The notes under the pieces: model-generated
What the model was told of the DNA's origin: nothing
What the model saw: the letters and a program-made list of their open reading frames with translations, nothing else
Database searches by the model: none
Part shown: positions 1 to 64,000 of the stretch, one piece after another
How positions within the stretch are numbered: position 1 is the stretch's first letter
How the letters are laid out: the number at the start of each line of letters is the position of its first letter
NCBI GenBank assembly: GCA_040904565.1
Contig: JBBDTI010000067.1
Location: 22,567 to 86,566, forward strand
Direction of reading: 5' to 3'
DNA: 64,000 bases
Source of the DNA: Rhodothermales bacterium
GTDB taxonomy: Bacteria > Bacteroidota > Rhodothermia > Rhodothermales > VXPQ01
Program-made: the position numbers and the translations under genes

Positions 1-1
1 T

Positions 2-124
2 CGGCGCCTGCGATCGGGAGGCGGGCTGGAGGCCTTCTATGCGTGGACGCAGCCCTTCTTCACGGATGAACGGGCCGAGCTGGCGCGTGCTTACGAGGAG
101 GACGGGTATCTGGGAGCGCCGTGA
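2..124 (+). CDS. 3' end of an unidentified gene (partial, runs off window start)
   Basis: Open frame from the window edge to TGA at 122-124 (...LEAFYAWTQPFFTDERAELARAYEEDGYLGAP*). Composition looks coding. No family recognised. Confidence 0.35.
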   Translation, partial: RRLRSGGGLEAFYAWTQPFFTDERAELARAYEEDGYLGAP

Positions 125-295
125 GAAGGTGCCGTGAGAAGCGCGTTATGCCGGCGACGCCTGGACGAGAAGTGCACGTTGTCGTAGCAAGAATTCGTGA
201 AGCCGCACGCACGCCCTTCTCCCTGCCGGAAGGTATCGCGCCGCCCGCCGTAGAACCGAACGGAACGCACCACTCCCTAACGCAAACCTTGAAGC

Positions 296-2563
296 ATGGC
301 GGAAACGACGCTGCAGCACCCGGACGTGAACCTGGAAGCCGGAAAGGAGCACGGGATGACCGAGGAAGAGTACGGATGGATGGTCGAGCGTCTGGGGCGC
401 ACGCCCACGTTCGTAGAACTCGGCATCTATTCGGTGATGTGGAGCGAGCACTGTTCGTACAAGAATTCCATCGCCGTCCTGAAGACGCTGCCTCGTGAAG
501 GGGAGGCGTTGCTCGTCGGTGCGGGAGAGGAAAATGCCGGGCTGGTCGATATCGGTGACGGTCTCGGCGTCGCGTTCAAGATCGAATCCCACAACCATCC
601 ATCCGCCGTCGAACCCTATCAGGGAGCGGCAACCGGCGTCGGCGGCATCCAGCGCGACATTTTCACGATGGGCGCCCGGCCGATCTGTTCGCTGAACTCA
701 CTCCGCTTCGGGGAGCTCGAGAATCCACGCGTACGCTACCTGTTCGACGGCGTCGTCCGTGGGATCGGGGATTACGGTAACTCGTTCGGCGTTCCTACGG
801 TAGCGGGCGAAGTGTACTTCGATCCGTCCTACGAAGGCAACCCGCTCGTCAACGCGATGAGCGTCGGCATCGTAAAGGCCGGCGAGACGGCCTCTGCCAT
901 CGCCGACGGGGTTGGCAATCCCGTGTACATCGTCGGCTCGTCGACGGGCCGCGACGGCATCCACGGCGCTACGTTCGCTTCCGAAGAGATCTCTGAGGAG
1001 AGTGAGGCCAAGCGTCCGAGCGTTCAGGTCGGCGATCCGTTCACGGAGAAGCTGTTGCTCGAGGCCTCCCTCGAAGCGATCGCGACGGGTGCCGTCGTGG
1101 GCATCCAGGATATGGGCGCGGCCGGACTCACGTGCTCGTCGTGCGAGATGAGTGCGAAGGGCGGACGCGGTATGATCATCCATGCCGACAAGGTGCCCAC
1201 CCGCGAGCTCGGGATGACGCCGTATGAAATCATGCTCTCCGAAAGCCAGGAGCGGATGCTTATCGTATGCGAGAAGGGTCGTGAGTCCGAAATCGAAGAC
1301 GTGTTCGAGAAGTGGGACTTGCACGCCGAGCGCATCGGCGTTGTCACGGAAGAGCCGCGCGTGAAAATCTACTGGCACGGTGACGTCGTGGCGGACGTGG
1401 AGGCCGATCACCTCGTGCTGGGCGGCGGCGCCCCCGTGTATTACCGCGAGACGCGTCGTCCGGGATATCTCGATGAGATCGGCCTCGAACTCGATGAGGT
1501 GGACGACGTCCATGCGGATGCTGGCCAACAGCGGCTGCTGGACCTGCTCGGCTCTCCGAATATCGCGTCGAAGCGCTGGGTCTTCGAGCAGTACGATACG
1601 ATGGTGCGGACGAACACCCTCGTCGGACCGGGAGCGAGCGATGCGGCCGTGGTGCGCATCAAGGGTACCGGCAAGGGGTTGGCCGTGAAGACGGATTGCA
1701 ACGGTCGCTACGTGTATCTGGACCCGAGACAGGGTGGACGTATCGCGGTCGCCGAGGCCGCCCGCAACGTCGTGTGCTCGGGAGGCAAACCCGTAGCCAT
1801 CACAAACTGCCTCAATTTCGGAAATCCCTACAAGCCGGAGGTCTACTGGACGTTCAAGGAGGCCGTTGGCGGAATGGGTGATGCGTGCCGGCGGTTCAAC
1901 ACGCCCGTAACCGGCGGGAACGTATCCTTCTACAATGAGAATCCCGACAGTGCGGTGTTTCCGACTCCGACGATAGGCATGCTGGGCATCGTGCGGAACG
2001 TGGAGACCGACGTGACGACGGTGCCGTTCAAGGTCGAGGGCGACGACGTATATCTGCTGTCGCCGGCGGACTGGGTGCACCGCGACGACCTGAACGGGTC
2101 GGAGTACCTCGCCCGCGTTCATGGAATGACCCGCGGCGGGGCACCGCACATGGATCTCGACGAAGAGGTCGCCGTGCAGGAGGCCATGCTGGAACTGATT
2201 CGCCAGAGCCAGGTGCGCAGTGCACACGACGTATCCGACGGTGGACTTGCCGTGGCCCTGGCTGAATGCGTTCTTCATCCACCGAGCCTGGGTGCTTCGA
2301 TCGAGCTCGAATCCGGCGGCGTCCGGCTCGACGCCCTGCTGTTCGGCGAGGCGCAATCGCGTATTGTTTTCAGCGCATCGCCGGAGCGGGCGGAAGAAAT
2401 TCGGCAGACGGTCGACGGGGTCGGCGTACAGTTGACCCGCATCGGGTCGGTGCAGCCGGGCGCGCTCAAGATTGAGGTGGATGGACGTTCGATCGTCGAG
2501 GCGACGCCCGACGAGCTGCGTGATCCGTATGAGTCGTGCATTCCGGACTACATGAACCGCTAA
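296..2563 (+). CDS. purL: Phosphoribosylformylglycinamidine synthase subunit PurL (FGAM synthase II)
   Basis: 755 aa ORF. N-terminus [16 protein letters not shown], followed by [21 protein letters not shown] and paired AIR-synthase-like repeats, all typical of small PurL. Confidence 0.95.
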
Positions 2564-2749
2564 CGAGACGGCGGGCCGTCGCCCGACCGGGTCGCACCGA
2601 ACGTATCAACTGGACCGATATGCCGCCCTCCTCGAGGTGGCCCGGTCCAGCATTGAAACCAACGTTCACAGCCTCTTGTTGTAACACATCGCGACGCCGC
2701 GGCTACAAAAGGCCGAAACAGGAGAATAAGTTATTATTAGAGGGACGAT

Positions 2750-3091
2750 ATGGCTGATACAAAGCCGCTTACGGTAACGGATAGCACATTCAAGGATGAG
2801 GTCGTCGGATCGGACGTTCCAGTGCTCGTCGATTTCTGGGCCGAATGGTGCGGGCCGTGCCGGATGATCGCGCCGATGGTAGTGGAGCTTGCCGAAGAGT
2901 TCGACGGGCGTGCGAAGATCACGAAAGTCGACGTCGACAGCAACCCAAAGATTGCGATGCAGTTCGGCATTCGCTCTATTCCAACGTTGTTGTTCTTTAA
3001 GGATGGGGAAGTCGTCGATCAGCTGATCGGTGCTTCTTCGAAGAAGGTGCTTTCCGACAAGCTGGAAGCGCTCGTTTCGCAGCCGGCGTAA
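2750..3091 (+). CDS. trxA: Thioredoxin
   Basis: 113 aa with the canonical [14 protein letters not shown] active site (WCGPC) and thioredoxin length. Confidence 0.95.
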
Positions 3092-3188
3092 CCTGCTTTT
3101 CTCAAAGAACGGGGGCTGCGTCGCCTCCTGAATGGGAGGACGCGGCTTTGCAGCGAGCACTGGACCATCATTAATCAGGACAGCACCT

Positions 3189-4265
3189 ATGGCTGAAGAG
3201 TTACAGCCGGACTTGTCGGCGTTTGATCGAGTCGACTTCTCCGAAGCGGAAAATAGAACTGTCGTGATCATAGGAACGGGCCCGGCCGGGCTTACGGCCG
3301 CGCTCTATTCGGCGCGAGCCAATCTCGAGCCCGTAGTCTTTCAGGGGCCGGAGCCGGGCGGACAACTGATGACGACGACCGACGTAGAGAATTATCCCGG
3401 ATTTCCGGACGGCATTCTGGGTCCCGAGATGATGCAGCTCTTCGAGGCGCAATCCTCGCGATTCGGTGCGGATCTGCGTTACGGCACCGTGACGGCCGTC
3501 GATCTTTCCCGGCGTCCCTATCGCCTTCTGGTCGACGACGAGAAGGCGATCTGGGCGCAGACCATCATTATTTCCACCGGAGCGTCGGCGAAGTATCTCG
3601 GCCTCGATAATGAAAAACGATTGCTGGGACGCGGCGTCTCGGCCTGCGCGACGTGCGACGGCGCCTTCTTTCGAGACGTCGACGTGGCTGTGGCCGGCGG
3701 TGGCGACACGGCCATGGAAGAAGCGCTGTTCTTGACGCGGTTCGCCTCTAAGGTTTTCGTCATCCATCGCCGCGACGAGCTGCGTGCGTCGAAGATCATG
3801 CAGGAGCGTGCGATGGACAACGACAAGATCGAGTTCATCTGGAACACGGTCGTTACCGATGTCCTGGGCGACAACCAGGTAGCGGGCCTTAGACTAAAGA
3901 ACACGGAAGACGACACCGAGTCGGAGCTGCCCGTGGAAGGCTTTTTCGTGGCGATCGGGCACAAGCCGAACACCGACATCTTCGAAGGGTGGCTCGACAT
4001 GGACGACAAGGGCTACATCCTGACGAAGCCTGACTCGACGCATACGAACGTCCCCGGCGTGTTTGCCAGTGGTGATGCGCAGGATCACGTGTATCGCCAG
4101 GCGGTTACGGCAGCCGGAACCGGCTGTATGGCGGCGATCGATGCCGAACGCTGGCTGGCGGAGCACAGCGTGATAGAAGTCCCGCGGACGGCGACGGAAT
4201 ATCATGCTGCGGCCGCTGTTGAGAGCGAAGAACAGGAAGGCCTGGTGGAGAAGGGTGCCGAATAG
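3189..4265 (+). CDS. trxB: Thioredoxin-disulfide reductase
   Basis: GTGPAG FAD-binding motif, redox-active CATCDG, second GGGDTAMEEA NADPH motif and C-terminal GDAQD. ATG at 3189 is preferred over the ORF-track start at 3132. Confidence 0.92.
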   Translation: MAEELQPDLSAFDRVDFSEAENRTVVIIGTGPAGLTAALYSARANLEPVVFQGPEPGGQLMTTTDVENYPGFPDGILGPEMMQLFEAQSSRFGADLRYGTVTAVDLSRRPYRLLVDDEKAIWAQTIIISTGASAKYLGLDNEKRLLGRGVSACATCDGAFFRDVDVAVAGGGDTAMEEALFLTRFASKVFVIHRRDELRASKIMQERAMDNDKIEFIWNTVVTDVLGDNQVAGLRLKNTEDDTESELPVEGFFVAIGHKPNTDIFEGWLDMDDKGYILTKPDSTHTNVPGVFASGDAQDHVYRQAVTAAGTGCMAAIDAERWLAEHSVIEVPRTATEYHAAAAVESEEQEGLVEKGAE

Positions 4266-4689
4266 TCGCCCCGCGCTATGGCTTGGGCCGGCGAGCGGGT
4301 TCCTGCTCGCATTGATACTGGTCGGTTCAGGATGTTCTACGCAGGAGCCTTCTGTCGCGGCGGAAGCCGCTACCGATTCGATACAGGCGGCCCCGGCTCC
4401 GACCGCACCCACGGAACGTCGCCTCGAATCCGGGGACCAGACGGTGAGCCAGCGCCTTCGGGACGCCTCGTTGGCTGCGGAGATACAGCTGGCGCTTATG
4501 GATGAACGGGCGCTTCGAGCCTTTCGCTTCGACCCGGTCGTGGTAGACGGACAGGTCCTGTTGCAGGGCAACGTGGAAACGCTGGATCAGCGCGAGCGCG
4601 CGGCATCCGTGGCGGCCTCGGTGCCCGGCGTGCAGGACGTCATCAACGAGGTCACGTCGACGGAGTCGCCGGTGGCAGCGACGCCGTAA
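4255..4689 (+). CDS. BON-domain lipoprotein
   Basis: Lipobox LILVGSGC, then a BON-like segment (DASLAAEIQLAL...VVVDGQVLLQGNVETLDQRERAASVAASVPGVQDVINEV). Start is uncertain: GTG 4255 overlaps the trxB stop by 11 nt; the alternative is ATG 4204. Confidence 0.7.
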   Translation: MPNSRPALWLGPASGFLLALILVGSGCSTQEPSVAAEAATDSIQAAPAPTAPTERRLESGDQTVSQRLRDASLAAEIQLALMDERALRAFRFDPVVVDGQVLLQGNVETLDQRERAASVAASVPGVQDVINEVTSTESPVAATP

Positions 4690-4773
4690 GGTGCCGGCGC
4701 GACACGAGCCCGAAGGGCGACGGACGAGCGCAGCGAGTAAGTGCAACGCGGACCGCGAAATTTATCAACGGTC

Positions 4774-5676
4774 CTAGCTCTTGAACAGGTGGCGCAGTAC
4801 GAACCAGACGTTTTCTTTCCGCTCTCGTAGTCTGCGGCTGAAGTACGGCATCCATTCCGTCCCATACGGTAGATAAACCCGCATGCGGTAGCCGTCCTGC
4901 GCGATCTGTTTCTGGGTCTCGGGACGGATGCCGTACAGCATCTGGTATTCGAAGCGGTCGCGGTCGATGCTTTGTGCCTCCACGAACGCCCGGGTCGCGC
5001 TCAGCAGCAGGTCGTCGTGCGTGGCGATGCCGGGATATCGGGCCTGCTCGATCAAGCGCTGGGCGTAGACCAGAAACCGTTCGCGAATGACGTCCATGTT
5101 CTGATAGGCGATCTCCGCCGGCTCGTTGTAGGCCCCCTTGCAGATGCGGACGCGTGCATTCAGTTCGCACATCCGTTCGACGTCCCGCTCCGTCCGCTTC
5201 AGATAGGCCTGGAGTACGACGCCGACGTGATTCGGATAGTGTGGGTAGACCGTTTCGAAGAGGTTGAGCGTAGACGCCGTGGTATCGCTGCCTTCCATGT
5301 CGAGGCGGATGAAGACGTCCCGGTCGGCGGCGACGTCGAGGAGGTGCCGCAGGTTATCGAGACAGAATGCCTCGTCGATCTTCTGGCCGATCATCGACAG
5401 CTTGATCGATATGTTGGCGTCCAGGCCGCGTTCGTCGCGTTCCCGTGCGAGCGTGTGCACGAGGTCGATGTAGGCGTCTCGCGCACGGAGCGCTACCTCC
5501 CGGTCACGGACGTATTCCCCGAGGAGATCGAGCGCCACGTGCATGCCGTCGGCATTGAGGTCTCGAACCACGTCCAGAGCCTCCTCGAGCGTTTCTCCCG
5601 CGACGAACCGACGGGCGAGGAAGAAGAGAAGGCGCATGGAACGATTAATCTGGGAGAGGAGAAACGGAATGGACAC
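4774..5676 (-). CDS. Proline dehydrogenase (stand-alone ProDH)
   Basis: 300 aa. FVAGETLEEAL...DLLGE... and the TIM-barrel ProDH pattern down to the C-terminal YLPYG...Y..RRL.E. GTG start. Confidence 0.87.
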   Translation of the reverse strand: MSIPFLLSQINRSMRLLFFLARRFVAGETLEEALDVVRDLNADGMHVALDLLGEYVRDREVALRARDAYIDLVHTLARERDERGLDANISIKLSMIGQKIDEAFCLDNLRHLLDVAADRDVFIRLDMEGSDTTASTLNLFETVYPHYPNHVGVVLQAYLKRTERDVERMCELNARVRICKGAYNEPAEIAYQNMDVIRERFLVYAQRLIEQARYPGIATHDDLLLSATRAFVEAQSIDRDRFEYQMLYGIRPETQKQIAQDGYRMRVYLPYGTEWMPYFSRRLRERKENVWFVLRHLFKS

Positions 5677-5723
5677 CGTGTTCCTGGAGCGCGGCGAACG
5701 TACGTGGAGGGACCGCGACAGCG

Positions 5724-6869
5724 CTAACCGGAGAGGGCACGGTCGAGATCCTCGATCAGATCGTCCACATGTTCGAGTCCGACCGAGAGCCGAACGAGAT
5801 TGTCCGGCGTCGCCGTCGGTTGTTCTTCGATCGACGCACGGTGCTCGATCAGGCTCTCCGTTCCACCGAGGCTCGTGGCCCGCGCGAATACGTGGGTCCG
5901 CCCGACTACAGCCAGCGTATCCTCGGCCGTGCCGTCGACCTGAAACGAAAGCATCCCGCCAAAATCATCCATCTGCCGTGCTGCGACGTCGTGGCCGGGA
6001 TGGGACGGATGGCCGGCATAGTGCACGTGCGTTACGCGGGGATGCTCGTAGAGGAAATCGGCGACGGACCGGGCGTTTCTAGCATGGAGCGCCATACGTG
6101 CTCCCAGGGACCGCATGCCCCGCATCGCGAGCCAGGCACTGAACGGATCGAGCACGGCTCCTGCCGATCGCTGTTCGGCACGCACGCGGGTCCACCAGTC
6201 GTCATCGTACTTTGTCACGACCACCCCGCCCAGGACGTCCGAATGTCCCGACAGGTACTTCGTGACGGAGTGCATGACGTAATCCGCACCCAGCTCCAGC
6301 GGTCGCTGCAGGAGGGGCGTCGCCCACGTAGAATCCACGATGAGGCGGCTGTTCGCGTCGTGGACCACGTTCGCCACGGCACGAAGATCCGTAATCTTGG
6401 AGAGCGGATTCGACGGCGTTTCCGCCCACACGATGCGTGTTTCAGGGAGGAGTGCGTGCTCCAGTGCGTCAAGATCGGTCATGTCGACCGTGGTTACGTG
6501 CAGTCCCCAGGGCTCGAAGGAATCTCTCAGCAGACGCCGCACGCCGTAATAGACGTCGTCGGGTATGATGACGTGATCTCCGGGACGAAGGGACTGAAAT
6601 ACGGCGGCTGTAGCCGCCATGCCGGATGCAAAGGCGGAAGCGTCGACGCCTCCCTCAAGGAGCGTCATGGCGTCCTCGAACCGCCTCCTCGTAGGGTTGG
6701 CATTGCGCGTGTATACGTAACCCCCGGGATAGGACCCGTCGGCTGCCCGTTCGTAGGTGGTCGAGAGATGCACGGGGGAAACCAGGTCGCGTGCCGGAGG
6801 CTGCGGGTCGCATCCGACCTGTGCGAGGATCGTTTCGATGCGGGACATGTCGTGCAGGTGTGCATCCAT
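5724..6869 (-). CDS. Cys/Met-metabolism PLP enzyme (cystathionine gamma-synthase / beta-lyase family)
   Basis: 381 aa. PLP-lysine motif SVTKYLSGHSD plus family-typical YTR..NPT and ESLGG-like (TSLGGTESL) segments. Confidence 0.88.
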   Translation of the reverse strand: MDAHLHDMSRIETILAQVGCDPQPPARDLVSPVHLSTTYERAADGSYPGGYVYTRNANPTRRRFEDAMTLLEGGVDASAFASGMAATAAVFQSLRPGDHVIIPDDVYYGVRRLLRDSFEPWGLHVTTVDMTDLDALEHALLPETRIVWAETPSNPLSKITDLRAVANVVHDANSRLIVDSTWATPLLQRPLELGADYVMHSVTKYLSGHSDVLGGVVVTKYDDDWWTRVRAEQRSAGAVLDPFSAWLAMRGMRSLGARMALHARNARSVADFLYEHPRVTHVHYAGHPSHPGHDVAARQMDDFGGMLSFQVDGTAEDTLAVVGRTHVFARATSLGGTESLIEHRASIEEQPTATPDNLVRLSVGLEHVDDLIEDLDRALSG

Positions 6870-7034
6870 GGAACGTGTGCGCTAGGTTAGTCGTGGTTGT
6901 ACCGCTCGAAGCACGTATCGAGTGTGCCCGGAAGCCTGTTGAACTTCACGGCCTTTGTGGTCGGGACCTTTCTTTCTGAGCTATGTACTGAGAGTAGCGA
7001 ACGACGAGCAATCAAGAGGTAGAGATTCTACAAA

Positions 7035-7673
7035 ATGGATATCAGTGCACTGCGACGCGAGTACCGGGACGCAAACCTCGACGAGGAAGACGTCGAGGCG
7101 CACCCGGTCGATCAGTTTAAGATATGGTTTGATGAGGCGCTCGACGCGGAGAGCCGAGATCCGAGCGGCATGACGCTCTCGACCTCCGACGCGGCGGGGC
7201 GACCGTCAGCCCGAATCGTACTGCTGAAGAAGTTCGACCGTGACGGGTTCGTCTTCTTTACGAACTACGAGAGCCGAAAGGCACGTGATCTCGAGGAAAA
7301 TCCATGGGCCGCGCTCACGTTCTGGTGGAACGAGATCGATCGGCAGGTGCGGGTCGAGGGACGCGTTCGACGCACGCCGAGGGCGGTTTCGGTAGAATAC
7401 TTTGTCGGACGACCTCGTGACAGCCAGATCGGCGCCGTGGCCTCGGCGCAGAGCAGCCGCCTCGCCGATCGCGATGCGTTGATCGACAGGGTCGACGTCG
7501 TGAGAGAGCGGTTTGCCGATCGTGACGTTCCCTGTCCGAAGAACTGGGGCGGATACCTGCTCGAGCCGAATGCGTTCGAATTCTGGCAGGGGCGGCAGAG
7601 TCGGCTGCACGACCGTATCGCCTACCGGATGGATGAGCGCGGTGGCTGGAAGATCGAGCGACTCGCGCCTTAA
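7035..7673 (+). CDS. pdxH: Pyridoxamine 5'-phosphate oxidase
   Basis: 212 aa. LRREY...P..QF..W..EA, RIVLLK, FFTNY.S.K and the C-terminal WGGY...P..FEFWQGR.SRLHDR signature. Confidence 0.93.
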   Translation: MDISALRREYRDANLDEEDVEAHPVDQFKIWFDEALDAESRDPSGMTLSTSDAAGRPSARIVLLKKFDRDGFVFFTNYESRKARDLEENPWAALTFWWNEIDRQVRVEGRVRRTPRAVSVEYFVGRPRDSQIGAVASAQSSRLADRDALIDRVDVVRERFADRDVPCPKNWGGYLLEPNAFEFWQGRQSRLHDRIAYRMDERGGWKIERLAP

Positions 7674-7689
7674 AGCGCCGGTTAGCGGG

Positions 7690-8154
7690 TTATCGGAACG
7701 CGCGGTCCGTGTATTCGTGGAGGGCGGCGCGATTCACGATGCGAAGAGAGGGCGTACTCAATCTCCCGGACGCCGTTCTTCGAAACGTGGCCCGCAGGAA
7801 CAGCTCTTTGTTCGACGGCGCGGCGCCGGCGAAGCTGAACCCGCCCCAGTGGAAGATCCAGAAGGCCGAGTCCGGTTCGACGCGCAGCGTTCGTGCGACG
7901 AGCTCCACGAGGAGGGGCGCGTCGTCCAGCGTCGAACGTCCCGGATTCGCCGACAGCTCGTCGAGCACGACCGTGAGCGGACGCTGAACGCTCTCGGCCG
8001 AACGGTAGAGGCGTACGCGGCACTCGGACATCGACGTGTAGCCGCGCCAGGTGAACGTCGTATCGACCAGCATCTGAGCTGACGCCGTGGCGGCAGTCCC
8101 TGCGCCAACCAGCGAGAGGAAGACTAGGACGGATATGCTAAGGCGGGTGTGCAT
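7690..8154 (-). CDS. Hypothetical secreted protein
   Basis: 154 aa ORF with a clear signal peptide (MHTRLSISVLVFLSLVGAGTAATASAQ). No family recognised. Confidence 0.55.
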   Translation of the reverse strand: MHTRLSISVLVFLSLVGAGTAATASAQMLVDTTFTWRGYTSMSECRVRLYRSAESVQRPLTVVLDELSANPGRSTLDDAPLLVELVARTLRVEPDSAFWIFHWGGFSFAGAAPSNKELFLRATFRRTASGRLSTPSLRIVNRAALHEYTDRAFR

Positions 8155-8213
8155 GCTCCACTAGACCCACCGGCACGGCAGATGTAACCTCTGCGCGTAC
8201 CGATCGATGCGCG

Positions 8214-9368
8214 TCAGGCCACCGCCACCATCCGCATCTCCTCGAGAAACTTGACCGTACCGCTCGGCGGGCGGTAGACCTCGATGTGCTGCGAAAGGTT
8301 TTGCGAGTGGATGAATGCCTGAATCTTGCGGATATACGTGTCGTTGAGCATCGTGCCTGCGCGCAGGAGTTTGGCCTGATATTCGACGGACTGCACGTCG
8401 CGGGCGAGGACGTCCATGTTCTGGAGCCGACTGATGACCGGATTTTCCAGCCTGATGGACTCCATGGTGAGGGTCATGAGGAGGTGCAGATTCTCTTTCA
8501 GCCGAAGGCCGATTAGTTTCTGGTCGGCGTGCGCGCTGGCGAGCTCGCTCGGTTTTGGGATGGTGCCGAACGGCATCGCGATGGGTTCCAGAGGCAGGTG
8601 GAGCTGGGCCGTGCCTCGTGCCTGCGCGGCCGATCGAAGGACGTCTTCGGTCAGCCCCATAACGTCTTTCAACGTCCGGAGGAGTCTGGTCTGAGAGAAC
8701 TCGACTTGCCGGTGCACGGACTGCAGGAGCCGGTTCCCGTTTTCATCGTCAAGGTCGATGCGTACGTTCAGCCATTTCCCGGTCCCGGCCTGGAGGATGA
8801 GTATGGGTGCCCAGGCGCTGTAAACAGGATTCTCGCCCGTCTGTCGGGGATCGACTTCTTCGACGGGCTCCAGGTCCATCTGGCTGAACACGTTGCTGAG
8901 GACCGTAGGGTCCGTGAGCTCTTCGAGCAGCACATCGATCGTACGCCCCGGCTTCTTCCTGGCGGACTCCACCACGTCGGACTTGTGGGTGTCGCCGGCG
9001 AGCACGTGTTTGATGACGCGCAGGCGCGCCTCCATCTCCTGCATGCTCGTCGGCTTGATGATAAAGTCGTCCGCTCCGGCGTCGAGCACCCACGCCGCGT
9101 CGATGCGTCGATTCTCCGGCACGAGTGCCACGAGATAGACGTCGGGCTTGGCGTCGCGCATGGCGCGACAGACCTGCTCGAAATCGACCAGCAGCGTGTC
9201 GAGCGACAGCAACGCCAGCTCGGGCGACTCCGGCTGGTAGAGGAGGCACGCGGCAGCGAGCTCGTCGCGCAGCTCGTCTACCGTAAAACCGAGCCGCTCG
9301 AGGATGCGTCGCAGCGTCACCCTCGTCACGACATTCGATTCGGCGACGAGCGCGCGCATGGTCGGCAT
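8214..9368 (-). CDS. Receiver (REC) domain protein with an uncharacterised ~250 aa C-terminal region
   Basis: N-terminal CheY-like fold (RALVAESN...LALLSLD...ADDFIIKP). C-terminal part not recognised. Its longest ORF (TTG 9389) overlaps the upstream gene's stop at 9386 by 4 nt. ATG 9368 or 9359 is the more likely start. Confidence 0.75.
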   Translation of the reverse strand: MPTMRALVAESNVVTRVTLRRILERLGFTVDELRDELAAACLLYQPESPELALLSLDTLLVDFEQVCRAMRDAKPDVYLVALVPENRRIDAAWVLDAGADDFIIKPTSMQEMEARLRVIKHVLAGDTHKSDVVESARKKPGRTIDVLLEELTDPTVLSNVFSQMDLEPVEEVDPRQTGENPVYSAWAPILILQAGTGKWLNVRIDLDDENGNRLLQSVHRQVEFSQTRLLRTLKDVMGLTEDVLRSAAQARGTAQLHLPLEPIAMPFGTIPKPSELASAHADQKLIGLRLKENLHLLMTLTMESIRLENPVISRLQNMDVLARDVQSVEYQAKLLRAGTMLNDTYIRKIQAFIHSQNLSQHIEVYRPPSGTVKFLEEMRMVAVA

Positions 9369-9385
9369 ATGTTCTCCGGAAGCGC

Positions 9386-10243
9386 TCAAGGTATTATCGC
9401 TATTTCAGCCAGTACGGGGAGATGATCGGAGGGAAACCGATCACCCCATGTATCGGACAGAACGGCGTGCTTCATAACCTTCATTCCGTTATTCACAAAG
9501 ATGAAGTCGATGCGCCGGTCCGGCTCGACGGCCTCGAACCCGCTCCACGTCGACGTGGGGCCGTGATGCGGCGTGCGGGACGCCGCAAGGGCGTCGGCCA
9601 AACCACCCGTGAGAATCCTGTACGGCTCTCCTGACTCGACGGTGTTGAAATCACCGGTGAGCACGACCGGAAGGTCGTCGGCCAGCATCTCGATGCGCTC
9701 GAGGATCAGCTCGGCGCTTCGGGCGCGCGCCTCCTCGCCGCGGTGGTCGAAATGGGTATTGACGGCGAGAAAGCGTTCGTTGGTTTCGCGATCGCGAAAC
9801 TCCGCCCACGTGGCGATCCGCTCGATCGCCGCATCCCAGGATTTGCTGCCGGGCACCTCGGGTGTCTCGGAGAGCCAGAACGTATCGTGCCGGAGCGCCT
9901 CCAGGCGATCGGTTCGGTAGAAGATGGGGGAGAATTCGCCGGCCTCTTCACCGTCCGCGCGACCGACACCGAGCCAGTTGTATTCGGGCAGGAGCGCTTG
10001 GAGATCGTCGATTTGCCCCTTGAGAGCTTCCTGGAGTCCGGCTACATCCGCGCCGTGGAATCGAATCATGCTGGCGACCATCTCCTTGCGCTTAGGCCAG
10101 GCATCCGGCCCGTCGTCCGGGTTGTCGAAGCGAATATTGAACGTCATCGCGCGCAGCGGCTCGGCGTCCTCGATGTTGCGTGAGGATACGCATCCTGCCA
10201 GCAGGGTGATGCTCAGCAGCAAGAGCAGATGGGAATGGCCCAT
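9386..10243 (-). CDS. Endonuclease/exonuclease/phosphatase (EEP) family lipoprotein
   Basis: Lipobox LLAGC. EEP motifs: TFNIRFDN, GLQE, NTHFDH, GDFN and C-terminal SDHLPV. Confidence 0.86.
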   Translation of the reverse strand: MGHSHLLLLLSITLLAGCVSSRNIEDAEPLRAMTFNIRFDNPDDGPDAWPKRKEMVASMIRFHGADVAGLQEALKGQIDDLQALLPEYNWLGVGRADGEEAGEFSPIFYRTDRLEALRHDTFWLSETPEVPGSKSWDAAIERIATWAEFRDRETNERFLAVNTHFDHRGEEARARSAELILERIEMLADDLPVVLTGDFNTVESGEPYRILTGGLADALAASRTPHHGPTSTWSGFEAVEPDRRIDFIFVNNGMKVMKHAVLSDTWGDRFPSDHLPVLAEIAIIP

Positions 10244-10321
10244 ATCAATTCTCCTTCAGGTTAAGTTACATCCGATCGCTTCCGGTGTCTGCGGCCATTT
10301 TCGGCGTTCCAGCAAGAGGCC

Positions 10322-10380
10322 GCAGGTGAAACACGCTGCAGCAGGGTGAAGCAAGGTGTAGCAGGGTGCAGCAGCGTTCA
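10322..10380. repeat. About six tandem copies of a 10-nt unit (GCAGGGTGNA-like) in a divergent intergenic region
   Basis: Read directly: cGCAGGTGAA ACACGCTGCA GCAGGGTGAA GCAAGGTGTA GCAGGGTGCA GCAGCGTTCA, with an exact 10-nt register. Confidence 0.8.
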
Positions 10381-10624
10381 CCACGGCGTGGGTGGGCGGT
10401 CTCCGGGCCGATCCCCCATGCAGAAGAAAAGCATCCTCGCACTGCGAAGCATAGTGCCGAAAATCGACCTGCTGCGGTGTGGACGCACGGTCTTCCCGGC
10501 GGAGGGTCTTTTTCGAATCTTGAGGGTGGCAGCGGAACGACGCTGCCCGTACCCCCCTTCAAGACAGGTATGCCCGCGGGTACGGGCTGGGGAGTGAGGT
10601 TACGATGCATGTAGACGAGACCCG

Positions 10625-11917
10625 ATGAGCGATATGCCACAGGTAGCCGGGGAAATACGATCCGCGGCGTTTCTTTTTAATGGACGGTATCACGTATTGA
10701 TAGAATCCGACGGCGGCGGTCACTCCGCCTATGAAGGGCACCTGCTGACGCCCGAGCTGGGCATGGGGACGTGTCTGTACGTGGAGGACGTGGAAGCCGG
10801 ACGGATCTGGACGGCGGGGTCGAAGGCTGTGCCTGCGGAATCGGCGTCGTACCGATTCGGAAGTGGGCCCGGCGCCTACCGCATGCGGCGGACCGAGGAG
10901 CCCGTGCGTGTTACGACGGACGTCTGCGTCGTTCCCAACCGCGATGCGGAACTCCGGCGATATACTGTTTCCAACCGGTCCGACCAAAGCAGGGTCGTCC
11001 GGTTGACGTGGATGACGGTGGTCGAGTCGGGCGGCGTTCCGGTGGTGACGGAGCGGGTGGACGATGGCGTGATGGCCGTACGGCGGGTGCCGAAGGGCGG
11101 CGAGATCTACTGGCTTCACGGACTCGTGAGGCCGCGCGGCGCGCTGCGTGCGGTGGAGACGAATGGTTCATCGTTCTTCGGGCCGGAGTGGTCCCATGAG
11201 CGTCCGCCGGGGCTCGAGGAGGGCCTATCGGACGAGACCGGGAGCGGCGAGGATGCCGTGCTGGGACTCCAGACGGAGGCCGAGATCGAACCGAATGCGG
11301 AGCAGACGTTCACGCTCGCGTGCAGTGCCGCCCGGTCGCGCCGCGCCGTTGAGTCCGCCGTCACGGCGCTCGCGAACCCGCAGGTGGTCGACGACGCATT
11401 CCTGGAGGCGGCGCTGAACGAACAGCGTGCACGTGACGGACTCAAGCTCGACCCAAAGACCGCCGCACGGTTTCACGCCGTCGCCGCGGCCATGCTCCGT
11501 GGTTCGCTGCGAGGGGAGCACCTCGATCTGTCCACCGAAGATGAGATCATTGCGGAAGCGGCGGCTCGACTAGGTCTGGATCCGGAACGACTGCTGGTGG
11601 TCTGCCGGGTGTCGGACGAGTCCGAGTTGGATGTCGCTAAGACGGCGCTGAAGGCCAAGGCCTTCTGGAGCACGCTCGGCCTTCCGGTGCAGCTCCTTAT
11701 CCTGAACGCGATGGAGGGTCCCGGTGCCAACGCGCTGCAGCAGAAACTGCACGAAAGCGTGGAGCTCGACGATGCATCGGAGCGAGACATCCTTCTTCGG
11801 CATGCCGACGTCGTTACGCCGGCGGACCAGAAGGCCGTTCAGGCCGCGGCTCAGCTCATTCTGACCCGCGATCGCGTCGGGCTGCTGCGCGGGGACGTCG
11901 ATATCCCTTCCGGATGA
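10625..11917 (+). CDS. Stand-alone GH94 / cyclic beta-1,2-glucan synthase (NdvB)-like N-terminal fragment; no catalytic barrel
   Basis: 430 aa. FNGRYHVLIESDGGGHSAY...CLYVEDVEAGRIWTAG...DAELRRYTVSNRSDQSRVVRLTWMTVVE resembles the GH94 N-terminal beta-sandwich. The later LLVVCRVSDESELDVAKTALKAKAFWSTLGLPVQLLILN resembles the NdvB linker region. The ORF ends before any (alpha/alpha)6 domain. Confidence 0.6.
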   Translation: MSDMPQVAGEIRSAAFLFNGRYHVLIESDGGGHSAYEGHLLTPELGMGTCLYVEDVEAGRIWTAGSKAVPAESASYRFGSGPGAYRMRRTEEPVRVTTDVCVVPNRDAELRRYTVSNRSDQSRVVRLTWMTVVESGGVPVVTERVDDGVMAVRRVPKGGEIYWLHGLVRPRGALRAVETNGSSFFGPEWSHERPPGLEEGLSDETGSGEDAVLGLQTEAEIEPNAEQTFTLACSAARSRRAVESAVTALANPQVVDDAFLEAALNEQRARDGLKLDPKTAARFHAVAAAMLRGSLRGEHLDLSTEDEIIAEAAARLGLDPERLLVVCRVSDESELDVAKTALKAKAFWSTLGLPVQLLILNAMEGPGANALQQKLHESVELDDASERDILLRHADVVTPADQKAVQAAAQLILTRDRVGLLRGDVDIPSG

Positions 11918-12125
11918 CGGTTTGCCGGCGCCTCGTTTTCCCACTTCCTATTATGTGTGGAGGCCGTAGCCCCGACCGACGGCGTCGCCGATCGGATGGC
12001 ATGTGAAGACGGGACGGCTCCCCGGCAAGGTGTCCAAAAGGTCTCGCGCCTACAGCACGTCCACGACCTTCTGGCGGTTCGGACGGGCGACACGTTTGGC
12101 GGCGCGGCCCGAAATACCCGGCTGT

Positions 12126-14141
12126 ATGTATTTACTTGAAGGTATGGTACGAGCGTTCTCTTTGGATCTACTCGCCGCATCACTCACGGCCGTACTGCTC
12201 GTGGCTGCGTGTGCCGGTTGCGCAGGTACGGAGGATGGCGAAGAGGCCGTCGCCGCGTATCGCAATCTCGATCCGGACGTGGCGTACGTCGGCCGGGAAG
12301 CCTGCCGCTCGTGCCACCCGGACAAGTACGAGACGTTCGTGGAGGCGCAGATGGGACGGTCGATCAAACCCGCGCATCCCGACGAAAGTGCGGCCCGATT
12401 CGATGGGGTCGATCCCGTTTACGACGAGGCGCTCGACCTGTATTATCGACCCGAGCGGTGGGGCGACGATCTCTTCGTCGTCGAGTATCGACTGGCGGAC
12501 GGCGACACGACCCACAAGCGGACCGAGCAGATCGACTTCATCGTCGGGTCGGGCCAGCATACCAACTCCCACATCATGTCCGTGAACGGTTACCTGTATC
12601 AGATGCCGCTCACGTGGTACGCGCAGGACGGAAAATGGGACCTTCCGCCCGGCTTCGACGGGGGCAACAACTCCCGCTTCGATCGGCCGATTCCGGAAGC
12701 CTGTATGACGTGCCACAATGCGATGCCCGGGTTTGTGGACGGATCGGAGAACCAATTTTCGCACGTACCTGCGGGCATCGATTGCGAGCGATGTCACGGC
12801 CCGGGTGCCCTGCACGTCGAAGAGAAAGAGGCAGGGATGATCGTCGACACGTCGGTCCACGTCGACCGTTCCATCGTAAACCCGGCACGTCTGCCGCTCG
12901 ACCGGCAGTTCGATGTCTGCCAGCGGTGCCACATGCAGGGTGCCACCGTGTATGCGCCGGGGATGGGCCCAGGCGATTTTCGGCCGGGTATGGACCTGTC
13001 GGACGTGCTGAACGTGTTCTGGCCACGTTATGCGGACAGTACGCAGCAATTCATTATGGCCTCGCACCCGGATCGCATGCGGATGAGCGCGTGCTTCACG
13101 GGCAGCCACGAGGAGGGGGCGAGCTTCGAACCCATGACGTGCACGACGTGCCACGATCCGCACGTGCCGATCGAGGCGCTGGGGTCGGATCATTACCGGG
13201 ACGTGTGCCAGTCGTGTCACGAGCCGGAGGAGCTCCACGCCGATGGCGTAGATGCCATGGCTGCCGGTGCGTGTACGGAGGAGATCGTTCTCCGCGAAGA
13301 GGTCGGCGACGACTGCGTGCAGTGCCACATGCCGGTGTCCGGGTCGACGGACATTCCTCACGTTCGCGTCACGGATCACTTCATCCGCGTCGTCGACACG
13401 ACCGGTAGCGTGAACGATGCGGACGTGGATGCGGCGAAGCGGTTGATCGGGCTGGCGAGTCTGATCGACGATGCGCCAACCCCCCGTGAGCGTGCGGAGG
13501 GATTCATGACCTACTTCGAAGAGGTCCAGAACCGGCCCGATTTTTTGGATTCGGCGGCCGTGTTAGTGGATCGGGCCGTGGAGGAGCAAGGGCCGACCGC
13601 CGTCGCTCCTTCCCTCGTGCGGTTACATCACCTGCAGCGCGATTTTGACGCGACGGTCCGGCTGAGCCGCGAGATCGCCATGGCCGAGATCGACGAGCCC
13701 TGGACCCACTATCGTGTCGGTGAAGCCTATCAGACTGTCGGCAACGTTCAGGAAGCGATCGTCTACTTCGAGGAAGCGGTGCGCCGATCCCCCGCTCACC
13801 TGCGCTTCCTGAACAAGCTCGGCAGCGCCTACACCGAGGCACGGCGCCTGGATGAGGCGCTCGAGGTCTTCGACCGTGTACTGAATGCCAACCCGAAGTA
13901 CGCCGAGGCTCGAAACAACCGCGGGTTCGTCCACATCCTCCAGCAGGATTTCGAGGCGGCGGAGGCAGACTTTCTCGAAGCGATCCGGCTCGATCCCGAC
14001 GCGGAAATAGCCTTCGCGAACCTCGCCTCGCTCTACTTCAACACGAATCGCCGGGAGGAAGCCAGGCCCTATGCCCGGCGCCTGGTGGAGGAGCATCCCG
14101 ACGATCCCAACTACCAGCGTCTCTGGGAGCTCGTTCGCTGA
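12126..14141 (+). CDS. Multiheme (7 x CXXCH) c-type cytochrome fused to C-terminal TPR repeats, lipoprotein
   Basis: Lipobox LLVAAC. Seven heme motifs: CRSCH, CMTCH, CERCH, CQRCH, CTTCH, CQSCH, CVQCH. C-terminal TPR-like repeats (..AYQTVGNVQEAIVYFEEAVRRSP.., ..NPKYAEARNNRG..). ATG 12126 or 12144 preferred over track start 12003. Confidence 0.85.
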   Translation: MYLLEGMVRAFSLDLLAASLTAVLLVAACAGCAGTEDGEEAVAAYRNLDPDVAYVGREACRSCHPDKYETFVEAQMGRSIKPAHPDESAARFDGVDPVYDEALDLYYRPERWGDDLFVVEYRLADGDTTHKRTEQIDFIVGSGQHTNSHIMSVNGYLYQMPLTWYAQDGKWDLPPGFDGGNNSRFDRPIPEACMTCHNAMPGFVDGSENQFSHVPAGIDCERCHGPGALHVEEKEAGMIVDTSVHVDRSIVNPARLPLDRQFDVCQRCHMQGATVYAPGMGPGDFRPGMDLSDVLNVFWPRYADSTQQFIMASHPDRMRMSACFTGSHEEGASFEPMTCTTCHDPHVPIEALGSDHYRDVCQSCHEPEELHADGVDAMAAGACTEEIVLREEVGDDCVQCHMPVSGSTDIPHVRVTDHFIRVVDTTGSVNDADVDAAKRLIGLASLIDDAPTPRERAEGFMTYFEEVQNRPDFLDSAAVLVDRAVEEQGPTAVAPSLVRLHHLQRDFDATVRLSREIAMAEIDEPWTHYRVGEAYQTVGNVQEAIVYFEEAVRRSPAHLRFLNKLGSAYTEARRLDEALEVFDRVLNANPKYAEARNNRGFVHILQQDFEAAEADFLEAIRLDPDAEIAFANLASLYFNTNRREEARPYARRLVEEHPDDPNYQRLWELVR

Positions 14142-14255
14142 ACGTCTCGCTTGCGAAGGACGTTCAACGCGGAGCTTCATGCTTCGTACCTTATCTGTGC
14201 CTACCGGACGAGCACCGTGAGGGGTTTACACGCGAGACATCCGCATCATTACCTG

Positions 14256-14277
14256 AAGATTACTGGAAGACTACTGG
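14256..14277 (+). repeat. Tandem 11-nt direct repeat (AAGATTACTGG AAGACTACTGG) 6 nt upstream of the xylA ATG
   Basis: Read directly at 14256-14266 and 14267-14277. Confidence 0.6.
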
Positions 14278-14283
14278 CGAGCG

Positions 14284-15453
14284 ATGAGCGATCCGTTTCA
14301 ACCGAAACCTGAAGACAAGTTCACGTTTGGGCTTTGGACCGTGGGAAACGTCGGGCGGGACCCGTTTGGCGGACCCGTGCGCGAGACCCTCTCGCCCGTC
14401 GACCTCGTGCACCTGCTTGCCGACGTAGGCGCCTACGGCGTCAATTTTCACGACAATGACCTGGTGCCCATCGACGCTTCGGCGGCGGAGCGGGACCGCA
14501 TCGTTCGCGACTTCAAGCGGGCGCTCGACGAGACGGGATTGACGGTGCCGATGGCGACGACGAATCTATTTTCGGATCCGGCATTCCGTGACGGGGCCTT
14601 TACAGCCAACGACCCGGCGGTTCGGGCGTATGCCATCCACAAAACCATGCGAGCGATGGATCTCGGCGTGGAGCTCGGCGCGGAGACGTACGTGTTCTGG
14701 GGCGGACGGGAAGGTACGGAGTCTGATGCGACCAAGGATCCGGTCGATGCCCTCAAGTGGATGCGTGAGGCGATTAACTTTCTTTGCGAGTATGCCGTCG
14801 ATCGGGGATACGACCTGCGGTTCGCCCTGGAGCCCAAGCCCAACGAACCCCGCGGCGACATCTATCTGTCGACCGTCGGCGCGATGCTGGGGTTCATCGC
14901 TACGCTGGATCGTCCCGAGATGGTCGGTGTGAATCCGGAGGTAGCGCACGAGCACATGGCCGGGCTCAACTTCACGCACGCCGTCGCGCAGGCCTGGGAT
15001 GCCGGCAAGCTCTTCCACATCGACCTGAACGATCAGAATCCGGGTCGGTACGACCAGGACTTTCGCTTTGCGGCGTACAATCCGAAAGCGGCCTTCTATC
15101 TCGTCAAGCTGCTCGAGGACGTGGGTTACGAAGGTCCGCGGCACTTCGACGCCCACGCATTCAGAACCGAAGACGTCCAGGGGGTAAAGGACTTTGCGCG
15201 CGGTTGCATGCGCAGTTACCTTATTCTTCGCGAGAAGGCCGTAGCCTTCGGGCGGGATGCCGAGATTCAAGCATTGTTGTCGGAGATCACGGAGCCGTCT
15301 GCCGACTACCCGGCGTACGATAGCGGTTACACGCGAGAAAGCGCCGAGGCGCTCAAGTCGCACCCCTTCGACCGTCACCAGCTTGCCGAAAAAGGATTGC
15401 AATACGAACGACTCGACCAGCTCGTGACCGATCTCCTGCTCGGCGTGCGCTGA
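14284..15453 (+). CDS. xylA: Xylose isomerase, class I (short, actinobacterial/Thermus type)
   Basis: 389 aa. N-terminus [47 protein letters not shown]. Class I length. Confidence 0.93.
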
Positions 15454-15500
15454 GTGGCTCCATCCCCCGAACCTCATCTTTGCAAACAGCGCAACCCCGA

Positions 15501-15878
15501 ATGAACGACTACCAGTCCGACGCCCTACGAACCCTTTCCACCCAGTTCCACCTGTCGGATGACGACGGGGAGAACGGGGTCAGTCCCGATTTGCTCCACG
15601 GTGCCATCGGACTCGCCACCGAGGCGGGCGAGCTGCTCGATGCCGTCAAACGATCGCTCTTTTACGGTGGCGAGCTGGACCGTACGAACCTCGTGGAAGA
15701 GCTGGGCGATCTGGAGTGGTACATGGCCGTCATTCGAGACGCGCTCGCCGTCGAGCAGAATGAGGTTCAGCGCATCAATATCGACAAATTGAAGGCGCGA
15801 TATCCGGAGAAATTTTCGTCCGACGACGCACTTCAACGCGACCTGGCGAGGGAGCGTGAAATACTGGAGAACGGCTGA
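15501..15878 (+). CDS. MazG-like nucleotide pyrophosphohydrolase domain protein
   Basis: About 125 aa. LHGAIGLATEAGELLD...EELGDLEWY (EXXE...E..GD motif pattern of all-alpha NTP-PPases). ATG 15501 preferred over TTG 15480. Confidence 0.78.
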   Translation: MNDYQSDALRTLSTQFHLSDDDGENGVSPDLLHGAIGLATEAGELLDAVKRSLFYGGELDRTNLVEELGDLEWYMAVIRDALAVEQNEVQRINIDKLKARYPEKFSSDDALQRDLAREREILENG

Positions 15879-15990
15879 GAGACGCCACCGCCATTATGAC
15901 CGATGCATCACCTACCGGAAACGATGCCGACCGGGTTGTCGACGCCAGGCAAGCCGACGGCCGCGAGTATTTCGAGGATCCGTCCGCACC

Positions 15991-17193
15991 ATGAATCGCG
16001 ACGACGTTCGATCGTTTGTGGACACGCTGCACGAACCGGCTGCCGTCTTGACGAGTCGAGGGCGCTTCCTCGTGGTGAACGATGCGTTTCAAAGCGTGCT
16101 TCGCGATGTCGATTGCCCCGGTGCCGAGCGGTTGCACGATGCGGTGGCGGACGAGGAAGACGACGTGGCGTCGTTTCTAGCCCAGGCCGCTCGCTCGCGG
16201 CCTTCCATCCAGTGCGGATTGACACTGGGTTCGGCGGCTGTGGGGCAGCGCATGACGTGCTTCGGCGGACGCCTGGATCCCGGCGACGAAGAGCACGAGC
16301 CCCACATTCTCTTACGATGCTATCGCTCGAATGAATCGGTACGGCAGTTTCAACTTCTCAGTCGAAAGATCGACGAACTGAATGCCGAAATACGCCGGCG
16401 GCAGGGCGTAGAGCGGGATCTGAGAGACATTCGGTCGGAACTCGAGCGTCGCGTAGAGAAGCGCACGTCGGAACTCAAGCGCGTCAATATCGACCTCGTG
16501 CAGCGGAACAAATCTCTCGAGGAGTTTGCCTCCGTGGCGTCGCACGACCTTCGTGAACCGCTTCGCAAGATCACGGTTTTCGGCGGCATGCTGGAAGATG
16601 AGCTCGGGCCGGAGCTATCCGATCATCACCGATCGATGCTCGAGCGCATGATCACCGCCGCCACCCGGATGAAGACGTTGATCAGAGGACTTCTGGCCTA
16701 TTCGCGTCTTTCCACGTCGGATTATTCCTTCGAAACGGTCGACCTGTCGAAGGTCGTAGACGATGTACTGGTGGACCTGGAGATCGCGGTCGCTCGTGCG
16801 GGCGCGGTCATAGAGGTCGACGCGCTGCCTCATCTCGAGGCGGACGCCACGCAGATGCGCCAGCTCTTCCAGAATCTGATCAGCAACAGTCTCAAGTTTC
16901 GGCGTCCCGACGTCTCGCCCCGCGTCGAGATTTCCTGTATGATGGATCGTGAGGGCAAACAGATTGAAATCGCCGTCTCGGATAACGGAATTGGATTCGA
17001 GTCGACCTATGCAGAGCAGATCTTCGAGCCGTTTCGGCGGCTGAACCCCCAGCACGAGTTTGAGGGATCGGGTATCGGACTCGCCATGTGCCGGCGCATC
17101 GTAGAGCGCCATGGGGGCACGATCTCGGCGACGTCGACGCCCGGCGAGGGGACGACGTTTCACATGATGCTGCCGCTGGAGGCATCGGACTAA
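15991..17193 (+). CDS. Sensor histidine kinase (PAS-like N-terminus, coiled coil, HisKA, HATPase_c), cytoplasmic
   Basis: H-box FASVASHDLREPL, N-box QLFQNLISNSLKF, G-boxes DNGIGF and GSGIGLAMC. No adjacent response regulator. Confidence 0.88.
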   Translation: MNRDDVRSFVDTLHEPAAVLTSRGRFLVVNDAFQSVLRDVDCPGAERLHDAVADEEDDVASFLAQAARSRPSIQCGLTLGSAAVGQRMTCFGGRLDPGDEEHEPHILLRCYRSNESVRQFQLLSRKIDELNAEIRRRQGVERDLRDIRSELERRVEKRTSELKRVNIDLVQRNKSLEEFASVASHDLREPLRKITVFGGMLEDELGPELSDHHRSMLERMITAATRMKTLIRGLLAYSRLSTSDYSFETVDLSKVVDDVLVDLEIAVARAGAVIEVDALPHLEADATQMRQLFQNLISNSLKFRRPDVSPRVEISCMMDREGKQIEIAVSDNGIGFESTYAEQIFEPFRRLNPQHEFEGSGIGLAMCRRIVERHGGTISATSTPGEGTTFHMMLPLEASD

Positions 17194-17195
17194 AT

Positions 17196-18506
17196 GTGCT
17201 CGTGACTGACATCCGCTACGTAAATACGACGTTCGAACGGGAGCCGCTCGTGAAGCCATTCGGTTTCAAGGGAGGCTTCCTGTCCGATCTGTGGCAGACC
17301 GTCGTTCTGCTCGAGAGCTCGAGCGGTCGATCGTCGATCGGGCTGGGGACGCAGAGCGTGTTGTGGTCGGATTCCGCCGTGTTTGCCACCCACTCGGAAG
17401 CCGGCGGCAACGCTCTCATGTTCGCCGTGCTCGAGTTTGCGGCACAGGCCGCCTGCGGACGTTCCTTCCGCACGCCGCTGGAGCTGCTCGACGGCCTGTT
17501 CGAGGAGGCCCGTGAGTATGCGGTTCGGATAACCGAGCGCCCGGACCTTCGAGCGACGTTCGTGCTGAACGCGCTGGTGGCGCTGGACCATGCCGCGTGG
17601 TTGCTTTGTGCTCGGGATAACGGATTGGGATCTTTCGATGAGATGATTCCGGAAGCGTACCGCGAGCCGCTATTGCATCGGCACGACATCGTGGCGAGCG
17701 TCCCGGCCGCGGGTTTTTCGTCGACGCGTGAGGACCTGCTCGCACTGGCGGACGCGGGCTACTTCATCATTAAGGTCAAGCTGGGTCATCCGGGTGGTCC
17801 GGAGGAGATGCTCGCGCGAGACAAACGCCGTATCGAGGAGATCCACGACGTGTTCGGCGATCGAGAGACGGCCCACACGGAATCCGGCCGGATTCCCTAT
17901 TATCTTGACATCAATGGACGCTACGATAGCATAAGTCAGTTGTGGGAGCTGGTCGAGCATGCCGATGCGGTGGGGGTGCTGGACCAAATCATATTGGTCG
18001 AGGAACCATTCCCTGAGGGGTACGAGGCGGACGTGTCGGACCTTCCCGTTCGCATTGCCGCCGACGAGAGTGCGCATACGGATGCGGATGCGCGCCGGCT
18101 CATAGATATGGGTTACGGTGCGATAGCCCTGAAACCCATCGCGAAGACCGTCAGCATGACCTTGAAGATCGCCGCCGAAGCGCACGCCCGCGGAATTCCG
18201 TGTTTTTGCGCGGACCTTACCGTAAATCCGATACTCGTCGAGTGGAATAAATGCTTCGCCGCGCGCCTCGAGCCGCTGCCCGGCCTGAACGTGGGGTTGC
18301 TCGAAACGAACGGGCATCAGAACTATCTCGATTGGGACCGAATGATGGGGTACAATCCGGCCGCGGGTGCCTCGTGGACGGAGGTGAAGGCAGGGGCGTT
18401 CCACCTCGATTCCGACTTCTTCGCCGAGAGTGGAGGGCTCTTTGAAAGCTCCTCACACTACCTTAACCTCGTCCGGCCGAGGCATCGGAGCGATGCCGGC
18501 CGCTGA
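17196..18506 (+). CDS. Enolase-superfamily enzyme (MLE/MR-like; racemase, cycloisomerase or dehydratase)
   Basis: KxK motif IIKVKLG. Candidate metal ligands in YLDINGRY, LVEEPFP and IAADES. Second catalytic Lys in ALKPIAK. GTG start 2 nt after the kinase stop. Confidence 0.78.
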   Translation: MLVTDIRYVNTTFEREPLVKPFGFKGGFLSDLWQTVVLLESSSGRSSIGLGTQSVLWSDSAVFATHSEAGGNALMFAVLEFAAQAACGRSFRTPLELLDGLFEEAREYAVRITERPDLRATFVLNALVALDHAAWLLCARDNGLGSFDEMIPEAYREPLLHRHDIVASVPAAGFSSTREDLLALADAGYFIIKVKLGHPGGPEEMLARDKRRIEEIHDVFGDRETAHTESGRIPYYLDINGRYDSISQLWELVEHADAVGVLDQIILVEEPFPEGYEADVSDLPVRIAADESAHTDADARRLIDMGYGAIALKPIAKTVSMTLKIAAEAHARGIPCFCADLTVNPILVEWNKCFAARLEPLPGLNVGLLETNGHQNYLDWDRMMGYNPAAGASWTEVKAGAFHLDSDFFAESGGLFESSSHYLNLVRPRHRSDAGR

Positions 18507-18573
18507 CAACCATCATCGTACGGTTCCGCCGCGATGCCGCCGCGCCGAGTACGACGTAAGATACACAAGAGAC

Positions 18574-19608
18574 ATGCCGCTGAACGTAGACCCGTTGAAT
18601 GAAGAGGGACTCGTGAAGGCCCTTTCACGGCCGTATCGCGAGGACGTCGACGTTGCCGGCAGACTGGACGGCGACGTGATCGTTCTGGGTGCGGGCGGCA
18701 AGATGGGTCCCACGCTCGTCGCGCGGATCGCTCGGGCGATGCAGCAGGCCGGTAGTCCACACAACGTATATGCCGTATCCAGGTACTCGGAGCCGGAGCG
18801 GTTACGGGAGATCGAGGAAGCCGGGGCAACGGCCATCTCGGCCGACCTGATGGATGAGGAGGCGCTGGCGGACCTGCCGGCGTGTCCGAACGTGATCTAT
18901 CTCGTCGGCATGAAATTCGGCGCGTCGGGCGACGCATCGCGGACGTGGGCGCTGAACGCCTATCTCCCCGGCAGGGTAGCGAGCCGGTACCGCCACGCGC
19001 GCATCGTCGCGCTGTCGACGGGAAACGTGTATCCGAAGGTGTCGCCGGCCTCCGGCGGGTGTACGGAAGAGGACCGGACCGATCCCGTCGGTGAATACGC
19101 GCAGTCATGCCTGGGCCGCGAGCGCATGTTCGAATATTTCTCGCGGAGGCATGAGACGCCGACCTGCCTGATACGGCTGAACTATGCCGTCGAGGCGCGC
19201 TACGGCGTCTTTCTCGATATTGCCAGACAGGTCTATCGTGGTGAGCCGGTTTCGGTGGAAATGGGTTACGTGAACACGATCTGGCAAGGTGATGCCAATT
19301 CGGTCTGCTTTCGGGCTCTCGAAGCGTGTGCATCGCCGCCGCATGTGCTGAATGTTACGGGACCGGACATCCTCCGCGTGCGCGACATCGCGGAGGAGTT
19401 TGGACGACGATTTGGCGTGTCGCCGGTACTGCACGGTACGGAGCAGCCGACCGCTTTTCTGAGTGACGCCGCCCGCTGTCACGCGCGGTTCGGAAAGCCG
19501 AAGGTAACGACGGAAGAGGTTTTGGATCTCGTCGCCGCGTGGGTCGACGAGGAGCGGGAGACATACGGTAAGCCGACTAGGTTTGAGGTGCGCGACGGAA
19601 GGTTCTAG
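18574..19608 (+). CDS. NAD-dependent epimerase/dehydratase family protein
   Basis: Rossmann motif VIVLGAGGKMG and SDR-extended architecture. ATG 18574 preferred over track start 18430. Confidence 0.8.
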   Translation: MPLNVDPLNEEGLVKALSRPYREDVDVAGRLDGDVIVLGAGGKMGPTLVARIARAMQQAGSPHNVYAVSRYSEPERLREIEEAGATAISADLMDEEALADLPACPNVIYLVGMKFGASGDASRTWALNAYLPGRVASRYRHARIVALSTGNVYPKVSPASGGCTEEDRTDPVGEYAQSCLGRERMFEYFSRRHETPTCLIRLNYAVEARYGVFLDIARQVYRGEPVSVEMGYVNTIWQGDANSVCFRALEACASPPHVLNVTGPDILRVRDIAEEFGRRFGVSPVLHGTEQPTAFLSDAARCHARFGKPKVTTEEVLDLVAAWVDEERETYGKPTRFEVRDGRF

Positions 19609-19710
19609 CGCCGCTGTTCGCCGGTGCGATCCGGCCGTCGTTTCTGGCTGCGACGCCGGGCCATGTGCTCATCTCGTAGCGTCGGGAAGGTCCAGCCGTC
19701 GTGGCAGGAT

Positions 19711-19780
19711 GTATCAACAGGTATCGGAGACATCCCAAAGTCATCCCATAGTGACGTATCAAATGACGTATCCGACGTGA
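19711..19780 (+). promoter_or_regulatory. Cluster of phased short direct repeats in a gap inside the operon (candidate operator / internal promoter)
   Basis: GTATCaacagGTATC; CATCCCAaagtCATCCCA (19731/19742); TGACGTATCaaaTGACGTATC (19752/19764), followed by cGACGTGA. Spacing is 10-12 nt. Confidence 0.4.
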
Positions 19781-20796
19781 GGCTACGCGAGCGACTACTG
19801 GACGGACTTGTCATCCCTGCGCACCCGCTCGCGATCAACGCGAACCGGCGCCTCGATGCGCGCCGGCAGCGTGCGTTGTCGCGCTACTATCTGGCGGCGG
19901 GGGCGGGTGGACTCGCCGTCGGCGTGCATACGACGCAGTTCGAGATTCACGATGAGAATATGGGGCTGTATCGTCCCGCCCTGGAACTGGCTGCGGACGT
20001 TGCCGGGGAGGTGTCCGCCTCACCGGTGCTGGTGGCTGGTCTCGTAGGCGATACCGAGCAGGCCGTTGCCGAGGCCCGTTTGGCGAAGGACCTTGGATAC
20101 CACTGCGGCCTCCTTAGTCTCAGCGCGTTCGCGGAAGCATCCGAGGACGCCATGATCGCACACGCCGCTGACGTCGCCGACGTATTGCCGGTGTTCGGCT
20201 TCTATCTTCAGCCCGCCGTAGGCGGACGGTCACTCTCTTATAGATTCTGGCGGCGGTTCGCGGAGATCGAGCATGTCGTCGCCATCAAAATCGCTCCGTT
20301 CGACCGCTATCGAACGATCGATGTCGTTCGGGCCGTAGCAGACTCCGGCCGCGGCCGCGAGATCGCCCTTTACACGGGCAATGATGACCAGATCGTACTC
20401 GATCTACTCACCAGGTTTCCGTACGATGATCTGTACGTAGCGGGCGGGCTGCTCGGACACTGGGCGGTGTGGACGCGCCGGGCCGTGGAACTATTCGAGC
20501 GGATCCGGTCCGTTCGCGACCGGGATGAGATTCCAGCCGACCTGCTTACGCGCAGCGTCGAGGTGACCGAGGCGAACGCCGCCCTGTTCGATCCGCCCAA
20601 TGCATTTGCCGGATGTATTCCTGGAATTCACGAAGTGCTCCGGCGCCAGGGACTGCTCGAGGGTGTGTGGACGCTGAACCCCGATGAGGCGCTGTCCCCC
20701 GGACAGCGTGAAGAGATCGACCGGATCTATCACACCTACCCGCACCTGACCGATGACGAATTCGTTCGCGAGCATATAGACGAGTGGCTGAAATGA
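19777..20796 (+). CDS. Dihydrodipicolinate synthase / N-acetylneuraminate lyase-like class I aldolase family protein
   Basis: TIM-barrel DapA-like pattern (LVIPAHPLAI..., GGLAVGVHTTQFE, candidate Schiff-base Lys in VVAIKIAP). Start uncertain: GTG 19777, ATG 19663 or track start 19624. Confidence 0.72.
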   Translation: MRLRERLLDGLVIPAHPLAINANRRLDARRQRALSRYYLAAGAGGLAVGVHTTQFEIHDENMGLYRPALELAADVAGEVSASPVLVAGLVGDTEQAVAEARLAKDLGYHCGLLSLSAFAEASEDAMIAHAADVADVLPVFGFYLQPAVGGRSLSYRFWRRFAEIEHVVAIKIAPFDRYRTIDVVRAVADSGRGREIALYTGNDDQIVLDLLTRFPYDDLYVAGGLLGHWAVWTRRAVELFERIRSVRDRDEIPADLLTRSVEVTEANAALFDPPNAFAGCIPGIHEVLRRQGLLEGVWTLNPDEALSPGQREEIDRIYHTYPHLTDDEFVREHIDEWLK

Positions 20797-22037
20797 CATC
20801 AAAACCATCGGAACGGCAGTCGACAGGAAGCCGCCTCCGCACGTGGCTGCAGCGGGTTGGCCCTGCGCTCGTCCTGGCCACGGTCGTTATCGGGCCGGGC
20901 ACCCTGACGCTCAATACCATCGCCGGTACGACGTATGGATATGCCTTGCTCTGGGTCCCGCTGGTGGCGACCGTGTTCATGATCGTCTACACGTGGTTGT
21001 CTGCCCGGATCAGCCTGGCGACCGGGGAAACGCTCTTCGAACTTGCCCGCGCCCGCTACGGTCGGTCGGTAGCGGTCGTCGGCGGTATCTTCGCGTATCT
21101 GGCCGTGCTCGCCTTTCAGGCCGGCAACAATGCGGCCGTCGGATTTGCCGCGGAAGCCCTGTTCGGACTGACCCCCCGGAGCTGGGCGGTGCTGTTTTTT
21201 GTGCCCGCGCTCGGCCTCATCTTCCTCCCGAATCTCTACGGCAAGATCGAGCTGCTCGTGAAGGTCGTGGTCGGACTCATGCTGCTGTCATTCGTGGGCA
21301 CGCTCGTGATGGTGGGCATTCAGCCGGATGCGGCGGTTCGCGGCATCGTGCCCTCGTTCCCGGACACGGAAGCCATCTTCCTGACGCTGGGTATGGCGGC
21401 GACGACGTTTTCCATCGTGGCCGCCGTGTATCAGGGCTACCTGATGAAGGAGAAGAAATGGGGGCCGGACGAGCTGGCCGGTGAAGGGGTGGACACGCTG
21501 ATCGGCATCGGCATCCTCGGCGGCATTTCCACGGTCATTTTGCTGACGAGCGCGGGAGCGATCTATGCGGCGGGCGGCGATCCCATCTTCTCGGCGCAGG
21601 GCATGGCGGCCCAGCTCGAGCCCCTCGTGGGATCGTCGGCGTTCTACCTGTTCACTATCGGCTTCTTTTTCGCCAGCTTTTCCTCGCTGGTCGTAAATCC
21701 GCTCATCGGCGCGACGCTGCTGGCCGACGGGTTGGATCGGGACGCGTCGATGGACGGGAAACCCGTCAAGCTGTGGACGTCGATTGCCATGGCGGCCGGA
21801 CTCCTTGTCGTGCTCGTGTTCGAGGCGCCGCCCGTTGAGCTCATTCGCTTCGCGCAGGGTCTTGCCGTCGTCGCGTTCCCGCTGCTCGGCTTCCTGGTCC
21901 TCACTATCGCGCGGGACCGCGACGTCATGGGCGAATATGCGAGCCGGACCTGGATACACGTCGTGGCCGTCATCGGCTATATCACGATCGTCGGTATCGT
22001 CCTCAATTACCTCCGGCAGATCGCGGCCGTATTCTAG
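20793..22037 (+). CDS. Nramp-family (MntH-like) membrane transporter
   Basis: About 11 predicted TM segments. N-terminal GPALVLATVVIGPGTLT motif typical of Nramp. Its ATG overlaps the upstream stop (ATGA at 20793-20796). Confidence 0.82.
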   Translation: MTSKPSERQSTGSRLRTWLQRVGPALVLATVVIGPGTLTLNTIAGTTYGYALLWVPLVATVFMIVYTWLSARISLATGETLFELARARYGRSVAVVGGIFAYLAVLAFQAGNNAAVGFAAEALFGLTPRSWAVLFFVPALGLIFLPNLYGKIELLVKVVVGLMLLSFVGTLVMVGIQPDAAVRGIVPSFPDTEAIFLTLGMAATTFSIVAAVYQGYLMKEKKWGPDELAGEGVDTLIGIGILGGISTVILLTSAGAIYAAGGDPIFSAQGMAAQLEPLVGSSAFYLFTIGFFFASFSSLVVNPLIGATLLADGLDRDASMDGKPVKLWTSIAMAAGLLVVLVFEAPPVELIRFAQGLAVVAFPLLGFLVLTIARDRDVMGEYASRTWIHVVAVIGYITIVGIVLNYLRQIAAVF

Positions 22038-22039
22038 CC

Positions 22040-23143
22040 ATGCTTCGTATTCCTCTCCTTTCATCGCGTCCAGTAGGCATCCCGGCCATGCCCGCTCGAT
22101 ACGCCCTGCGCACGCCCCTCCGCTTATTGGCAGGGTTCGTCGCCGCATTCCTCGTGCTGGTCCTGGGAGCCGGCGTCGCTCGCGGAAGTGCCGTCGTTTT
22201 CGGTAACGACCCCGCGGACACGGTGCGCGTGGGGATGATCGGGCTGGATACGTCACACAGCACGGCCTTCACGCGTTTGATCAACGCGCCCGATGCTGAA
22301 GGCCTGTTCCAGCGTTACGAGGTGGTCGCGGCGTATCCGTTCGGCAGCCGGACGATACGGTCGAGTTACGAACGGATCCCGGGTTACACGGAGGAGGTGC
22401 GGGAGATGGGGGTCGAGATCGTCGATTCCATCCCGGAGCTCCTGGCGATGGTGGATGTCGTGCTGCTGGAAACGAATGACGGAAAGCCCCATCGCGAACA
22501 GGCGATGCAGGTCATCGAGGCGGGCAAGCCGCTGTTCATCGACAAACCCGTTGCGGCGGACCTCGCCGACGTGCTCGCCATCTACGATGCGGCCGAGGAG
22601 ACCGGCGTGCCTCTCTTTTCCTCTTCGTCCCTTCGGTACATGGAGCACGCGCAGGACGTGCGCAGTGGGAGCATCGGTTCCGTTCGAGGCGCCTTTACGT
22701 ACAGTCCAGCCGCACTCGAACCCTCACACGTGGACCTCTACTGGTACGGCATTCATGGGGTGGAGGCCTTGTTTACGGTGATGGGGAGCGGATGCGCGCG
22801 CGTCGTACGGACGTTCAGCGACGGGGCGGAGGTCACGACGTGCCGGTGGGCGGACGGCCGCATCGGGACGTTCTACGGGATTCGCGAGGGGCGGAGTGAC
22901 TACGGCGGCACGGCCTTCGGCGATAGCGCGGTCGTCGCGCTCGGGCCCTACGGAGGGTATGAACCCCTGGTCGAAGCTATACTGGCGTTCTTCGAGACGG
23001 GTACGCCGCCCGTCCCGGCACGCGAAACCATCGAGATCTACGCCTTTATGTCCGCCGCCGACGAAAGCAGGCGGCGGGGTGGAGCTCCGGTGTCTCTGGA
23101 GGAGGTCATTCGGGCGGCCCGAGCCGAGGCATCTCCCGAGTGA
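22040..23143 (+). CDS. Exported Gfo/Idh/MocA-family NAD(P)-binding oxidoreductase
   Basis: N-terminal hydrophobic signal or anchor (LLAGFVAAFLVLVLGAGVARG), then VRVGMIGLDTSHSTAF Rossmann start and ..ETNDGKPHREQA... Starts 2 nt after the transporter stop. Confidence 0.83.
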   Translation: MLRIPLLSSRPVGIPAMPARYALRTPLRLLAGFVAAFLVLVLGAGVARGSAVVFGNDPADTVRVGMIGLDTSHSTAFTRLINAPDAEGLFQRYEVVAAYPFGSRTIRSSYERIPGYTEEVREMGVEIVDSIPELLAMVDVVLLETNDGKPHREQAMQVIEAGKPLFIDKPVAADLADVLAIYDAAEETGVPLFSSSSLRYMEHAQDVRSGSIGSVRGAFTYSPAALEPSHVDLYWYGIHGVEALFTVMGSGCARVVRTFSDGAEVTTCRWADGRIGTFYGIREGRSDYGGTAFGDSAVVALGPYGGYEPLVEAILAFFETGTPPVPARETIEIYAFMSAADESRRRGGAPVSLEEVIRAARAEASPE

Positions 23144-23251
23144 TACATCCGGCGCCGCGCGCGTGACGTCCGCGGCACAGGTAGCCCCGTCCTATACTGT
23201 AAATGGTCGTACCTTCCACATCGCCTGCCATGCAACCTGTTACCTGAATCC

Positions 23252-24757
23252 ATGTCGATCCGGTATCTCATCTCGGCACTGCTTCTCTTCTTGATGGTCA
23301 CCCGCGTCGGTCCGGCCGACGCATCGCGCCCGGACACCGTTCGAAACATCGTCATCTTCATCGCCGACGACCACGGCCGGGATACGGGGGCCTACGGCAA
23401 TCCCGTCATCCGGACGCCCAACCTCGATGCGCTGGCGGAAGAGGGAACGCTCTTCACGCACGCGTTTGCCACGACGGCGAGCTGCAGTGCGAGCCGCTCC
23501 GTGATTCTGTCCGGTCTCCACAATCATCGGAACGGACAGTACGGCCACACGCACGATTTCCACCACTTTCAGACCTTCGAGCACGTTAAGTCGCTGCCCG
23601 TCCTACTGGCTGAAGCGGGATACCGGACGGCCTCAGCCGGGAAGTACCACGTCGCGCCGGAATCGGTCTTTCATTTTGAGGAGTATATCGACGGCGATTC
23701 GCGCGACGTCGTGACGATGGTCGATAACGCACGTCCGTTCCTGGAACGAGATGCGGAAGAACCCTTCTTTTTCTACCTCGGCACGAGCGATCCCCATCGC
23801 GGCGGCGGGTTGATGGCGGGGGACACGGAAGCGACCTATGGTGACGATGAGGCGTTCGCCCCGAACCGGTTCGGCAACCGGCCGGGCGGCTATCCCGGCA
23901 TCGAGGAGGTGCAGTACGACCCCGACGACGTCATCGTACCGCCCTTTCTTCCCGATACGCCCGTTACGCGTGCCGAGCTGGCCCAGTACTACCAGTCCGT
24001 TTCCCGCATCGACCAGGGGTTCGGATATCTGGTGGATGTCCTAAAGGACGCGGGTGTCTACGAAAACACGCTCATCATCTACATGTCGGACCACGGAATC
24101 GCCATGCCGGGCGCCAAGACGACGGTCTACGAACCCGGACTGCGATCCCCGCTGATCGTGCGTCACCCCGACCAGTCCGATCGCGGCGTCGTCACCGATG
24201 CGATGGTCAGCTGGGTGGATATCACGCCGACCCTGCTCGATTATGCCGGCGTCGAGGAGCCGACGTACGACCAGCACGTCGGTCTTGAGGACGTACGCCG
24301 GCACCTGCCCGACCGGCATGGGCTCCACGGCCGTTCTTTCCTCTCCGTGCTTGAGGGCGAGGAGGCCGAAGGCCGTGACGCGATCTACGCGTCGCACACC
24401 TTCCACGAGATCCAGATGTACTATCCGATGCGCGTCGTGCGGGACCGGGACTACAAGCTGATATGGAACGTCGCCCACGACCTTCCATACCCCTTCGCCG
24501 CCGACCTCTGGGATGCCTCCACCTGGCAGCACGCCTATCAGCAAGGGCTCGATACCCCGTTCGGCGGACGTACCGTGCGCGAGTACATGCACCGTCCCGC
24601 CTTCGAGCTCTTTGACGTGCGGGTCGATCCGTTGGAGTCCGAAAATCTCGCTTATCGGCCGGGCTATGCCGACGTGCTGGCAGCATATCAGGCTATGTTG
24701 TGGCAGTTCGAAGTGAGAACGTCCGATCCCTGGCTACTCAAGTGGGAGTACGAGTAA
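23252..24757 (+). CDS. Sulfatase (S1 family, N-sulfoglucosamine sulfohydrolase-like)
   Basis: Signal peptide. IADDHG...NLDALA..G..F, Cys-type active-site motif SCSASRS...SG, later SDHG. Confidence 0.9.
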   Translation: MSIRYLISALLLFLMVTRVGPADASRPDTVRNIVIFIADDHGRDTGAYGNPVIRTPNLDALAEEGTLFTHAFATTASCSASRSVILSGLHNHRNGQYGHTHDFHHFQTFEHVKSLPVLLAEAGYRTASAGKYHVAPESVFHFEEYIDGDSRDVVTMVDNARPFLERDAEEPFFFYLGTSDPHRGGGLMAGDTEATYGDDEAFAPNRFGNRPGGYPGIEEVQYDPDDVIVPPFLPDTPVTRAELAQYYQSVSRIDQGFGYLVDVLKDAGVYENTLIIYMSDHGIAMPGAKTTVYEPGLRSPLIVRHPDQSDRGVVTDAMVSWVDITPTLLDYAGVEEPTYDQHVGLEDVRRHLPDRHGLHGRSFLSVLEGEEAEGRDAIYASHTFHEIQMYYPMRVVRDRDYKLIWNVAHDLPYPFAADLWDASTWQHAYQQGLDTPFGGRTVREYMHRPAFELFDVRVDPLESENLAYRPGYADVLAAYQAMLWQFEVRTSDPWLLKWEYE

Positions 24758-24845
24758 TCACACATTGAAGGTTGACCGGGGTACGCGTACACTATCGGGG
24801 GTCTTGGTGGTACATGTTATCGTGCATTTGACTCATAAGAAAATC

Positions 24846-26249
24846 ATGACACAATCGGCTCGATGGATCGCCCCGGCGGTCGTTCTCCTTCTCCTCCTGG
24901 CCGCATGCGACGCGCCGCAGCCCGCGGGCGAGGATGCGTCCCCTCCCAACATCGTGCTGATCGTCGCGGACGACCTGGGTTACGGTGACCTCGGGGCTTA
25001 CGGCCAGCAGGAGATCATGACGCCGCGCCTCGATCGCATGGCCGAGGAAGGCCTGCGATTCACGCAGTTCTATGCGGGTTCTACGGTCTGCGCGCCTTCG
25101 CGCAGCGTGCTGATGGAAGGACGCCACACGGGCCGCACGTATATCCGCGGCAACAAGGAAGTTCGGCCGTATGGACAGGAGCCCATCCCGGATTCACTGG
25201 TGACGATGGCGGAGGTGCTGCAAGAGGCGGGGTACCGCACCGGACTGGTCGGTAAGTGGGGTCTCGGCGGTCCGGATACGCCGGGCCATCCCAACAATCA
25301 GGGATTCGATCACTTCTTCGGCTATCTCGGGCAGCGCCACGCGCACAATTACTACCCGGAGTTTCTCTTCTATAACGAGGAGCGGGTAGACGTGCCGGGA
25401 AACGTCCTGCCGGAACCGCGCCGCGGTGACGGCGCGGGCGAAGCGATAGAAAAAGTCACCTACAGCCACGATCTCTTCGCGGATTCAGCGCTGGCTTTCA
25501 TCGATCGGAACAGGAACCGGCCGTTCTTCCTGTTTATGGCGCTCACCATTCCCCACGCCAACAACGAGGCGGGAGACCGGGGTATGGAGGTGCCCGACTA
25601 CGGTCCGTACGCGGACGAGGAGTGGCCCGAGCCGGCGAAAGGGCTCGCGGCGATGATCTCGCGCATGGATGCCGACGTAGGAAGGGTGCTGGATCGCCTC
25701 CAGGAGCACGGTATCGCGGAGAATACGCTCGTGCTGTTCACCAGCGATAACGGTCCGCATGCCGAGGGGGGCAACGACCCCCACTATTTCGATTCGAATG
25801 GGCCCCTGCGCGGGATCAAACGGGATCTCTACGAGGGCGGCATTCGCGTACCGACGATCGCCTGGTGGCCGGGACGCGTCGAAGCAGGGTCGCAGACGGA
25901 TTACGCGGGCTACTTCCCCGACCTGCTGCCGACGTTTGCCGACCTGGCCGGCACGGCTCCACCCTCAGATATCGATGGCCTCAGCATGGTACGGACTCTG
26001 ATGGATCGACCGGCCGATCAGGAGAACCACGAGTATCTCTACTGGGAATTCTACGAAGGCGGGATGGCGCAGGCCGTTCGAATGGGCTCGTGGAAGGGTG
26101 TGAGACTGCCTGACGGCGAGATCGAGCTGTTCGACCTCGAAGAGGATCTGGGTGAAACGAACGACGTGGCCGCGGAGCATCCCGACGTGATAGCGCAAAT
26201 CGGGGCCGTGATGGAAGAGGCGCACCATCCGTCGCCCCTCGACTGGTGA
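24846..26249 (+). CDS. Sulfatase (S1 family, arylsulfatase / GalNAc-6-sulfatase-like) lipoprotein
   Basis: Lipobox LLAAC. VADDLGYGDLG, CAPSRSVLMEGRHTG, SDNGPH. ATG 24846 preferred over track start 24765. Confidence 0.9.
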   Translation: MTQSARWIAPAVVLLLLLAACDAPQPAGEDASPPNIVLIVADDLGYGDLGAYGQQEIMTPRLDRMAEEGLRFTQFYAGSTVCAPSRSVLMEGRHTGRTYIRGNKEVRPYGQEPIPDSLVTMAEVLQEAGYRTGLVGKWGLGGPDTPGHPNNQGFDHFFGYLGQRHAHNYYPEFLFYNEERVDVPGNVLPEPRRGDGAGEAIEKVTYSHDLFADSALAFIDRNRNRPFFLFMALTIPHANNEAGDRGMEVPDYGPYADEEWPEPAKGLAAMISRMDADVGRVLDRLQEHGIAENTLVLFTSDNGPHAEGGNDPHYFDSNGPLRGIKRDLYEGGIRVPTIAWWPGRVEAGSQTDYAGYFPDLLPTFADLAGTAPPSDIDGLSMVRTLMDRPADQENHEYLYWEFYEGGMAQAVRMGSWKGVRLPDGEIELFDLEEDLGETNDVAAEHPDVIAQIGAVMEEAHHPSPLDW

Positions 26250-26381
26250 GGCGTTTGCCGCGGGCGAAGTGTGATAACGTTGACCGCGGAGCAGCCGGCG
26301 CATCGACGTTTTTGGAGTCATTCGCGGACTAACGTGAAGCGGCACCAGCTCTCATTTTGTTCGTACGATAGGCATATTGTT

Positions 26382-26402
26382 GTGCGCGGATCCACCGCGC
26401 AC
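26382..26402. promoter_or_regulatory. Perfect 8-bp inverted repeat GTGCGCGG-atcca-CCGCGCAC about 40 nt upstream of the GH20-like gene
   Basis: Read directly. The CCGCGCAC half-site recurs at 26405-26412. Confidence 0.4.
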
Positions 26403-26440
26403 CAGCCGCGCACGATGCATGATGTTATGCAAGAGTCTCG

Positions 26441-28966
26441 ATGGTGACCGTCGTACGATTACTCCTGGCCGGTATCGTTGTCGCGTCCCTTCCTTTTGGG
26501 AGCGTGTGGACGGGAACGTGGATCCGGTCCGTCGAAGCGGCGGATGCGCAGGTCGTCGATCGCCGCGGCACGTCCGATCGGCTCGCTGACGCGACGCCCG
26601 CGATCGTGCCGCATCCACAGGAGGTCCGATGGGAGCAGGGTACGCTTCATCTGCCCATCCTCCGTAGCATCGTCCTGGGACGTGGCGCGACGGACGGTGA
26701 CCGGTTCGCGGCCGAGCTGATCCGTGACGAGCTGGAGCGACTGGACGTCGACGTGACGGTTGACTATGAGGGACCGGAAACGGCCGATCACGCGTCGATC
26801 TCCATCCGGCGGGCTACCGATCTGCGGGACGATGCCTATCGCCTGAGGATATCGCGCGAGGGGGCGGTTATCGAGGCGGGCAGCGAACGGGGGCGGTTCT
26901 ACGGCGCCATGTCCCTGATCCAGATCGTGCGTGCGGAGGGAGGAAGGGTGCCGTCCATGCGCGTTTTCGACTACCCGGACCTCGCCGTTCGCGGCGTGAT
27001 GGACGACCTCGTCCACCAGATTCCGAAGCTGGAAGAGTTCAAGCGCATCATTCGGTTTCTGGGAGAGCATAAGATGAACGCGTACGTCCTGCCGGTCGAA
27101 GGGCTGTTTCGGTTCGGTGTGGACCCGACGGCGGGCATGGGTACCGTGTCGGTAGAGGAGCTGATCGAGCTCCAGGACTATGCGGCCTCCTATCACGTAG
27201 ACCTTATTCCGGCCCTGCGCACGCTCGGCCATTTCGAACGCCTGCTCCGCTTACCCGAGTTTGACGGCCTTGCCGAGTACCCCGGTGCATCCACATTGAA
27301 CACGCAGGATTCGGCAGCCTACAAGTTCGTCGGGCGGCTTCTGGACGAAATCGTGCCGGTCTTCCGGTCCGACTACGTGCATATCGACGGTCGGCGATCC
27401 GACGACGTGGGTATTGGTGCGAGTGCGGAGGCCGTCGATTCTCTCGGTGTCCACGGCGTACACCTCCAGCATTACAGCCGGGTCGCAGAGCTGGTCCACG
27501 CCCGCGGGAAGAAAGTAATGATCGGCGGAGACGATCTCCTCGATCCGAATTATGGCGGCGTAGCTGACGATCGACACGCCGACAACCTTTCCTTTGCCGA
27601 CGTGGTGGTTACGGATGCGCGGCGACTGTCATCTATCCGGGATCGCAGCAGCTGGACGTCCATGCTTCTTTCCAGCAGCGATGTCCGTCCGCCGGATCGC
27701 GTGTTTCCGGATTTCGCGGCGGCGCGGTCGAGCGTCTCCCGGTCGGCAGAGCAGGCGGCCGACGGGGGTGCAGCCGGACTCCTGGCTGCCGTTCGAACGC
27801 GGGACGATGCGCCGGTCTTGCGCGCGATGCAGCGACGAGAGTACGCCTATGCTGCCGATCGAAGCTGGAACACGGATCCTGAGACGGCGGATATAGACCG
27901 GCGCATCAATCGTGTCTTCTATGGATTTGACGACGCAGCAATGCACCGTCTAGCCGGCGCAATTGGGCGTATGACGGACGAAGTCGTTTATCCGGATGTT
28001 TGGCGCCATCCCCTCCATCATGCGCCATCGATGGCGGCCGTCGTTGAACTCTCCACCGTTCCACCGGCCACGGACTCGCGTCGGGAGGCAGAAATGCTGC
28101 TAACGGAGATAGAACACCTGCAGACCCTGGTTGCGAGGAATGCACAGCAGCTCGACTACTACGCATTCGCCGTGCGCTTTACGGCCTGGCTGCAGGACAC
28201 GCAGGCGCTGGCGTCCTGGATGATGGAAGCTCGTCGGACGGATTCGGAACGTTCGACGCTGGATCGCGGTGCCCGCTGGGCGCGGGCGCTCACCGGTGAA
28301 GGCAGGTCGCTGGCGCAAGCGTATCGCTCGCTCTGGCTACGCTCGAACCGGGACGTTCACCTCGATCGGGCCCTCGACGCGTTCCGGTATCAGGTGGGTT
28401 ATCTGGAACGGATCGCCGAGACGCTGGAAGAAGGATCCTGGGACGTGAGAACGACCCTTCCGAGCCGATTTGTCGGAGCTCCCGACGGTGCTTCTCGGAC
28501 GGTCCTGCGTAAGACGTTCGTACTGGAACGAGGCCAGGTGGAGGTAGCCTACCTGCAGGTCGCCGGGCGAAACGACGTGAACGTGTGGCTGAATGGAAAC
28601 CGCGTCGGACAATCCGTAGGTCCGCAGTGGTCGGGTGTAGACGTCTGGAATGTGGCACCCCGTCTGCGTTCCGGTGAGAACGTCCTCGCGGCGGAAGTAG
28701 TGTATCGGGGTCCTGATGAAGAGATGCCTGCGCTGGCCAACATCTACCTCGAAATTCGCTTCCAGGATGGCAGGCGGCGATACGTAGGAACGGATCGGAC
28801 GTGGAAGGCCGGCGGAGCCGCGGATACGGGTTGGCAGCGGAGCGCGTTCTCCGATGCGAGCTGGCAGCAGGCCGTCACGCCGGCGACGACGCGGATACTC
28901 ACCGTGCCCTTGTTCGATCGGAGCCTACCTTCGAAGTACGAGCGCGTTGGCTCGACCCCACCGTGA
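26441..28966 (+). CDS. GH20-like glycosidase (GH20b-type N-domain plus TIM barrel) with a C-terminal rhamnosidase-N / galactose-binding-like domain
   Basis: Signal peptide. VPHPQEVRW..GTL, RFYGAMSLIQIV and FDYPDLAVRGVMDD are typical of GH20/GH84-type domain 1-2 junctions. C-terminal LRKTFVLERGQVEVAYLQVAGRNDVNVWLNGNRVG resembles bac_rhamnosid_N. Confidence 0.72.
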   Translation: MVTVVRLLLAGIVVASLPFGSVWTGTWIRSVEAADAQVVDRRGTSDRLADATPAIVPHPQEVRWEQGTLHLPILRSIVLGRGATDGDRFAAELIRDELERLDVDVTVDYEGPETADHASISIRRATDLRDDAYRLRISREGAVIEAGSERGRFYGAMSLIQIVRAEGGRVPSMRVFDYPDLAVRGVMDDLVHQIPKLEEFKRIIRFLGEHKMNAYVLPVEGLFRFGVDPTAGMGTVSVEELIELQDYAASYHVDLIPALRTLGHFERLLRLPEFDGLAEYPGASTLNTQDSAAYKFVGRLLDEIVPVFRSDYVHIDGRRSDDVGIGASAEAVDSLGVHGVHLQHYSRVAELVHARGKKVMIGGDDLLDPNYGGVADDRHADNLSFADVVVTDARRLSSIRDRSSWTSMLLSSSDVRPPDRVFPDFAAARSSVSRSAEQAADGGAAGLLAAVRTRDDAPVLRAMQRREYAYAADRSWNTDPETADIDRRINRVFYGFDDAAMHRLAGAIGRMTDEVVYPDVWRHPLHHAPSMAAVVELSTVPPATDSRREAEMLLTEIEHLQTLVARNAQQLDYYAFAVRFTAWLQDTQALASWMMEARRTDSERSTLDRGARWARALTGEGRSLAQAYRSLWLRSNRDVHLDRALDAFRYQVGYLERIAETLEEGSWDVRTTLPSRFVGAPDGASRTVLRKTFVLERGQVEVAYLQVAGRNDVNVWLNGNRVGQSVGPQWSGVDVWNVAPRLRSGENVLAAEVVYRGPDEEMPALANIYLEIRFQDGRRRYVGTDRTWKAGGAADTGWQRSAFSDASWQQAVTPATTRILTVPLFDRSLPSKYERVGSTPP

Positions 28967-29114
28967 GCCTGATGGAGGGGGGCACCTGTGGGCGTATTTG
29001 CGGATTCGTGTACTACGTATGGCTGCTCCAGCGTGCGCAGCCCGACGCATGCTGCGATCGGTTGACTGGCTGTCTATCTTACGTGTGGCACCATCAGAAC
29101 TGACCTCATCGATC

Positions 29115-31928
29115 ATGCTTCGACTCACATCATTGACGGCCGCCGTATTCGCCGTCACATTTATAACGTGCGTACCCGTTCGTGCGCTCCAGACCGATGT
29201 CGTTCCGCTGCCGGAGCACCCGCGGCCCGACTTCGAGCGAGCCGAATGGGTGAACCTGAATGGGACCTGGGATTTTCGCTTCGAGGATCCGGCTAACGAC
29301 CGTGCGGCCACCGTGCTGGATGCTCCTTTTGCGCAGCAGATTCTGGTGCCTTTCTCGTGGGGAGCCCCGCTTTCGGGCGTCGAAGATGAGGCCGACGTCG
29401 GATGGTACCGCCGGTCGATCACGATCCCGGACGACTGGGAGGGACGGCGTGTCTTTCTCGTGATCGGTGCCGCCGACTGGACCACGACGGTATGGGTGGA
29501 TGGCGTGGAGCTGGGCAGCCATCGCGGAGGCTACACCCCCTTCGAGTTCGAGCTCACATCGTACGTAGAGGCAGGCGCCGAACATCAGCTCGTACTTCGC
29601 GTGGACGACACGCCGCACGACTTCAAGCTGGAAGGCAAGCAAGGGTACGGTCCGGCCCGCGGAATATGGCAGACGCCGTATCTGGAAGCACGCGGCACTT
29701 CGGCCATCGACCTGATCCATTTTACACCAGATCTCAGCGATCAGCGGGTGGGCGTGTCGATCCATCTGCTCGAGGCCGCTCCGGAGGATCTTTCCCTGCA
29801 GCTGGCCATTCGCGGCCGGGACGGTGCGTTCGAGGTTGAACGGACGGTTCCGGCCGGAACCGGATCGCTCGAGTTTAACGTTCCCGTAGCCGATCCTGTG
29901 TTGTGGACGCTGGAGGATCCGCACCTTTATGAGGTAACGGCGACCGTTTCGGGAAACGGCGCGCCCGACCGCGTCGAGACGTACTTCGGCATGCGCGAGA
30001 TCGGCGTCGTCGATCTGCCCGGTACGGAGTACCCCTACATCGCACTCAACGGGGAACCGGTCTATCTCGAGACGGCGCTGGATCAGGCCTATCATCCCGA
30101 GGGATATTACACGTTTCCGAGCGACGCCTTCATGCGGGACGAGATCCTGCGGTCCCGTCGGATAGGTCTTAACGGCATGCGCATCCACGTGAAGATCGGG
30201 ATCCCGCGCAAGCTTTACTGGGCGGACCGGCTCGGTATGTTGATTATGGCTGACGTACCCAACAGCTGGGGAGAGCCGACGGAGGAGATGCGCGGCGAGG
30301 TCGAGTACGCGCTGCGGGGGATGATCGAGCGGGACTACAACCATCCCTCCATCTTTTCGTGGGTACCCTTCAACGAGACGTGGGGACTCCGAACCGGGAT
30401 CGATGGAGACGACGTGTATACGGACGACGCCAAGGACTGGGTGGTGTCCGTCGTCGAGCTCGCCAGAGAGATGGACTCGACGCGGCTCGTGGAGGACAAC
30501 TCCGTCTGCTGCGGCGTCGGGCACACGGTTACCGACATCAATTCGTGGCACATCTACACGACCGGTTACAACATGCCGGAGCACCTGGATATGGTCAGCG
30601 ATAATACGTATCCGGGGTCCACGTGGAACTACGAGGACGGCTATCAGCACGGCGATCAGCCGCTCTTCAACTCCGAGTTCGGGAACGTGTGGGGCTACGA
30701 AGGGAGCACCGGAGACGTGGATTGGAGCTGGGACTACCACATCTTCATGAACGAATTTCGCCGGCATCCGAAGATCTCCGGCTGGCTCTACACGGAGCAT
30801 CACGACGTCGTCAATGAGTGGAACGGGTACTGGAAGTACGATCGATCTGAGAAATTCACGGGGCTCGATGCGTTCGTCGACGGCATGTCGTTGCGCGATC
30901 TGCACGCTCCGCTGTACGTTGCCGTGGGCGACCGCGGCGACCTGGCGCGCGACGTGGTGCCGGGGGAGGTCGTAGACGTACCGCTCTGGGTTTCCTTCAT
31001 GACGGGATCGGACGCGTACGGCGACGAGCTGCGGCTCGAGATCGATCTCCATACGATCGACCGGCTGGGCCGCCGGCGGCCCTACGCGAGCGCCGTCTTA
31101 CCGGTGTCTTACCGTCCGTGGCGCTCGGAAGCGCTCTCGACGATCCGTCTGACGATGCCGGAGCAGCCCGGACTGGCGGTCGTGACCACGAAGCTCACCG
31201 ATGGACTGAACGCGGTCCTGCATCGTAATTTCACGACGTATGTCGTGACGGGAGACGATCCGGAGATCGTCGAGACGCTGGACGGTCGGCGAGCGCGGCT
31301 CGTTCGCGTCGCCGCGGCGGACTACGCGGACGCCGACTGGTCGGCCAAGGAATGGAACGTGCTGGATGGCCTGAAGGTGAATGGCGCCGGGAGCGGCTAC
31401 TTCGAGTACCGGCTGCCCTGGCCGGACGACGTCGCGCCCGGTGATGTGGAGCGATCTTCGTTTTTATTCGAGGCATCGGCCAAACAGCTGTACGGCAAGG
31501 ACGTCGAGGGGGATGACGAGATGGACGGCGACTACATGCGCGGCGGCGGTGCGCACGATCCGAGCCTGAACCCCAATGCCTATCCCATGACCGACGAATA
31601 CCGCTTCCCGAGCGCCGTCACCGTGCGGGTCGGGGAGACGGTGGCGGGCGTATATGATCTGGAGGATGACCCGGCAGACCATCGAGGCATTCTTTCGTGG
31701 CACGCACAGCCGGAGGACAACCGTCTGCGCGAGGCGGGTTCGTACGGTTGGCTGGTCGACGTCCCCATCCCCCGGGAAGAGCTGGCACGTGCCGCGCGCG
31801 CCGGTGAGCTGGTGGTTCGTCTCGAAGTTGATGAGGCACTTCCGCACGGGCTGGCGATCTACGGGTCGCAATTCGGGCGCTATCCCCTCGATCCGACCTG
31901 GTCGCTCATACTGCACGACATCGAATAG
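29115..31928 (+). CDS. Glycoside hydrolase family 2 protein
   Basis: Signal peptide. GH2 sugar-binding domain (GW.Y.R...P..W.G.RV.L.....D....VWV.G...G.H.GGY.PF) and catalytic-region NHPSIFSWVPFNETWG. ATG 29115 preferred over track start 28854. Confidence 0.88.
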   Translation: MLRLTSLTAAVFAVTFITCVPVRALQTDVVPLPEHPRPDFERAEWVNLNGTWDFRFEDPANDRAATVLDAPFAQQILVPFSWGAPLSGVEDEADVGWYRRSITIPDDWEGRRVFLVIGAADWTTTVWVDGVELGSHRGGYTPFEFELTSYVEAGAEHQLVLRVDDTPHDFKLEGKQGYGPARGIWQTPYLEARGTSAIDLIHFTPDLSDQRVGVSIHLLEAAPEDLSLQLAIRGRDGAFEVERTVPAGTGSLEFNVPVADPVLWTLEDPHLYEVTATVSGNGAPDRVETYFGMREIGVVDLPGTEYPYIALNGEPVYLETALDQAYHPEGYYTFPSDAFMRDEILRSRRIGLNGMRIHVKIGIPRKLYWADRLGMLIMADVPNSWGEPTEEMRGEVEYALRGMIERDYNHPSIFSWVPFNETWGLRTGIDGDDVYTDDAKDWVVSVVELAREMDSTRLVEDNSVCCGVGHTVTDINSWHIYTTGYNMPEHLDMVSDNTYPGSTWNYEDGYQHGDQPLFNSEFGNVWGYEGSTGDVDWSWDYHIFMNEFRRHPKISGWLYTEHHDVVNEWNGYWKYDRSEKFTGLDAFVDGMSLRDLHAPLYVAVGDRGDLARDVVPGEVVDVPLWVSFMTGSDAYGDELRLEIDLHTIDRLGRRRPYASAVLPVSYRPWRSEALSTIRLTMPEQPGLAVVTTKLTDGLNAVLHRNFTTYVVTGDDPEIVETLDGRRARLVRVAAADYADADWSAKEWNVLDGLKVNGAGSGYFEYRLPWPDDVAPGDVERSSFLFEASAKQLYGKDVEGDDEMDGDYMRGGGAHDPSLNPNAYPMTDEYRFPSAVTVRVGETVAGVYDLEDDPADHRGILSWHAQPEDNRLREAGSYGWLVDVPIPREELARAARAGELVVRLEVDEALPHGLAIYGSQFGRYPLDPTWSLILHDIE

Positions 31929-31944
31929 AAGTCAGCCCTTACGC

Positions 31945-33408
31945 TCATCGCACGTGCAGGATCACACCTGAATGTCTGGACTCATCGAAATGGGCGTCAT
32001 ATAGGTAGAGTCCGGTCGGCCAGCGTTCAGTTGTGATCTCAATATTCGTGATTCCGGCTGGCACCAATTCATTTATCGGCGTCCGGACGATTCGTCCGGC
32101 GGCGTCGTAGATCCTTATTCGAACGTGCGCGGCCTTGGACAGGTTGACACGTAAGGTGGTGACACGGTCGGATGGTATCGGAAAGACACGTATGGCAGGA
32201 CGCTTTTCCATTCGATCCGGCGAGAATACGGGTACCGCCGACGCACCATCTAACGTATTCCAGCAGGCTAGATGCGATGCGTGCAGATCGCCGGCTGAGA
32301 GGAAGGCGCCGCCGACGTGTAGCACTCCCGAAGGAGAGATCGCAAGCGCGTGCACGAGATCCCCGACCCCGCTGCCGAGCGCTCGCCAGTGCATCCCGTC
32401 CCAGACCCCCACGTGCTTAATCGGCGTCCCAACCGAAGTCTCGAAATATCCGCCCGCATAAAGTCGTCCCTCATCGTCAAATAAGAGGGCGTGCACGTTT
32501 CCGTCCAGTCCATCGCCTACCCGGTTCCACCGATTCCCATCCCACCGTGCAATATTGGCCGCCGTGGCGTGGCCGGCCAGATCGAAATTACCACCGGCGA
32601 AAAGATCTCCGTTCGGAGCAATCGCAAGCGCCCAGACAGGCCGCCCGAACCACGCTAAATTCATACCGCTTCCCATGGCATGCCACTCGAAACCATCCCA
32701 GCGAGCAATCTGATACGCCGCAGCGCTGCCGGCCGTAGTAAACCCTCCTCCCGCATAGAGGGTGCCGTCGCGGGAGGTGACGAGAGATGTCACGTTGTGA
32801 TTCATGCCCAGGCCTACGTTCGACCAGCGATCGCCATCCCACCGGGCAATAAATCGCGCGTCTCGACCGCCGGCGGACGTAAAGCCCCCTCCAGCATAGA
32901 GGGAGCCGTCGGGCGCAACGTGGAGCGCCTGTACGATTGAATTCATTCCTCCGCCGACCTCTTCCCACACCGTCCCGTCCCAGCGTGCGATGAATGCGGC
33001 GTCGTGGTCACCCGCCCGAGAAAACGTACCACCGGCATACAGCATTCCGTCACGTCCGACGGCCAGTGCATATACGACATGATCCATTCCGCCGCCCATA
33101 GATGACCACCCGTTGTCTTTCCACACGGCAATATGGTTGACCACGCGGCCTCCGGCAGTCTTGAAAAAGCCTCCCGCGTAGAGAATGTCTCCGTGCGTTG
33201 CCATGGTCATGACATCGCCGTCGAGTGATGAAAAGGGATTTGTCCACGACGTGTTGTCGAACCGGTCCAACACCGTCGATAGAGCGGGGACATCGCGTGC
33301 AGCGAAGTGGGACGGCGAGTAGGTCGGGTCGGCTCCGGTTGCCTGGGCCGATCGAAACATGACGATCGACAGGATAGCGATGAGAATCGCGACGCGCGGT
33401 ATGGCCAT
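31945..33408 (-). CDS. Secreted beta-propeller repeat protein with a T9SS type-A C-terminal sorting domain
   Basis: Signal peptide. Roughly 7-8 repeats of about 50 aa (IARWDG..W..vG.GMN..V.AL....G.LYAGG.F..AG). C-terminal about 80 aa match the T9SS CTD pattern (..VRIRIYDAAGRIVRT...G.....W..GLYLY...). Confidence 0.85.
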   Translation of the reverse strand: MAIPRVAILIAILSIVMFRSAQATGADPTYSPSHFAARDVPALSTVLDRFDNTSWTNPFSSLDGDVMTMATHGDILYAGGFFKTAGGRVVNHIAVWKDNGWSSMGGGMDHVVYALAVGRDGMLYAGGTFSRAGDHDAAFIARWDGTVWEEVGGGMNSIVQALHVAPDGSLYAGGGFTSAGGRDARFIARWDGDRWSNVGLGMNHNVTSLVTSRDGTLYAGGGFTTAGSAAAYQIARWDGFEWHAMGSGMNLAWFGRPVWALAIAPNGDLFAGGNFDLAGHATAANIARWDGNRWNRVGDGLDGNVHALLFDDEGRLYAGGYFETSVGTPIKHVGVWDGMHWRALGSGVGDLVHALAISPSGVLHVGGAFLSAGDLHASHLACWNTLDGASAVPVFSPDRMEKRPAIRVFPIPSDRVTTLRVNLSKAAHVRIRIYDAAGRIVRTPINELVPAGITNIEITTERWPTGLYLYDAHFDESRHSGVILHVR

Positions 33409-33693
33409 GGCTGCGAACTCTTAAGCGACGGGTCGTACGCTTAGACGCACGCTTACCTTTAGTTTAAGGTATATCTCACGCTCTCCGCGTAGGGCGGCAA
33501 GACGTTCACGTGTGGGTGTGAAGATGATCTGCACGTAAGTGCACGGCCGGCACGGGATGGGCCGGGAGAGTGATAGCCGCGCATCGCAGCATTGTTACGA
33601 ATCCTCATCCGGGTGTGGGCGGTAATAAACCCTGAAGCACGTCACTGGTGCTTCGCCACCCGAGGCAACCTACTAACGGACGTCAAGACGATC

Positions 33694-34119
33694 GTGAACA
33701 AGAAGAAACTGATAGACGGTCTGAATACGGATCTGTCCCACGAGTATCAGGCCGTGCTCATGTACAATTCGTACGCCGCCATGGCTTCGGGCATCCATCG
33801 CCCGATCCTGAAGACGTTTTTTGAGGCGGAGATTACGGATGAACTCCAGCACGCGGCGTTCCTCGCCAACAAGGTTACGGCGCTCGGTGGCACGCCGGTG
33901 ACGAAGCCGGCACCGCTGAAGCTCGTTGAGGGCGCGACCGAGATGCTCGAGCAGGTTCAAAAGGCAGAGGCCGAGGCGATCGAGCGATACGTCGAGCGGC
34001 GCAAACAGGCTGAGAAGTATGGGGATTACGGTCTCGCGGCGGACCTCGACGCGATCATCAGCGACGAGACCGGCCACAAGGAAGAGACGGAAAAACTGCT
34101 CCGGGATCTGCACGCGTAG
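33694..34119 (+). CDS. Ferritin-like / Dps-like four-helix-bundle protein
   Basis: LNTDLSHEYQAVLMYNSYAA...EAEITDELQHAAFLANKV...AEAEAIERY: ferritin-like di-iron ligand pattern (E..Y, E..H). Start uncertain: GTG 33694 or the track's TTG 33592. Confidence 0.78.
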   Translation: MNKKKLIDGLNTDLSHEYQAVLMYNSYAAMASGIHRPILKTFFEAEITDELQHAAFLANKVTALGGTPVTKPAPLKLVEGATEMLEQVQKAEAEAIERYVERRKQAEKYGDYGLAADLDAIISDETGHKEETEKLLRDLHA

Positions 34120-34234
34120 GCTGCAGACGCGACAGCCGCCAGGATTTAAGCGTCGTACGGCACGGGCTTCTCCGCGTCGTACGACGCTTTTGTATCTTGA
34201 AGCGTTCGTTCCCGGATGAGCCTATACGACGACG

Positions 34235-35317
34235 ATGAACTACCGCTCTCTCTGCTGGCTGTTGCTGTTTCTGGCGGCGCCTGGACCGCTCGCGGCGCAG
34301 ACGCACACGGAAAACGTCATTTTTATCACCCTCGACGGACTCCGATGGCAGGAACTGTTCACGGGCGCCGACTCCATGCTGATGGCCGACGAACGGTACA
34401 CGGACGATCCGGCCGATTTCGAGGAGCGGTATTGGGCTGACGCCGCCGTGGTGCGGCGCGCCCGGTTGATGCCGTTTTTCTGGAATACGATCGCCGAACA
34501 GGGGCAGATCTACGGCAATCGGGAGCTGGGATGCCGGGTCGATGCCTCGAACCGGCACCTGTTTTCTTACCCGGGTTACAATGAGATCCTGACAGGGCGT
34601 GCCGACGACGCGCGCATCGACAGCAACGAGAAGCGTCCGAATCCTAATGTGACGGTTCTCGAGACCGTCAACCGGGCAACGGGTTTCGATGGGCGCGTTG
34701 CCGCGTTCGGTTCATGGGACGTGTTTCCCTTCATCATCAACGAAGGGCGCAGCGGCGTGCCGGTTAATGCCGGTTTCGAACCGGCCGCGGGTCCGAATCT
34801 GAGTGAGAAAGAGCGGCTCCTGAATACGCTCCAGGTGCAGATCCCCAGTCCATGGTCCACGGTTCGGCTCGACGCGTTCACCCACCACTTCGCCCTGGAG
34901 CATCTACGCCAGGAACGCCCGCGCCTGCTGTACGTCGCGTACGGAGAAACGGACGACTTCGCGCACGACGGAGACTTCGGTGCGTATCTGACCGCCGCGG
35001 AGCGGACGGATGCGTTCATCGCGGAGCTGTGGAACTGGGTCCAGGCTCAGGATGATTACCGGGGAAAGACCACCTTCGTGATCACGACGGATCACGGTCG
35101 CGGCGAGGGTGACGCGTGGACGGGTCACGGGTCGAGCGTAGATGGCGCGGAGGCGATCTGGCTGGCCGTACTCGGACCCGACACGCCGGCGGTAGGCGAA
35201 CGCGTCGGGCCGTGCGATCTGTACCAGAACCAGGTCGCCGCGACGGTAGCCCGTCTCCTCGGCCTCGAACTGGGGCCGGAGGCCGGTCCGCCCATAGAAT
35301 CGGCCTTTGGCGATTGA
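34235..35317 (+). CDS. Alkaline-phosphatase-superfamily (metalloenzyme) protein, secreted
   Basis: Signal peptide. VIFITLDGLRWQE (metal/nucleophile region) and ITTDHGRG near the C-terminus, typical of AlkP/NPP-type enzymes. Confidence 0.75.
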   Translation: MNYRSLCWLLLFLAAPGPLAAQTHTENVIFITLDGLRWQELFTGADSMLMADERYTDDPADFEERYWADAAVVRRARLMPFFWNTIAEQGQIYGNRELGCRVDASNRHLFSYPGYNEILTGRADDARIDSNEKRPNPNVTVLETVNRATGFDGRVAAFGSWDVFPFIINEGRSGVPVNAGFEPAAGPNLSEKERLLNTLQVQIPSPWSTVRLDAFTHHFALEHLRQERPRLLYVAYGETDDFAHDGDFGAYLTAAERTDAFIAELWNWVQAQDDYRGKTTFVITTDHGRGEGDAWTGHGSSVDGAEAIWLAVLGPDTPAVGERVGPCDLYQNQVAATVARLLGLELGPEAGPPIESAFGD

Positions 35318-35326
35318 TCTTACCGT

Positions 35327-37822
35327 CTACCCCTTTGGCGGCTTCGCCCGGTTGGTGGGCTCTGCGCGGAGGGGATCTTCGGGCCAGTAGTGTTTCGGAT
35401 ACCGTCCGCGGAGGTCCTTGCGCACGTCGAAGTAGGTGTCCTTCCAGAAGTTCGCGAGATCCTGAGTAACCTGCATGGGGCGATGGGCGGGTGAGAGGAG
35501 ATGCAGCGTCAGCCGAACCCTTCCCCGATCGATGCGCGGCGTTTCCGTCTGGCCGAACAGTTCCTGCAGGCGGACCGCCAGTACGGGAGCGTCGGGGTCG
35601 GAGTAATCGATCGGAATGCGCGACCCGCTGGGCACCGTCACGTGCGTGGGTGCCCGCTCGTCGAGTTCCTCACGCCGCTCCCAGCCGACGTACCCCAGCA
35701 GGATGTTCGTGAGGTCGAGCTGCTGCAGGTCTTCCGCGCGCTTCATCCCATAGAGATGGGGTCGAAGCCAATCTTCCAGGTTCTCCAGGAGCGCCTCGTT
35801 CGTGGCGCCCGGCCATTCTTCTTCATGACGGCCCAGGAAAACGAGCCGCTCCTGCAGATGCCGGGCGTTCTTGGTCCACGGCAGCAGCTCGAGGCCTTCC
35901 TCCCGGATACCCTCGATGAGTGCGTCGACCATCCGGTCTGGATCGGGGTCGGCGATGGGCCCGTCTTTCAGCACCACGGCGCCGAGCTGCAGTCGACGCC
36001 GGGCACGCACGACGCCGTCGTCCCACGCTATCGTATCTACCTCCTCGATCTGCTCGTCGAAGTGTGCGAAAAGATCTTCGAGACCCACGGGGGCGGCGCG
36101 AAAGATCCGGCTTTCCCGGCGCCGCTCGCCCAGGTCAGCCGCGACGAGATACTCGGCATTCGACAAGAGCTGCGGCTCGCCGAAGGTGGCCATGCGTCCG
36201 TTTCGGAGGCGGAAGCGACCATTGATCTTCTGTGCGATGCGGTCGGGGTACGCGAAAGCGGCAAGGAGACCACACAGATCGACATCGGCATCTTCTTTTC
36301 GGGTGTGGACTTTCCGCCGCCAGTGCTTGGCCACGCGCAGGACGTGGTGTGCCGCGCCGCGGTCGACCTGGAATCCGCGTGCGTAGTCGAACTCCGCCCG
36401 GCCTCTTCCACGCAGGTCGCGCAGTGCCTGTACGCGAAGCCGCAGGTCGGCGTTGTCCACGCCGGAGCGTGCCTTAAAAATGTCGCGCTCGCTGAGCAAT
36501 GCGGCGATGTCGCATGCGAGTCCGACCGCGTCGACCTCTTCCGCGCAGAGCAGCATGTGAGCGAGGCGAGGGTGGAGTCCGAGTCCGGACATCCGTCGAC
36601 CGTGTTCGGTGATCGTGCCGTCGTTCGCTAGCGCACCGAGGTGCCGGAGCAGGTCGCGGGCCTGATCGTAGGCGGCGGCCGGCGGCGGATCCATCCAGTC
36701 GAGATCGGAGGGGTCGGCCGTACCCCAGCGTGCCAGCTCGAGGGCGAGGGGCGCAAGGTCTGCCTGGAGGATTTCGGGCGGACTGTGAGGCTCCAGATGC
36801 TGCTGATCGAGCGACGTCCACAGCCGGTAGCACACCCCCGGCCCGAGGCGTCCGGCCCGTCCGCGTCGCTGGTCGGCGGACGCCTTAGACACCTTGATGG
36901 TCGCCAGGCCCGTCATCCCGCTGCGCGGAGAGAAGCGCGGTACGCGCATCAATCCGGAGTCGACGACGATGCGTACCCCTTCGATCGTCAGGCTCGTTTC
37001 GGCGATGTCGGTCGACAGTACGACCTTCCGACCGTCCGACGTGCTCGGAGCAATCGCTGCATCCTGAGCCGCCTGCGGCAGGTTGCCGAAGAGGGGATGC
37101 ACGCTGACGTGGGCTGGAAGGTCGGAGAGCCGGGATTCCGTGCGCCGAATTTCGCCGGCGCCGGGCAGGAAGACGAGCAGGTCGCCCTCGTCGTGTTCCT
37201 GAAGCGCCATGCGGACCGTTCGCGCCGTGATCTCCTCGATGCGTGCCTCGGGCGCACCATCGAGGTAATGCGTCTCGATAGGATAGCTCCGCCCTTCGCT
37301 CGTGACGATCGGCGCGTCGTCGAGTAGATCGGCGACGGCCGTCGTTTCCAGTGTGGCGGACATGACGAGGACGCGGAGATCCTCACGAAAGATGCGTCGC
37401 GACGCCAATGTAAGGGCGAGGCCGAGGTCGGCCTGAAGGCTGCGTTCGTGAAATTCGTCGAAGATCACCAGACCGACCCCTTCCAGTGACGGGTCGTCCT
37501 GCAGAAACCGCGTCAGCACGCCTTCCGTCACGACCTCGATACGCGTCGAGGGTCCCACGCGGGTATCCATGCGCACTCGGTAGCCGATCGTTTGTCCGAC
37601 CGATTCGCCGCGGAGGTCGGCCATGCGACGGGCAGCCGCGCGAGCGGCGAGGCGGCGGGGCTCGAGCATAACGATCTTTTGCCCAACCATCCATTTCTCT
37701 TCGAGCAGGGCCGGCGGCACGAGCGTGGTCTTCCCCGCACCGGGCGGCGCCTGCAGCACGGCCTCGGTTCTCGACCGAAGGGCGGCGGCGAGTTCGGGAA
37801 GTTCGGGTTCTATGGGCAGCAC
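35327..37822 (-). CDS. hrpB: ATP-dependent RNA helicase HrpB (DEAH-box)
   Basis: 831 aa. Walker A APPGAGKTT, DEFHERS (DEAH variant), SATL, TDIAETSLTI, QRRGRAGR, plus the HrpB C-terminal domain. GTG start. Confidence 0.93.
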   Translation of the reverse strand: MLPIEPELPELAAALRSRTEAVLQAPPGAGKTTLVPPALLEEKWMVGQKIVMLEPRRLAARAAARRMADLRGESVGQTIGYRVRMDTRVGPSTRIEVVTEGVLTRFLQDDPSLEGVGLVIFDEFHERSLQADLGLALTLASRRIFREDLRVLVMSATLETTAVADLLDDAPIVTSEGRSYPIETHYLDGAPEARIEEITARTVRMALQEHDEGDLLVFLPGAGEIRRTESRLSDLPAHVSVHPLFGNLPQAAQDAAIAPSTSDGRKVVLSTDIAETSLTIEGVRIVVDSGLMRVPRFSPRSGMTGLATIKVSKASADQRRGRAGRLGPGVCYRLWTSLDQQHLEPHSPPEILQADLAPLALELARWGTADPSDLDWMDPPPAAAYDQARDLLRHLGALANDGTITEHGRRMSGLGLHPRLAHMLLCAEEVDAVGLACDIAALLSERDIFKARSGVDNADLRLRVQALRDLRGRGRAEFDYARGFQVDRGAAHHVLRVAKHWRRKVHTRKEDADVDLCGLLAAFAYPDRIAQKINGRFRLRNGRMATFGEPQLLSNAEYLVAADLGERRRESRIFRAAPVGLEDLFAHFDEQIEEVDTIAWDDGVVRARRRLQLGAVVLKDGPIADPDPDRMVDALIEGIREEGLELLPWTKNARHLQERLVFLGRHEEEWPGATNEALLENLEDWLRPHLYGMKRAEDLQQLDLTNILLGYVGWERREELDERAPTHVTVPSGSRIPIDYSDPDAPVLAVRLQELFGQTETPRIDRGRVRLTLHLLSPAHRPMQVTQDLANFWKDTYFDVRKDLRGRYPKHYWPEDPLRAEPTNRAKPPKG

Positions 37823-38034
37823 GGGTACGGCGATGTTGGGGCGGTGACGTTGGGGCGGCGATGTGGGGGCTCGGAATGCCGATCAGGTAACGCGTGCGGA
37901 TTCGAAGGTGTTGCGGGCAGTACGGACGATCGTTAACGTGATGCAGCGGCATATCGAACTCAATCAGGGACGGAGCGATCAGCGAGGCCGAATACATACG
38001 CAGCCACTACACGAAATCCGAGTATAGCATCCCC

Positions 38035-39825
38035 ATGCGAGACGGCGTGAAGCTGTTCACGTCCGTTTATTCGCCGAAGGAGATGAAACGAGGTAGGCGC
38101 TCGGGGCCGGACTCGGACGGTCGTGAGAAGGAGGCGGCCGGTCATTACCCCATCCTCCTGTACCGCACCCCCTACGGGGTGGGACCCTACGGAGAGGATG
38201 AATACAGGGAGCGGATGGGTCCGTCCGAGGCCCTCTGCCGGGAGGGGTACATCTTCGTGTATCAGGACGTCCGGGGACGGATGATGTCGGAAGGGTCTTT
38301 CGAAGCGGTGCGCCCCCACATCCCCCAGAAAACGGATCGAGCGGACGTGGATGAAAGCAGCGATACGTACGACACGGTGGAATGGCTGCTCGAGCACGTA
38401 GCGAATCACAACGGCCGCGTGGGCCTCTGGGGGATTTCCGCGCCGGGTTTCTACGCGACGCACGCGCTCATCGACGCGCACCCTGCCGTGAAGGCCGTCT
38501 CGCCGCAGGCGCCGGTGACGGACTGGTTCCTCGGGGACGATCGGCACCACAACGGCGCGTTCATGCTGCAGGCGACGTTCAGCTTTCTGTCGTGGTTCGG
38601 CGTTCCGCGGCCGGAGCCGGTGGAGGATCTGCCGGAGCGGTTCGACGACTACGGTACGCCGGACGGCTATGCCTGGTATCTGGCGCAGGGGTCGGCGGCC
38701 GAACTCGGCGCGCGCCATCTCGGGAGCGAGAACGCCACGTGGAACGCCATGATGGAGCACGGCACGTACGACGCCTTCTGGCAGGCGCGGACGCCGCTGC
38801 CGCACCTGCGCGACGTGCGTCCGGCCGTCCTGGTGACCGGCGGGTTCTTCGACACGCACGACCTCTACGGGCCGCTGAAGACGTAAGAGGCGCTTCGAAG
38901 GGCCGGGGCGGACTGCTACCTGGCGATGGGTCCGTGGTGGCACGGCGCGTGGGCGCGCTCCGACGGCGAGAGCTACGGGCCGTTTCATTTCGGCCAGAAG
39001 ACGGCCGAATTCTACCGGCAGAACATCGAGCGTCCCTTCTTCAATCACCATCTGAAGGGTGACGCTCCACTCGGCGTCGCGCGCGCCAGCATCTTCACGA
39101 CGGGCAGCAACCGGTGGCATTTCTTCGATGCCTGGCCGCCGGAGGACGTGGATGACGCGGCGCTGTATCTGCATCCCGGGGGACGAACGGATTTCGAGCC
39201 GCCGTCCGGCGCCGACGACTTCGCCGCCTACGTCAGCGACCCAAACGTGCCGGTGTCGCACACGCCCGATATCGTCGTCCACCGTGACGATCGCTACGTC
39301 GTGCAGGATCAGCGCTTTGCGTCGCGGCGGCCCGACGTCCTCGTTTTTGCGTCCGACCCGCTCGAGCGGCCGGTAACGCTCGCGGGCCGGCTTTTTGCTC
39401 ATCTATTCGTTTCCTCGACGGGAACCGACGCCGACTTCATCGTCAAATTGATCGACGTGTATCCCGGCGATGCCGAATGTGAGGTGGAGGACTGCGAGGT
39501 CCCGATAGGCGGATTTCAGATGCTCGTGCGAGGAGAGGTCATGCGAGCCCGGTTCCGCAACAGCTTCGAGCATCCCGAGCCGATGGAGCCGGGCCGCGTG
39601 ACCGGGCTGCGGTTCGATATGCAGGATGTCGCGCACACCTTCCGGAAAGGGCATCGCATGATGGTGCAGATTCAGAGCACGTGGTTTCCCCTCGTGGATC
39701 GCAATCCGCAGACGTTTACCGACATATACCACGCCGAGCCGGACGCATACCGCGAAGCGACACATCGTGTATTTATGGGGTCGGAAAAGGCATCGAAACT
39801 GGAGATGCAGTTGCTGCAGAGGTGA
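38035..39825 (+). pseudogene. CocE/NonD-family (S15 X-Pro dipeptidyl-peptidase-like) hydrolase interrupted by an in-frame TAA
   Basis: ORFs 38035-38886 and 38926-39825 are in the same frame. The only interruption is TAA at 38884-38886 (..DLYGPLKT*EALRRAGADCYLAMGPWWHGAW..). Homology-like sequence also extends upstream of the ATG to a TGA at 37939, with no start codon or signal peptide. Confidence 0.8.
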
Positions 39826-40002
39826 TACGCCGCGCCGCCTGAGCATCATCGGCACCCCGTCCAGCGAGGCTGGCCCCTGATAGTGCGGGCACGCGGCCTG
39901 ATTTGCGGCACGAACCCCCGACCGGTAATGATTTTCGTTGGGGAACCGGTTACTTTGGAGGCGTGATCAAGGTTGGCATCCCAAGCAGTAAGGCAACGTG
40001 TC

Positions 40003-40431
40003 ATGAAGATACCGGGACTGTCGGAGCGCGTCATTGCGGAACATGCCGAGAAGGGTTCGATCGACAGGGGTCGGGAGTATTTCCGGGACGGCGCCGTGAA
40101 GTCGCTGAAGCGGACGTCCGATTCGGAGGTCGAAGCCTTCGTACAGGGAACGGACATCGCCCCCTACCAGGTCGACATCCGGCACGATGCAGAAGGCATC
40201 AAAGAGGCCGTCTGTTCCTGTCCCTACGTGACGGGAAGCTGGTGCCGGCACATCGTCGCTACGCTGTACGCCGTTATAGAGAGCGAAGGGGCGCTTTCGA
40301 GGCCCCTGGAGGAGATTCTGGGCGATTTCGACCGAAGCGAATTAGTACGCCTGGTCGAGCACATCGTCGCGGAGCATCCCGAGGCGTCGTCTACGGTCGA
40401 AGCATTCTATCGCCAGAGACACGTCGAATGA
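40003..40431 (+). CDS. Small SWIM zinc-finger protein
   Basis: CSCPYVTGSWCRHIVATLY matches the SWIM CxCx(n)CxH signature. Its stop overlaps the start of the next gene (ATGA). Confidence 0.75.
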   Translation: MKIPGLSERVIAEHAEKGSIDRGREYFRDGAVKSLKRTSDSEVEAFVQGTDIAPYQVDIRHDAEGIKEAVCSCPYVTGSWCRHIVATLYAVIESEGALSRPLEEILGDFDRSELVRLVEHIVAEHPEASSTVEAFYRQRHVE

Positions 40432-41786
40432 TGCGGCGCGTATTCCTGCTTACGGTCGGCTTGCTGCTAACCCTCTCGTCCGCGCGAGCGCAGGACGCGC
40501 CGCCTGCCATCGATCCGCGCATCTATGACATCGTGGAATCCGTCTCGCCCGAACGGATCGAGGCGGACATCCGGACGCTGGCCGGATTCGGGACGCGGCA
40601 TACGATGTCGGACACGACGTCGGAAGCGCGTGGTATCGGTGCGGCGCGCCGGTGGCTTTTCGAGGCGTTCGAGCAGATTTCGGCGGACTGCGGGGGATGC
40701 GTGGACGTCGTCTATCAACGAACCATCGTGTCGGACGAACCGCGCATACCGGAGCCGACGGAGATCGTCAACGTGCTGGCCATACAGCGCGGCGCCATCC
40801 ACCCCAATCGCCACGTCATCATGTCGGGCGACATCGACAGCCGGGCGTCGGACGTGATGGATGCGACGAGCGATGCACCCGGTGCGAACGACAATGCCTC
40901 GGGTCTGGCCGGCACGCTCGAGGCAGCCCGCGTGCTGTCGCGGCACGCGTTCGGCAGTACGATCGTCTATGCCGGTCTCTCCGGCGAGGAGCAGGGGCTC
41001 TACGGCGGTGCGCATATGGCGTCCGTTGCCGTGGAGGACGGATGGGAGATCGCCGCCGTCCTCAACAACGACATGATCGGCAACATCGAGGGCGGCGACG
41101 GCGTGATCGATAACACCGTCTTTCGGGTCTTCTCACAGCCGTTCCCGTCGCTGGCCACGGAAGACGAGCTGCGGCGGATGCGCTACTTCGGCGGCGAGGT
41201 GGACGGTCCGTCGCGGCAGCTGGCGCGCTACGTCGATCGCGCGACGGACCGGTATCTGGCGAATCTGGATGCCATGATGATCTACCGCCTCGACCGGTTC
41301 GGTCGCGGCGGACATCATCGTCCGTTCAACGACGCGGGATTCCCGGCCGTTCGCATCATGGAGGCGCACGAGGACTACACGGAGCAGCATCAGGACGTAC
41401 GCGTGGAGGAGGGGATCGAATACGGTGACGTGATCGAGGAGGTCGACTTCGACTTTGCAGCGCGCCTGACGGCCGTCAACGCCGCCGTCCTGGCCTCGAT
41501 GGCCTGGGCGCCACCCGCTCCCTTGGACGTACGCATCGGCGGCGCCGTACAGCCGTCCACTACGCTGGCGTGGGACGCCGTGAACGATCCGGGTCTGGCG
41601 GGCTACAGGGTCTACTGGCGGTCGACGACGGCGCCGCAGTGGGAGCACAGCCGATTCGTGCCGGCGGGCACCACCCGGCATACGCTCGAAGGCATCGTGA
41701 TCGACAACTATCTCTTCGGCGTGGCGTCCGTCGGGCGAGACGGGAACGAGAGTCCCGTCTCGTTTCCGGGTGGATTGCTGCGGTAA
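40428..41786 (+). CDS. Secreted M28-family aminopeptidase with a C-terminal fibronectin type III-like domain
   Basis: Signal peptide MMRRVFLLTVGLLLTLSSARAQ. M28 motifs HVIMSGDIDS, PGANDNASG, SGEEQGLYG, GGHHRPFND. C-terminal ..LAWDAVNDPGLAGYRVYWRSTTAPQW.. ATG 40428 preferred over track start 39903. Confidence 0.88.
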   Translation: MMRRVFLLTVGLLLTLSSARAQDAPPAIDPRIYDIVESVSPERIEADIRTLAGFGTRHTMSDTTSEARGIGAARRWLFEAFEQISADCGGCVDVVYQRTIVSDEPRIPEPTEIVNVLAIQRGAIHPNRHVIMSGDIDSRASDVMDATSDAPGANDNASGLAGTLEAARVLSRHAFGSTIVYAGLSGEEQGLYGGAHMASVAVEDGWEIAAVLNNDMIGNIEGGDGVIDNTVFRVFSQPFPSLATEDELRRMRYFGGEVDGPSRQLARYVDRATDRYLANLDAMMIYRLDRFGRGGHHRPFNDAGFPAVRIMEAHEDYTEQHQDVRVEEGIEYGDVIEEVDFDFAARLTAVNAAVLASMAWAPPAPLDVRIGGAVQPSTTLAWDAVNDPGLAGYRVYWRSTTAPQWEHSRFVPAGTTRHTLEGIVIDNYLFGVASVGRDGNESPVSFPGGLLR

Positions 41787-41900
41787 GGCGGCCTGCAGAA
41801 TGCCCTGGGCAATCAGGTTGAGGTCAAACGGTCCGCCGAAGAACCTGTTGAAGTGAACGCGTCGCCCGTTCGTGTGAGTCGCCGGGAAAGGCGAATCGTT

Positions 41901-42611
41901 CTATCGCGTATCACGAATGAATTGCAGCAGCGGCCATGCCCTGCGGGCAAAGGAGAGGACGTCGTTGGTGAGGCTGGTGGACTGCACGGCGGAACGAGGG
42001 AGTTCCTCCGTGACCAGGAGAGACGTCCATTTGAGCAGGTCGGCGAGTTCGTGATCCTTATGTTCTGCGAAACCGCGCGGCATGTTCGTGAGGTCGTCCC
42101 CGTGGCTCGTCGGCGTCAATCCCTCCTTCACAAGACGCGCTTCGATGTCCTTCCACAGGGACGGACTCTCGACCAGCTTATTTCGGAGCGGCCGAAGGCG
42201 CTTCACCGGCGGGTTATAGATACCGGCCGCGATGAACATATTTTCGGGCGGTTCGATGTGAAGGTAGACGAGGCCGTCTTCATCCTGCAGATCCGCATTC
42301 ACGGTCCACTTGCACGCCACGTGCGTCTGATAGGGCCGTTTGTCGTTGGTGAAGCGGACGTCCCGGTAGATCCGAAATACGGATTTCCGCGGATCCCCGT
42401 GCAGCGTCACGCGCGCGTCGGATTCTATGCTGCGCACCACGTCGACTACGAGGCAGCGCAGCGGCCAGCGGAGCTCGTCCGTGTAGAGCAGCTTGCGCTC
42501 GTTGAACCAGTCTCGATCCTGATGTTCTTCCTTCCGTAGCTCGGTCAGAAAATCGAGACCTTCGTCGCGAATCCCGGGAAAGGGGGGGAGATCGTTGAGC
42601 GCTGTGGCCAT
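41901..42611 (-). CDS. DUF2461 (TIGR02453) family protein
   Basis: FLTELRKEEHQDRDWFNERKLLY... and FRIYRDVRFTNDKRPYQTHVA are hallmark segments of this family. ATG 42611 preferred. Confidence 0.85.
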   Translation of the reverse strand: MATALNDLPPFPGIRDEGLDFLTELRKEEHQDRDWFNERKLLYTDELRWPLRCLVVDVVRSIESDARVTLHGDPRKSVFRIYRDVRFTNDKRPYQTHVACKWTVNADLQDEDGLVYLHIEPPENMFIAAGIYNPPVKRLRPLRNKLVESPSLWKDIEARLVKEGLTPTSHGDDLTNMPRGFAEHKDHELADLLKWTSLLVTEELPRSAVQSTSLTNDVLSFARRAWPLLQFIRDTR

Positions 42612-42734
42612 GGTCGTAGGAGATTGCGGCGGAGACGCGCGGGGGCGGACAGCAGGTCGTGCTGCGGCACCGACAATATATCGGAATGAGCTGACGATCA
42701 CAGCACGATGAAGCGGTGCGGAGAGGCCGGCCGG

Positions 42735-43505
42735 CTAGGTGCCGTCATGGGATGATGACGCGTTTTCCCCGCTCCATTCGTCCAGCTGTTCCGCGATCCG
42801 CTTACGGACGGTATCGGTCAACGAAGCCGCGTCACTCCCGGTGAGTCCATCCGTCGGTACGGGTGGAAGCACCGTCAGCCTCACCTGAGTCGATCCGCCG
42901 AACATCCAGCTGTGCTTGGGGAGGGCGTCACGGGTGCCGTCGATGACGAGCGGCAACACCGGCACCTGCTCCTTGATGGCGAGACGGAAGGGCCCCTCAC
43001 TGAACGAACGAAGTCCGCCGTGCCGGGAACGCGTGCCTTCGGGGAAGAACATGACGGAGCATCGTGCGCGTAGATACTGGCGCGCCGTCATGAGCGCACG
43101 CGCACCGCTGCGCGAATCGCCGCGGTCCAGCACGATGTCGCCGGCGAGCCGCATCAGCCATCCGACGATCGGAACGTGGAAGAGCTCGGCCTTGGCGACC
43201 CATTTCATCTCCCACGGTAGGCAGCTGATGACGGGAATGTCGGCCAGAGACTGGTGATTGCTGACGACGACGAACGGCCGGCGGGGCTCGCTCACGTCGT
43301 ATCCAGAAATCGTGATGTGCCACGTCGGATTGACCTTCGTGAGCATGCAGCCGAGGCGCCGAAACCACCACCCGGTTCGATAATGCGCCGGATCGCGATC
43401 GAAGAGTCGGACGACGGCCAACAGGGGAAGCCACGCCACGATGAGTATGCTGACGGCGAACCAGGTCCAGGCTGATTGAATCATGCGACTTCTTGACACT
43501 TTCAT
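42735..43505 (-). CDS. plsC: 1-acyl-sn-glycerol-3-phosphate acyltransferase
   Basis: N-terminal TM segment. HX4D motif VVSNHQSLADIPV, FFPEGTRS, and the PVLPLVIDG block. Confidence 0.88.
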   Translation of the reverse strand: MKVSRSRMIQSAWTWFAVSILIVAWLPLLAVVRLFDRDPAHYRTGWWFRRLGCMLTKVNPTWHITISGYDVSEPRRPFVVVSNHQSLADIPVISCLPWEMKWVAKAELFHVPIVGWLMRLAGDIVLDRGDSRSGARALMTARQYLRARCSVMFFPEGTRSRHGGLRSFSEGPFRLAIKEQVPVLPLVIDGTRDALPKHSWMFGGSTQVRLTVLPPVPTDGLTGSDAASLTDTVRKRIAEQLDEWSGENASSSHDGT

Positions 43506-43675
43506 ACGTACGACCGTACGCTACGGCAAATATGGCTAAGTCGTGTAACGTTCATCTATGGTTTTTATGAAGATGCGCGCCTCGGGGCCGGGACGTTCAC
43601 ATACCGTCATGTCGGAAACGGACGCTTTCTACGCGACCACCTCGCACGCATTTTTCGATGCACATCAGTCCGGTA

Positions 43676-43716
43676 GAAAAGCCGGCCCAGTGAGCATGAA
43701 GCCGGGCCGACTTTTC
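43676..43716. other. 12-bp interrupted hairpin in the 411-nt leader upstream of the APC fusion transporter
   Basis: GAAAAG-C-CGGCCC (43676-43688) pairs with GGGCCG-A-CTTTTC (43704-43716) around a 15-nt loop. Read directly. Confidence 0.4.
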
Positions 43717-43916
43717 TCTCGCGTACTTGACCGGCTCAAGCCCGTTGCCCATGATACGGCTTCTGCACACGGTGCCGATGGAGCGATATCGGGGAATACG
43801 TTCGTATATTAATCGGGTATGGGACGGGGTTGCGCGGGGCTTCAAACGATGGATAAAGACGGCCGCCCGTTTCGCATCGCAGATATGTGTCGCCATGAAA
43901 GGAGAATTGCTACCTT

Positions 43917-46031
43917 ATGCCTTTGCTGAATAAATCCAAGAGACTCAAGAAGGAGCTGGGTCTCTTCGACGTCTATGCGATCAGTACGGGAGCTATGTTC
44001 AGCTCGGGCTTTTTTCTGCTCCCCGGCCTGGCGGCGGCGCAGTCCGGTCCCTCCGTCATTCTTGCGTATCTCATTGCAGGCGTTCTGATTATTCCGGCCA
44101 TGGCAAGCATGGCCGAACTCAGCACGGCCATGCCGCGTGCCGGCGGGGCCTATTATTTTCTGGATCGGAGTCTGGGCCCACTGATCGGAACGGTGGGAGG
44201 GATCGGCACCTTTCTGGCACTGGCTCTGAAGAGTGCCTTTGCGCTTGTGGGAATGGGCGCGTATCTGGCGATCTTTATTCAGATCCCCATAAAACCGCTC
44301 GCCGTTACCCTCACGATCGTCTTCCTCGTAATCAACGTCGTCGGCGCGAAGGAGACGTCAACGCTTCAGCGCGTCCTGGTGATCGTCCTGATCAGCGTCC
44401 TGGCCTTCTTCGTCGTACAGGGACTTTTTGAGATCTTTTCCATCGGTGTAGGTGAACTCGCTGATTCGCAGTTATCACCTTTCATGCCGTTCGGCGTAAA
44501 GGGGTTGTTCGCGACGGTCGGCATGGTGTTCGTTTCCTACGCCGGCCTGACGAAGGTGGCCAGCGTATCCGAAGAAGTTCGAAATCCCGATCGGAATCTT
44601 CCGCTGGGAATGGGTCTGTCGCTTCTGACGGCTACGTTCATCTACGTCGTCGGCGTCTATATCATGGTGTCCGTTCTCAACGCGGACGAGCTGCGCGCCG
44701 ATCTGACACCGGTTGCTACGGCCGGCGAACAGTTTTTTGATTGGCTGCCGGCACCTGGCGGACTCATACTGATCGTCGTCGCGGCGATTGCTGCGTTTGC
44801 ATCGACGGGCAATGCTGGACTCATGTCGGCATCCCGGTATCCGCTCGCCATGTCCCGCGATCGTCTGTTGCCCGATCGCTTCAAGGTCCTGGGACGATTC
44901 GGTACCCCGACGGCCGCCATCATCCTGACGGCCGCGCTCATGATCGTGTGCATCCTGGCGTTGGACGTCGCGGGCATCGCGAAGCTGGCGAGCGCCTTTC
45001 AGCTCGTCATCTTCATGCTCGTCAATGTGGCCGTGATCGTGATGCGGGAAAGCCGCATCGCTTCATACGTGCCCGGCTACACGTCGCCGTTCTATCCGTG
45101 GATGCAGCTGGCTGGTGTCATCACACCTTTTTTCCTGATCGCGCTGATGGGATGGATGGCCATCCTCTTCACCGTCGGTGTTACGGCCGTTTCCGTAGTG
45201 TGGTATATTAAGTATGCTCGAAACCGTGTGTCGCGCGACGGGGCCATCTACCACTGGTTCGAGCGTCTGGGGACGCATCGCGATGAAGGGCTGGACACGG
45301 AATTGCGGGGCATCCTCAAGGAGAAGGGGCCGCGTGCGGAGGATCCCTTCGAAGAGCTCGTAGCCCGTGCCGGGGTTCTCGATCTCGACGACGTGAAAGA
45401 GTTCGGGGACATCGTCACGCGAGTGGCGCCCCTTTTCGAGCGGTGTCTGCCGATGGATGCCGAGGCCGTCCGGCTGGAATTCGCGGAGCGTACGGGCACG
45501 GGAGTTACGCCGGTCGCACCCGGGATTGCGCTGCCCCACATCCTGCTCGAAGGGATCGATCGCCCCGAGCTGGTCCTCGTTCGCGTCCAGGCAGGCGTCC
45601 CGATCGACTCGCATCCCGGCGCGGACGAGGATGCTGAAAACGTGGCCCGGGCTTTCTTCTTTCTCGTAAGCCCCAAGGAAGACCCGGGCCTGCATCTGCG
45701 CATGCTGGCCCAGATCGCCGGGCGTGCCGACGAAGATGATTTTCTGGACGAATGGCTCGACGCCGCCGATGCGAGCGAGCTCAAACAGGTCGTCGTTCAC
45801 GACAAACACTTCATGAGAATCCACATAGAACCTGGCGGTCCGTCCGAATCCATGATCGGTCGTTCACTTCGGGAAGCAGACATCCCGGACAAATGCCTGG
45901 TTGCCGTCGTAAATCGTAATGGGAGTTCGATGATTCCGAGCGGCAGCACGGTCCTGCAGCAGGGTGACGTCCTTACTGTGATCGGTGAAGAGGACGCTAT
46001 CGAGGATGCGCGGCGGATGTACGATGCGTAG
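43917..46031 (+). CDS. APC-superfamily amino-acid/cation permease fused to PTS-EIIA(Ntr)-like and TrkA_C (RCK_C) domains
   Basis: About 12 TM helices with an APC N-terminus (LGLFDVYAISTGAMFSSGFFLLPG). Then GIALPHILLEGIDRPELVLVRV (EIIA type-2 His motif) and a C-terminal GRSLREADIPDKCLVAVVNRNGSSMIPSGSTVLQQGDVLTVIG (TrkA_C). Confidence 0.85.
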   Translation: MPLLNKSKRLKKELGLFDVYAISTGAMFSSGFFLLPGLAAAQSGPSVILAYLIAGVLIIPAMASMAELSTAMPRAGGAYYFLDRSLGPLIGTVGGIGTFLALALKSAFALVGMGAYLAIFIQIPIKPLAVTLTIVFLVINVVGAKETSTLQRVLVIVLISVLAFFVVQGLFEIFSIGVGELADSQLSPFMPFGVKGLFATVGMVFVSYAGLTKVASVSEEVRNPDRNLPLGMGLSLLTATFIYVVGVYIMVSVLNADELRADLTPVATAGEQFFDWLPAPGGLILIVVAAIAAFASTGNAGLMSASRYPLAMSRDRLLPDRFKVLGRFGTPTAAIILTAALMIVCILALDVAGIAKLASAFQLVIFMLVNVAVIVMRESRIASYVPGYTSPFYPWMQLAGVITPFFLIALMGWMAILFTVGVTAVSVVWYIKYARNRVSRDGAIYHWFERLGTHRDEGLDTELRGILKEKGPRAEDPFEELVARAGVLDLDDVKEFGDIVTRVAPLFERCLPMDAEAVRLEFAERTGTGVTPVAPGIALPHILLEGIDRPELVLVRVQAGVPIDSHPGADEDAENVARAFFFLVSPKEDPGLHLRMLAQIAGRADEDDFLDEWLDAADASELKQVVVHDKHFMRIHIEPGGPSESMIGRSLREADIPDKCLVAVVNRNGSSMIPSGSTVLQQGDVLTVIGEEDAIEDARRMYDA

Positions 46032-46270
46032 GCCTGCATCTCGTGGATGCCCGCGCGGCGCGATACCGACCGATCCGGGCCGTACGTCGTTGAGGCGATC
46101 CGGATGCAATTCACAGGCGCGTCGTGCAGCTCGTCCACTCACCCCTGGGCATTGATCTCGGGGAATGGTAGACTACCTTTCCCCCGGGCATGCCGCAGGG
46201 CGAAGTATCGAGACGTGTACGCATCCAATTATATAGAAGCAGCACCATGGAGATAGCTGGGAGCCGTGCC

Positions 46271-47070
46271 ATGAATCGTGTCATCATTATCTTGCTTGCC
46301 GTACTGTGCGTACCGCTTCTGAGCGACGTCTACGCGCAGGATTTCGCGCTCGAGCAACTCGAATCCTCGCCGAGGCATCACGAATGGGTGAGCGTGGACG
46401 CCGGCGATCGATCCGTCCACAGCTTCGTGGCCTATCCGGAAACCGATAGCCCCACGGCCGCCATCGTCGTGATCCACGAAAACAGGGGGTTGACGGACTG
46501 GGTTCGGAGCTTCGCCGATCAGCTCGCCGCACGTGGGTACATCGCCGTCGCACCGGATTTGCTTTCCGGCTTCGATGCCGACCTCGAGCGGACGGCCGAA
46601 TTTCCCTCTTCCGACGCCGCGCGCGATGCCATCTACCAGCTCGACCCCGATCAGGTGACGGCCGATCTTCAGGCCGTGCGCGCCTACGCCGAGAATCTTC
46701 CTTCGTCGAACGGGACGACGACGGTCATGGGTTTCTGCTGGGGGGGTCGCAGACCTTCCGCTTCGCCACCCATTCTTCGGACATCGCCGCCGCCATGGTG
46801 TTCTACGGGTCTCCGCCCGAATCGGGATTTGAGAGCATCACGGCCCCCGTCTTCGGGTTCTACGGGGAGGACGACGAGCGTATCAACTCGACGATCCCCG
46901 AGACGGAAGAGATCATGTCCGAGTTGGACAAGATATATGAGTACGAGATCTATGATGGCGCGGGTCACGCGTACATGCGCAGCGGCGACGACCCGGAAGG
47001 CTCGGCCGCCAATAAAGCGGCACGGGATGCGTCGTGGGAGCGGTTGGAACGGCTGCTCGCCGACCTCTGA
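46271..47070 (+). pseudogene. Dienelactone hydrolase family protein disrupted by a frameshift in a G7 homopolymer
   Basis: Frame A (from 46271): signal peptide, ..AIVVIHENRGLTDWVRSFADQLAARGYIAVAPDL..TTVMGFCWGG. The DLH sequence then continues in another frame (SQTFRFATHSSDIAAAMVFYG...FYGEDDERI...YDGAGHAYM; track ORF 46795-47070). The switch occurs at GGGGGGG 46740-46746. Confidence 0.8.
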
Positions 47071-47597
47071 CCCATCGAATCCTCTCCGGCGTCGTTCGTT
47101 GACCGGGAGTCCCGTCGGCTGACATGGCTGCAGACTGGCATGGCTGCAGGGTACCATGGGCAGTCCCTCGCAACGTTCATGCACCCCAGTGACCACATCC
47201 GTGCACGATTGCCCGTGCGTGATCCGGGATCGACGGCCATCCCGTGTCGCGCCGGCACGCCGCACCTCTATCGAGGAATATACCTCGGCGATACGTTCGG
47301 TGTATTTCCGGAAAACGTGTTCCTGATCAAACTCAACTATACGTTTCTCTATTGATCTTCTGCACTTCCAGAGCTCGATGTGGTCCGGCGATCGCGGCCA
47401 ACATCGGTCGACACGGCCGCACTGCGGACATCCGTCGTGTTTAAGAAACTGAAGGTGCCGCAGGCAGGTATGTATCGATGTGCCACATCCGGCTGACGCC
47501 TGTGTGGGCCGTCCGCCGATCGGACGCGTCGAGATCGGTCTTTCTCGAAAATGATCTGCCGGAAACGTCAACGACGCTCGTTCTTAGGGAGTAAACC

Positions 47598-48518
47598 ATG
47601 CATCTACGCGAGATATACGGCGGAAGGCGTCTCGCGCTGTACGCCGCGGCCGCCGTCCTCGGTGCAATTTTCATCGCCGGGTTCTGGAATTACCACCTCG
47701 TCGACGGTTTCGGGCGGGACGTGATCGCCGCCCCCGCACTGGGTAACACGTCGGACCTGGCCGGAGCCTATCCCGATCGGGGCATGGGCTTCGGCTTTAT
47801 CTTCGCGGCCATCGCCGGGCTGGCCGCCACCTTCACGGCCTGCAACTGCGTCGTGTTCGCCATGCTGCCCGGACTCGCCTGCTCCGTCGACTCGAATCGT
47901 TCGACGAAGGGCCCATGGATGGCGCTCGGTGCGTTCGTGGCCGGCGTCACCATCGTATGCGGCATCTACGGTGCCTTTATCGGCTTGCTCGGCTCGGGTG
48001 TAGAGCTGCTCAATGCGCGCAGCGTGCGGCTTGCGCAGGCGCGGATCGTTTTCACGGGACTGGGGGTCGCCATGCTCGTGTGGGGCATGGTGGAGCTTGG
48101 ATACCTGGATCGCGTCACGAACTGTTTTTCCGAGCGAGTACGCGCATTCTTCGGTAGTATTCAGACGAAGGCGGCCATCATCGGCGTGTTCGTCGGCCTT
48201 TTCGCCGTCGGGCGGCCCTTTCCCGTATTTCGAGAGTTTCTCTCCTATGCGGCGGGAGCGAACAATCCGCTTTATGGGGCGAGCGTCATGATGGTTCAAG
48301 GCCTCGGGCAGATCCTCGTTATGGTTCTGCTGTTCGTCGTCATGGTCGCTCTCGGCGGTCGGCGCCTCATGGAATGGTCGGCCGAAGCGCCACATAAGCC
48401 ACAGCTCATGAGCGGACTCGCGCTGCTGGCCGGCGGGGCCTTCTTCGTGTTTTACTGGGGCCTTTCGTTCGCAATGGATATCGGACGATGGGGATTCAAG
48501 TTAGGATGGTATGGATGA
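47598..48518 (+). CDS. Polytopic membrane protein (DsbD/CcdA-like topology, unassigned family)
   Basis: 306 aa with about 8 hydrophobic helices. Cys-containing helix FTACNCVVFAMLPGLAC. Its stop overlaps the next gene's ATG by 8 nt. Confidence 0.72.
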   Translation: MHLREIYGGRRLALYAAAAVLGAIFIAGFWNYHLVDGFGRDVIAAPALGNTSDLAGAYPDRGMGFGFIFAAIAGLAATFTACNCVVFAMLPGLACSVDSNRSTKGPWMALGAFVAGVTIVCGIYGAFIGLLGSGVELLNARSVRLAQARIVFTGLGVAMLVWGMVELGYLDRVTNCFSERVRAFFGSIQTKAAIIGVFVGLFAVGRPFPVFREFLSYAAGANNPLYGASVMMVQGLGQILVMVLLFVVMVALGGRRLMEWSAEAPHKPQLMSGLALLAGGAFFVFYWGLSFAMDIGRWGFKLGWYG

Positions 48519-49851
48519 GGACAACATGCATCAACACACCTACGTAGAGCGGGTCGTCGATCTCCTCGACCCGTCGCTGAACATCTTTCTGAACACGACG
48601 CCGGAAGCAGCCATCGAGGCAGTCGGTTCCGGCGATCTCGAGCGCGTCCGTGCGATAGACGGACAGTTCGCGATCGCGCATCGCGACGGCAAGACCGTAC
48701 GTATGGCACGTTCGATCGGCCGTCCCATGCGTTACTTTCTCGCAAAACGGGCGGAAGGCCCCTGTCTCGTGATCGCCGAGCGGATCGACGAGATCCGGCA
48801 TTTTCTCGAATCGGAGGGACTCGACGATCAGTTTCATCCGTCCTACACGCGGATGGTCCCGAGCCATCACCTGGTCGAGCTCGAACTGCTCGGCTGCCCC
48901 GATCCGAGTCCGACCTATTCGCGATTTTTCAGTCCGCGGCGCAACGTCCTCGAGGCCGACACCGCGTCCATCGGCGAAACGTACGTGCGTGCGCTGGCGG
49001 GCGCCTGCGACCGGTGGCTGAATACGATTCCGTCGGACGCGCCGATCGGCGTCCTGTTTTCCGGAGGTATCGACAGCGGGTCGGTATTTCTCGTCCTCTA
49101 CGATCTGCTGCTGAAGCGCGGCGAATCGCCTTCGCGATTGAAAGCCTTCACGCTTTCTGTTCAAGGGGGGACGGACGTCGACCAGGCCTTTTCTTTTCTT
49201 GACGCGCTCGATCTAGCCCTATTTCTGGAAGTGATCGAGGTGGATCCGCGGGATGTCGATTACCGCGAGGCCATTCGAGTCATCGAAGACTATAAGCCCC
49301 TCGACGTACAGGCCGCCGCCATGACGCTGGCGCTCTGCAAGGGTATTCGGGAGCGCTATCCCGACTGGACCTATCTGGTGGATGGGGATGGAGGGGACGA
49401 AAACCTGAAAGACTATCCCATCGAGGAGAATCCCGAACTGACCGTTCGGAGCGTGCTGAACAATCTGATGCTCTATCAGGAGGGATGGGGGGTCGACGCC
49501 GTCAAGCATTCCCTCACCTATTCGGGCGGACAGAGCCGGGGGCACGTGCGCACTTACGCGCCGGCTCGTACACACGGCTTCGTCGGTTTCAGTCCATATG
49601 CCCTCCCCGAAGTCATCGAGGTCGCGGAGGGTATTCCGTTCGTAGATCTGACGGAATGGGATCACGAGAGGCTGTACGCGCTCAAGGGTGAGGTCGTCTG
49701 CCAGGGCATTCATGCCGTCACTGGACTCGAAATGCCTGTCTTCGAAAAAGAGCGGTTCCAGCGCGGCGCCGTCGGGGACGGCCTGTTCGACCGGCTGTTT
49801 CCGGACCGAGAAGCCGTGTATCGCAAGACCTTCGCGTCGATCTTTGCCTGA
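48511..49851 (+). CDS. Asparagine-synthetase-B-like PP-loop ATP pyrophosphatase lacking the N-terminal Cys nucleophile
   Basis: PP-loop VLFSGGIDSGSV and DGDGGDENLKDY (AsnB GEGADELFGGY-like). The N-terminal domain is AsnB-glutaminase-like (AIDGQFAIAH...RMARSIGRPMRYF) but starts MDEDNM with no Cys2, as in beta-lactam-synthetase/CarA-type relatives. Confidence 0.83.
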   Translation: MDEDNMHQHTYVERVVDLLDPSLNIFLNTTPEAAIEAVGSGDLERVRAIDGQFAIAHRDGKTVRMARSIGRPMRYFLAKRAEGPCLVIAERIDEIRHFLESEGLDDQFHPSYTRMVPSHHLVELELLGCPDPSPTYSRFFSPRRNVLEADTASIGETYVRALAGACDRWLNTIPSDAPIGVLFSGGIDSGSVFLVLYDLLLKRGESPSRLKAFTLSVQGGTDVDQAFSFLDALDLALFLEVIEVDPRDVDYREAIRVIEDYKPLDVQAAAMTLALCKGIRERYPDWTYLVDGDGGDENLKDYPIEENPELTVRSVLNNLMLYQEGWGVDAVKHSLTYSGGQSRGHVRTYAPARTHGFVGFSPYALPEVIEVAEGIPFVDLTEWDHERLYALKGEVVCQGIHAVTGLEMPVFEKERFQRGAVGDGLFDRLFPDREAVYRKTFASIFA

Positions 49852-49856
49852 GGCAG

Positions 49857-50807
49857 GTGTTGACCATCCCGGATGTACAGATCACGGATCAGGATATTCT
49901 TTCGGCAAGGCCGCCGAAGGAAGCCGTCGATTCGCAGGTACCGTATGCCTGGCTGACCGAGCGCGAGCGGCGTGCGGACGGTCACGTCGATGACGTAGCG
50001 ACCGTCTTCCTCACCAACCGGGAGTGTCCCTTCCGGTGCCTGATGTGTGATCTGTGGAGGCACACGACGGATACCACGGTCGCCGTGGGCGACATACCGG
50101 CTCAAATCGATCATGCACTGGAGCGACTGCCGCCGGCGCGTCGGATCAAGCTGTACAACAGCGGTAATTTTTTCGATAGAAAGGCCATTCCGCCCGCGGA
50201 CTATTCGGCGATAGCGGAGCGGCTGGAAGCCTTCGAGGCGGTAATCGTCGAGAACCACCCGCGCCTGTGCGGACCGTCCTGTCTCGAATTCCGCGACCTG
50301 CTGTCAGGGCGACTTGAGATTGCGCTGGGCCTGGAGACCGCGCATCCCGAGGTCCTCGAACGGCTCAATAAGCGCATGACGCTGGACGATTTTCGCCGGG
50401 CCGCGGACTATCTTCTCGACGCCGGCATCGCCGTCCGTACCTTCATTCTCCTCCGCCCGCCCTTTCTGTCGGAAGCGGAAGGCGTCGATTGGGCGCTTAG
50501 ATCGATCGAATTCGCGTTCGACGCGGGCGTGACGTGCTGTTCCGTTATTCCGACGCGCTCAGGCAACGGCATCATGGACCGGTTGGAACGTGAGGGACCG
50601 TTTCGTCCGCCCTCCATGTCGTCCATCGAGACCGTTCTGGAACGGGGCATCGAAATGGGTCGAGAGCGCGTGTTTATGGACGTGTGGGACCTGGAACGCT
50701 TCTTTGACTGCGGAGAATGTGGACCCGCCCGGCGCGCGCGTCTCGAGCAGATGAACCTCACGCAGCGCATTGTGCCGCCCGTTCGCTGTTCGTGTGGCGA
50801 TCGATAA
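49857..50807 (+). CDS. Radical SAM enzyme (CX3CX2C), TIGR01210/RaSEA-like by eye
   Basis: CPFRCLMC at aa 57-64 (nt 50025-50048). IKLYNSGNFFD and LGLETAHPEVLERLNKRMT are typical radical-SAM TIM-barrel segments. Extra C-terminal Cys cluster CGECG...CSCG. GTG start 5 nt after the upstream stop. Confidence 0.87.
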   Translation: MLTIPDVQITDQDILSARPPKEAVDSQVPYAWLTERERRADGHVDDVATVFLTNRECPFRCLMCDLWRHTTDTTVAVGDIPAQIDHALERLPPARRIKLYNSGNFFDRKAIPPADYSAIAERLEAFEAVIVENHPRLCGPSCLEFRDLLSGRLEIALGLETAHPEVLERLNKRMTLDDFRRAADYLLDAGIAVRTFILLRPPFLSEAEGVDWALRSIEFAFDAGVTCCSVIPTRSGNGIMDRLEREGPFRPPSMSSIETVLERGIEMGRERVFMDVWDLERFFDCGECGPARRARLEQMNLTQRIVPPVRCSCGDR

Positions 50808-50811
50808 GGGC

Positions 50812-52290
50812 ATGCGCGTCGACCTGGTCATACTGGGCTCCGGATTCGGAGGCAGCGTGTGCGCGCTCATAGCCGACCGGATCGGCCTGAAGACGGTACT
50901 CATCGACCGCGCTACGCACCCCAGATTCGCGATCGGCGAATCGTCGACCCCGATCGCCGACATGATCCTGCGCGACCTCGCCCGGCGGTACGACCTGCCG
51001 AGGCTCGCGCCGCTGTCGACCTGGGGGAGCTGGCAGCGAACCTATCCGGATGTGCTCGGCGGCATCAAACGGGGCTTCAGCTATTTTCGCCACGAGCCGG
51101 GCGAGCGGTTCCGACCGACGCCGGGCCACGATACGGAACTGCTCGTTGCGGCCAGCGCGAGTGACGATCAGTCGGACGCGCAGTGGTATCGCGCGGACGT
51201 AGATGCGTTCTTTGCTGAGGAAGTGCGGCGCGCCGGGATCGCGTTCATGGAGGGCGTCACGGTCGAACCCGTTCGCCGATCGAATGCATGGCACTTCCAG
51301 GGCGTCGATGTAGAGGCCGACTTCGTCATCGACGCTACCGGGGCGGGAGGAGCACTCTCGGATGTCGTCGGGGCCGGAAGCGGAGCGCCGATGCAAACCC
51401 GAACGCGGGCCGTCTTCTCGCATTTTACGGGAGTTCGGCGCTGGCTCGATGCGCTCGCAGACCTCGGTGCGCGCGTTGGCGACTACCCGTTCGATCCGGA
51501 TCACGCCGCGCTTCACCATGTGTTCGACAATGGGTGGATGTGGATGCTGCGGTTCGAGAATGAGGTCGTCAGTGCCGGACTCGTGCTGGATGAGTCCAAG
51601 CGTCAAAAGTCGCATTTCGCAGATACGGTTCCCAGGGCCGTGTGGGACGAACACCTCGCCCGTCATCCATCGATCCGCGATCTGTTCGCCGGGGCACGGC
51701 AGGCGTCGTCACCCGGTCGCCTCATCGCGACGCGGAGGTTGCAGCGGCGCGTCGCGCAGGCGGCTGGACCGACCTGGGCGATGCTGCCGCATACGGCCGG
51801 GTTCGTGGACCCGCTCCACAGCTCGGGCATCGCACACACGCTCAGTGGCGTGGAGCGATTGATGGCCGCCCTGGAGAGCCATTGGGGACGCCCCACGCTG
51901 CGTGAGGCCATGGATCGATACCAGGGATCTGTCCTCCAGGAGATCGAGTGGATCGATCAGCTCGTCTCCCTGTGTTACGGCTCCCTGGATTCGTTCGAAC
52001 GGTGGACGGCTAGCACGATGCCCTACTTTGCCGCGGCGACGACGTACGAGCGCGAGCGCGTCGACGGTCGGCATCTCGACCGCCTGTTTCTCCTGGCCGA
52101 CGAGGATCGGTTGCTCGACGTCGTGCGGGGTGCGCATCTTCGGCTGGAGCAAAAGGTGGCCGACTACGCGTCCTGGCTGGCGGACATGCTGGAACCGTAC
52201 AACCGCGTCGGCCTCTTCCGTCCGCGTATCCCGAACATGTACGAACACACGGCGGCATATAAGGCGTCTCCGGGTCGAGCCGGCGCATAG
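50812..52290 (+). CDS. FAD-dependent oxidoreductase of the flavin-dependent halogenase / monooxygenase-like type
   Basis: N-terminal dinucleotide motif VDLVILGSGFGGS, AIGESSTP, GGIKRGFSYF, and GWMWMLRF (resembles the halogenase WxWxIP motif). ATG is 4 nt after the radical-SAM stop. Confidence 0.82.
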   Translation: MRVDLVILGSGFGGSVCALIADRIGLKTVLIDRATHPRFAIGESSTPIADMILRDLARRYDLPRLAPLSTWGSWQRTYPDVLGGIKRGFSYFRHEPGERFRPTPGHDTELLVAASASDDQSDAQWYRADVDAFFAEEVRRAGIAFMEGVTVEPVRRSNAWHFQGVDVEADFVIDATGAGGALSDVVGAGSGAPMQTRTRAVFSHFTGVRRWLDALADLGARVGDYPFDPDHAALHHVFDNGWMWMLRFENEVVSAGLVLDESKRQKSHFADTVPRAVWDEHLARHPSIRDLFAGARQASSPGRLIATRRLQRRVAQAAGPTWAMLPHTAGFVDPLHSSGIAHTLSGVERLMAALESHWGRPTLREAMDRYQGSVLQEIEWIDQLVSLCYGSLDSFERWTASTMPYFAAATTYERERVDGRHLDRLFLLADEDRLLDVVRGAHLRLEQKVADYASWLADMLEPYNRVGLFRPRIPNMYEHTAAYKASPGRAGA

Positions 52291-52388
52291 GCCGAGCTAC
52301 TTCTGGAGAACGCTTCCACCTACGGAGAGAAACGCGGCGCAGCGGGTCGATGGTATCGCACGCAGTGGCATCTGTACGACCGTTGGTA

Positions 52389-53483
52389 TCAGAGCCAGCC
52401 CCGTCGACGAAAAAACACGAACATCGTGAGTGCGACGCCGGACATGAGAGTGAGCGCGAATGGATAGCCGAAATACCACTCCAGTTCGGGCATATTCAGG
52501 GGGGAGGCGGCGGGGTCGAAGTTCATTCCGTAAACGGACGCGATGAACGACAGCGGGAGGAAGAACGTCGCAATGACGGCCAGCATTTTCATGATGTCGT
52601 TCATGCGGAAGGAGAGAGCCGACAGATGGATGTCGCCCAGAGAACTCAGGATCTCGCGTGCCGCCTCCGTCATCTCCGCCGCTCGGATGGCGTGATCGTA
52701 GACGTCGCGGAAGTAATGGTCCGTTTCGGCCGCAATGAATGGCAGTTCGCTGCGTTCGAGGGCGGATGCCACGTCGCGCAGTGGCCAGATCGATCGACGA
52801 AGCGTCATGATCCGACGCCGCATCGCGTTGATCTGCTGCATCATCTCCGGATGCGGTTCCGATGCCACCACGTCTTCCAGCGCTTCGATGTGCTCGCCGA
52901 GCCCTTCCAGCACCGCCATATACTGGTCGACGATGACGTCGATCAGGGCGTAGGCAAGGTAGTCCGCTCCCGATCGTCGGATGCGGCCGCGATGTTCGCG
53001 CAGCCAGGCGCGAACCGGTTCGAACGCATCGCCTTCCATCGTCTCCTGAAACGAGATGACGAACCCTTTTCCGAAGATCAGGCTCACCTGTTCGGGATGC
53101 AGTTCCGCCGATTCGTGATCGTAGTGCAACATCTGAAGAACGACGAAGACATATCCTTCGTATTCCTCCATCTTGGGTCGTTGGTGCGTATGGAGGATAT
53201 CCTCCAGGGTGAGGTCGTGTACGCCGAAGCTCGTGCCGATCTCGCGGAGGATCTCCACGTCGTGAATGCCGTCAACGTCAATCCACGAAACGGTATCCGC
53301 GTCGCGGTATGCACCGACCGCGGCGCCGGTTTCGAGTTCGGTCTCCTCGAGATGCTGGTCGTCGTAATCGTAGACGCGAATGCGAACGGCTTCGGACGAA
53401 GCCGGACCCGTGTAATGAAGCGTTCCGGGTGGCAGACTGCGGGCAGTCGGATTCGTCTGACGAATGCGTTTGAAGTTGAGCAC
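52389..53483 (-). CDS. corA: Magnesium/cobalt transporter CorA
   Basis: LPPGTLHYTG N-terminus and the YGMNF signature (SVYGMNFD) before the last TM. Overall collinear with T. maritima CorA. GTG 53483 preferred; the longer ORF to 53669 is rejected. Confidence 0.92.
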   Translation of the reverse strand: MLNFKRIRQTNPTARSLPPGTLHYTGPASSEAVRIRVYDYDDQHLEETELETGAAVGAYRDADTVSWIDVDGIHDVEILREIGTSFGVHDLTLEDILHTHQRPKMEEYEGYVFVVLQMLHYDHESAELHPEQVSLIFGKGFVISFQETMEGDAFEPVRAWLREHRGRIRRSGADYLAYALIDVIVDQYMAVLEGLGEHIEALEDVVASEPHPEMMQQINAMRRRIMTLRRSIWPLRDVASALERSELPFIAAETDHYFRDVYDHAIRAAEMTEAAREILSSLGDIHLSALSFRMNDIMKMLAVIATFFLPLSFIASVYGMNFDPAASPLNMPELEWYFGYPFALTLMSGVALTMFVFFRRRGWL

Positions 53484-53600
53484 GTCTGATGGCCTCCTGT
53501 ATCGTGGTCGATGACGTCGGTCTGCGGTGAAAGGTTGGATCCCGCGCTTTCCATGGAACACGCGCGCAGGGGGGCTCAGTTTCGCAACGTCTTCCATTCC

Positions 53601-53674
53601 GCAGCGCCGAACCACCCCGCGGGGCAACACGATACCGGAGCGCCGAACCATCCCGCTGCAGCGAACCACCCCGC
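53601..53674. repeat. Three direct copies of a 14-16 nt motif (GC)CGAACCA(C/T)CCCGC in the corA / ydjM-like divergent intergenic region
   Basis: Copies at 53605-53620, 53641-53656 and 53661-53674. Copies 1 and 3 are both preceded by GCAG. Read directly. Confidence 0.75.
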
Positions 53675-53767
53675 TGTGGCGATGTATCTACTTATCGGGC
53701 GGACGGTCGTGGAGATATGCGGCCGCATTTCGCGCTACAGCGCATCATCTTTTCTCCTACCACGCAT

Positions 53768-54796
53768 ATGGATCCACTCACGCAAGGCCTGCTGGGTGCG
53801 GCAGCGTCTCAAGCGCTACTCGGTGAGCGACTCGGGCGGACGGCCTGGATGATCGGCGCTTTCGGAGGCATGCTCCCCGACGCCGACGTGTTCATTCGGA
53901 GCGCGGAAGATCCACTGCTGGAAGTGGAAGTCCATCGCGGGTTTACGCATGCCCTCTCGTTCATCCCTATTGGTGGCGTGATGGCCGGCGCACCGTGGCT
54001 CATTCGAGCTAGATATCGAGAACAGTGGAGGGCCGTGCTTGGAGCGGGCCTCGTCGGATATGGGACGCACGGACTGCTTGACGCGTGCACCACCTACGGC
54101 ACACAGCTCCTCTGGCCGTTCTCATCCCTGCGCACGGCATGGAACTGCATTTCTATCGTGGATCCGATCTTTACGCTTATTTTGCTGGTCGGCGTCATAT
54201 GGGCGGCCCGCGCCCGCCGCGGCCTGCCGGCGAGTATGGCAATAGGCCTGTGTATGCTGTATCTCGGCCTGGGGATCGTTCAGCGAGAGCGGGCATACGC
54301 CGCCCAGGAGCACATCGCACACGTGCGTGGGCACGAGCCGTCACGCCGTGCCGTGTTTCCAACGATCGGAAATCTGGTCGTCTGGCGGTCGCTGTATGAA
54401 GATAGGGGACATCTGTATGCCGATCGCATCCGCGTGGCACCGGTACATTCGCCGACGTGGGCTCCAGGATCGTCCGTTGAGGCATTGACGGCAGCTGAGT
54501 TTGCGACGGAAAGGCACGTGTCGGACCGCGTCCTCCATGATTTCGAACGATTCAGCTGGTTCTCGAACGGATGGACGGCGCGATCGCCCGTCGACTCGAC
54601 GTTCATCGGGGACGCCCGGTATTCCCTCAAGATGGAACGCTTCGATCCCATTTGGGGCGTTCGCTTCGATCCCGGGGGAAGCCCGCCTACCGAATGGGTG
54701 AATCGGACCGATGCGCGTGAGATGCGTCTGGATGCACTCTGGAGCGAAATCACCGGATTGGGTGCCGGCTACAGGCCGATGACGGCGCCGCGCTAG
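53768..54796 (+). CDS. Membrane-bound metal-dependent hydrolase (YdjM / DUF457-like)
   Basis: MDPLTQGLLGAA...GMLPDADVFI...HRGFTHAL...THGLLDACTTYGTQLLWPFS is typical of the YdjM family. ATG 53768 preferred. Confidence 0.8.
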   Translation: MDPLTQGLLGAAASQALLGERLGRTAWMIGAFGGMLPDADVFIRSAEDPLLEVEVHRGFTHALSFIPIGGVMAGAPWLIRARYREQWRAVLGAGLVGYGTHGLLDACTTYGTQLLWPFSSLRTAWNCISIVDPIFTLILLVGVIWAARARRGLPASMAIGLCMLYLGLGIVQRERAYAAQEHIAHVRGHEPSRRAVFPTIGNLVVWRSLYEDRGHLYADRIRVAPVHSPTWAPGSSVEALTAAEFATERHVSDRVLHDFERFSWFSNGWTARSPVDSTFIGDARYSLKMERFDPIWGVRFDPGGSPPTEWVNRTDAREMRLDALWSEITGLGAGYRPMTAPR

Positions 54797-54846
54797 CAGG
54801 TGATCGAAGCCCTGGAGGGGCTCGTGAGAGGGCGTCGGGGACGCCG

Positions 54847-55944
54847 TTAGACGGCCGTCGTACGGAGGTCTGACGTCGTATGAAAGGGCAGCGAGATCTC
54901 GGCGATGCACCCGGACGGGTCGTTCGAACGGAGGACGAAGGCGTAATCGTCGCCGTAGATGCCTTCCAGCCGTTCTCGCGTATTGCGGAGGCCGAGACCC
55001 TCGTATTCGTCCATATCGTCATCAGCGCACCCCGGCCCGTTGTCGGCGACCTGCAGGACGAGCCGGGGCCCGACCCGTCGTGCACGGACTTCGATCAGAC
55101 CTCCTTCGCTTCGCGTGCTGACGCCATGCTCGATGGCATTCTCGACCAGCGGCTGAAGGATTAGATTAGGTATCAGCGCTTCCCGCGTCTCGGGAGCAAT
55201 TTCGTACGACACTTGGAGCGAGTCCGGGAATCGAATAGTCTGGATTTCCAGGTAGCCCTCGATGAAGTGCAGCTCCTGATCGAGCGGTACTTCTCTGACG
55301 TCGTTCATTTCGAGAGAGTACCGCAGCAGTTCGCTCAACCGGGCGATCATGCGGCGAACGGCACGCGGATCGCGCTCGAGATGCGTCGATATCGAATGGA
55401 GCGTGTTGAAGAGAAAATGTGGATTGATCTGCATCCGCAGCGCGCGGAGGCGTGCTTCGGCAAGCTGCGCACGGAGCCAGCCGGCCTCTTCGCGCCGCTC
55501 CCGGTACTTGAAGAAATATTCCCGGGCCACACCGGCTCCAACGATGGCAACGTACATGATCAGCTCATCCATGAAGCGGAAATTCAGGAGGGCGCGGGTC
55601 CACGAAAACGACCACGATCTCCCCGTCGCCACCAGACTGTGAAACGTGGCGTGTCCGAGCGAATTCATAAAGACGGCGGCGCAGACGGCCACGAGTACGT
55701 GCAGCGCGATGTGGGCGGCAACGGGACCTCCTTCGAAGCCGAAGCGGCGTACGAGCCAGAATATGGCGGGTGTCATCACTGCCCATATGCCGTAGATGAG
55801 CGCGGCATGCAGAGCTTCTCCCGGCAGCAGGCGCCCCATCTCCCCGTAACGGGGATCAAAGGCTCTATACGCTATCGCGAACAGTGCGATAGTGGTCCAG
55901 AATGCGACGATCGCGCCGCGTTCAATCCAACGATATTTATGCAT
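54847..55944 (-). CDS. LytS/YehU-type sensor histidine kinase
   Basis: N-terminal TM helices. His_kinase motif QINPHFLFNTLHSI. HATPase_c_5-like LILQPLVENAIEHG...DNGPG. No LytTR regulator adjacent. Confidence 0.88.
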   Translation of the reverse strand: MHKYRWIERGAIVAFWTTIALFAIAYRAFDPRYGEMGRLLPGEALHAALIYGIWAVMTPAIFWLVRRFGFEGGPVAAHIALHVLVAVCAAVFMNSLGHATFHSLVATGRSWSFSWTRALLNFRFMDELIMYVAIVGAGVAREYFFKYRERREEAGWLRAQLAEARLRALRMQINPHFLFNTLHSISTHLERDPRAVRRMIARLSELLRYSLEMNDVREVPLDQELHFIEGYLEIQTIRFPDSLQVSYEIAPETREALIPNLILQPLVENAIEHGVSTRSEGGLIEVRARRVGPRLVLQVADNGPGCADDDMDEYEGLGLRNTRERLEGIYGDDYAFVLRSNDPSGCIAEISLPFHTTSDLRTTAV

Positions 55945-56396
55945 GTCGATGCGACGAAGGAGTTCCTCCGGCGCAGTCTATTCGGAACGTCGGGTGGGTC
56001 GTAGGGTCGGTCCGGCAGGCAGGTGCCGGGCAACATGTATTGACTACGACGCGCGATAGAAAAGAATTCCACCCATTCTATGGGTCGCACGTCACTGTAC
56101 ATGAGTGGCACAAAATCAAGGCAGATGGGTGGTTCTATCACTCTTCCCAGGGCTCGTCACACTTGCGCGGCGCGACGAGCGGCATAGACGAGCATTCAGC
56201 CGCAATCTTGTCCTCGAGATGGGTCAGGCCGATCCTCAGTCGCGTTCGCTCCCCGAAATTCGAAACGTGTTCGGATCGTTTCAATTTCCGTCTCTTGGAG
56301 ATTGTCTATCGGGTCACGTACCGCTACCTTGTGTGGGAATTAGTTGCGGTTTCCCCAGCCGCGTTCCTCACGATAAGAATAGCCGGACTCTGTGCG

Positions 56397-56879
56397 ATGA
56401 CATGTTACCGACCCTTCACCGAAAAAGTCGCTAGTACGGCGGCCATTCTCGCGTGTGTTGCGCTATTGGCGGCATGCGGTACCGGACAGGATGCTGAGGA
56501 CACACAGGCTCCTCAGGAGACAACGTCCTCCGCGGATCCCATCGAACGAGGGGAACAGAGTTTCATGGCCTACTGCGCCAGCTGCCACGGAAGCGACGGA
56601 ACGGGCACCGGGCCGGTGGCGGAAGTCATGACGACGGTTCCGGCTGATCTGACACAGCTTCGCGCCCGGTACGGTGGTACGTTTCCGGCCGACAGCGTGT
56701 ATGCCTATATAGATGGCAGACAGGATGTCCAGGCGCATGGGACCAGAGAAATGCCGGTCTGGGGCAATGTTTGGAGCGAGGCGGACGGCGAGCCGGTCGA
56801 TCGGGAAGAAGTTGACCTTCGAATCAGGGAACTCGTGGAGTACATTCGTACGCTTCAGGAAGACCCCGACGCGTCGTAG
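56397..56879 (+). CDS. Class I c-type cytochrome lipoprotein (monoheme)
   Basis: Lipobox LLAAC. Single CASCHG heme motif and a distal Met candidate (REMPVWG). ATG 56397 preferred over track start 55902. Confidence 0.85.
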   Translation: MTCYRPFTEKVASTAAILACVALLAACGTGQDAEDTQAPQETTSSADPIERGEQSFMAYCASCHGSDGTGTGPVAEVMTTVPADLTQLRARYGGTFPADSVYAYIDGRQDVQAHGTREMPVWGNVWSEADGEPVDREEVDLRIRELVEYIRTLQEDPDAS

Positions 56880-56918
56880 CGGCGTCATCGCACGCAATCC
56901 GCCCTACCCAACCGGCGC

Positions 56919-58640
56919 ATGAACCGGCGAGATTTTGTTGCACATCTCGGATACGCGGCGGGGAGTGCCGTTGCCTGGCAGGCTCCCGGCCCGGTTCAAT
57001 CCCTCCTGTCGGACGGCGGCAGCGGCGGATCCGTCTTCGAACGCCGCGCCGACGTCGTCGTCATCGGTGCAGGCGTCGGAGGGGTGGCGGCTGCACTTGC
57101 GGCCGTCCGAACGGGGTCCCGCGTGATTCTGACCGAGGAAACGAATTGGATTGGTGGGCAACTGACCCAGCAGGCCGTTCCCCCGGATGAACATCCGTGG
57201 ATCGAACAGTTCGGCGCATCGGCTTCCTACATGGCGTTTCGCCGAAGGGTGCGCGCGTACTACGAGCAGGCCTACCCGCTATCGAGCGCGTCCTCGGCTC
57301 CGCTCAATCCCGGGAATTGCGGGGTGTCCCGGATCTGCCACGAGCCCCGTGCGGCGCTGGCCGTACTGGAATCGATGCTTGCTCCCTACGTCAGCAGCGG
57401 TCGGTTGCTCGTCCTGCTCGAACACGTGCCGATCCAGGCTTCCGTTTCTGGGGACTTCGTAGAATCGGTACGCGTTCTCAATCGGCGTAGCGGCGAGGAA
57501 GTGGAGGTTGTCGCCCCAACCTTCATCGACGCGACAGAGCTCGGCGACCTGCTGCCCCTCACGGGCACCGAGTACGTTACGGGTACCGAGTCCGTCGCCC
57601 AGACCGGGGAGCCGCACGCCGCCGACGAGCCGCAACCGCACAACATGCAGGCGGCGACCTGGTGCTTCGCGATGGATTTCGTCCAGGGCGAGGATCATAC
57701 GATTGAGGAACCGGACGAATACCGTTTCTGGCGGGAGTACGTGCCGAATCTTACCCCACCGTGGCCCGGACGCCTGCTGAACTTTACGTACTCGAATCCG
57801 ATGACGCTCGAGCCGCGGACGCTTCCGTTCGACCCCCGAACGGATGCCGACCAGCCGGGATGGTGGAGCTATCGGCGTCTGATCGACCCGTCGAATTTCG
57901 TTCCGGGGACGTTCGACGGAGGTATCACGCTCGTCAACTGGCCGCAAAACGACTATTTGCTCGGTAACTTTTTGGAGGTGGATGACGCCGAGCGCGAGCG
58001 ACATCTCGATCGGGCCAGACAGCTGAGCCTTTCGCTCTTCTACTGGCTCCAGACGGAGGCCCCAAGGCCGGATGGGGGTGCGGGGTGGCCCGGACTTCGG
58101 CTGCGCGGTGATCTAACGGGCACGACGCACGGACTCGCCAAGCGACCCTACATTCGGGAAGCGCGCCGGATTCGGGCGGAGTTTACGGTCCTCGAACAAC
58201 ATGTCGGACTGGAGGCACGCATGGAGGAAACCGGTCTCGATGAAGGAGAAGTGACCGCTGCCTCTTTTCATGATTCGGTAGGCGTCGGGAGCTACCGCAT
58301 CGATCTGCACCCTTCTACCGGCGGCGACAACTATATCGACATCGGGTCTCTCCCGTTCGAAATACCGCTCGGCGCGCTGATTCCCCAACGCATGGAAAAC
58401 GTGCTGCCGGCATGTAAGAACATTGGAACGACCCACATCACAAATGGCTGTTACCGCCTCCATCCGGTGGAATGGAATATTGGGGAGGCGGCGGGCGCGC
58501 TCGCCGCGTTCTGCGATGTACGAGGCGTCGTCCCACGGCAGGTTCGGGGCGATGACGACACTCTCGCTGATTTCCAGCGCTCGCTCCAGCGTCAAGGTGT
58601 GGAGATTCGCTGGCCCGATCCGGCCCGCATGGCCCGATAG
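56919..58640 (+). CDS. Tat-signal FAD-dependent oxidoreductase (FAD_oxidored-like)
   Basis: Twin-arginine motif MNRRDFVAHLG...; DVVVIGAGVGGVAAALAA..G..V.L.EE.NWIGGQ.T. Confidence 0.84.
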   Translation: MNRRDFVAHLGYAAGSAVAWQAPGPVQSLLSDGGSGGSVFERRADVVVIGAGVGGVAAALAAVRTGSRVILTEETNWIGGQLTQQAVPPDEHPWIEQFGASASYMAFRRRVRAYYEQAYPLSSASSAPLNPGNCGVSRICHEPRAALAVLESMLAPYVSSGRLLVLLEHVPIQASVSGDFVESVRVLNRRSGEEVEVVAPTFIDATELGDLLPLTGTEYVTGTESVAQTGEPHAADEPQPHNMQAATWCFAMDFVQGEDHTIEEPDEYRFWREYVPNLTPPWPGRLLNFTYSNPMTLEPRTLPFDPRTDADQPGWWSYRRLIDPSNFVPGTFDGGITLVNWPQNDYLLGNFLEVDDAERERHLDRARQLSLSLFYWLQTEAPRPDGGAGWPGLRLRGDLTGTTHGLAKRPYIREARRIRAEFTVLEQHVGLEARMEETGLDEGEVTAASFHDSVGVGSYRIDLHPSTGGDNYIDIGSLPFEIPLGALIPQRMENVLPACKNIGTTHITNGCYRLHPVEWNIGEAAGALAAFCDVRGVVPRQVRGDDDTLADFQRSLQRQGVEIRWPDPARMAR

Positions 58641-58700
58641 TCGGACGATAGCGCTGACGAGCAACTTCCGTTTATTTCCCGTAGCTACGCCATATAGACG

Positions 58701-59048
58701 ATGCCCATTCTAAAGGAATTTCAGGAATTCGCGGTCAAGGGCAACGCGCTCGATATGGCCGTGGGCATTATCATCGGCGTCGCGTTCAACGGCGTCGTCA
58801 GTTCGCTCGTGAACGATATCATCATGCCGCCTGTCGGCCTGCTGCTCGGAGGCGTCGAGTTCTCGGACCTGCAGATCGTACTGAAGGAAGGGATGTTGTC
58901 GCCCGAGGGGGTCATGATTGGTGAGGTCGCCATCCGGTACGGCGCCTTCGTCAACGCGATCATCGAGTTTCTTATCATCGGATTTTCGGCGTTCATCGCC
59001 GTCAAGGCGATGAATCGCATCATTCGCCGGCGCGAAAAAACTGAATAG
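58701..59048 (+). CDS. mscL: Large-conductance mechanosensitive channel
   Basis: 115 aa. EFQEFAVKGNALDMAVGIIIGVAFNGVVSSLVNDIIMPP is the canonical MscL N-terminus. Confidence 0.95.
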   Translation: MPILKEFQEFAVKGNALDMAVGIIIGVAFNGVVSSLVNDIIMPPVGLLLGGVEFSDLQIVLKEGMLSPEGVMIGEVAIRYGAFVNAIIEFLIIGFSAFIAVKAMNRIIRRREKTE

Positions 59049-59121
59049 ACCGGTTTGGCAGGCGAACGGGACGGTGTCCGTATCGCGGCGGACGTCCGAC
59101 GGAAGGACGAGCCGAATCGTT

Positions 59122-60540
59122 CTACTGTCGCGCGGACGCGTCGAATGACGCCATCGCGGAGCGAAGGCGATCGACCACGTCCGGATGCAGGTCGGCACGG
59201 TTGTACATCTCCTCCGGATCTTCGTCCAGGTGGAAGAGCTGCGGCGGACCGTCTCCGCCGGCCATGCGAAGCTTCCAGTGCCCGTCGCGCACGGCCTCTA
59301 TCCGGTCTCCGGCGTAATAAAAGAACTGCGTACGCGGTGACGATGCCGTCTCGCCGAGGAAGAACGGCAGCACGTCGTGCCCGTCCAGTTCCAATCCACC
59401 CGGCACGGCCGCGCCGGCGGCGTGGAGGAGCGTGGGAAATAGATCCAGCGCCGTTACGAGCTCGGCGGACGCGCGGCCGGCGGGGATGTGGCCCGGCCAG
59501 CGCGCGATGAACGGCACGCGAAAGCCGCCTTCAAAGGTCGTCGTCTTATAGCCCCGCAGGTGCCCGGCCGAGCCGTTGTCCCACGGATTCACGGGCTCGT
59601 GATGCGGCATCATCTCCGTTGAGAACATCCGGTCCGGCATCTCCTGCCACGGACCGTTGTCGCTCATGAAGAGCACCAGTGTATTGTCGTCGAGTCCTTC
59701 CTCCTCGAGCGTCTTCAGGATCTCACCGACGCTCCAGTCGATCGTCTCGATCACGTCCCCGTATTTGCCGGCGCGGGACATCCCGGCGCGATGCGGTGCC
59801 GGGTAGACCGGTACGTGGGGCATCCCGTAGGCCAGGTATAGAAAGAACGGCTCCGACTGCGCGTCGCGGATGAATCGAACGGCTTCCTTCGTATAGGTGA
59901 CCGTCAACGTATCCTGGTTCAGCTCCTGCTCGATAGGCTCGAGGTTGCGGTGGATATAGAGCGGCACGTCCGTCTGCACCCACGGCCGAATCATGTCGTT
60001 GCTGTAGAGCAGGCCGTAATAATCGTCGAATCCACGCGAGGAAGGCATCATCTCGTCCCGTGCGTGGCCGAGGTGCCACTTGCCGATCATCGCGGTCCGG
60101 TAGCCGGCCTCCTGAAGCGGCTCGCCCACGAGCGTCTCATTCAGCGGCAGGCTGTTGGTCGACTCCGGCCCGAGGTTGTTCGGCAGATGGCGAATGGGAT
60201 AGCGTCCCGTCAGGAGCCCGGCGCGCGAAGGCGTGCAGACGGAGGCGGCCACGTAGAAGGATGTCAGTCGGAGCCCTTCGTCGGCCATGCGGTCGAGTTG
60301 AGGCGTCTGGATGGTCGGATGGCCGTAGCTCGACAGGTCACCGTATCCCATGTCGTCCGTGAAAAGGACGATGATGTTGGGACGGTCGTCCGCTGTCTGC
60401 GCTAAGGCCGGAGCCGCCGGCAACACGGCGGCGAGGAGGGCGGCGCCCAGCGCGACCAGGAAAGCGACCGGGTTGACACGGGTATCGGGGAGAAATATTA
60501 CCCGCGTGGAGGCAGGACCTGAAGAGCGAGGAGCAAGCAT
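59122..60540 (-). CDS. Sulfatase (S1 family arylsulfatase)
   Basis: Signal peptide. FTDDMGYGDL, CTPSRAGLLTGRYP, SDNGPW. ATG 60540 preferred; the track start at 60726 would overlap the upstream gene. Confidence 0.9.
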   Translation of the reverse strand: MLAPRSSGPASTRVIFLPDTRVNPVAFLVALGAALLAAVLPAAPALAQTADDRPNIIVLFTDDMGYGDLSSYGHPTIQTPQLDRMADEGLRLTSFYVAASVCTPSRAGLLTGRYPIRHLPNNLGPESTNSLPLNETLVGEPLQEAGYRTAMIGKWHLGHARDEMMPSSRGFDDYYGLLYSNDMIRPWVQTDVPLYIHRNLEPIEQELNQDTLTVTYTKEAVRFIRDAQSEPFFLYLAYGMPHVPVYPAPHRAGMSRAGKYGDVIETIDWSVGEILKTLEEEGLDDNTLVLFMSDNGPWQEMPDRMFSTEMMPHHEPVNPWDNGSAGHLRGYKTTTFEGGFRVPFIARWPGHIPAGRASAELVTALDLFPTLLHAAGAAVPGGLELDGHDVLPFFLGETASSPRTQFFYYAGDRIEAVRDGHWKLRMAGGDGPPQLFHLDEDPEEMYNRADLHPDVVDRLRSAMASFDASARQ

Positions 60541-60622
60541 AGACGCTGAGAACGTAGTATGGGAAATATGAGGATGCGTGGAGCGGATCCACTCTTGTGC
60601 TACTATCCAATCTACTCGTCGG

Positions 60623-61987
60623 TTATCGGACTGTCCACTGCGGGTCCGGGACGTGTGCCGCTTCCATGATATGCAATACGTCCCGTACGACGGCGGGACG
60701 GTCGTCGGCAAGGTTCTTCGTTTCACCGATATCGACGGCGAGGTCGTACAGCTCGATGGGACCGTCGAAGGCCGGGCGCCGAACCGCCTTCCAGTCTTTC
60801 ATGCGCACGGCCTGGGCCGAACCGCGTTCGTAGAATTCCCAGTATAGATAATCGTGCTCGGCCTGTGCATCCTCACGTCCCGTCAGGAGGGGAGCCATGC
60901 TTACGCCGTCGTGGGAGAAGCTGACCTCCGTGCCGGCGAGGTCGGCGCTCGTCACGAGCAGGTCGGCGAAGTATCCGACGTGATCGGTCACGGCGCCGGA
61001 CGGGACCGTACCGGGTCCCCAGGCGATCGTCGGCACGCGAATCCCCCCCTCGTAGAGATCGCGCTTGACCCCACGGAGGGGCCCGTTTCCGTCGAAGAAA
61101 GTCGGGTCATAGCCGCCGGCCTCGTGTGGACCGTTGTCGCTCGTGAACAGCACGATCGTGTTCTCGGCGATGCCGTGGCGTTCCAGGCGGTCGAGGATGC
61201 GTCCGACATCGTGGTCCAGGTGAGACACCATGCCGGCGTAGGCCGCGAGCGGAGTGGGTTGCGCGCCGTAGTGGCCGCCCGGGAACGGCGTCTCCGGAAA
61301 GATCGATTCGCCCGCTTCGTTCCGGTAGGGTGCGATCGAGCTGTCGGGGACGGCCAGCTCGGCGTGGGGGATCGTGAAAGGGGCATAGAGAAAGAAGGGA
61401 CGATCTTGATGCTCGTCGATAAACTGCAGGGCCGCCTCGGCGATAATGTCCTGCGAATAGCGGGTCGAATCGACGGGGAGACGCTGCATGGTGCCGTCCT
61501 CGATCGTCCAGAGGTGATCGACGTAGTAATAATGCGCGTGCACCTGATCGAGGTAGCCGACGAAGGCGTTGAAACCCTGCCGGGAAGGAGCCCCCGTCGT
61601 TCCTTCGACGCCCAGGCCCCACTTGCCGAACATGCCCGTGGCGTACCCGGCGTCGCGGAGAATCTCGGCGATGGTCACGTCCTCCGGACGCAAAGGCACA
61701 CCGGCGCCGTTATTTGCATTGCCGCGGACGAGCGTATGCCCCGTGTGAAGGCCGGTCATGAGGACGGAGCGAGACGGGGCGCAGACCGTGCTGCCCGAAT
61801 AGAACTGGGTGAACCGAAATCCCTCAGCGGCCATGCGGTCGAGATTTGGCGTTCGGATGTGCTCCTGACCGTAGACGCCAAGGTCTCCGTATCCGAGGTC
61901 GTCGGCGACGACGAGCACGATGTTGGGCGGCCGGTTCTCCTCCGTCGTCGTGCAGGCGGCCGGCAGCAGGGCCGCAGAGAGGAGCAT
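60623..61987 (-). CDS. Sulfatase (S1 family), close paralog of the 24846-26249 gene
   Basis: Lipobox [38 protein letters not shown]. Long stretches are nearly identical in protein sequence to the 24846-26249 product. Confidence 0.9.
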   Translation of the reverse strand: [454 protein letters not shown]

Positions 61988-62077
61988 AAGGAGCCGAGTG
62001 ATGGGCGCCCCCCGAAGGCGCGCGGGCAGGGGATTGTCATCGCCATGGACTCATGGATGGAGAGATCCGAAGCACGG

Positions 62078-63730
62078 CTACTTGACGCGGTCCGCCCAGG
62101 CGTCGTAGCGTGCCGCCATCTCCGCCACCTTTTTGGGATGCGCGTCGGACAGATCGTTCGTCTCGGTGCGGTCGGCTACCATGTCGTAGAGCTGCCAGTC
62201 CGTGCCGTCGCCCCGAGCGTCGACGAGCTTCCAGCGATCCGTGCGCACGGCTTTGCCGTCATCCCATTCAAAGAAGAGCGCTTCGTGGCCGTCGCGCGTA
62301 CGCCCTTCGAGCACCGGGAGGAGACTCTTGCCTTCGAGGGGATGAATGCGTTCGTCCCGGTACGTCGCGGGATACTCGGCCTCCCCTACGTCTATCGCCG
62401 TCGCCATGACGTCGATAATGTGCGAAACGTCATGCGTAATTCCTCCCGGAGCGATCCGGCTCGGCCAGTAGGCGATCAGCGGCGTCGCGATTCCGCCCTC
62501 GTGGCTCCAGTTCTTGTAATAGTTAAACGGCGTATTGCTCAGGTTGGCCCAGGGCGCATCGACGCTGTGCCAGGCACTCATGGGGCCCGGCGGATCGACG
62601 GGTGGATGCTCGCGGTTTTGCTGATTGTGCACCATCTCGCCCGAACCGCCGTTGTCGGACAGAAAGAGCACCAGGGTATTGTCCTCGTCGCCCATATCCT
62701 GGATCGCCTCCATGAGTCGTCCGATCTGCTGGTCGACGCGGTCTATCATCGCGGCGTATACCGCCATCTTGAGATCCCAGTCCTCCTTTCGCTCGACCTC
62801 GTCCCACGGCAGGATCCGTCCGTCGTCGCTCCAGTACCGGCTCGTGAATCTGGACGTCCGCCGCTGGTGCTCCCGGATCCGTCCGCGATCGGAGAGCTTC
62901 CACTCGGCATCGATCAGTCCCATCTCGATCTGTCGTTCATAGCGGCGGAGCCGGAGCTCGTCCCATCCAGCCATGTATGAACCACGGTACTTCTCGATGT
63001 CTTCGGGCCAGGCCTGGAGGGGATCGTGCGGCGCCGTGTAGGAGAGATAAAGGAAATAGGGACGCTCCTCGTCGGCATACGTCTCCAGGAAGTCGATGGC
63101 GTAGTCGGTGTAGACATCCGTCGAATAAAAATCCGGATCGCTGGGCGTGTAGGGCACGTGGACCTCCCCGTCGATGGCCCACTTGCGCAGGTGGCCGGGC
63201 GTCTTTCGGGCCGGGGGAGGCTCGCCGGGTCGCTGGAGACCCGGGTTGAAATGATTTACGGCTCCGTCGACGAGTCCGAAGTACCGATCGAAGCCGCGGT
63301 CGAAAGGATTCTCCACGCCGTGCCATTTACCCGTCATGAGGGTCCGGTACCCCGCCTCTCTCAGCACCTCGGCGATGGTCACGCCGTTGCGAATGGTCCC
63401 CGGACGCTCGTCCATCGCCACCTGGTGGGCGTACAGACCGGTCATCAGCGAGGCCCGGGTCGGGAAGCACTTGCTCGTGTTATAGAACTGCGTGAAGCGC
63501 AGGCCCTCTTCGGCAAGTCGATCCAGATTCGGTGTGTCGATCTCCCCGCCGTAGGAGCCGATGTCGGAGAATCCCATGTCGTCCACCATGATGAGGACGA
63601 TGTTGGGGCGTTCGTCGGCCGGTTGGGCCGAGGCGCCCGTGACGACGGTGGATAGGCACGCGACGAGCAGTCCGGCGAGGAGTAGGGAGAGGCGGTGCGG
63701 CGGCATAGACGCGGTCGAGAGGTGTACCAT
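62078..63730 (-). CDS. Sulfatase (S1 family arylsulfatase)
   Basis: Signal peptide. [30 protein letters not shown]. Confidence 0.9.
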   Translation of the reverse strand: [550 protein letters not shown]

Positions 63731-63799
63731 CCGGCAGTGAAGAGAAAGTGTTATTGATTGCAGGCGGAGAAACGGTAGCGTATGTGCGAATTGGCGCCC

Positions 63800-64000
63800 T
63801 TAGTACGGATTCCGGAAGCGCTCCATCTCGGGCTCGTCGCGCACCTCGTCGATCGCCGCTTCGAGGCGGCGGACCACGTCCGGGTAGCGGGTCGACACGT
63901 CGTGGTATTCACCCACGTCGCGACGCAGATCGTAGAGCTCGATCCAGTGCCGGTCGGGCGTCCACGTCCGGAGCAGCTTCCAGTCTCCCTGGCGGACGGC
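63800..64000 (-). CDS. Sulfatase C-terminal end (partial, gene continues beyond window end)
   Basis: Minus-strand frame is open from the window edge to TAA (complement of 63800-63802): ..VRQGDWKLLRTWTPDRHWIELYDLRRDVGEYHDVSTRYPDVVRRLEAAIDEV.. This matches the typical sulfatase C-terminal pattern (WKL...ELYDL..D.GE..). Confidence 0.7.
   Translation of the reverse strand, partial: AVRQGDWKLLRTWTPDRHWIELYDLRRDVGEYHDVSTRYPDVVRRLEAAIDEVRDEPEMERFRNPY

Follow-up and report, generated by a model that had tools for sequence, protein, structure and literature searches.

Non-phosphorylating sugar routes lead from a dehydrogenase through a lactonase and an acid-sugar dehydratase to a Schiff-base aldolase without a kinase, and in route 1 for L-fucose, L-rhamnose and pentoses these parts are played by a sugar 1-dehydrogenase, a cog3618 lactonase, an acid-sugar dehydratase and a DHDPS-family 2-keto-3-deoxy-acid aldolase (PMC11199699). 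In the oxidative chitin route for GlcNAc1A, which uses the deacetylase OngB and downstream enzymes, the oxidised amino sugar is handled as an N-acetyl-D-amino acid (PMC9537276, PMC12017989). The locus described here lies in a 64,000-nucleotide stretch of DNA from a Rhodothermales bacterium (the window), and we hold with middling confidence that five of its genes make up a catabolic module, conserved but uncharacterised, that takes up and degrades a carboxylated sugar derivative from sulfated glycans and leaves its intermediates unphosphorylated; within that reading, the substrate is most likely an acid of a sugar or amino sugar, or a sugar-acid lactone. The module and its flanking genes are arranged as follows.

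15991-17193, + strand: soluble histidine kinase (Pfam HisKA and HATPase_c; start probable)
17196-18506, + strand: enolase-superfamily protein (ENOL; MR_MLE_C, 47 bits), GTG start
18574-19608, + strand: SDR (Epimerase, 43 bits)
19777-20796, + strand: DHDPS-like protein (DHDPS, 29 bits), NCBI-type GTG start, ORF open from 19624
20793-22037, + strand: Nramp-like protein (Nramp, PF01566, 223 bits), ATGA overlap with the DHDPS-like stop
22040-23143, + strand: Gfo/Idh/MocA-like protein (Gfo8; GFO_IDH_MocA, 45 bits), after a 2-nt gap
23252-24757, + strand: S1 sulfatase (Pfam), signal peptide, formylglycine motif CSASR
24765-26249, + strand: S1 sulfatase (Pfam), motif CAPSR, with a lipoprotein-like signal if started at the probable ATG near 24846
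26441-28966, + strand: GH20-like protein (Pfam GH20b domain and weak catalytic-domain match), signal peptide
29115-31928, + strand: GH2 glycosidase (Pfam), ORF open from 28854, likely start at 29115 with a signal peptide behind it

The five module genes are co-directional and tightly spaced, with Pfam matches that agree with the labels given in an earlier sequence-only reading, and they stand, as that reading had it, directly upstream of sulfatases and glycosidases. The spacings of -4 and +2 nt between the DHDPS-like, Nramp-like and Gfo8 genes indicate translational coupling within the window. The histidine-kinase gene ends 2 nt short of the ENOL start, so its product might serve the module as a sensor. 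In a comparison with NCBIfam, none of the five proteins reached a curated family threshold, so that we infer every pathway step from superfamily chemistry; each part belongs to a familiar protein superfamily but to a branch of it that is very divergent and unstudied. Among the ORFs of 250 aa or more that were scanned in the window, neither a sugar-type kinase nor a KDPG-type aldolase came up, in agreement with the sequence-only reading and with non-phosphorylating routes. The window also lacks a lactonase and an aldehyde dehydrogenase, and no deacetylase, GNAT or serine-dehydratase gene was found in it.

The complete muconate-lactonizing-enzyme (MLE) type residue set claimed for ENOL is borne out: K193/K195 (KVK), D238 (DINGRY), E269 (VEEPF), D290 (AADES) and K313 (LKPIAK) are invariant in 25 homologues (55-69% identity) and, in a model of pLDDT 93, are located where predicted barrel strands 2 to 6 end. 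The predicted structure is an enolase fold with metal ligands and KxK/K at these strand ends. ENOL is a divergent member of the enolase superfamily, of MLE subgroup type, and is predicted to depend on Mg2+ and to abstract a proton alpha to a carboxylate. Its Lys/Lys set is of the kind typical of racemases, epimerases and cycloisomerases, whereas characterised acid-sugar dehydratases of the superfamily have a His-containing base, a difference that speaks against the reading we favour. ENOL is a sequence island outside all curated families; its top NCBIfam match, the N-acetyl-D-Glu racemase DgcA, is very weak and below threshold. The closest structural neighbours are N-acylamino-acid racemases/OSBS (NSAR/NAAAR/OSBS) and dipeptide epimerases (15-21% identity, TM 0.55-0.66), than which it is about 70 residues longer; the clustering with dipeptide epimerases that would have counted against the sequence-only reading is not seen at so low an identity. 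A relationship to the DauB/AHGA cycloisomerases was rejected, 5xd9 giving no sequence match and ranking 34th by fold with 17% identity. Tat (twin-arginine) export signals are present in about 80% of ENOL homologues and absent from the window ENOL.

The SDR and DHDPS-like genes constitute an independent core pair that is very widespread, far more so than the ENOL-linked module, and very highly conserved (62-76% identity across phyla), with SDR as the invariant upstream partner. SDR is an extended-SDR-like NAD(P) oxidoreductase that keeps GAGGKMG, Ser and Tyr; the Lys at Tyr+4 (YxxxK) is not conserved and is Cys in the window copy, and the nearest solved relative is TerB, an NADP-dependent oxidoreductase of terfestatin biosynthesis. 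The DHDPS-like protein conserves an HTTQFE motif together with Tyr143 and the Schiff-base Lys171, and its TT motif and these two residues match catalytic residues of DHDPS in alignment; equally near DHDPS and sialate lyases, it is a class I aldolase-like enzyme of the DHDPS/NAL superfamily with the aldolase residues retained, much as first suggested. The loci of this pair are mostly without ENOL, and there it often lies beside GNAT acetyltransferases, amidohydrolases, a C-N hydrolase or an L-serine ammonia-lyase (bona fide, 497 bits, and abutting SDR-DHDPS in L049-L051). Importers (Nramp-like, MFS), signal-peptide hydrolases and sulfatases also accompany it, and these neighbours make up a catabolic or salvage pattern. 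The Amidohydro_3 neighbour was considered as a D-aminoacylase-like enzyme and rejected, its top match being 3icj and D-aminoacylase reaching only E about 1e-3.

All Slc11 metal ligands are lost from the Nramp-like protein (DPGN to GPGT, MPHN to TTFS), the Asp, Asn, Met and His of the metal site being replaced in 9/9 members of its clade. Without any metal ligand, it is probably an importer of an organic solute; its fold is one of the amino-acid/polyamine/organocation clan. Gfo8, which is part of the same gene network as the other module genes, has the N-terminal hydrophobic segment expected of the exported protein that had been proposed, and an invariant GLDTSHS in place of the GxGxxG loop. 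As it lacks a normal dinucleotide-binding loop, the oxidation step is left without a clear enzyme. Neither these two losses, nor the Tat export of most ENOL homologues, nor the independence and far wider distribution of the SDR/DHDPS-like pair with its GNAT, amidohydrolase and L-serine ammonia-lyase neighbours had been foreseen in the sequence-only reading.

The SDR, DHDPS-like, Nramp-like and Gfo8 block adjoins ENOL in four different arrangements: ENOL-SDR-DHDPS-Nramp-Gfo8 in the window, Gfo8-SDR-DHDPS-Nramp-ENOL in L001 (Salinivenus), lactonase-ENOL divergent from SDR-DHDPS-Nramp-Gfo8 in L044/45, and SDR-DHDPS-Nramp convergent with ENOL in L049/50. Since the families stay linked, reordered, in the last three, the five-gene grouping exceeds chance. 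The order of histidine kinase then ENOL is also kept in L041-L043. In L044/45 the lactonase is an amidohydrolase of the L-fucono-1,5-lactonase family (261 bits, E 2e-77) whose stop overlaps the ENOL start; lactonases of this type are known for neutral sugar lactones. Among the sampled loci, co-location of ENOL with SDR/DHDPS appears restricted to Rhodothermales-like genomes, and 38 of 39 GTDB-species ENOL loci have no SDR/DHDPS within 8 kb. Six accessory families are common to ENOL loci and SDR/DHDPS loci; GNAT, Amidohydro_3 and C-N hydrolase genes are found in both, and a polysaccharide deacetylase gene adjoins ENOL or SDR-DHDPS. Most prominent around ENOL are genes of carbohydrate type. Tat-signal glycoside-3-dehydrogenase-like Gfo proteins and xylose-isomerase-like barrels are encoded ahead of Tat-ENOL in at least five loci, and immediately ahead of it in several phyla, glucuronide-3-dehydrogenase-like Gfo enzymes adjoin it, and further neighbours of ENOL are sulfatases with FGE and BNR_4. 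Immediately 5' of ENOL, Cyclobacteriaceae, Maribacter and Woeseiaceae have genes for periplasmic dehydrogenase-like proteins, the PVC-type haem CxxCH 'membrane-bound dehydrogenases', and such genes also lie on the flanks of the module in L001, L044 and L049. Sulfatases occur beside ENOL, SDR-DHDPS and Gfo8 in several lineages, and Gfo8 is followed by GH20-like or GH20 genes and sulfatases in the window and in L134; GH20 recurs in two contexts only.

We favour a non-phosphorylating acid-sugar route, which would account for the absence of a kinase. A sugar released by the exported sulfatases and glycosidases would be oxidised to its acid, extracellularly in many relatives and by an enzyme not assigned in the window, and the Nramp-fold carrier, with its lost metal site, may import this acid. 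ENOL, with Mg2+ and its Lys/Lys pair, would then take the proton alpha to the carboxylate, leading either to beta-elimination (dehydration or ring opening) and a 2-keto-3-deoxy acid or to epimerisation of the alpha carbon. The conserved lysine of the DHDPS-like protein could form a Schiff base with the 2-keto acid, which would be cleaved or dehydrated to pyruvate or a related product, with a putative accompanying redox step by SDR. Of the cycloisomerase-plus-aldolase sugar-acid route put forward previously, the tie to carbohydrate-acid metabolism and sulfatases survives and the specific anhydro-sugar link does not; nothing specific was found to connect the module with algal galactans. Several observations count against the favoured reading: the pair is mostly without ENOL, the window has neither lactonase nor aldehyde dehydrogenase, and co-location is confined, as sampled, to Rhodothermales-like genomes. 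A plain sugar-acid route leaves the GNAT, amidohydrolase, C-N hydrolase and L-serine ammonia-lyase neighbours unaccounted for, and they hint at an N-acylated amino-sugar acid.

Such a substrate could be an N-acetyl-2-amino-2-deoxy-aldonate (oxidised GlcNAc or GalNAc), chemically an N-acetyl-D-amino acid, of which an N-acylamino-acid-racemase-like ENOL would epimerise C2 or eliminate the 3-OH, deacetylation and deamination then giving a 2-keto-3-deoxy acid for cleavage by the DHDPS-like aldolase. There is precedent in the deacetylation of GlcNAc1A by a D-aminoacylase-like enzyme (PMC12017989). The Lys/Lys set, structural neighbours and faint DgcA match of ENOL agree with this scheme, as do the clan of the Nramp fold, the GNAT, Amidohydro_3, C-N hydrolase and polysaccharide deacetylase genes adjoining ENOL or SDR-DHDPS, the 497-bit ammonia-lyase, and the GH20-type and sulfatase genes after Gfo8. 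We nevertheless consider it a possible but somewhat unlikely account, given that deacetylase, GNAT and serine-dehydratase genes are absent from the window, that the Amidohydro_3 neighbour is not D-aminoacylase-like, that GH20 recurs so sparsely and that the L044 lactonase is of a neutral-sugar type. Unlikely, and more so, is an analogue of the Agrobacterium oxidative uronate pathway, in which SDR would be a uronate dehydrogenase, ENOL an aldarolactone cycloisomerase and the DHDPS-like protein a keto-deoxy-aldarate dehydratase/decarboxylase, with a lactone isomerase possibly present. The families correspond (PF01370, PF04909 in L044, PF13378 and PF00701), lactone ring opening fits MLE-type chemistry, a KdgD-type enzyme would need no kinase, glucuronide-3-dehydrogenase-like enzymes stand beside Tat-ENOL, and the downstream GH2 and sulfatases make uronates from sulfated glycans plausible; PDB and NCBIfam searches, however, gave no sequence similarity to Udh, Gci or KdgD, SDR is without the canonical YxxxK lysine, a 2-oxoglutarate-semialdehyde dehydrogenase is absent, and in score the L044 amidohydrolase comes out as a fuconolactonase and nothing else.

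Roles outside carbohydrate metabolism appear less probable again. ENOL might racemise or epimerise N-acyl-D-amino acids or D-amino-acid peptides, e.g. cell-wall peptides, the amino acid being salvaged by the remaining genes; besides its NSAR and dipeptide-epimerase structural neighbours and the L-serine ammonia-lyase, the GNAT and amidohydrolase partners resemble those of the route that converts D- into L-amino acids by acylation, racemisation and deacylation, reportedly described by Sakai and co-workers in 2006 for the Geobacillus NSAR pathway and of which DgcN/DgcA is a known example. Its mainly carbohydrate-type neighbours and its 15-21% identity to any racemase or epimerase make this improbable. 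The SDR/DHDPS-like genes could alternatively be a DapA/DapB-like pair, the one condensing pyruvate with an amino-aldehyde and the other reducing the cyclic imine so that an imino acid is made or salvaged, with ENOL and the glycan genes as mere neighbours. The equal nearness to DHDPS and sialate lyases, the atypical TerB-related SDR, the cross-phylum conservation and the pyruvate-forming serine ammonia-lyase at some loci can be read in this way, but the catabolic or salvage pattern of importers, signal-peptide hydrolases and sulfatases, and the linkage to ENOL through four rearrangements, render it very improbable. We give hardly any credence to chance adjacency in a gene-dense, co-directional region: separation of ENOL from SDR/DHDPS in 38 of 39 loci, and absence of ENOL from most loci of the pair, would suit it, and against it stand the recurrent linkage, the overlapping or abutting start and stop codons and the six shared accessory families.

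Compared with known systems, the favoured route resembles those for L-fucose, L-rhamnose and pentoses in its SDR/Gfo oxidoreductase, Amidohydro_2 lactonase (L044/45), enolase-superfamily enzyme and DHDPS/NAL-fold Schiff-base aldolase, in the absence of a kinase and in clustering with a transporter; it differs in the Lys/Lys base of ENOL (His-containing in L-fuconate and L-rhamnonate dehydratases), in components scoring below equivalog level, in Tat export of ENOL in most species, in an Nramp-fold transporter and in a window without lactonase or lactaldehyde-handling enzyme. With the Agrobacterium tumefaciens oxidative D-galacturonate pathway (Udh, Gli, Gci, KdgD) there is a one-to-one Pfam-level match of Epimerase-family dehydrogenase, Amidohydro_2, enolase-superfamily cycloisomerase and DHDPS-family enzyme, and the cycloisomerase chemistry fits the MLE-type site of ENOL, but no sequence relationship is detectable beyond superfamily, SDR departs from YxxxK and the semialdehyde dehydrogenase is missing. 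N-succinyl/N-acyl-amino-acid racemases, DgcA and dipeptide epimerases have the catalytic residues of ENOL and come closest to its predicted fold, and some related loci carry the acyltransferase and deacylase partners that racemase logic requires; the low identity and TM score, the extra residues, Tat export and a mostly carbohydrate gene context set ENOL apart. DauB/AHGA systems of sulfated-galactan loci likewise have an enolase-superfamily enzyme, but their DauA, DauC and DauD-type partners (aldehyde dehydrogenase, KDGal kinase, KDPGal aldolase) are absent here. Amidohydrolases and ammonia-lyase-type enzymes near relatives of the module recall the GlcNAc1A route, which, unlike the module, ends through KDG kinase and has an OngB-like D-aminoacylase not identified here; we know of no enolase-superfamily step in it. 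Glycoside 3-dehydrogenase/3-keto-glycoside elimination systems (BT_2158 family; 8tdf, 8tdh, 8tdi) have the Tat-Gfo proteins and barrels that precede Tat-ENOL elsewhere, neither of which is found in the window, and to our knowledge no enolase-superfamily partner has been described for them. The Nramp-like protein shares the LeuT fold with Slc11/Nramp outgroup carriers and NRMT Mg2+ transporters and, like the Slc11 outgroup, lacks the Slc11-defining TMS1 and TMS6 residues (PMC9606685, PMC8806188); unlike them, it is encoded within a catabolic operon in translational coupling with enzymes, and has GPG[TS] and TTFS at its binding-site positions; its substrate is probably organic.

The five + strand genes at 17196-23143 form a real, uncharacterised module, whose best interpretation is a non-phosphorylating pathway that handles a carboxylated derivative of a sugar from sulfated glycans. 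A sequence-only reading had named this five-gene set, and the genes, their order, strand and coordinates were all located:

17196-18506, + strand, enolase-superfamily protein (ENOL)
18574-19608, + strand, extended-SDR-like oxidoreductase (SDR)
19777-20796, + strand, DHDPS-like class I aldolase-like enzyme
20793-22037, + strand, Nramp-like carrier
22040-23143, + strand, exported Gfo/Idh/MocA-like protein (Gfo-like; family Gfo8)

Successive genes, from ENOL to the Gfo-like gene, are separated by 67, 168, -4 and 2 nt, and every gene between xylA (14284) and the end of a GH2 gene (31928) lies on the + strand, in a window whose G+C content is 60-66%. On the 3' side of the module are two S1 sulfatases with signal peptides, followed by a GH20-like protein and the GH2 protein. 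A scan of window ORFs of at least 250 aa found no kinase and no KDPG-type aldolase, in agreement with what had been noted from the sequence, and the same scan found no TonB-dependent receptor or SusD family, so that these ORFs do not include the adjacent SusC/SusD-like pair of a Bacteroidota-type polysaccharide utilisation locus. Promoter and terminator counts equalled shuffle expectation, and the Rfam and tRNA scans were empty, with no riboswitch or other Rfam element. The 168 nt gap between SDR and the DHDPS-like gene (19609-19776) contains, at 19620-19645, a short GC-rich hairpin with a T-rich tract after it, a possible internal attenuator; the scan counts were not above shuffle expectation.

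Several features of the immediate surroundings deserve mention. A soluble histidine kinase gene (15991-17196) terminates 2 nt 5' of the ENOL start codon, an order that is kept in a 64%-identical relative (loci L041-L043); the closest response-regulator gene lies 6.5 kb off, at 8214-9389 on the minus strand. The first sulfatase (23252-24757) has the formylglycine site CSASR, with Ala replacing the usual Pro, while that of the window's other four sulfatases is CxPxR. At the 5' end of the GH2 ORF (28854-29115) the first-ATG reading gives a 113-nt overlap with the GH20-like gene, and the more plausible start is the one at 29115, which opens a signal-peptide-like segment. Convergent on the GH2 end is a minus-strand gene (31945-33408) for a beta-propeller protein whose C-terminus bears a sorting domain for type IX secretion. 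Upstream, at 10625-14141, a GH94 'supersandwich' ORF is 430 aa long, compared with a 1393-aa GH94 at the equivalent position of L044 (2240-6421), and could either be truncated or encode a domain protein in its own right; next after it is a 712-aa TPR protein with multihaem cytochrome motifs.

Linkage of the five genes was assessed in homologue loci. The other four module genes are near ENOL in only one of 39 GTDB-species loci, that of Salinivenus (L001), where the order is Gfo8-SDR-DHDPS-Nramp-ENOL. Look-ups of closer ENOL homologues yielded two further arrangements: in L044/45 an amidohydrolase gene whose stop overlaps the ENOL start forms a pair divergent from SDR-DHDPS-Nramp-Gfo8, and in L049/50 ENOL is convergent with SDR-DHDPS-Nramp. 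The occurrence of the same families in four arrangements, and the translational coupling that the window shows, speak for linkage under selection. All four arrangements may come from Rhodothermales-like genomes (the XylA proteins of L041 and L044 are 78-81% identical to that of the window), and the number of independent linkage events is therefore small.

ENOL belongs to the enolase superfamily by both sequence and predicted structure. With Pfam the C-terminal barrel domain alone is recognised (MR_MLE_C, 47 bits; cut-off 29), and the top Foldseek matches of a confident AlphaFold model (pLDDT 93, pTM 0.92) are all enolase-superfamily proteins (E 1e-19), consistent with a capping domain and a modified TIM barrel. 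The metal-ligand carboxylates D238, E269 and D290, invariant in 25 sequences, terminate predicted strands 235-238, 265-269 and 287-289 (barrel strands 3, 4 and 5), and the acid/base lysines K193-x-K195 (strand 2) and K313 (strand 6) are likewise invariant in 25 homologues. These are the residues that had been picked out from the sequence as an MLE-type set, and in the model all of this MLE-subgroup signature is placed at the ends of predicted strands 2-6. An acid-sugar dehydratase of the MR subgroup, such as L-fuconate dehydratase, would have a His (strand 7)-Asp (strand 6) dyad, which is absent: strand 6 terminates in Lys313, and strand 7 has Asp340 and no invariant His.

ENOL also stays below the cut-offs of curated MLE-type families. 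NCBIfam scores are 24.9 against 400 bits for DgcA, 20.5 against 288 for OSBS, and 19.2 against a cut-off of 335 for muconate cycloisomerase. The best solved relative is 4gfi with the single sequence (E 0.005) and 3s5s with the family profile (E 2e-5). Foldseek ranks OSBS/N-acylamino-acid racemases, dipeptide epimerases and muconate cycloisomerases first, at identities of just 15-21% and TM scores of 0.55-0.66, and many sub-families are near-equal in rank, so that the fold searches do not discriminate function. The sequence-only reading had likened the set to routes for anhydro-sugar or galactan acids, for which there is no specific support: DauB/AHGA cycloisomerases are absent from the phmmer and profile matches at E values up to 1, and the AHGA cycloisomerase 5xd9 appears only at Foldseek rank 34 (identity 17%). 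A filter-only phmmer scan with ENOL against 1.84 billion cluster representatives (50% identity) gave 487 matches at E <=1e-3 and 113 at E <=1e-30, numbers so small that we regard the family as cut off from the rest of the superfamily. At 90% clustering it is abundant (>5,700 matches), and its homologues retain 55-69% identity across phyla.

A twin-arginine signal (SRRxF[IL]K...) is encoded in 30 of the 37 species-level ENOL loci with an intact N-terminus, and one such homologue is named as a Tat-signal protein by NCBI. The window ENOL has none; its upstream reading frame, which overlaps the histidine-kinase gene, contains no RR motif and no hydrophobic region. The signal is likewise missing in the closest relatives (L041-45, L049/50), and is kept in Salinivenus, which has the full module. 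We know of no characterised periplasmic member of the enolase superfamily.

The SDR and DHDPS-like genes form a pair of their own. Among 80 metagenome loci, an SDR gene lies directly upstream of the DHDPS-like gene in at least 50 of 73 cases; contig ends, or probable antisense-ORF artefacts of a simple gene caller, would account for many of the others. The DHDPS-like family is very large (at least 8,000 significant matches, all 8,000 scored candidates being significant), with 62-76% identity across Bacteroidota, Anaerolineae, Caldilineae and Acidobacteriota. The protein has the TIM barrel, strand 6 Lys, Tyr and Thr-Thr of DHDPS/NAL class I aldolases: K171 aligns with the catalytic Schiff-base Lys of 1xky, Y143 with its Tyr133, and HTTQFE with the GTTGE of DHDPS. 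The top folds for its model (pLDDT 92) are NAL and DHDPS, and sialate lyases, DHDPS, HOGA and L-KDA dehydratase all lie equally far from it, with identities of 15-20%. It is not a DapA (4-hydroxy-tetrahydrodipicolinate synthase) equivalog (NCBIfam 17.9 against 206 bits). The SDR retains the GAGGKMG, Ser and Tyr of the extended-SDR set; the Tyr+4 position, Lys in YxxxK, is C, A or R in this family, with an invariant KFG upstream, and the nearest solved relative is TerB.

The carrier is an Nramp-fold protein by its PF01566 score (223 bits against 29.8, covering profile positions 4-355 of 357) and is not a canonical MntH (NCBIfam 122 against 430 bits; metal ligands lost). Relative to solved Nramps, DPGN of TMS1 is GPGT and MPHN of TMS6 is TTFS, so that the TMS1 Asp/Asn and TMS6 Ala/Met/His of Slc11/Nramp divalent-metal transporters are missing, and this loss is conserved in all nine clade members found beside SDR/DHDPS. 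Those residues are the Slc11 metal/proton determinants, and PF01566 includes an outgroup with other specificities (PMC9606685); from the motifs we infer a non-metal substrate. A second Nramp-like type, with metal-site motifs likewise missing, lies beside ENOL in L040 and L009. In L040 (11460-15290), directly downstream of the Tat-signal ENOL, a GNAT gene lies between two tandem genes of this type (motifs G[GS]G[TS] and GIN[QM]), and beyond them are genes for FAD_binding_2 and GHL10 proteins.

The Gfo-like protein matches the Gfo/Idh/MocA N-domain model (45 bits against 24). In 18 homologues (alignment A3) an invariant G-[IM]-IGLDTSHS stands in place of the dinucleotide loop GxGxxG, and the EKP motif is DKP. 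Gfo8 is a large family, with 55-78% identity across phyla and Sec-type or Tat signals, and its closest solved relative by PDB search is a generic one, 1,5-anhydrofructose reductase. It adjoins ENOL alone in L007, L033 and L038, and SDR/DHDPS alone in L051. In Planctomycetes its gene directly follows, or overlaps, that of a larger (~433 aa) Gfo/Idh/MocA-family protein, an order that may reflect a protein of two subunits or a role other than redox. Further Gfo8 loci include L134, L135 and L136; in L134 Gfo8 is followed by a run of PhoD-like, sulfatase, GH20 and AP_endonuc_2 genes.

Neighbouring genes in other loci offer some guide to the substrate. Directly 5' of the Tat-signal ENOL in L003, L004, L005, L008 and L040 are genes for a Tat-signal Gfo protein (~460 aa) and a Tat-signal xylose-isomerase-like barrel; the nearest family of the former is the BT_2158 glycoside 3-dehydrogenase (150 bits, under the cut-off), and its closest structures are 8tdf and 8tdh (E 1e-25), with the glucuronide-3-dehydrogenase 8tdi also listed. 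In Cyclobacteriaceae, Maribacter and Woeseiaceae a cytochrome-c/DUF7133 gene is immediately 5' of ENOL, and its product scores weakly as a member of the PVC-type haem CxxCH 'membrane-bound dehydrogenase' family, clear members of which flank the module in L001, L044 and L049. The Cyclobacteriaceae loci also contain two to three sulfatases, an FGE-like gene, a response regulator and a BNR_4 protein. In L044/45 the amidohydrolase whose gene is coupled to ENOL is of the L-fucono-1,5-lactonase family (261 bits, E 2e-77, cut-off 400). Because of these dehydrogenase-like and lactonase neighbours, the loci point to an oxidised sugar as the ENOL substrate, often oxidised outside the cytoplasm and arriving as an acid or lactone.

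Accessory families are common to ENOL and SDR/DHDPS loci even where these lie apart. They include a two-domain GNAT (beside ENOL in L040 and in at least 12 SDR/DHDPS loci; its PDB search was uninformative), a signal-peptide C-N hydrolase (L017 beside ENOL; L071 and L080 beside SDR/DHDPS), Amidohydro_3 (L014; L072 and L081, respectively), Tat-signal Gfo proteins, Nramp-like carriers, Gfo8 and sulfatases, and in L049-51 the gene directly next to SDR/DHDPS encodes an authentic L-serine ammonia-lyase (497 bits; cut-off 345). The GNAT, amidohydrolase, C-N hydrolase and ammonia-lyase partners suggest that the substrate contains an amide or amine. One attractive interpretation is that it would be an N-acetyl-hexosaminate, formally an N-acetyl-D-amino acid, on which ENOL would act like an N-acylamino-acid racemase; there is a published example of an N-acetyl-hexosaminate processed by a D-aminoacylase-like enzyme (PMC12017989). 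Its support is indirect: the window itself has no GNAT, C-N hydrolase, Amidohydro_3 or ammonia-lyase genes, the neighbouring Amidohydro_3 is not D-aminoacylase-like and has no support as D-aminoacylase/OngB, and GH20 is not a general partner, recurring in only one other context (L134).

Taken jointly, these elements could describe a widespread route for sulfated amino-sugar glycans of the 'oxidise outside, import the acid' kind, although we consider this unlikely. ENOL would be a previously unrecognised enolase-superfamily branch, mostly periplasmic (Tat-exported), acting on extracytoplasmically oxidised sugars, most attractively epimerising or eliminating N-acetyl-hexosaminates as though they were N-acyl-D-amino acids; an Nramp-fold clade, switched from metal ions to an organic acid, would import the product; and a new DHDPS-like aldolase with its SDR partner would split it.

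Other parts of the window are outside this module. At 47598-53489, co-directional genes for a DsbD-like membrane protein, an asparagine-synthase-like protein, a radical SAM protein, a tryptophan-halogenase-like flavoenzyme and a 379-aa protein with no Pfam match may be a small modification or natural-product cluster. A second sulfatase island at 55902-63730 has a cytochrome c and a PF12831 FAD-dependent oxidoreductase (+ strand), then three sulfatases (- strand). In addition, an amino-acid permease carries PTS EIIA-2 and TrkA-C domains in an unusual regulatory fusion (43917-46031).

Each protein search returned thousands of matches. For all five proteins the curated models (NCBIfam, Pfam) gave superfamily-level or sub-threshold matches only, the PDB sequence and profile searches gave only generic relatives (3s5s, TerB, DHDPS/NAL, 1,5-anhydrofructose reductase), and literature searches on these protein families together with Tat export and sulfatases turned up no description of the family or cluster. 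The four enzyme and carrier families are abundant in Bacteroidota, Rhodothermota, Planctomycetota, Verrucomicrobiota/Lentisphaerota, Acidobacteriota, Chloroflexota and some Gammaproteobacteria. No member of any of them has been characterised, and they adjoin sulfatase and other glycan-processing genes, which drive the turnover of carbon in the sea and in soil. Assignment of the substrate would annotate thousands of genes together, and could reveal an exported enolase-superfamily enzyme, an Nramp-fold carrier for cargo other than metal ions and a new specificity in the DHDPS/sialate-lyase superfamily; should the module prove an ordinary non-phosphorylating sugar-acid variant, the gain would be better annotation and not new biology.

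The layout of the module parallels that of the non-phosphorylating sugar routes, which consist of a dehydrogenase, a lactonase, a dehydratase and a Schiff-base aldolase (PMC11199699). Unlike those routes, it includes an MLE-type enzyme whose homologues are usually exported, an Nramp-fold carrier without a metal site, and an exported Gfo-like protein without the normal cofactor loop.
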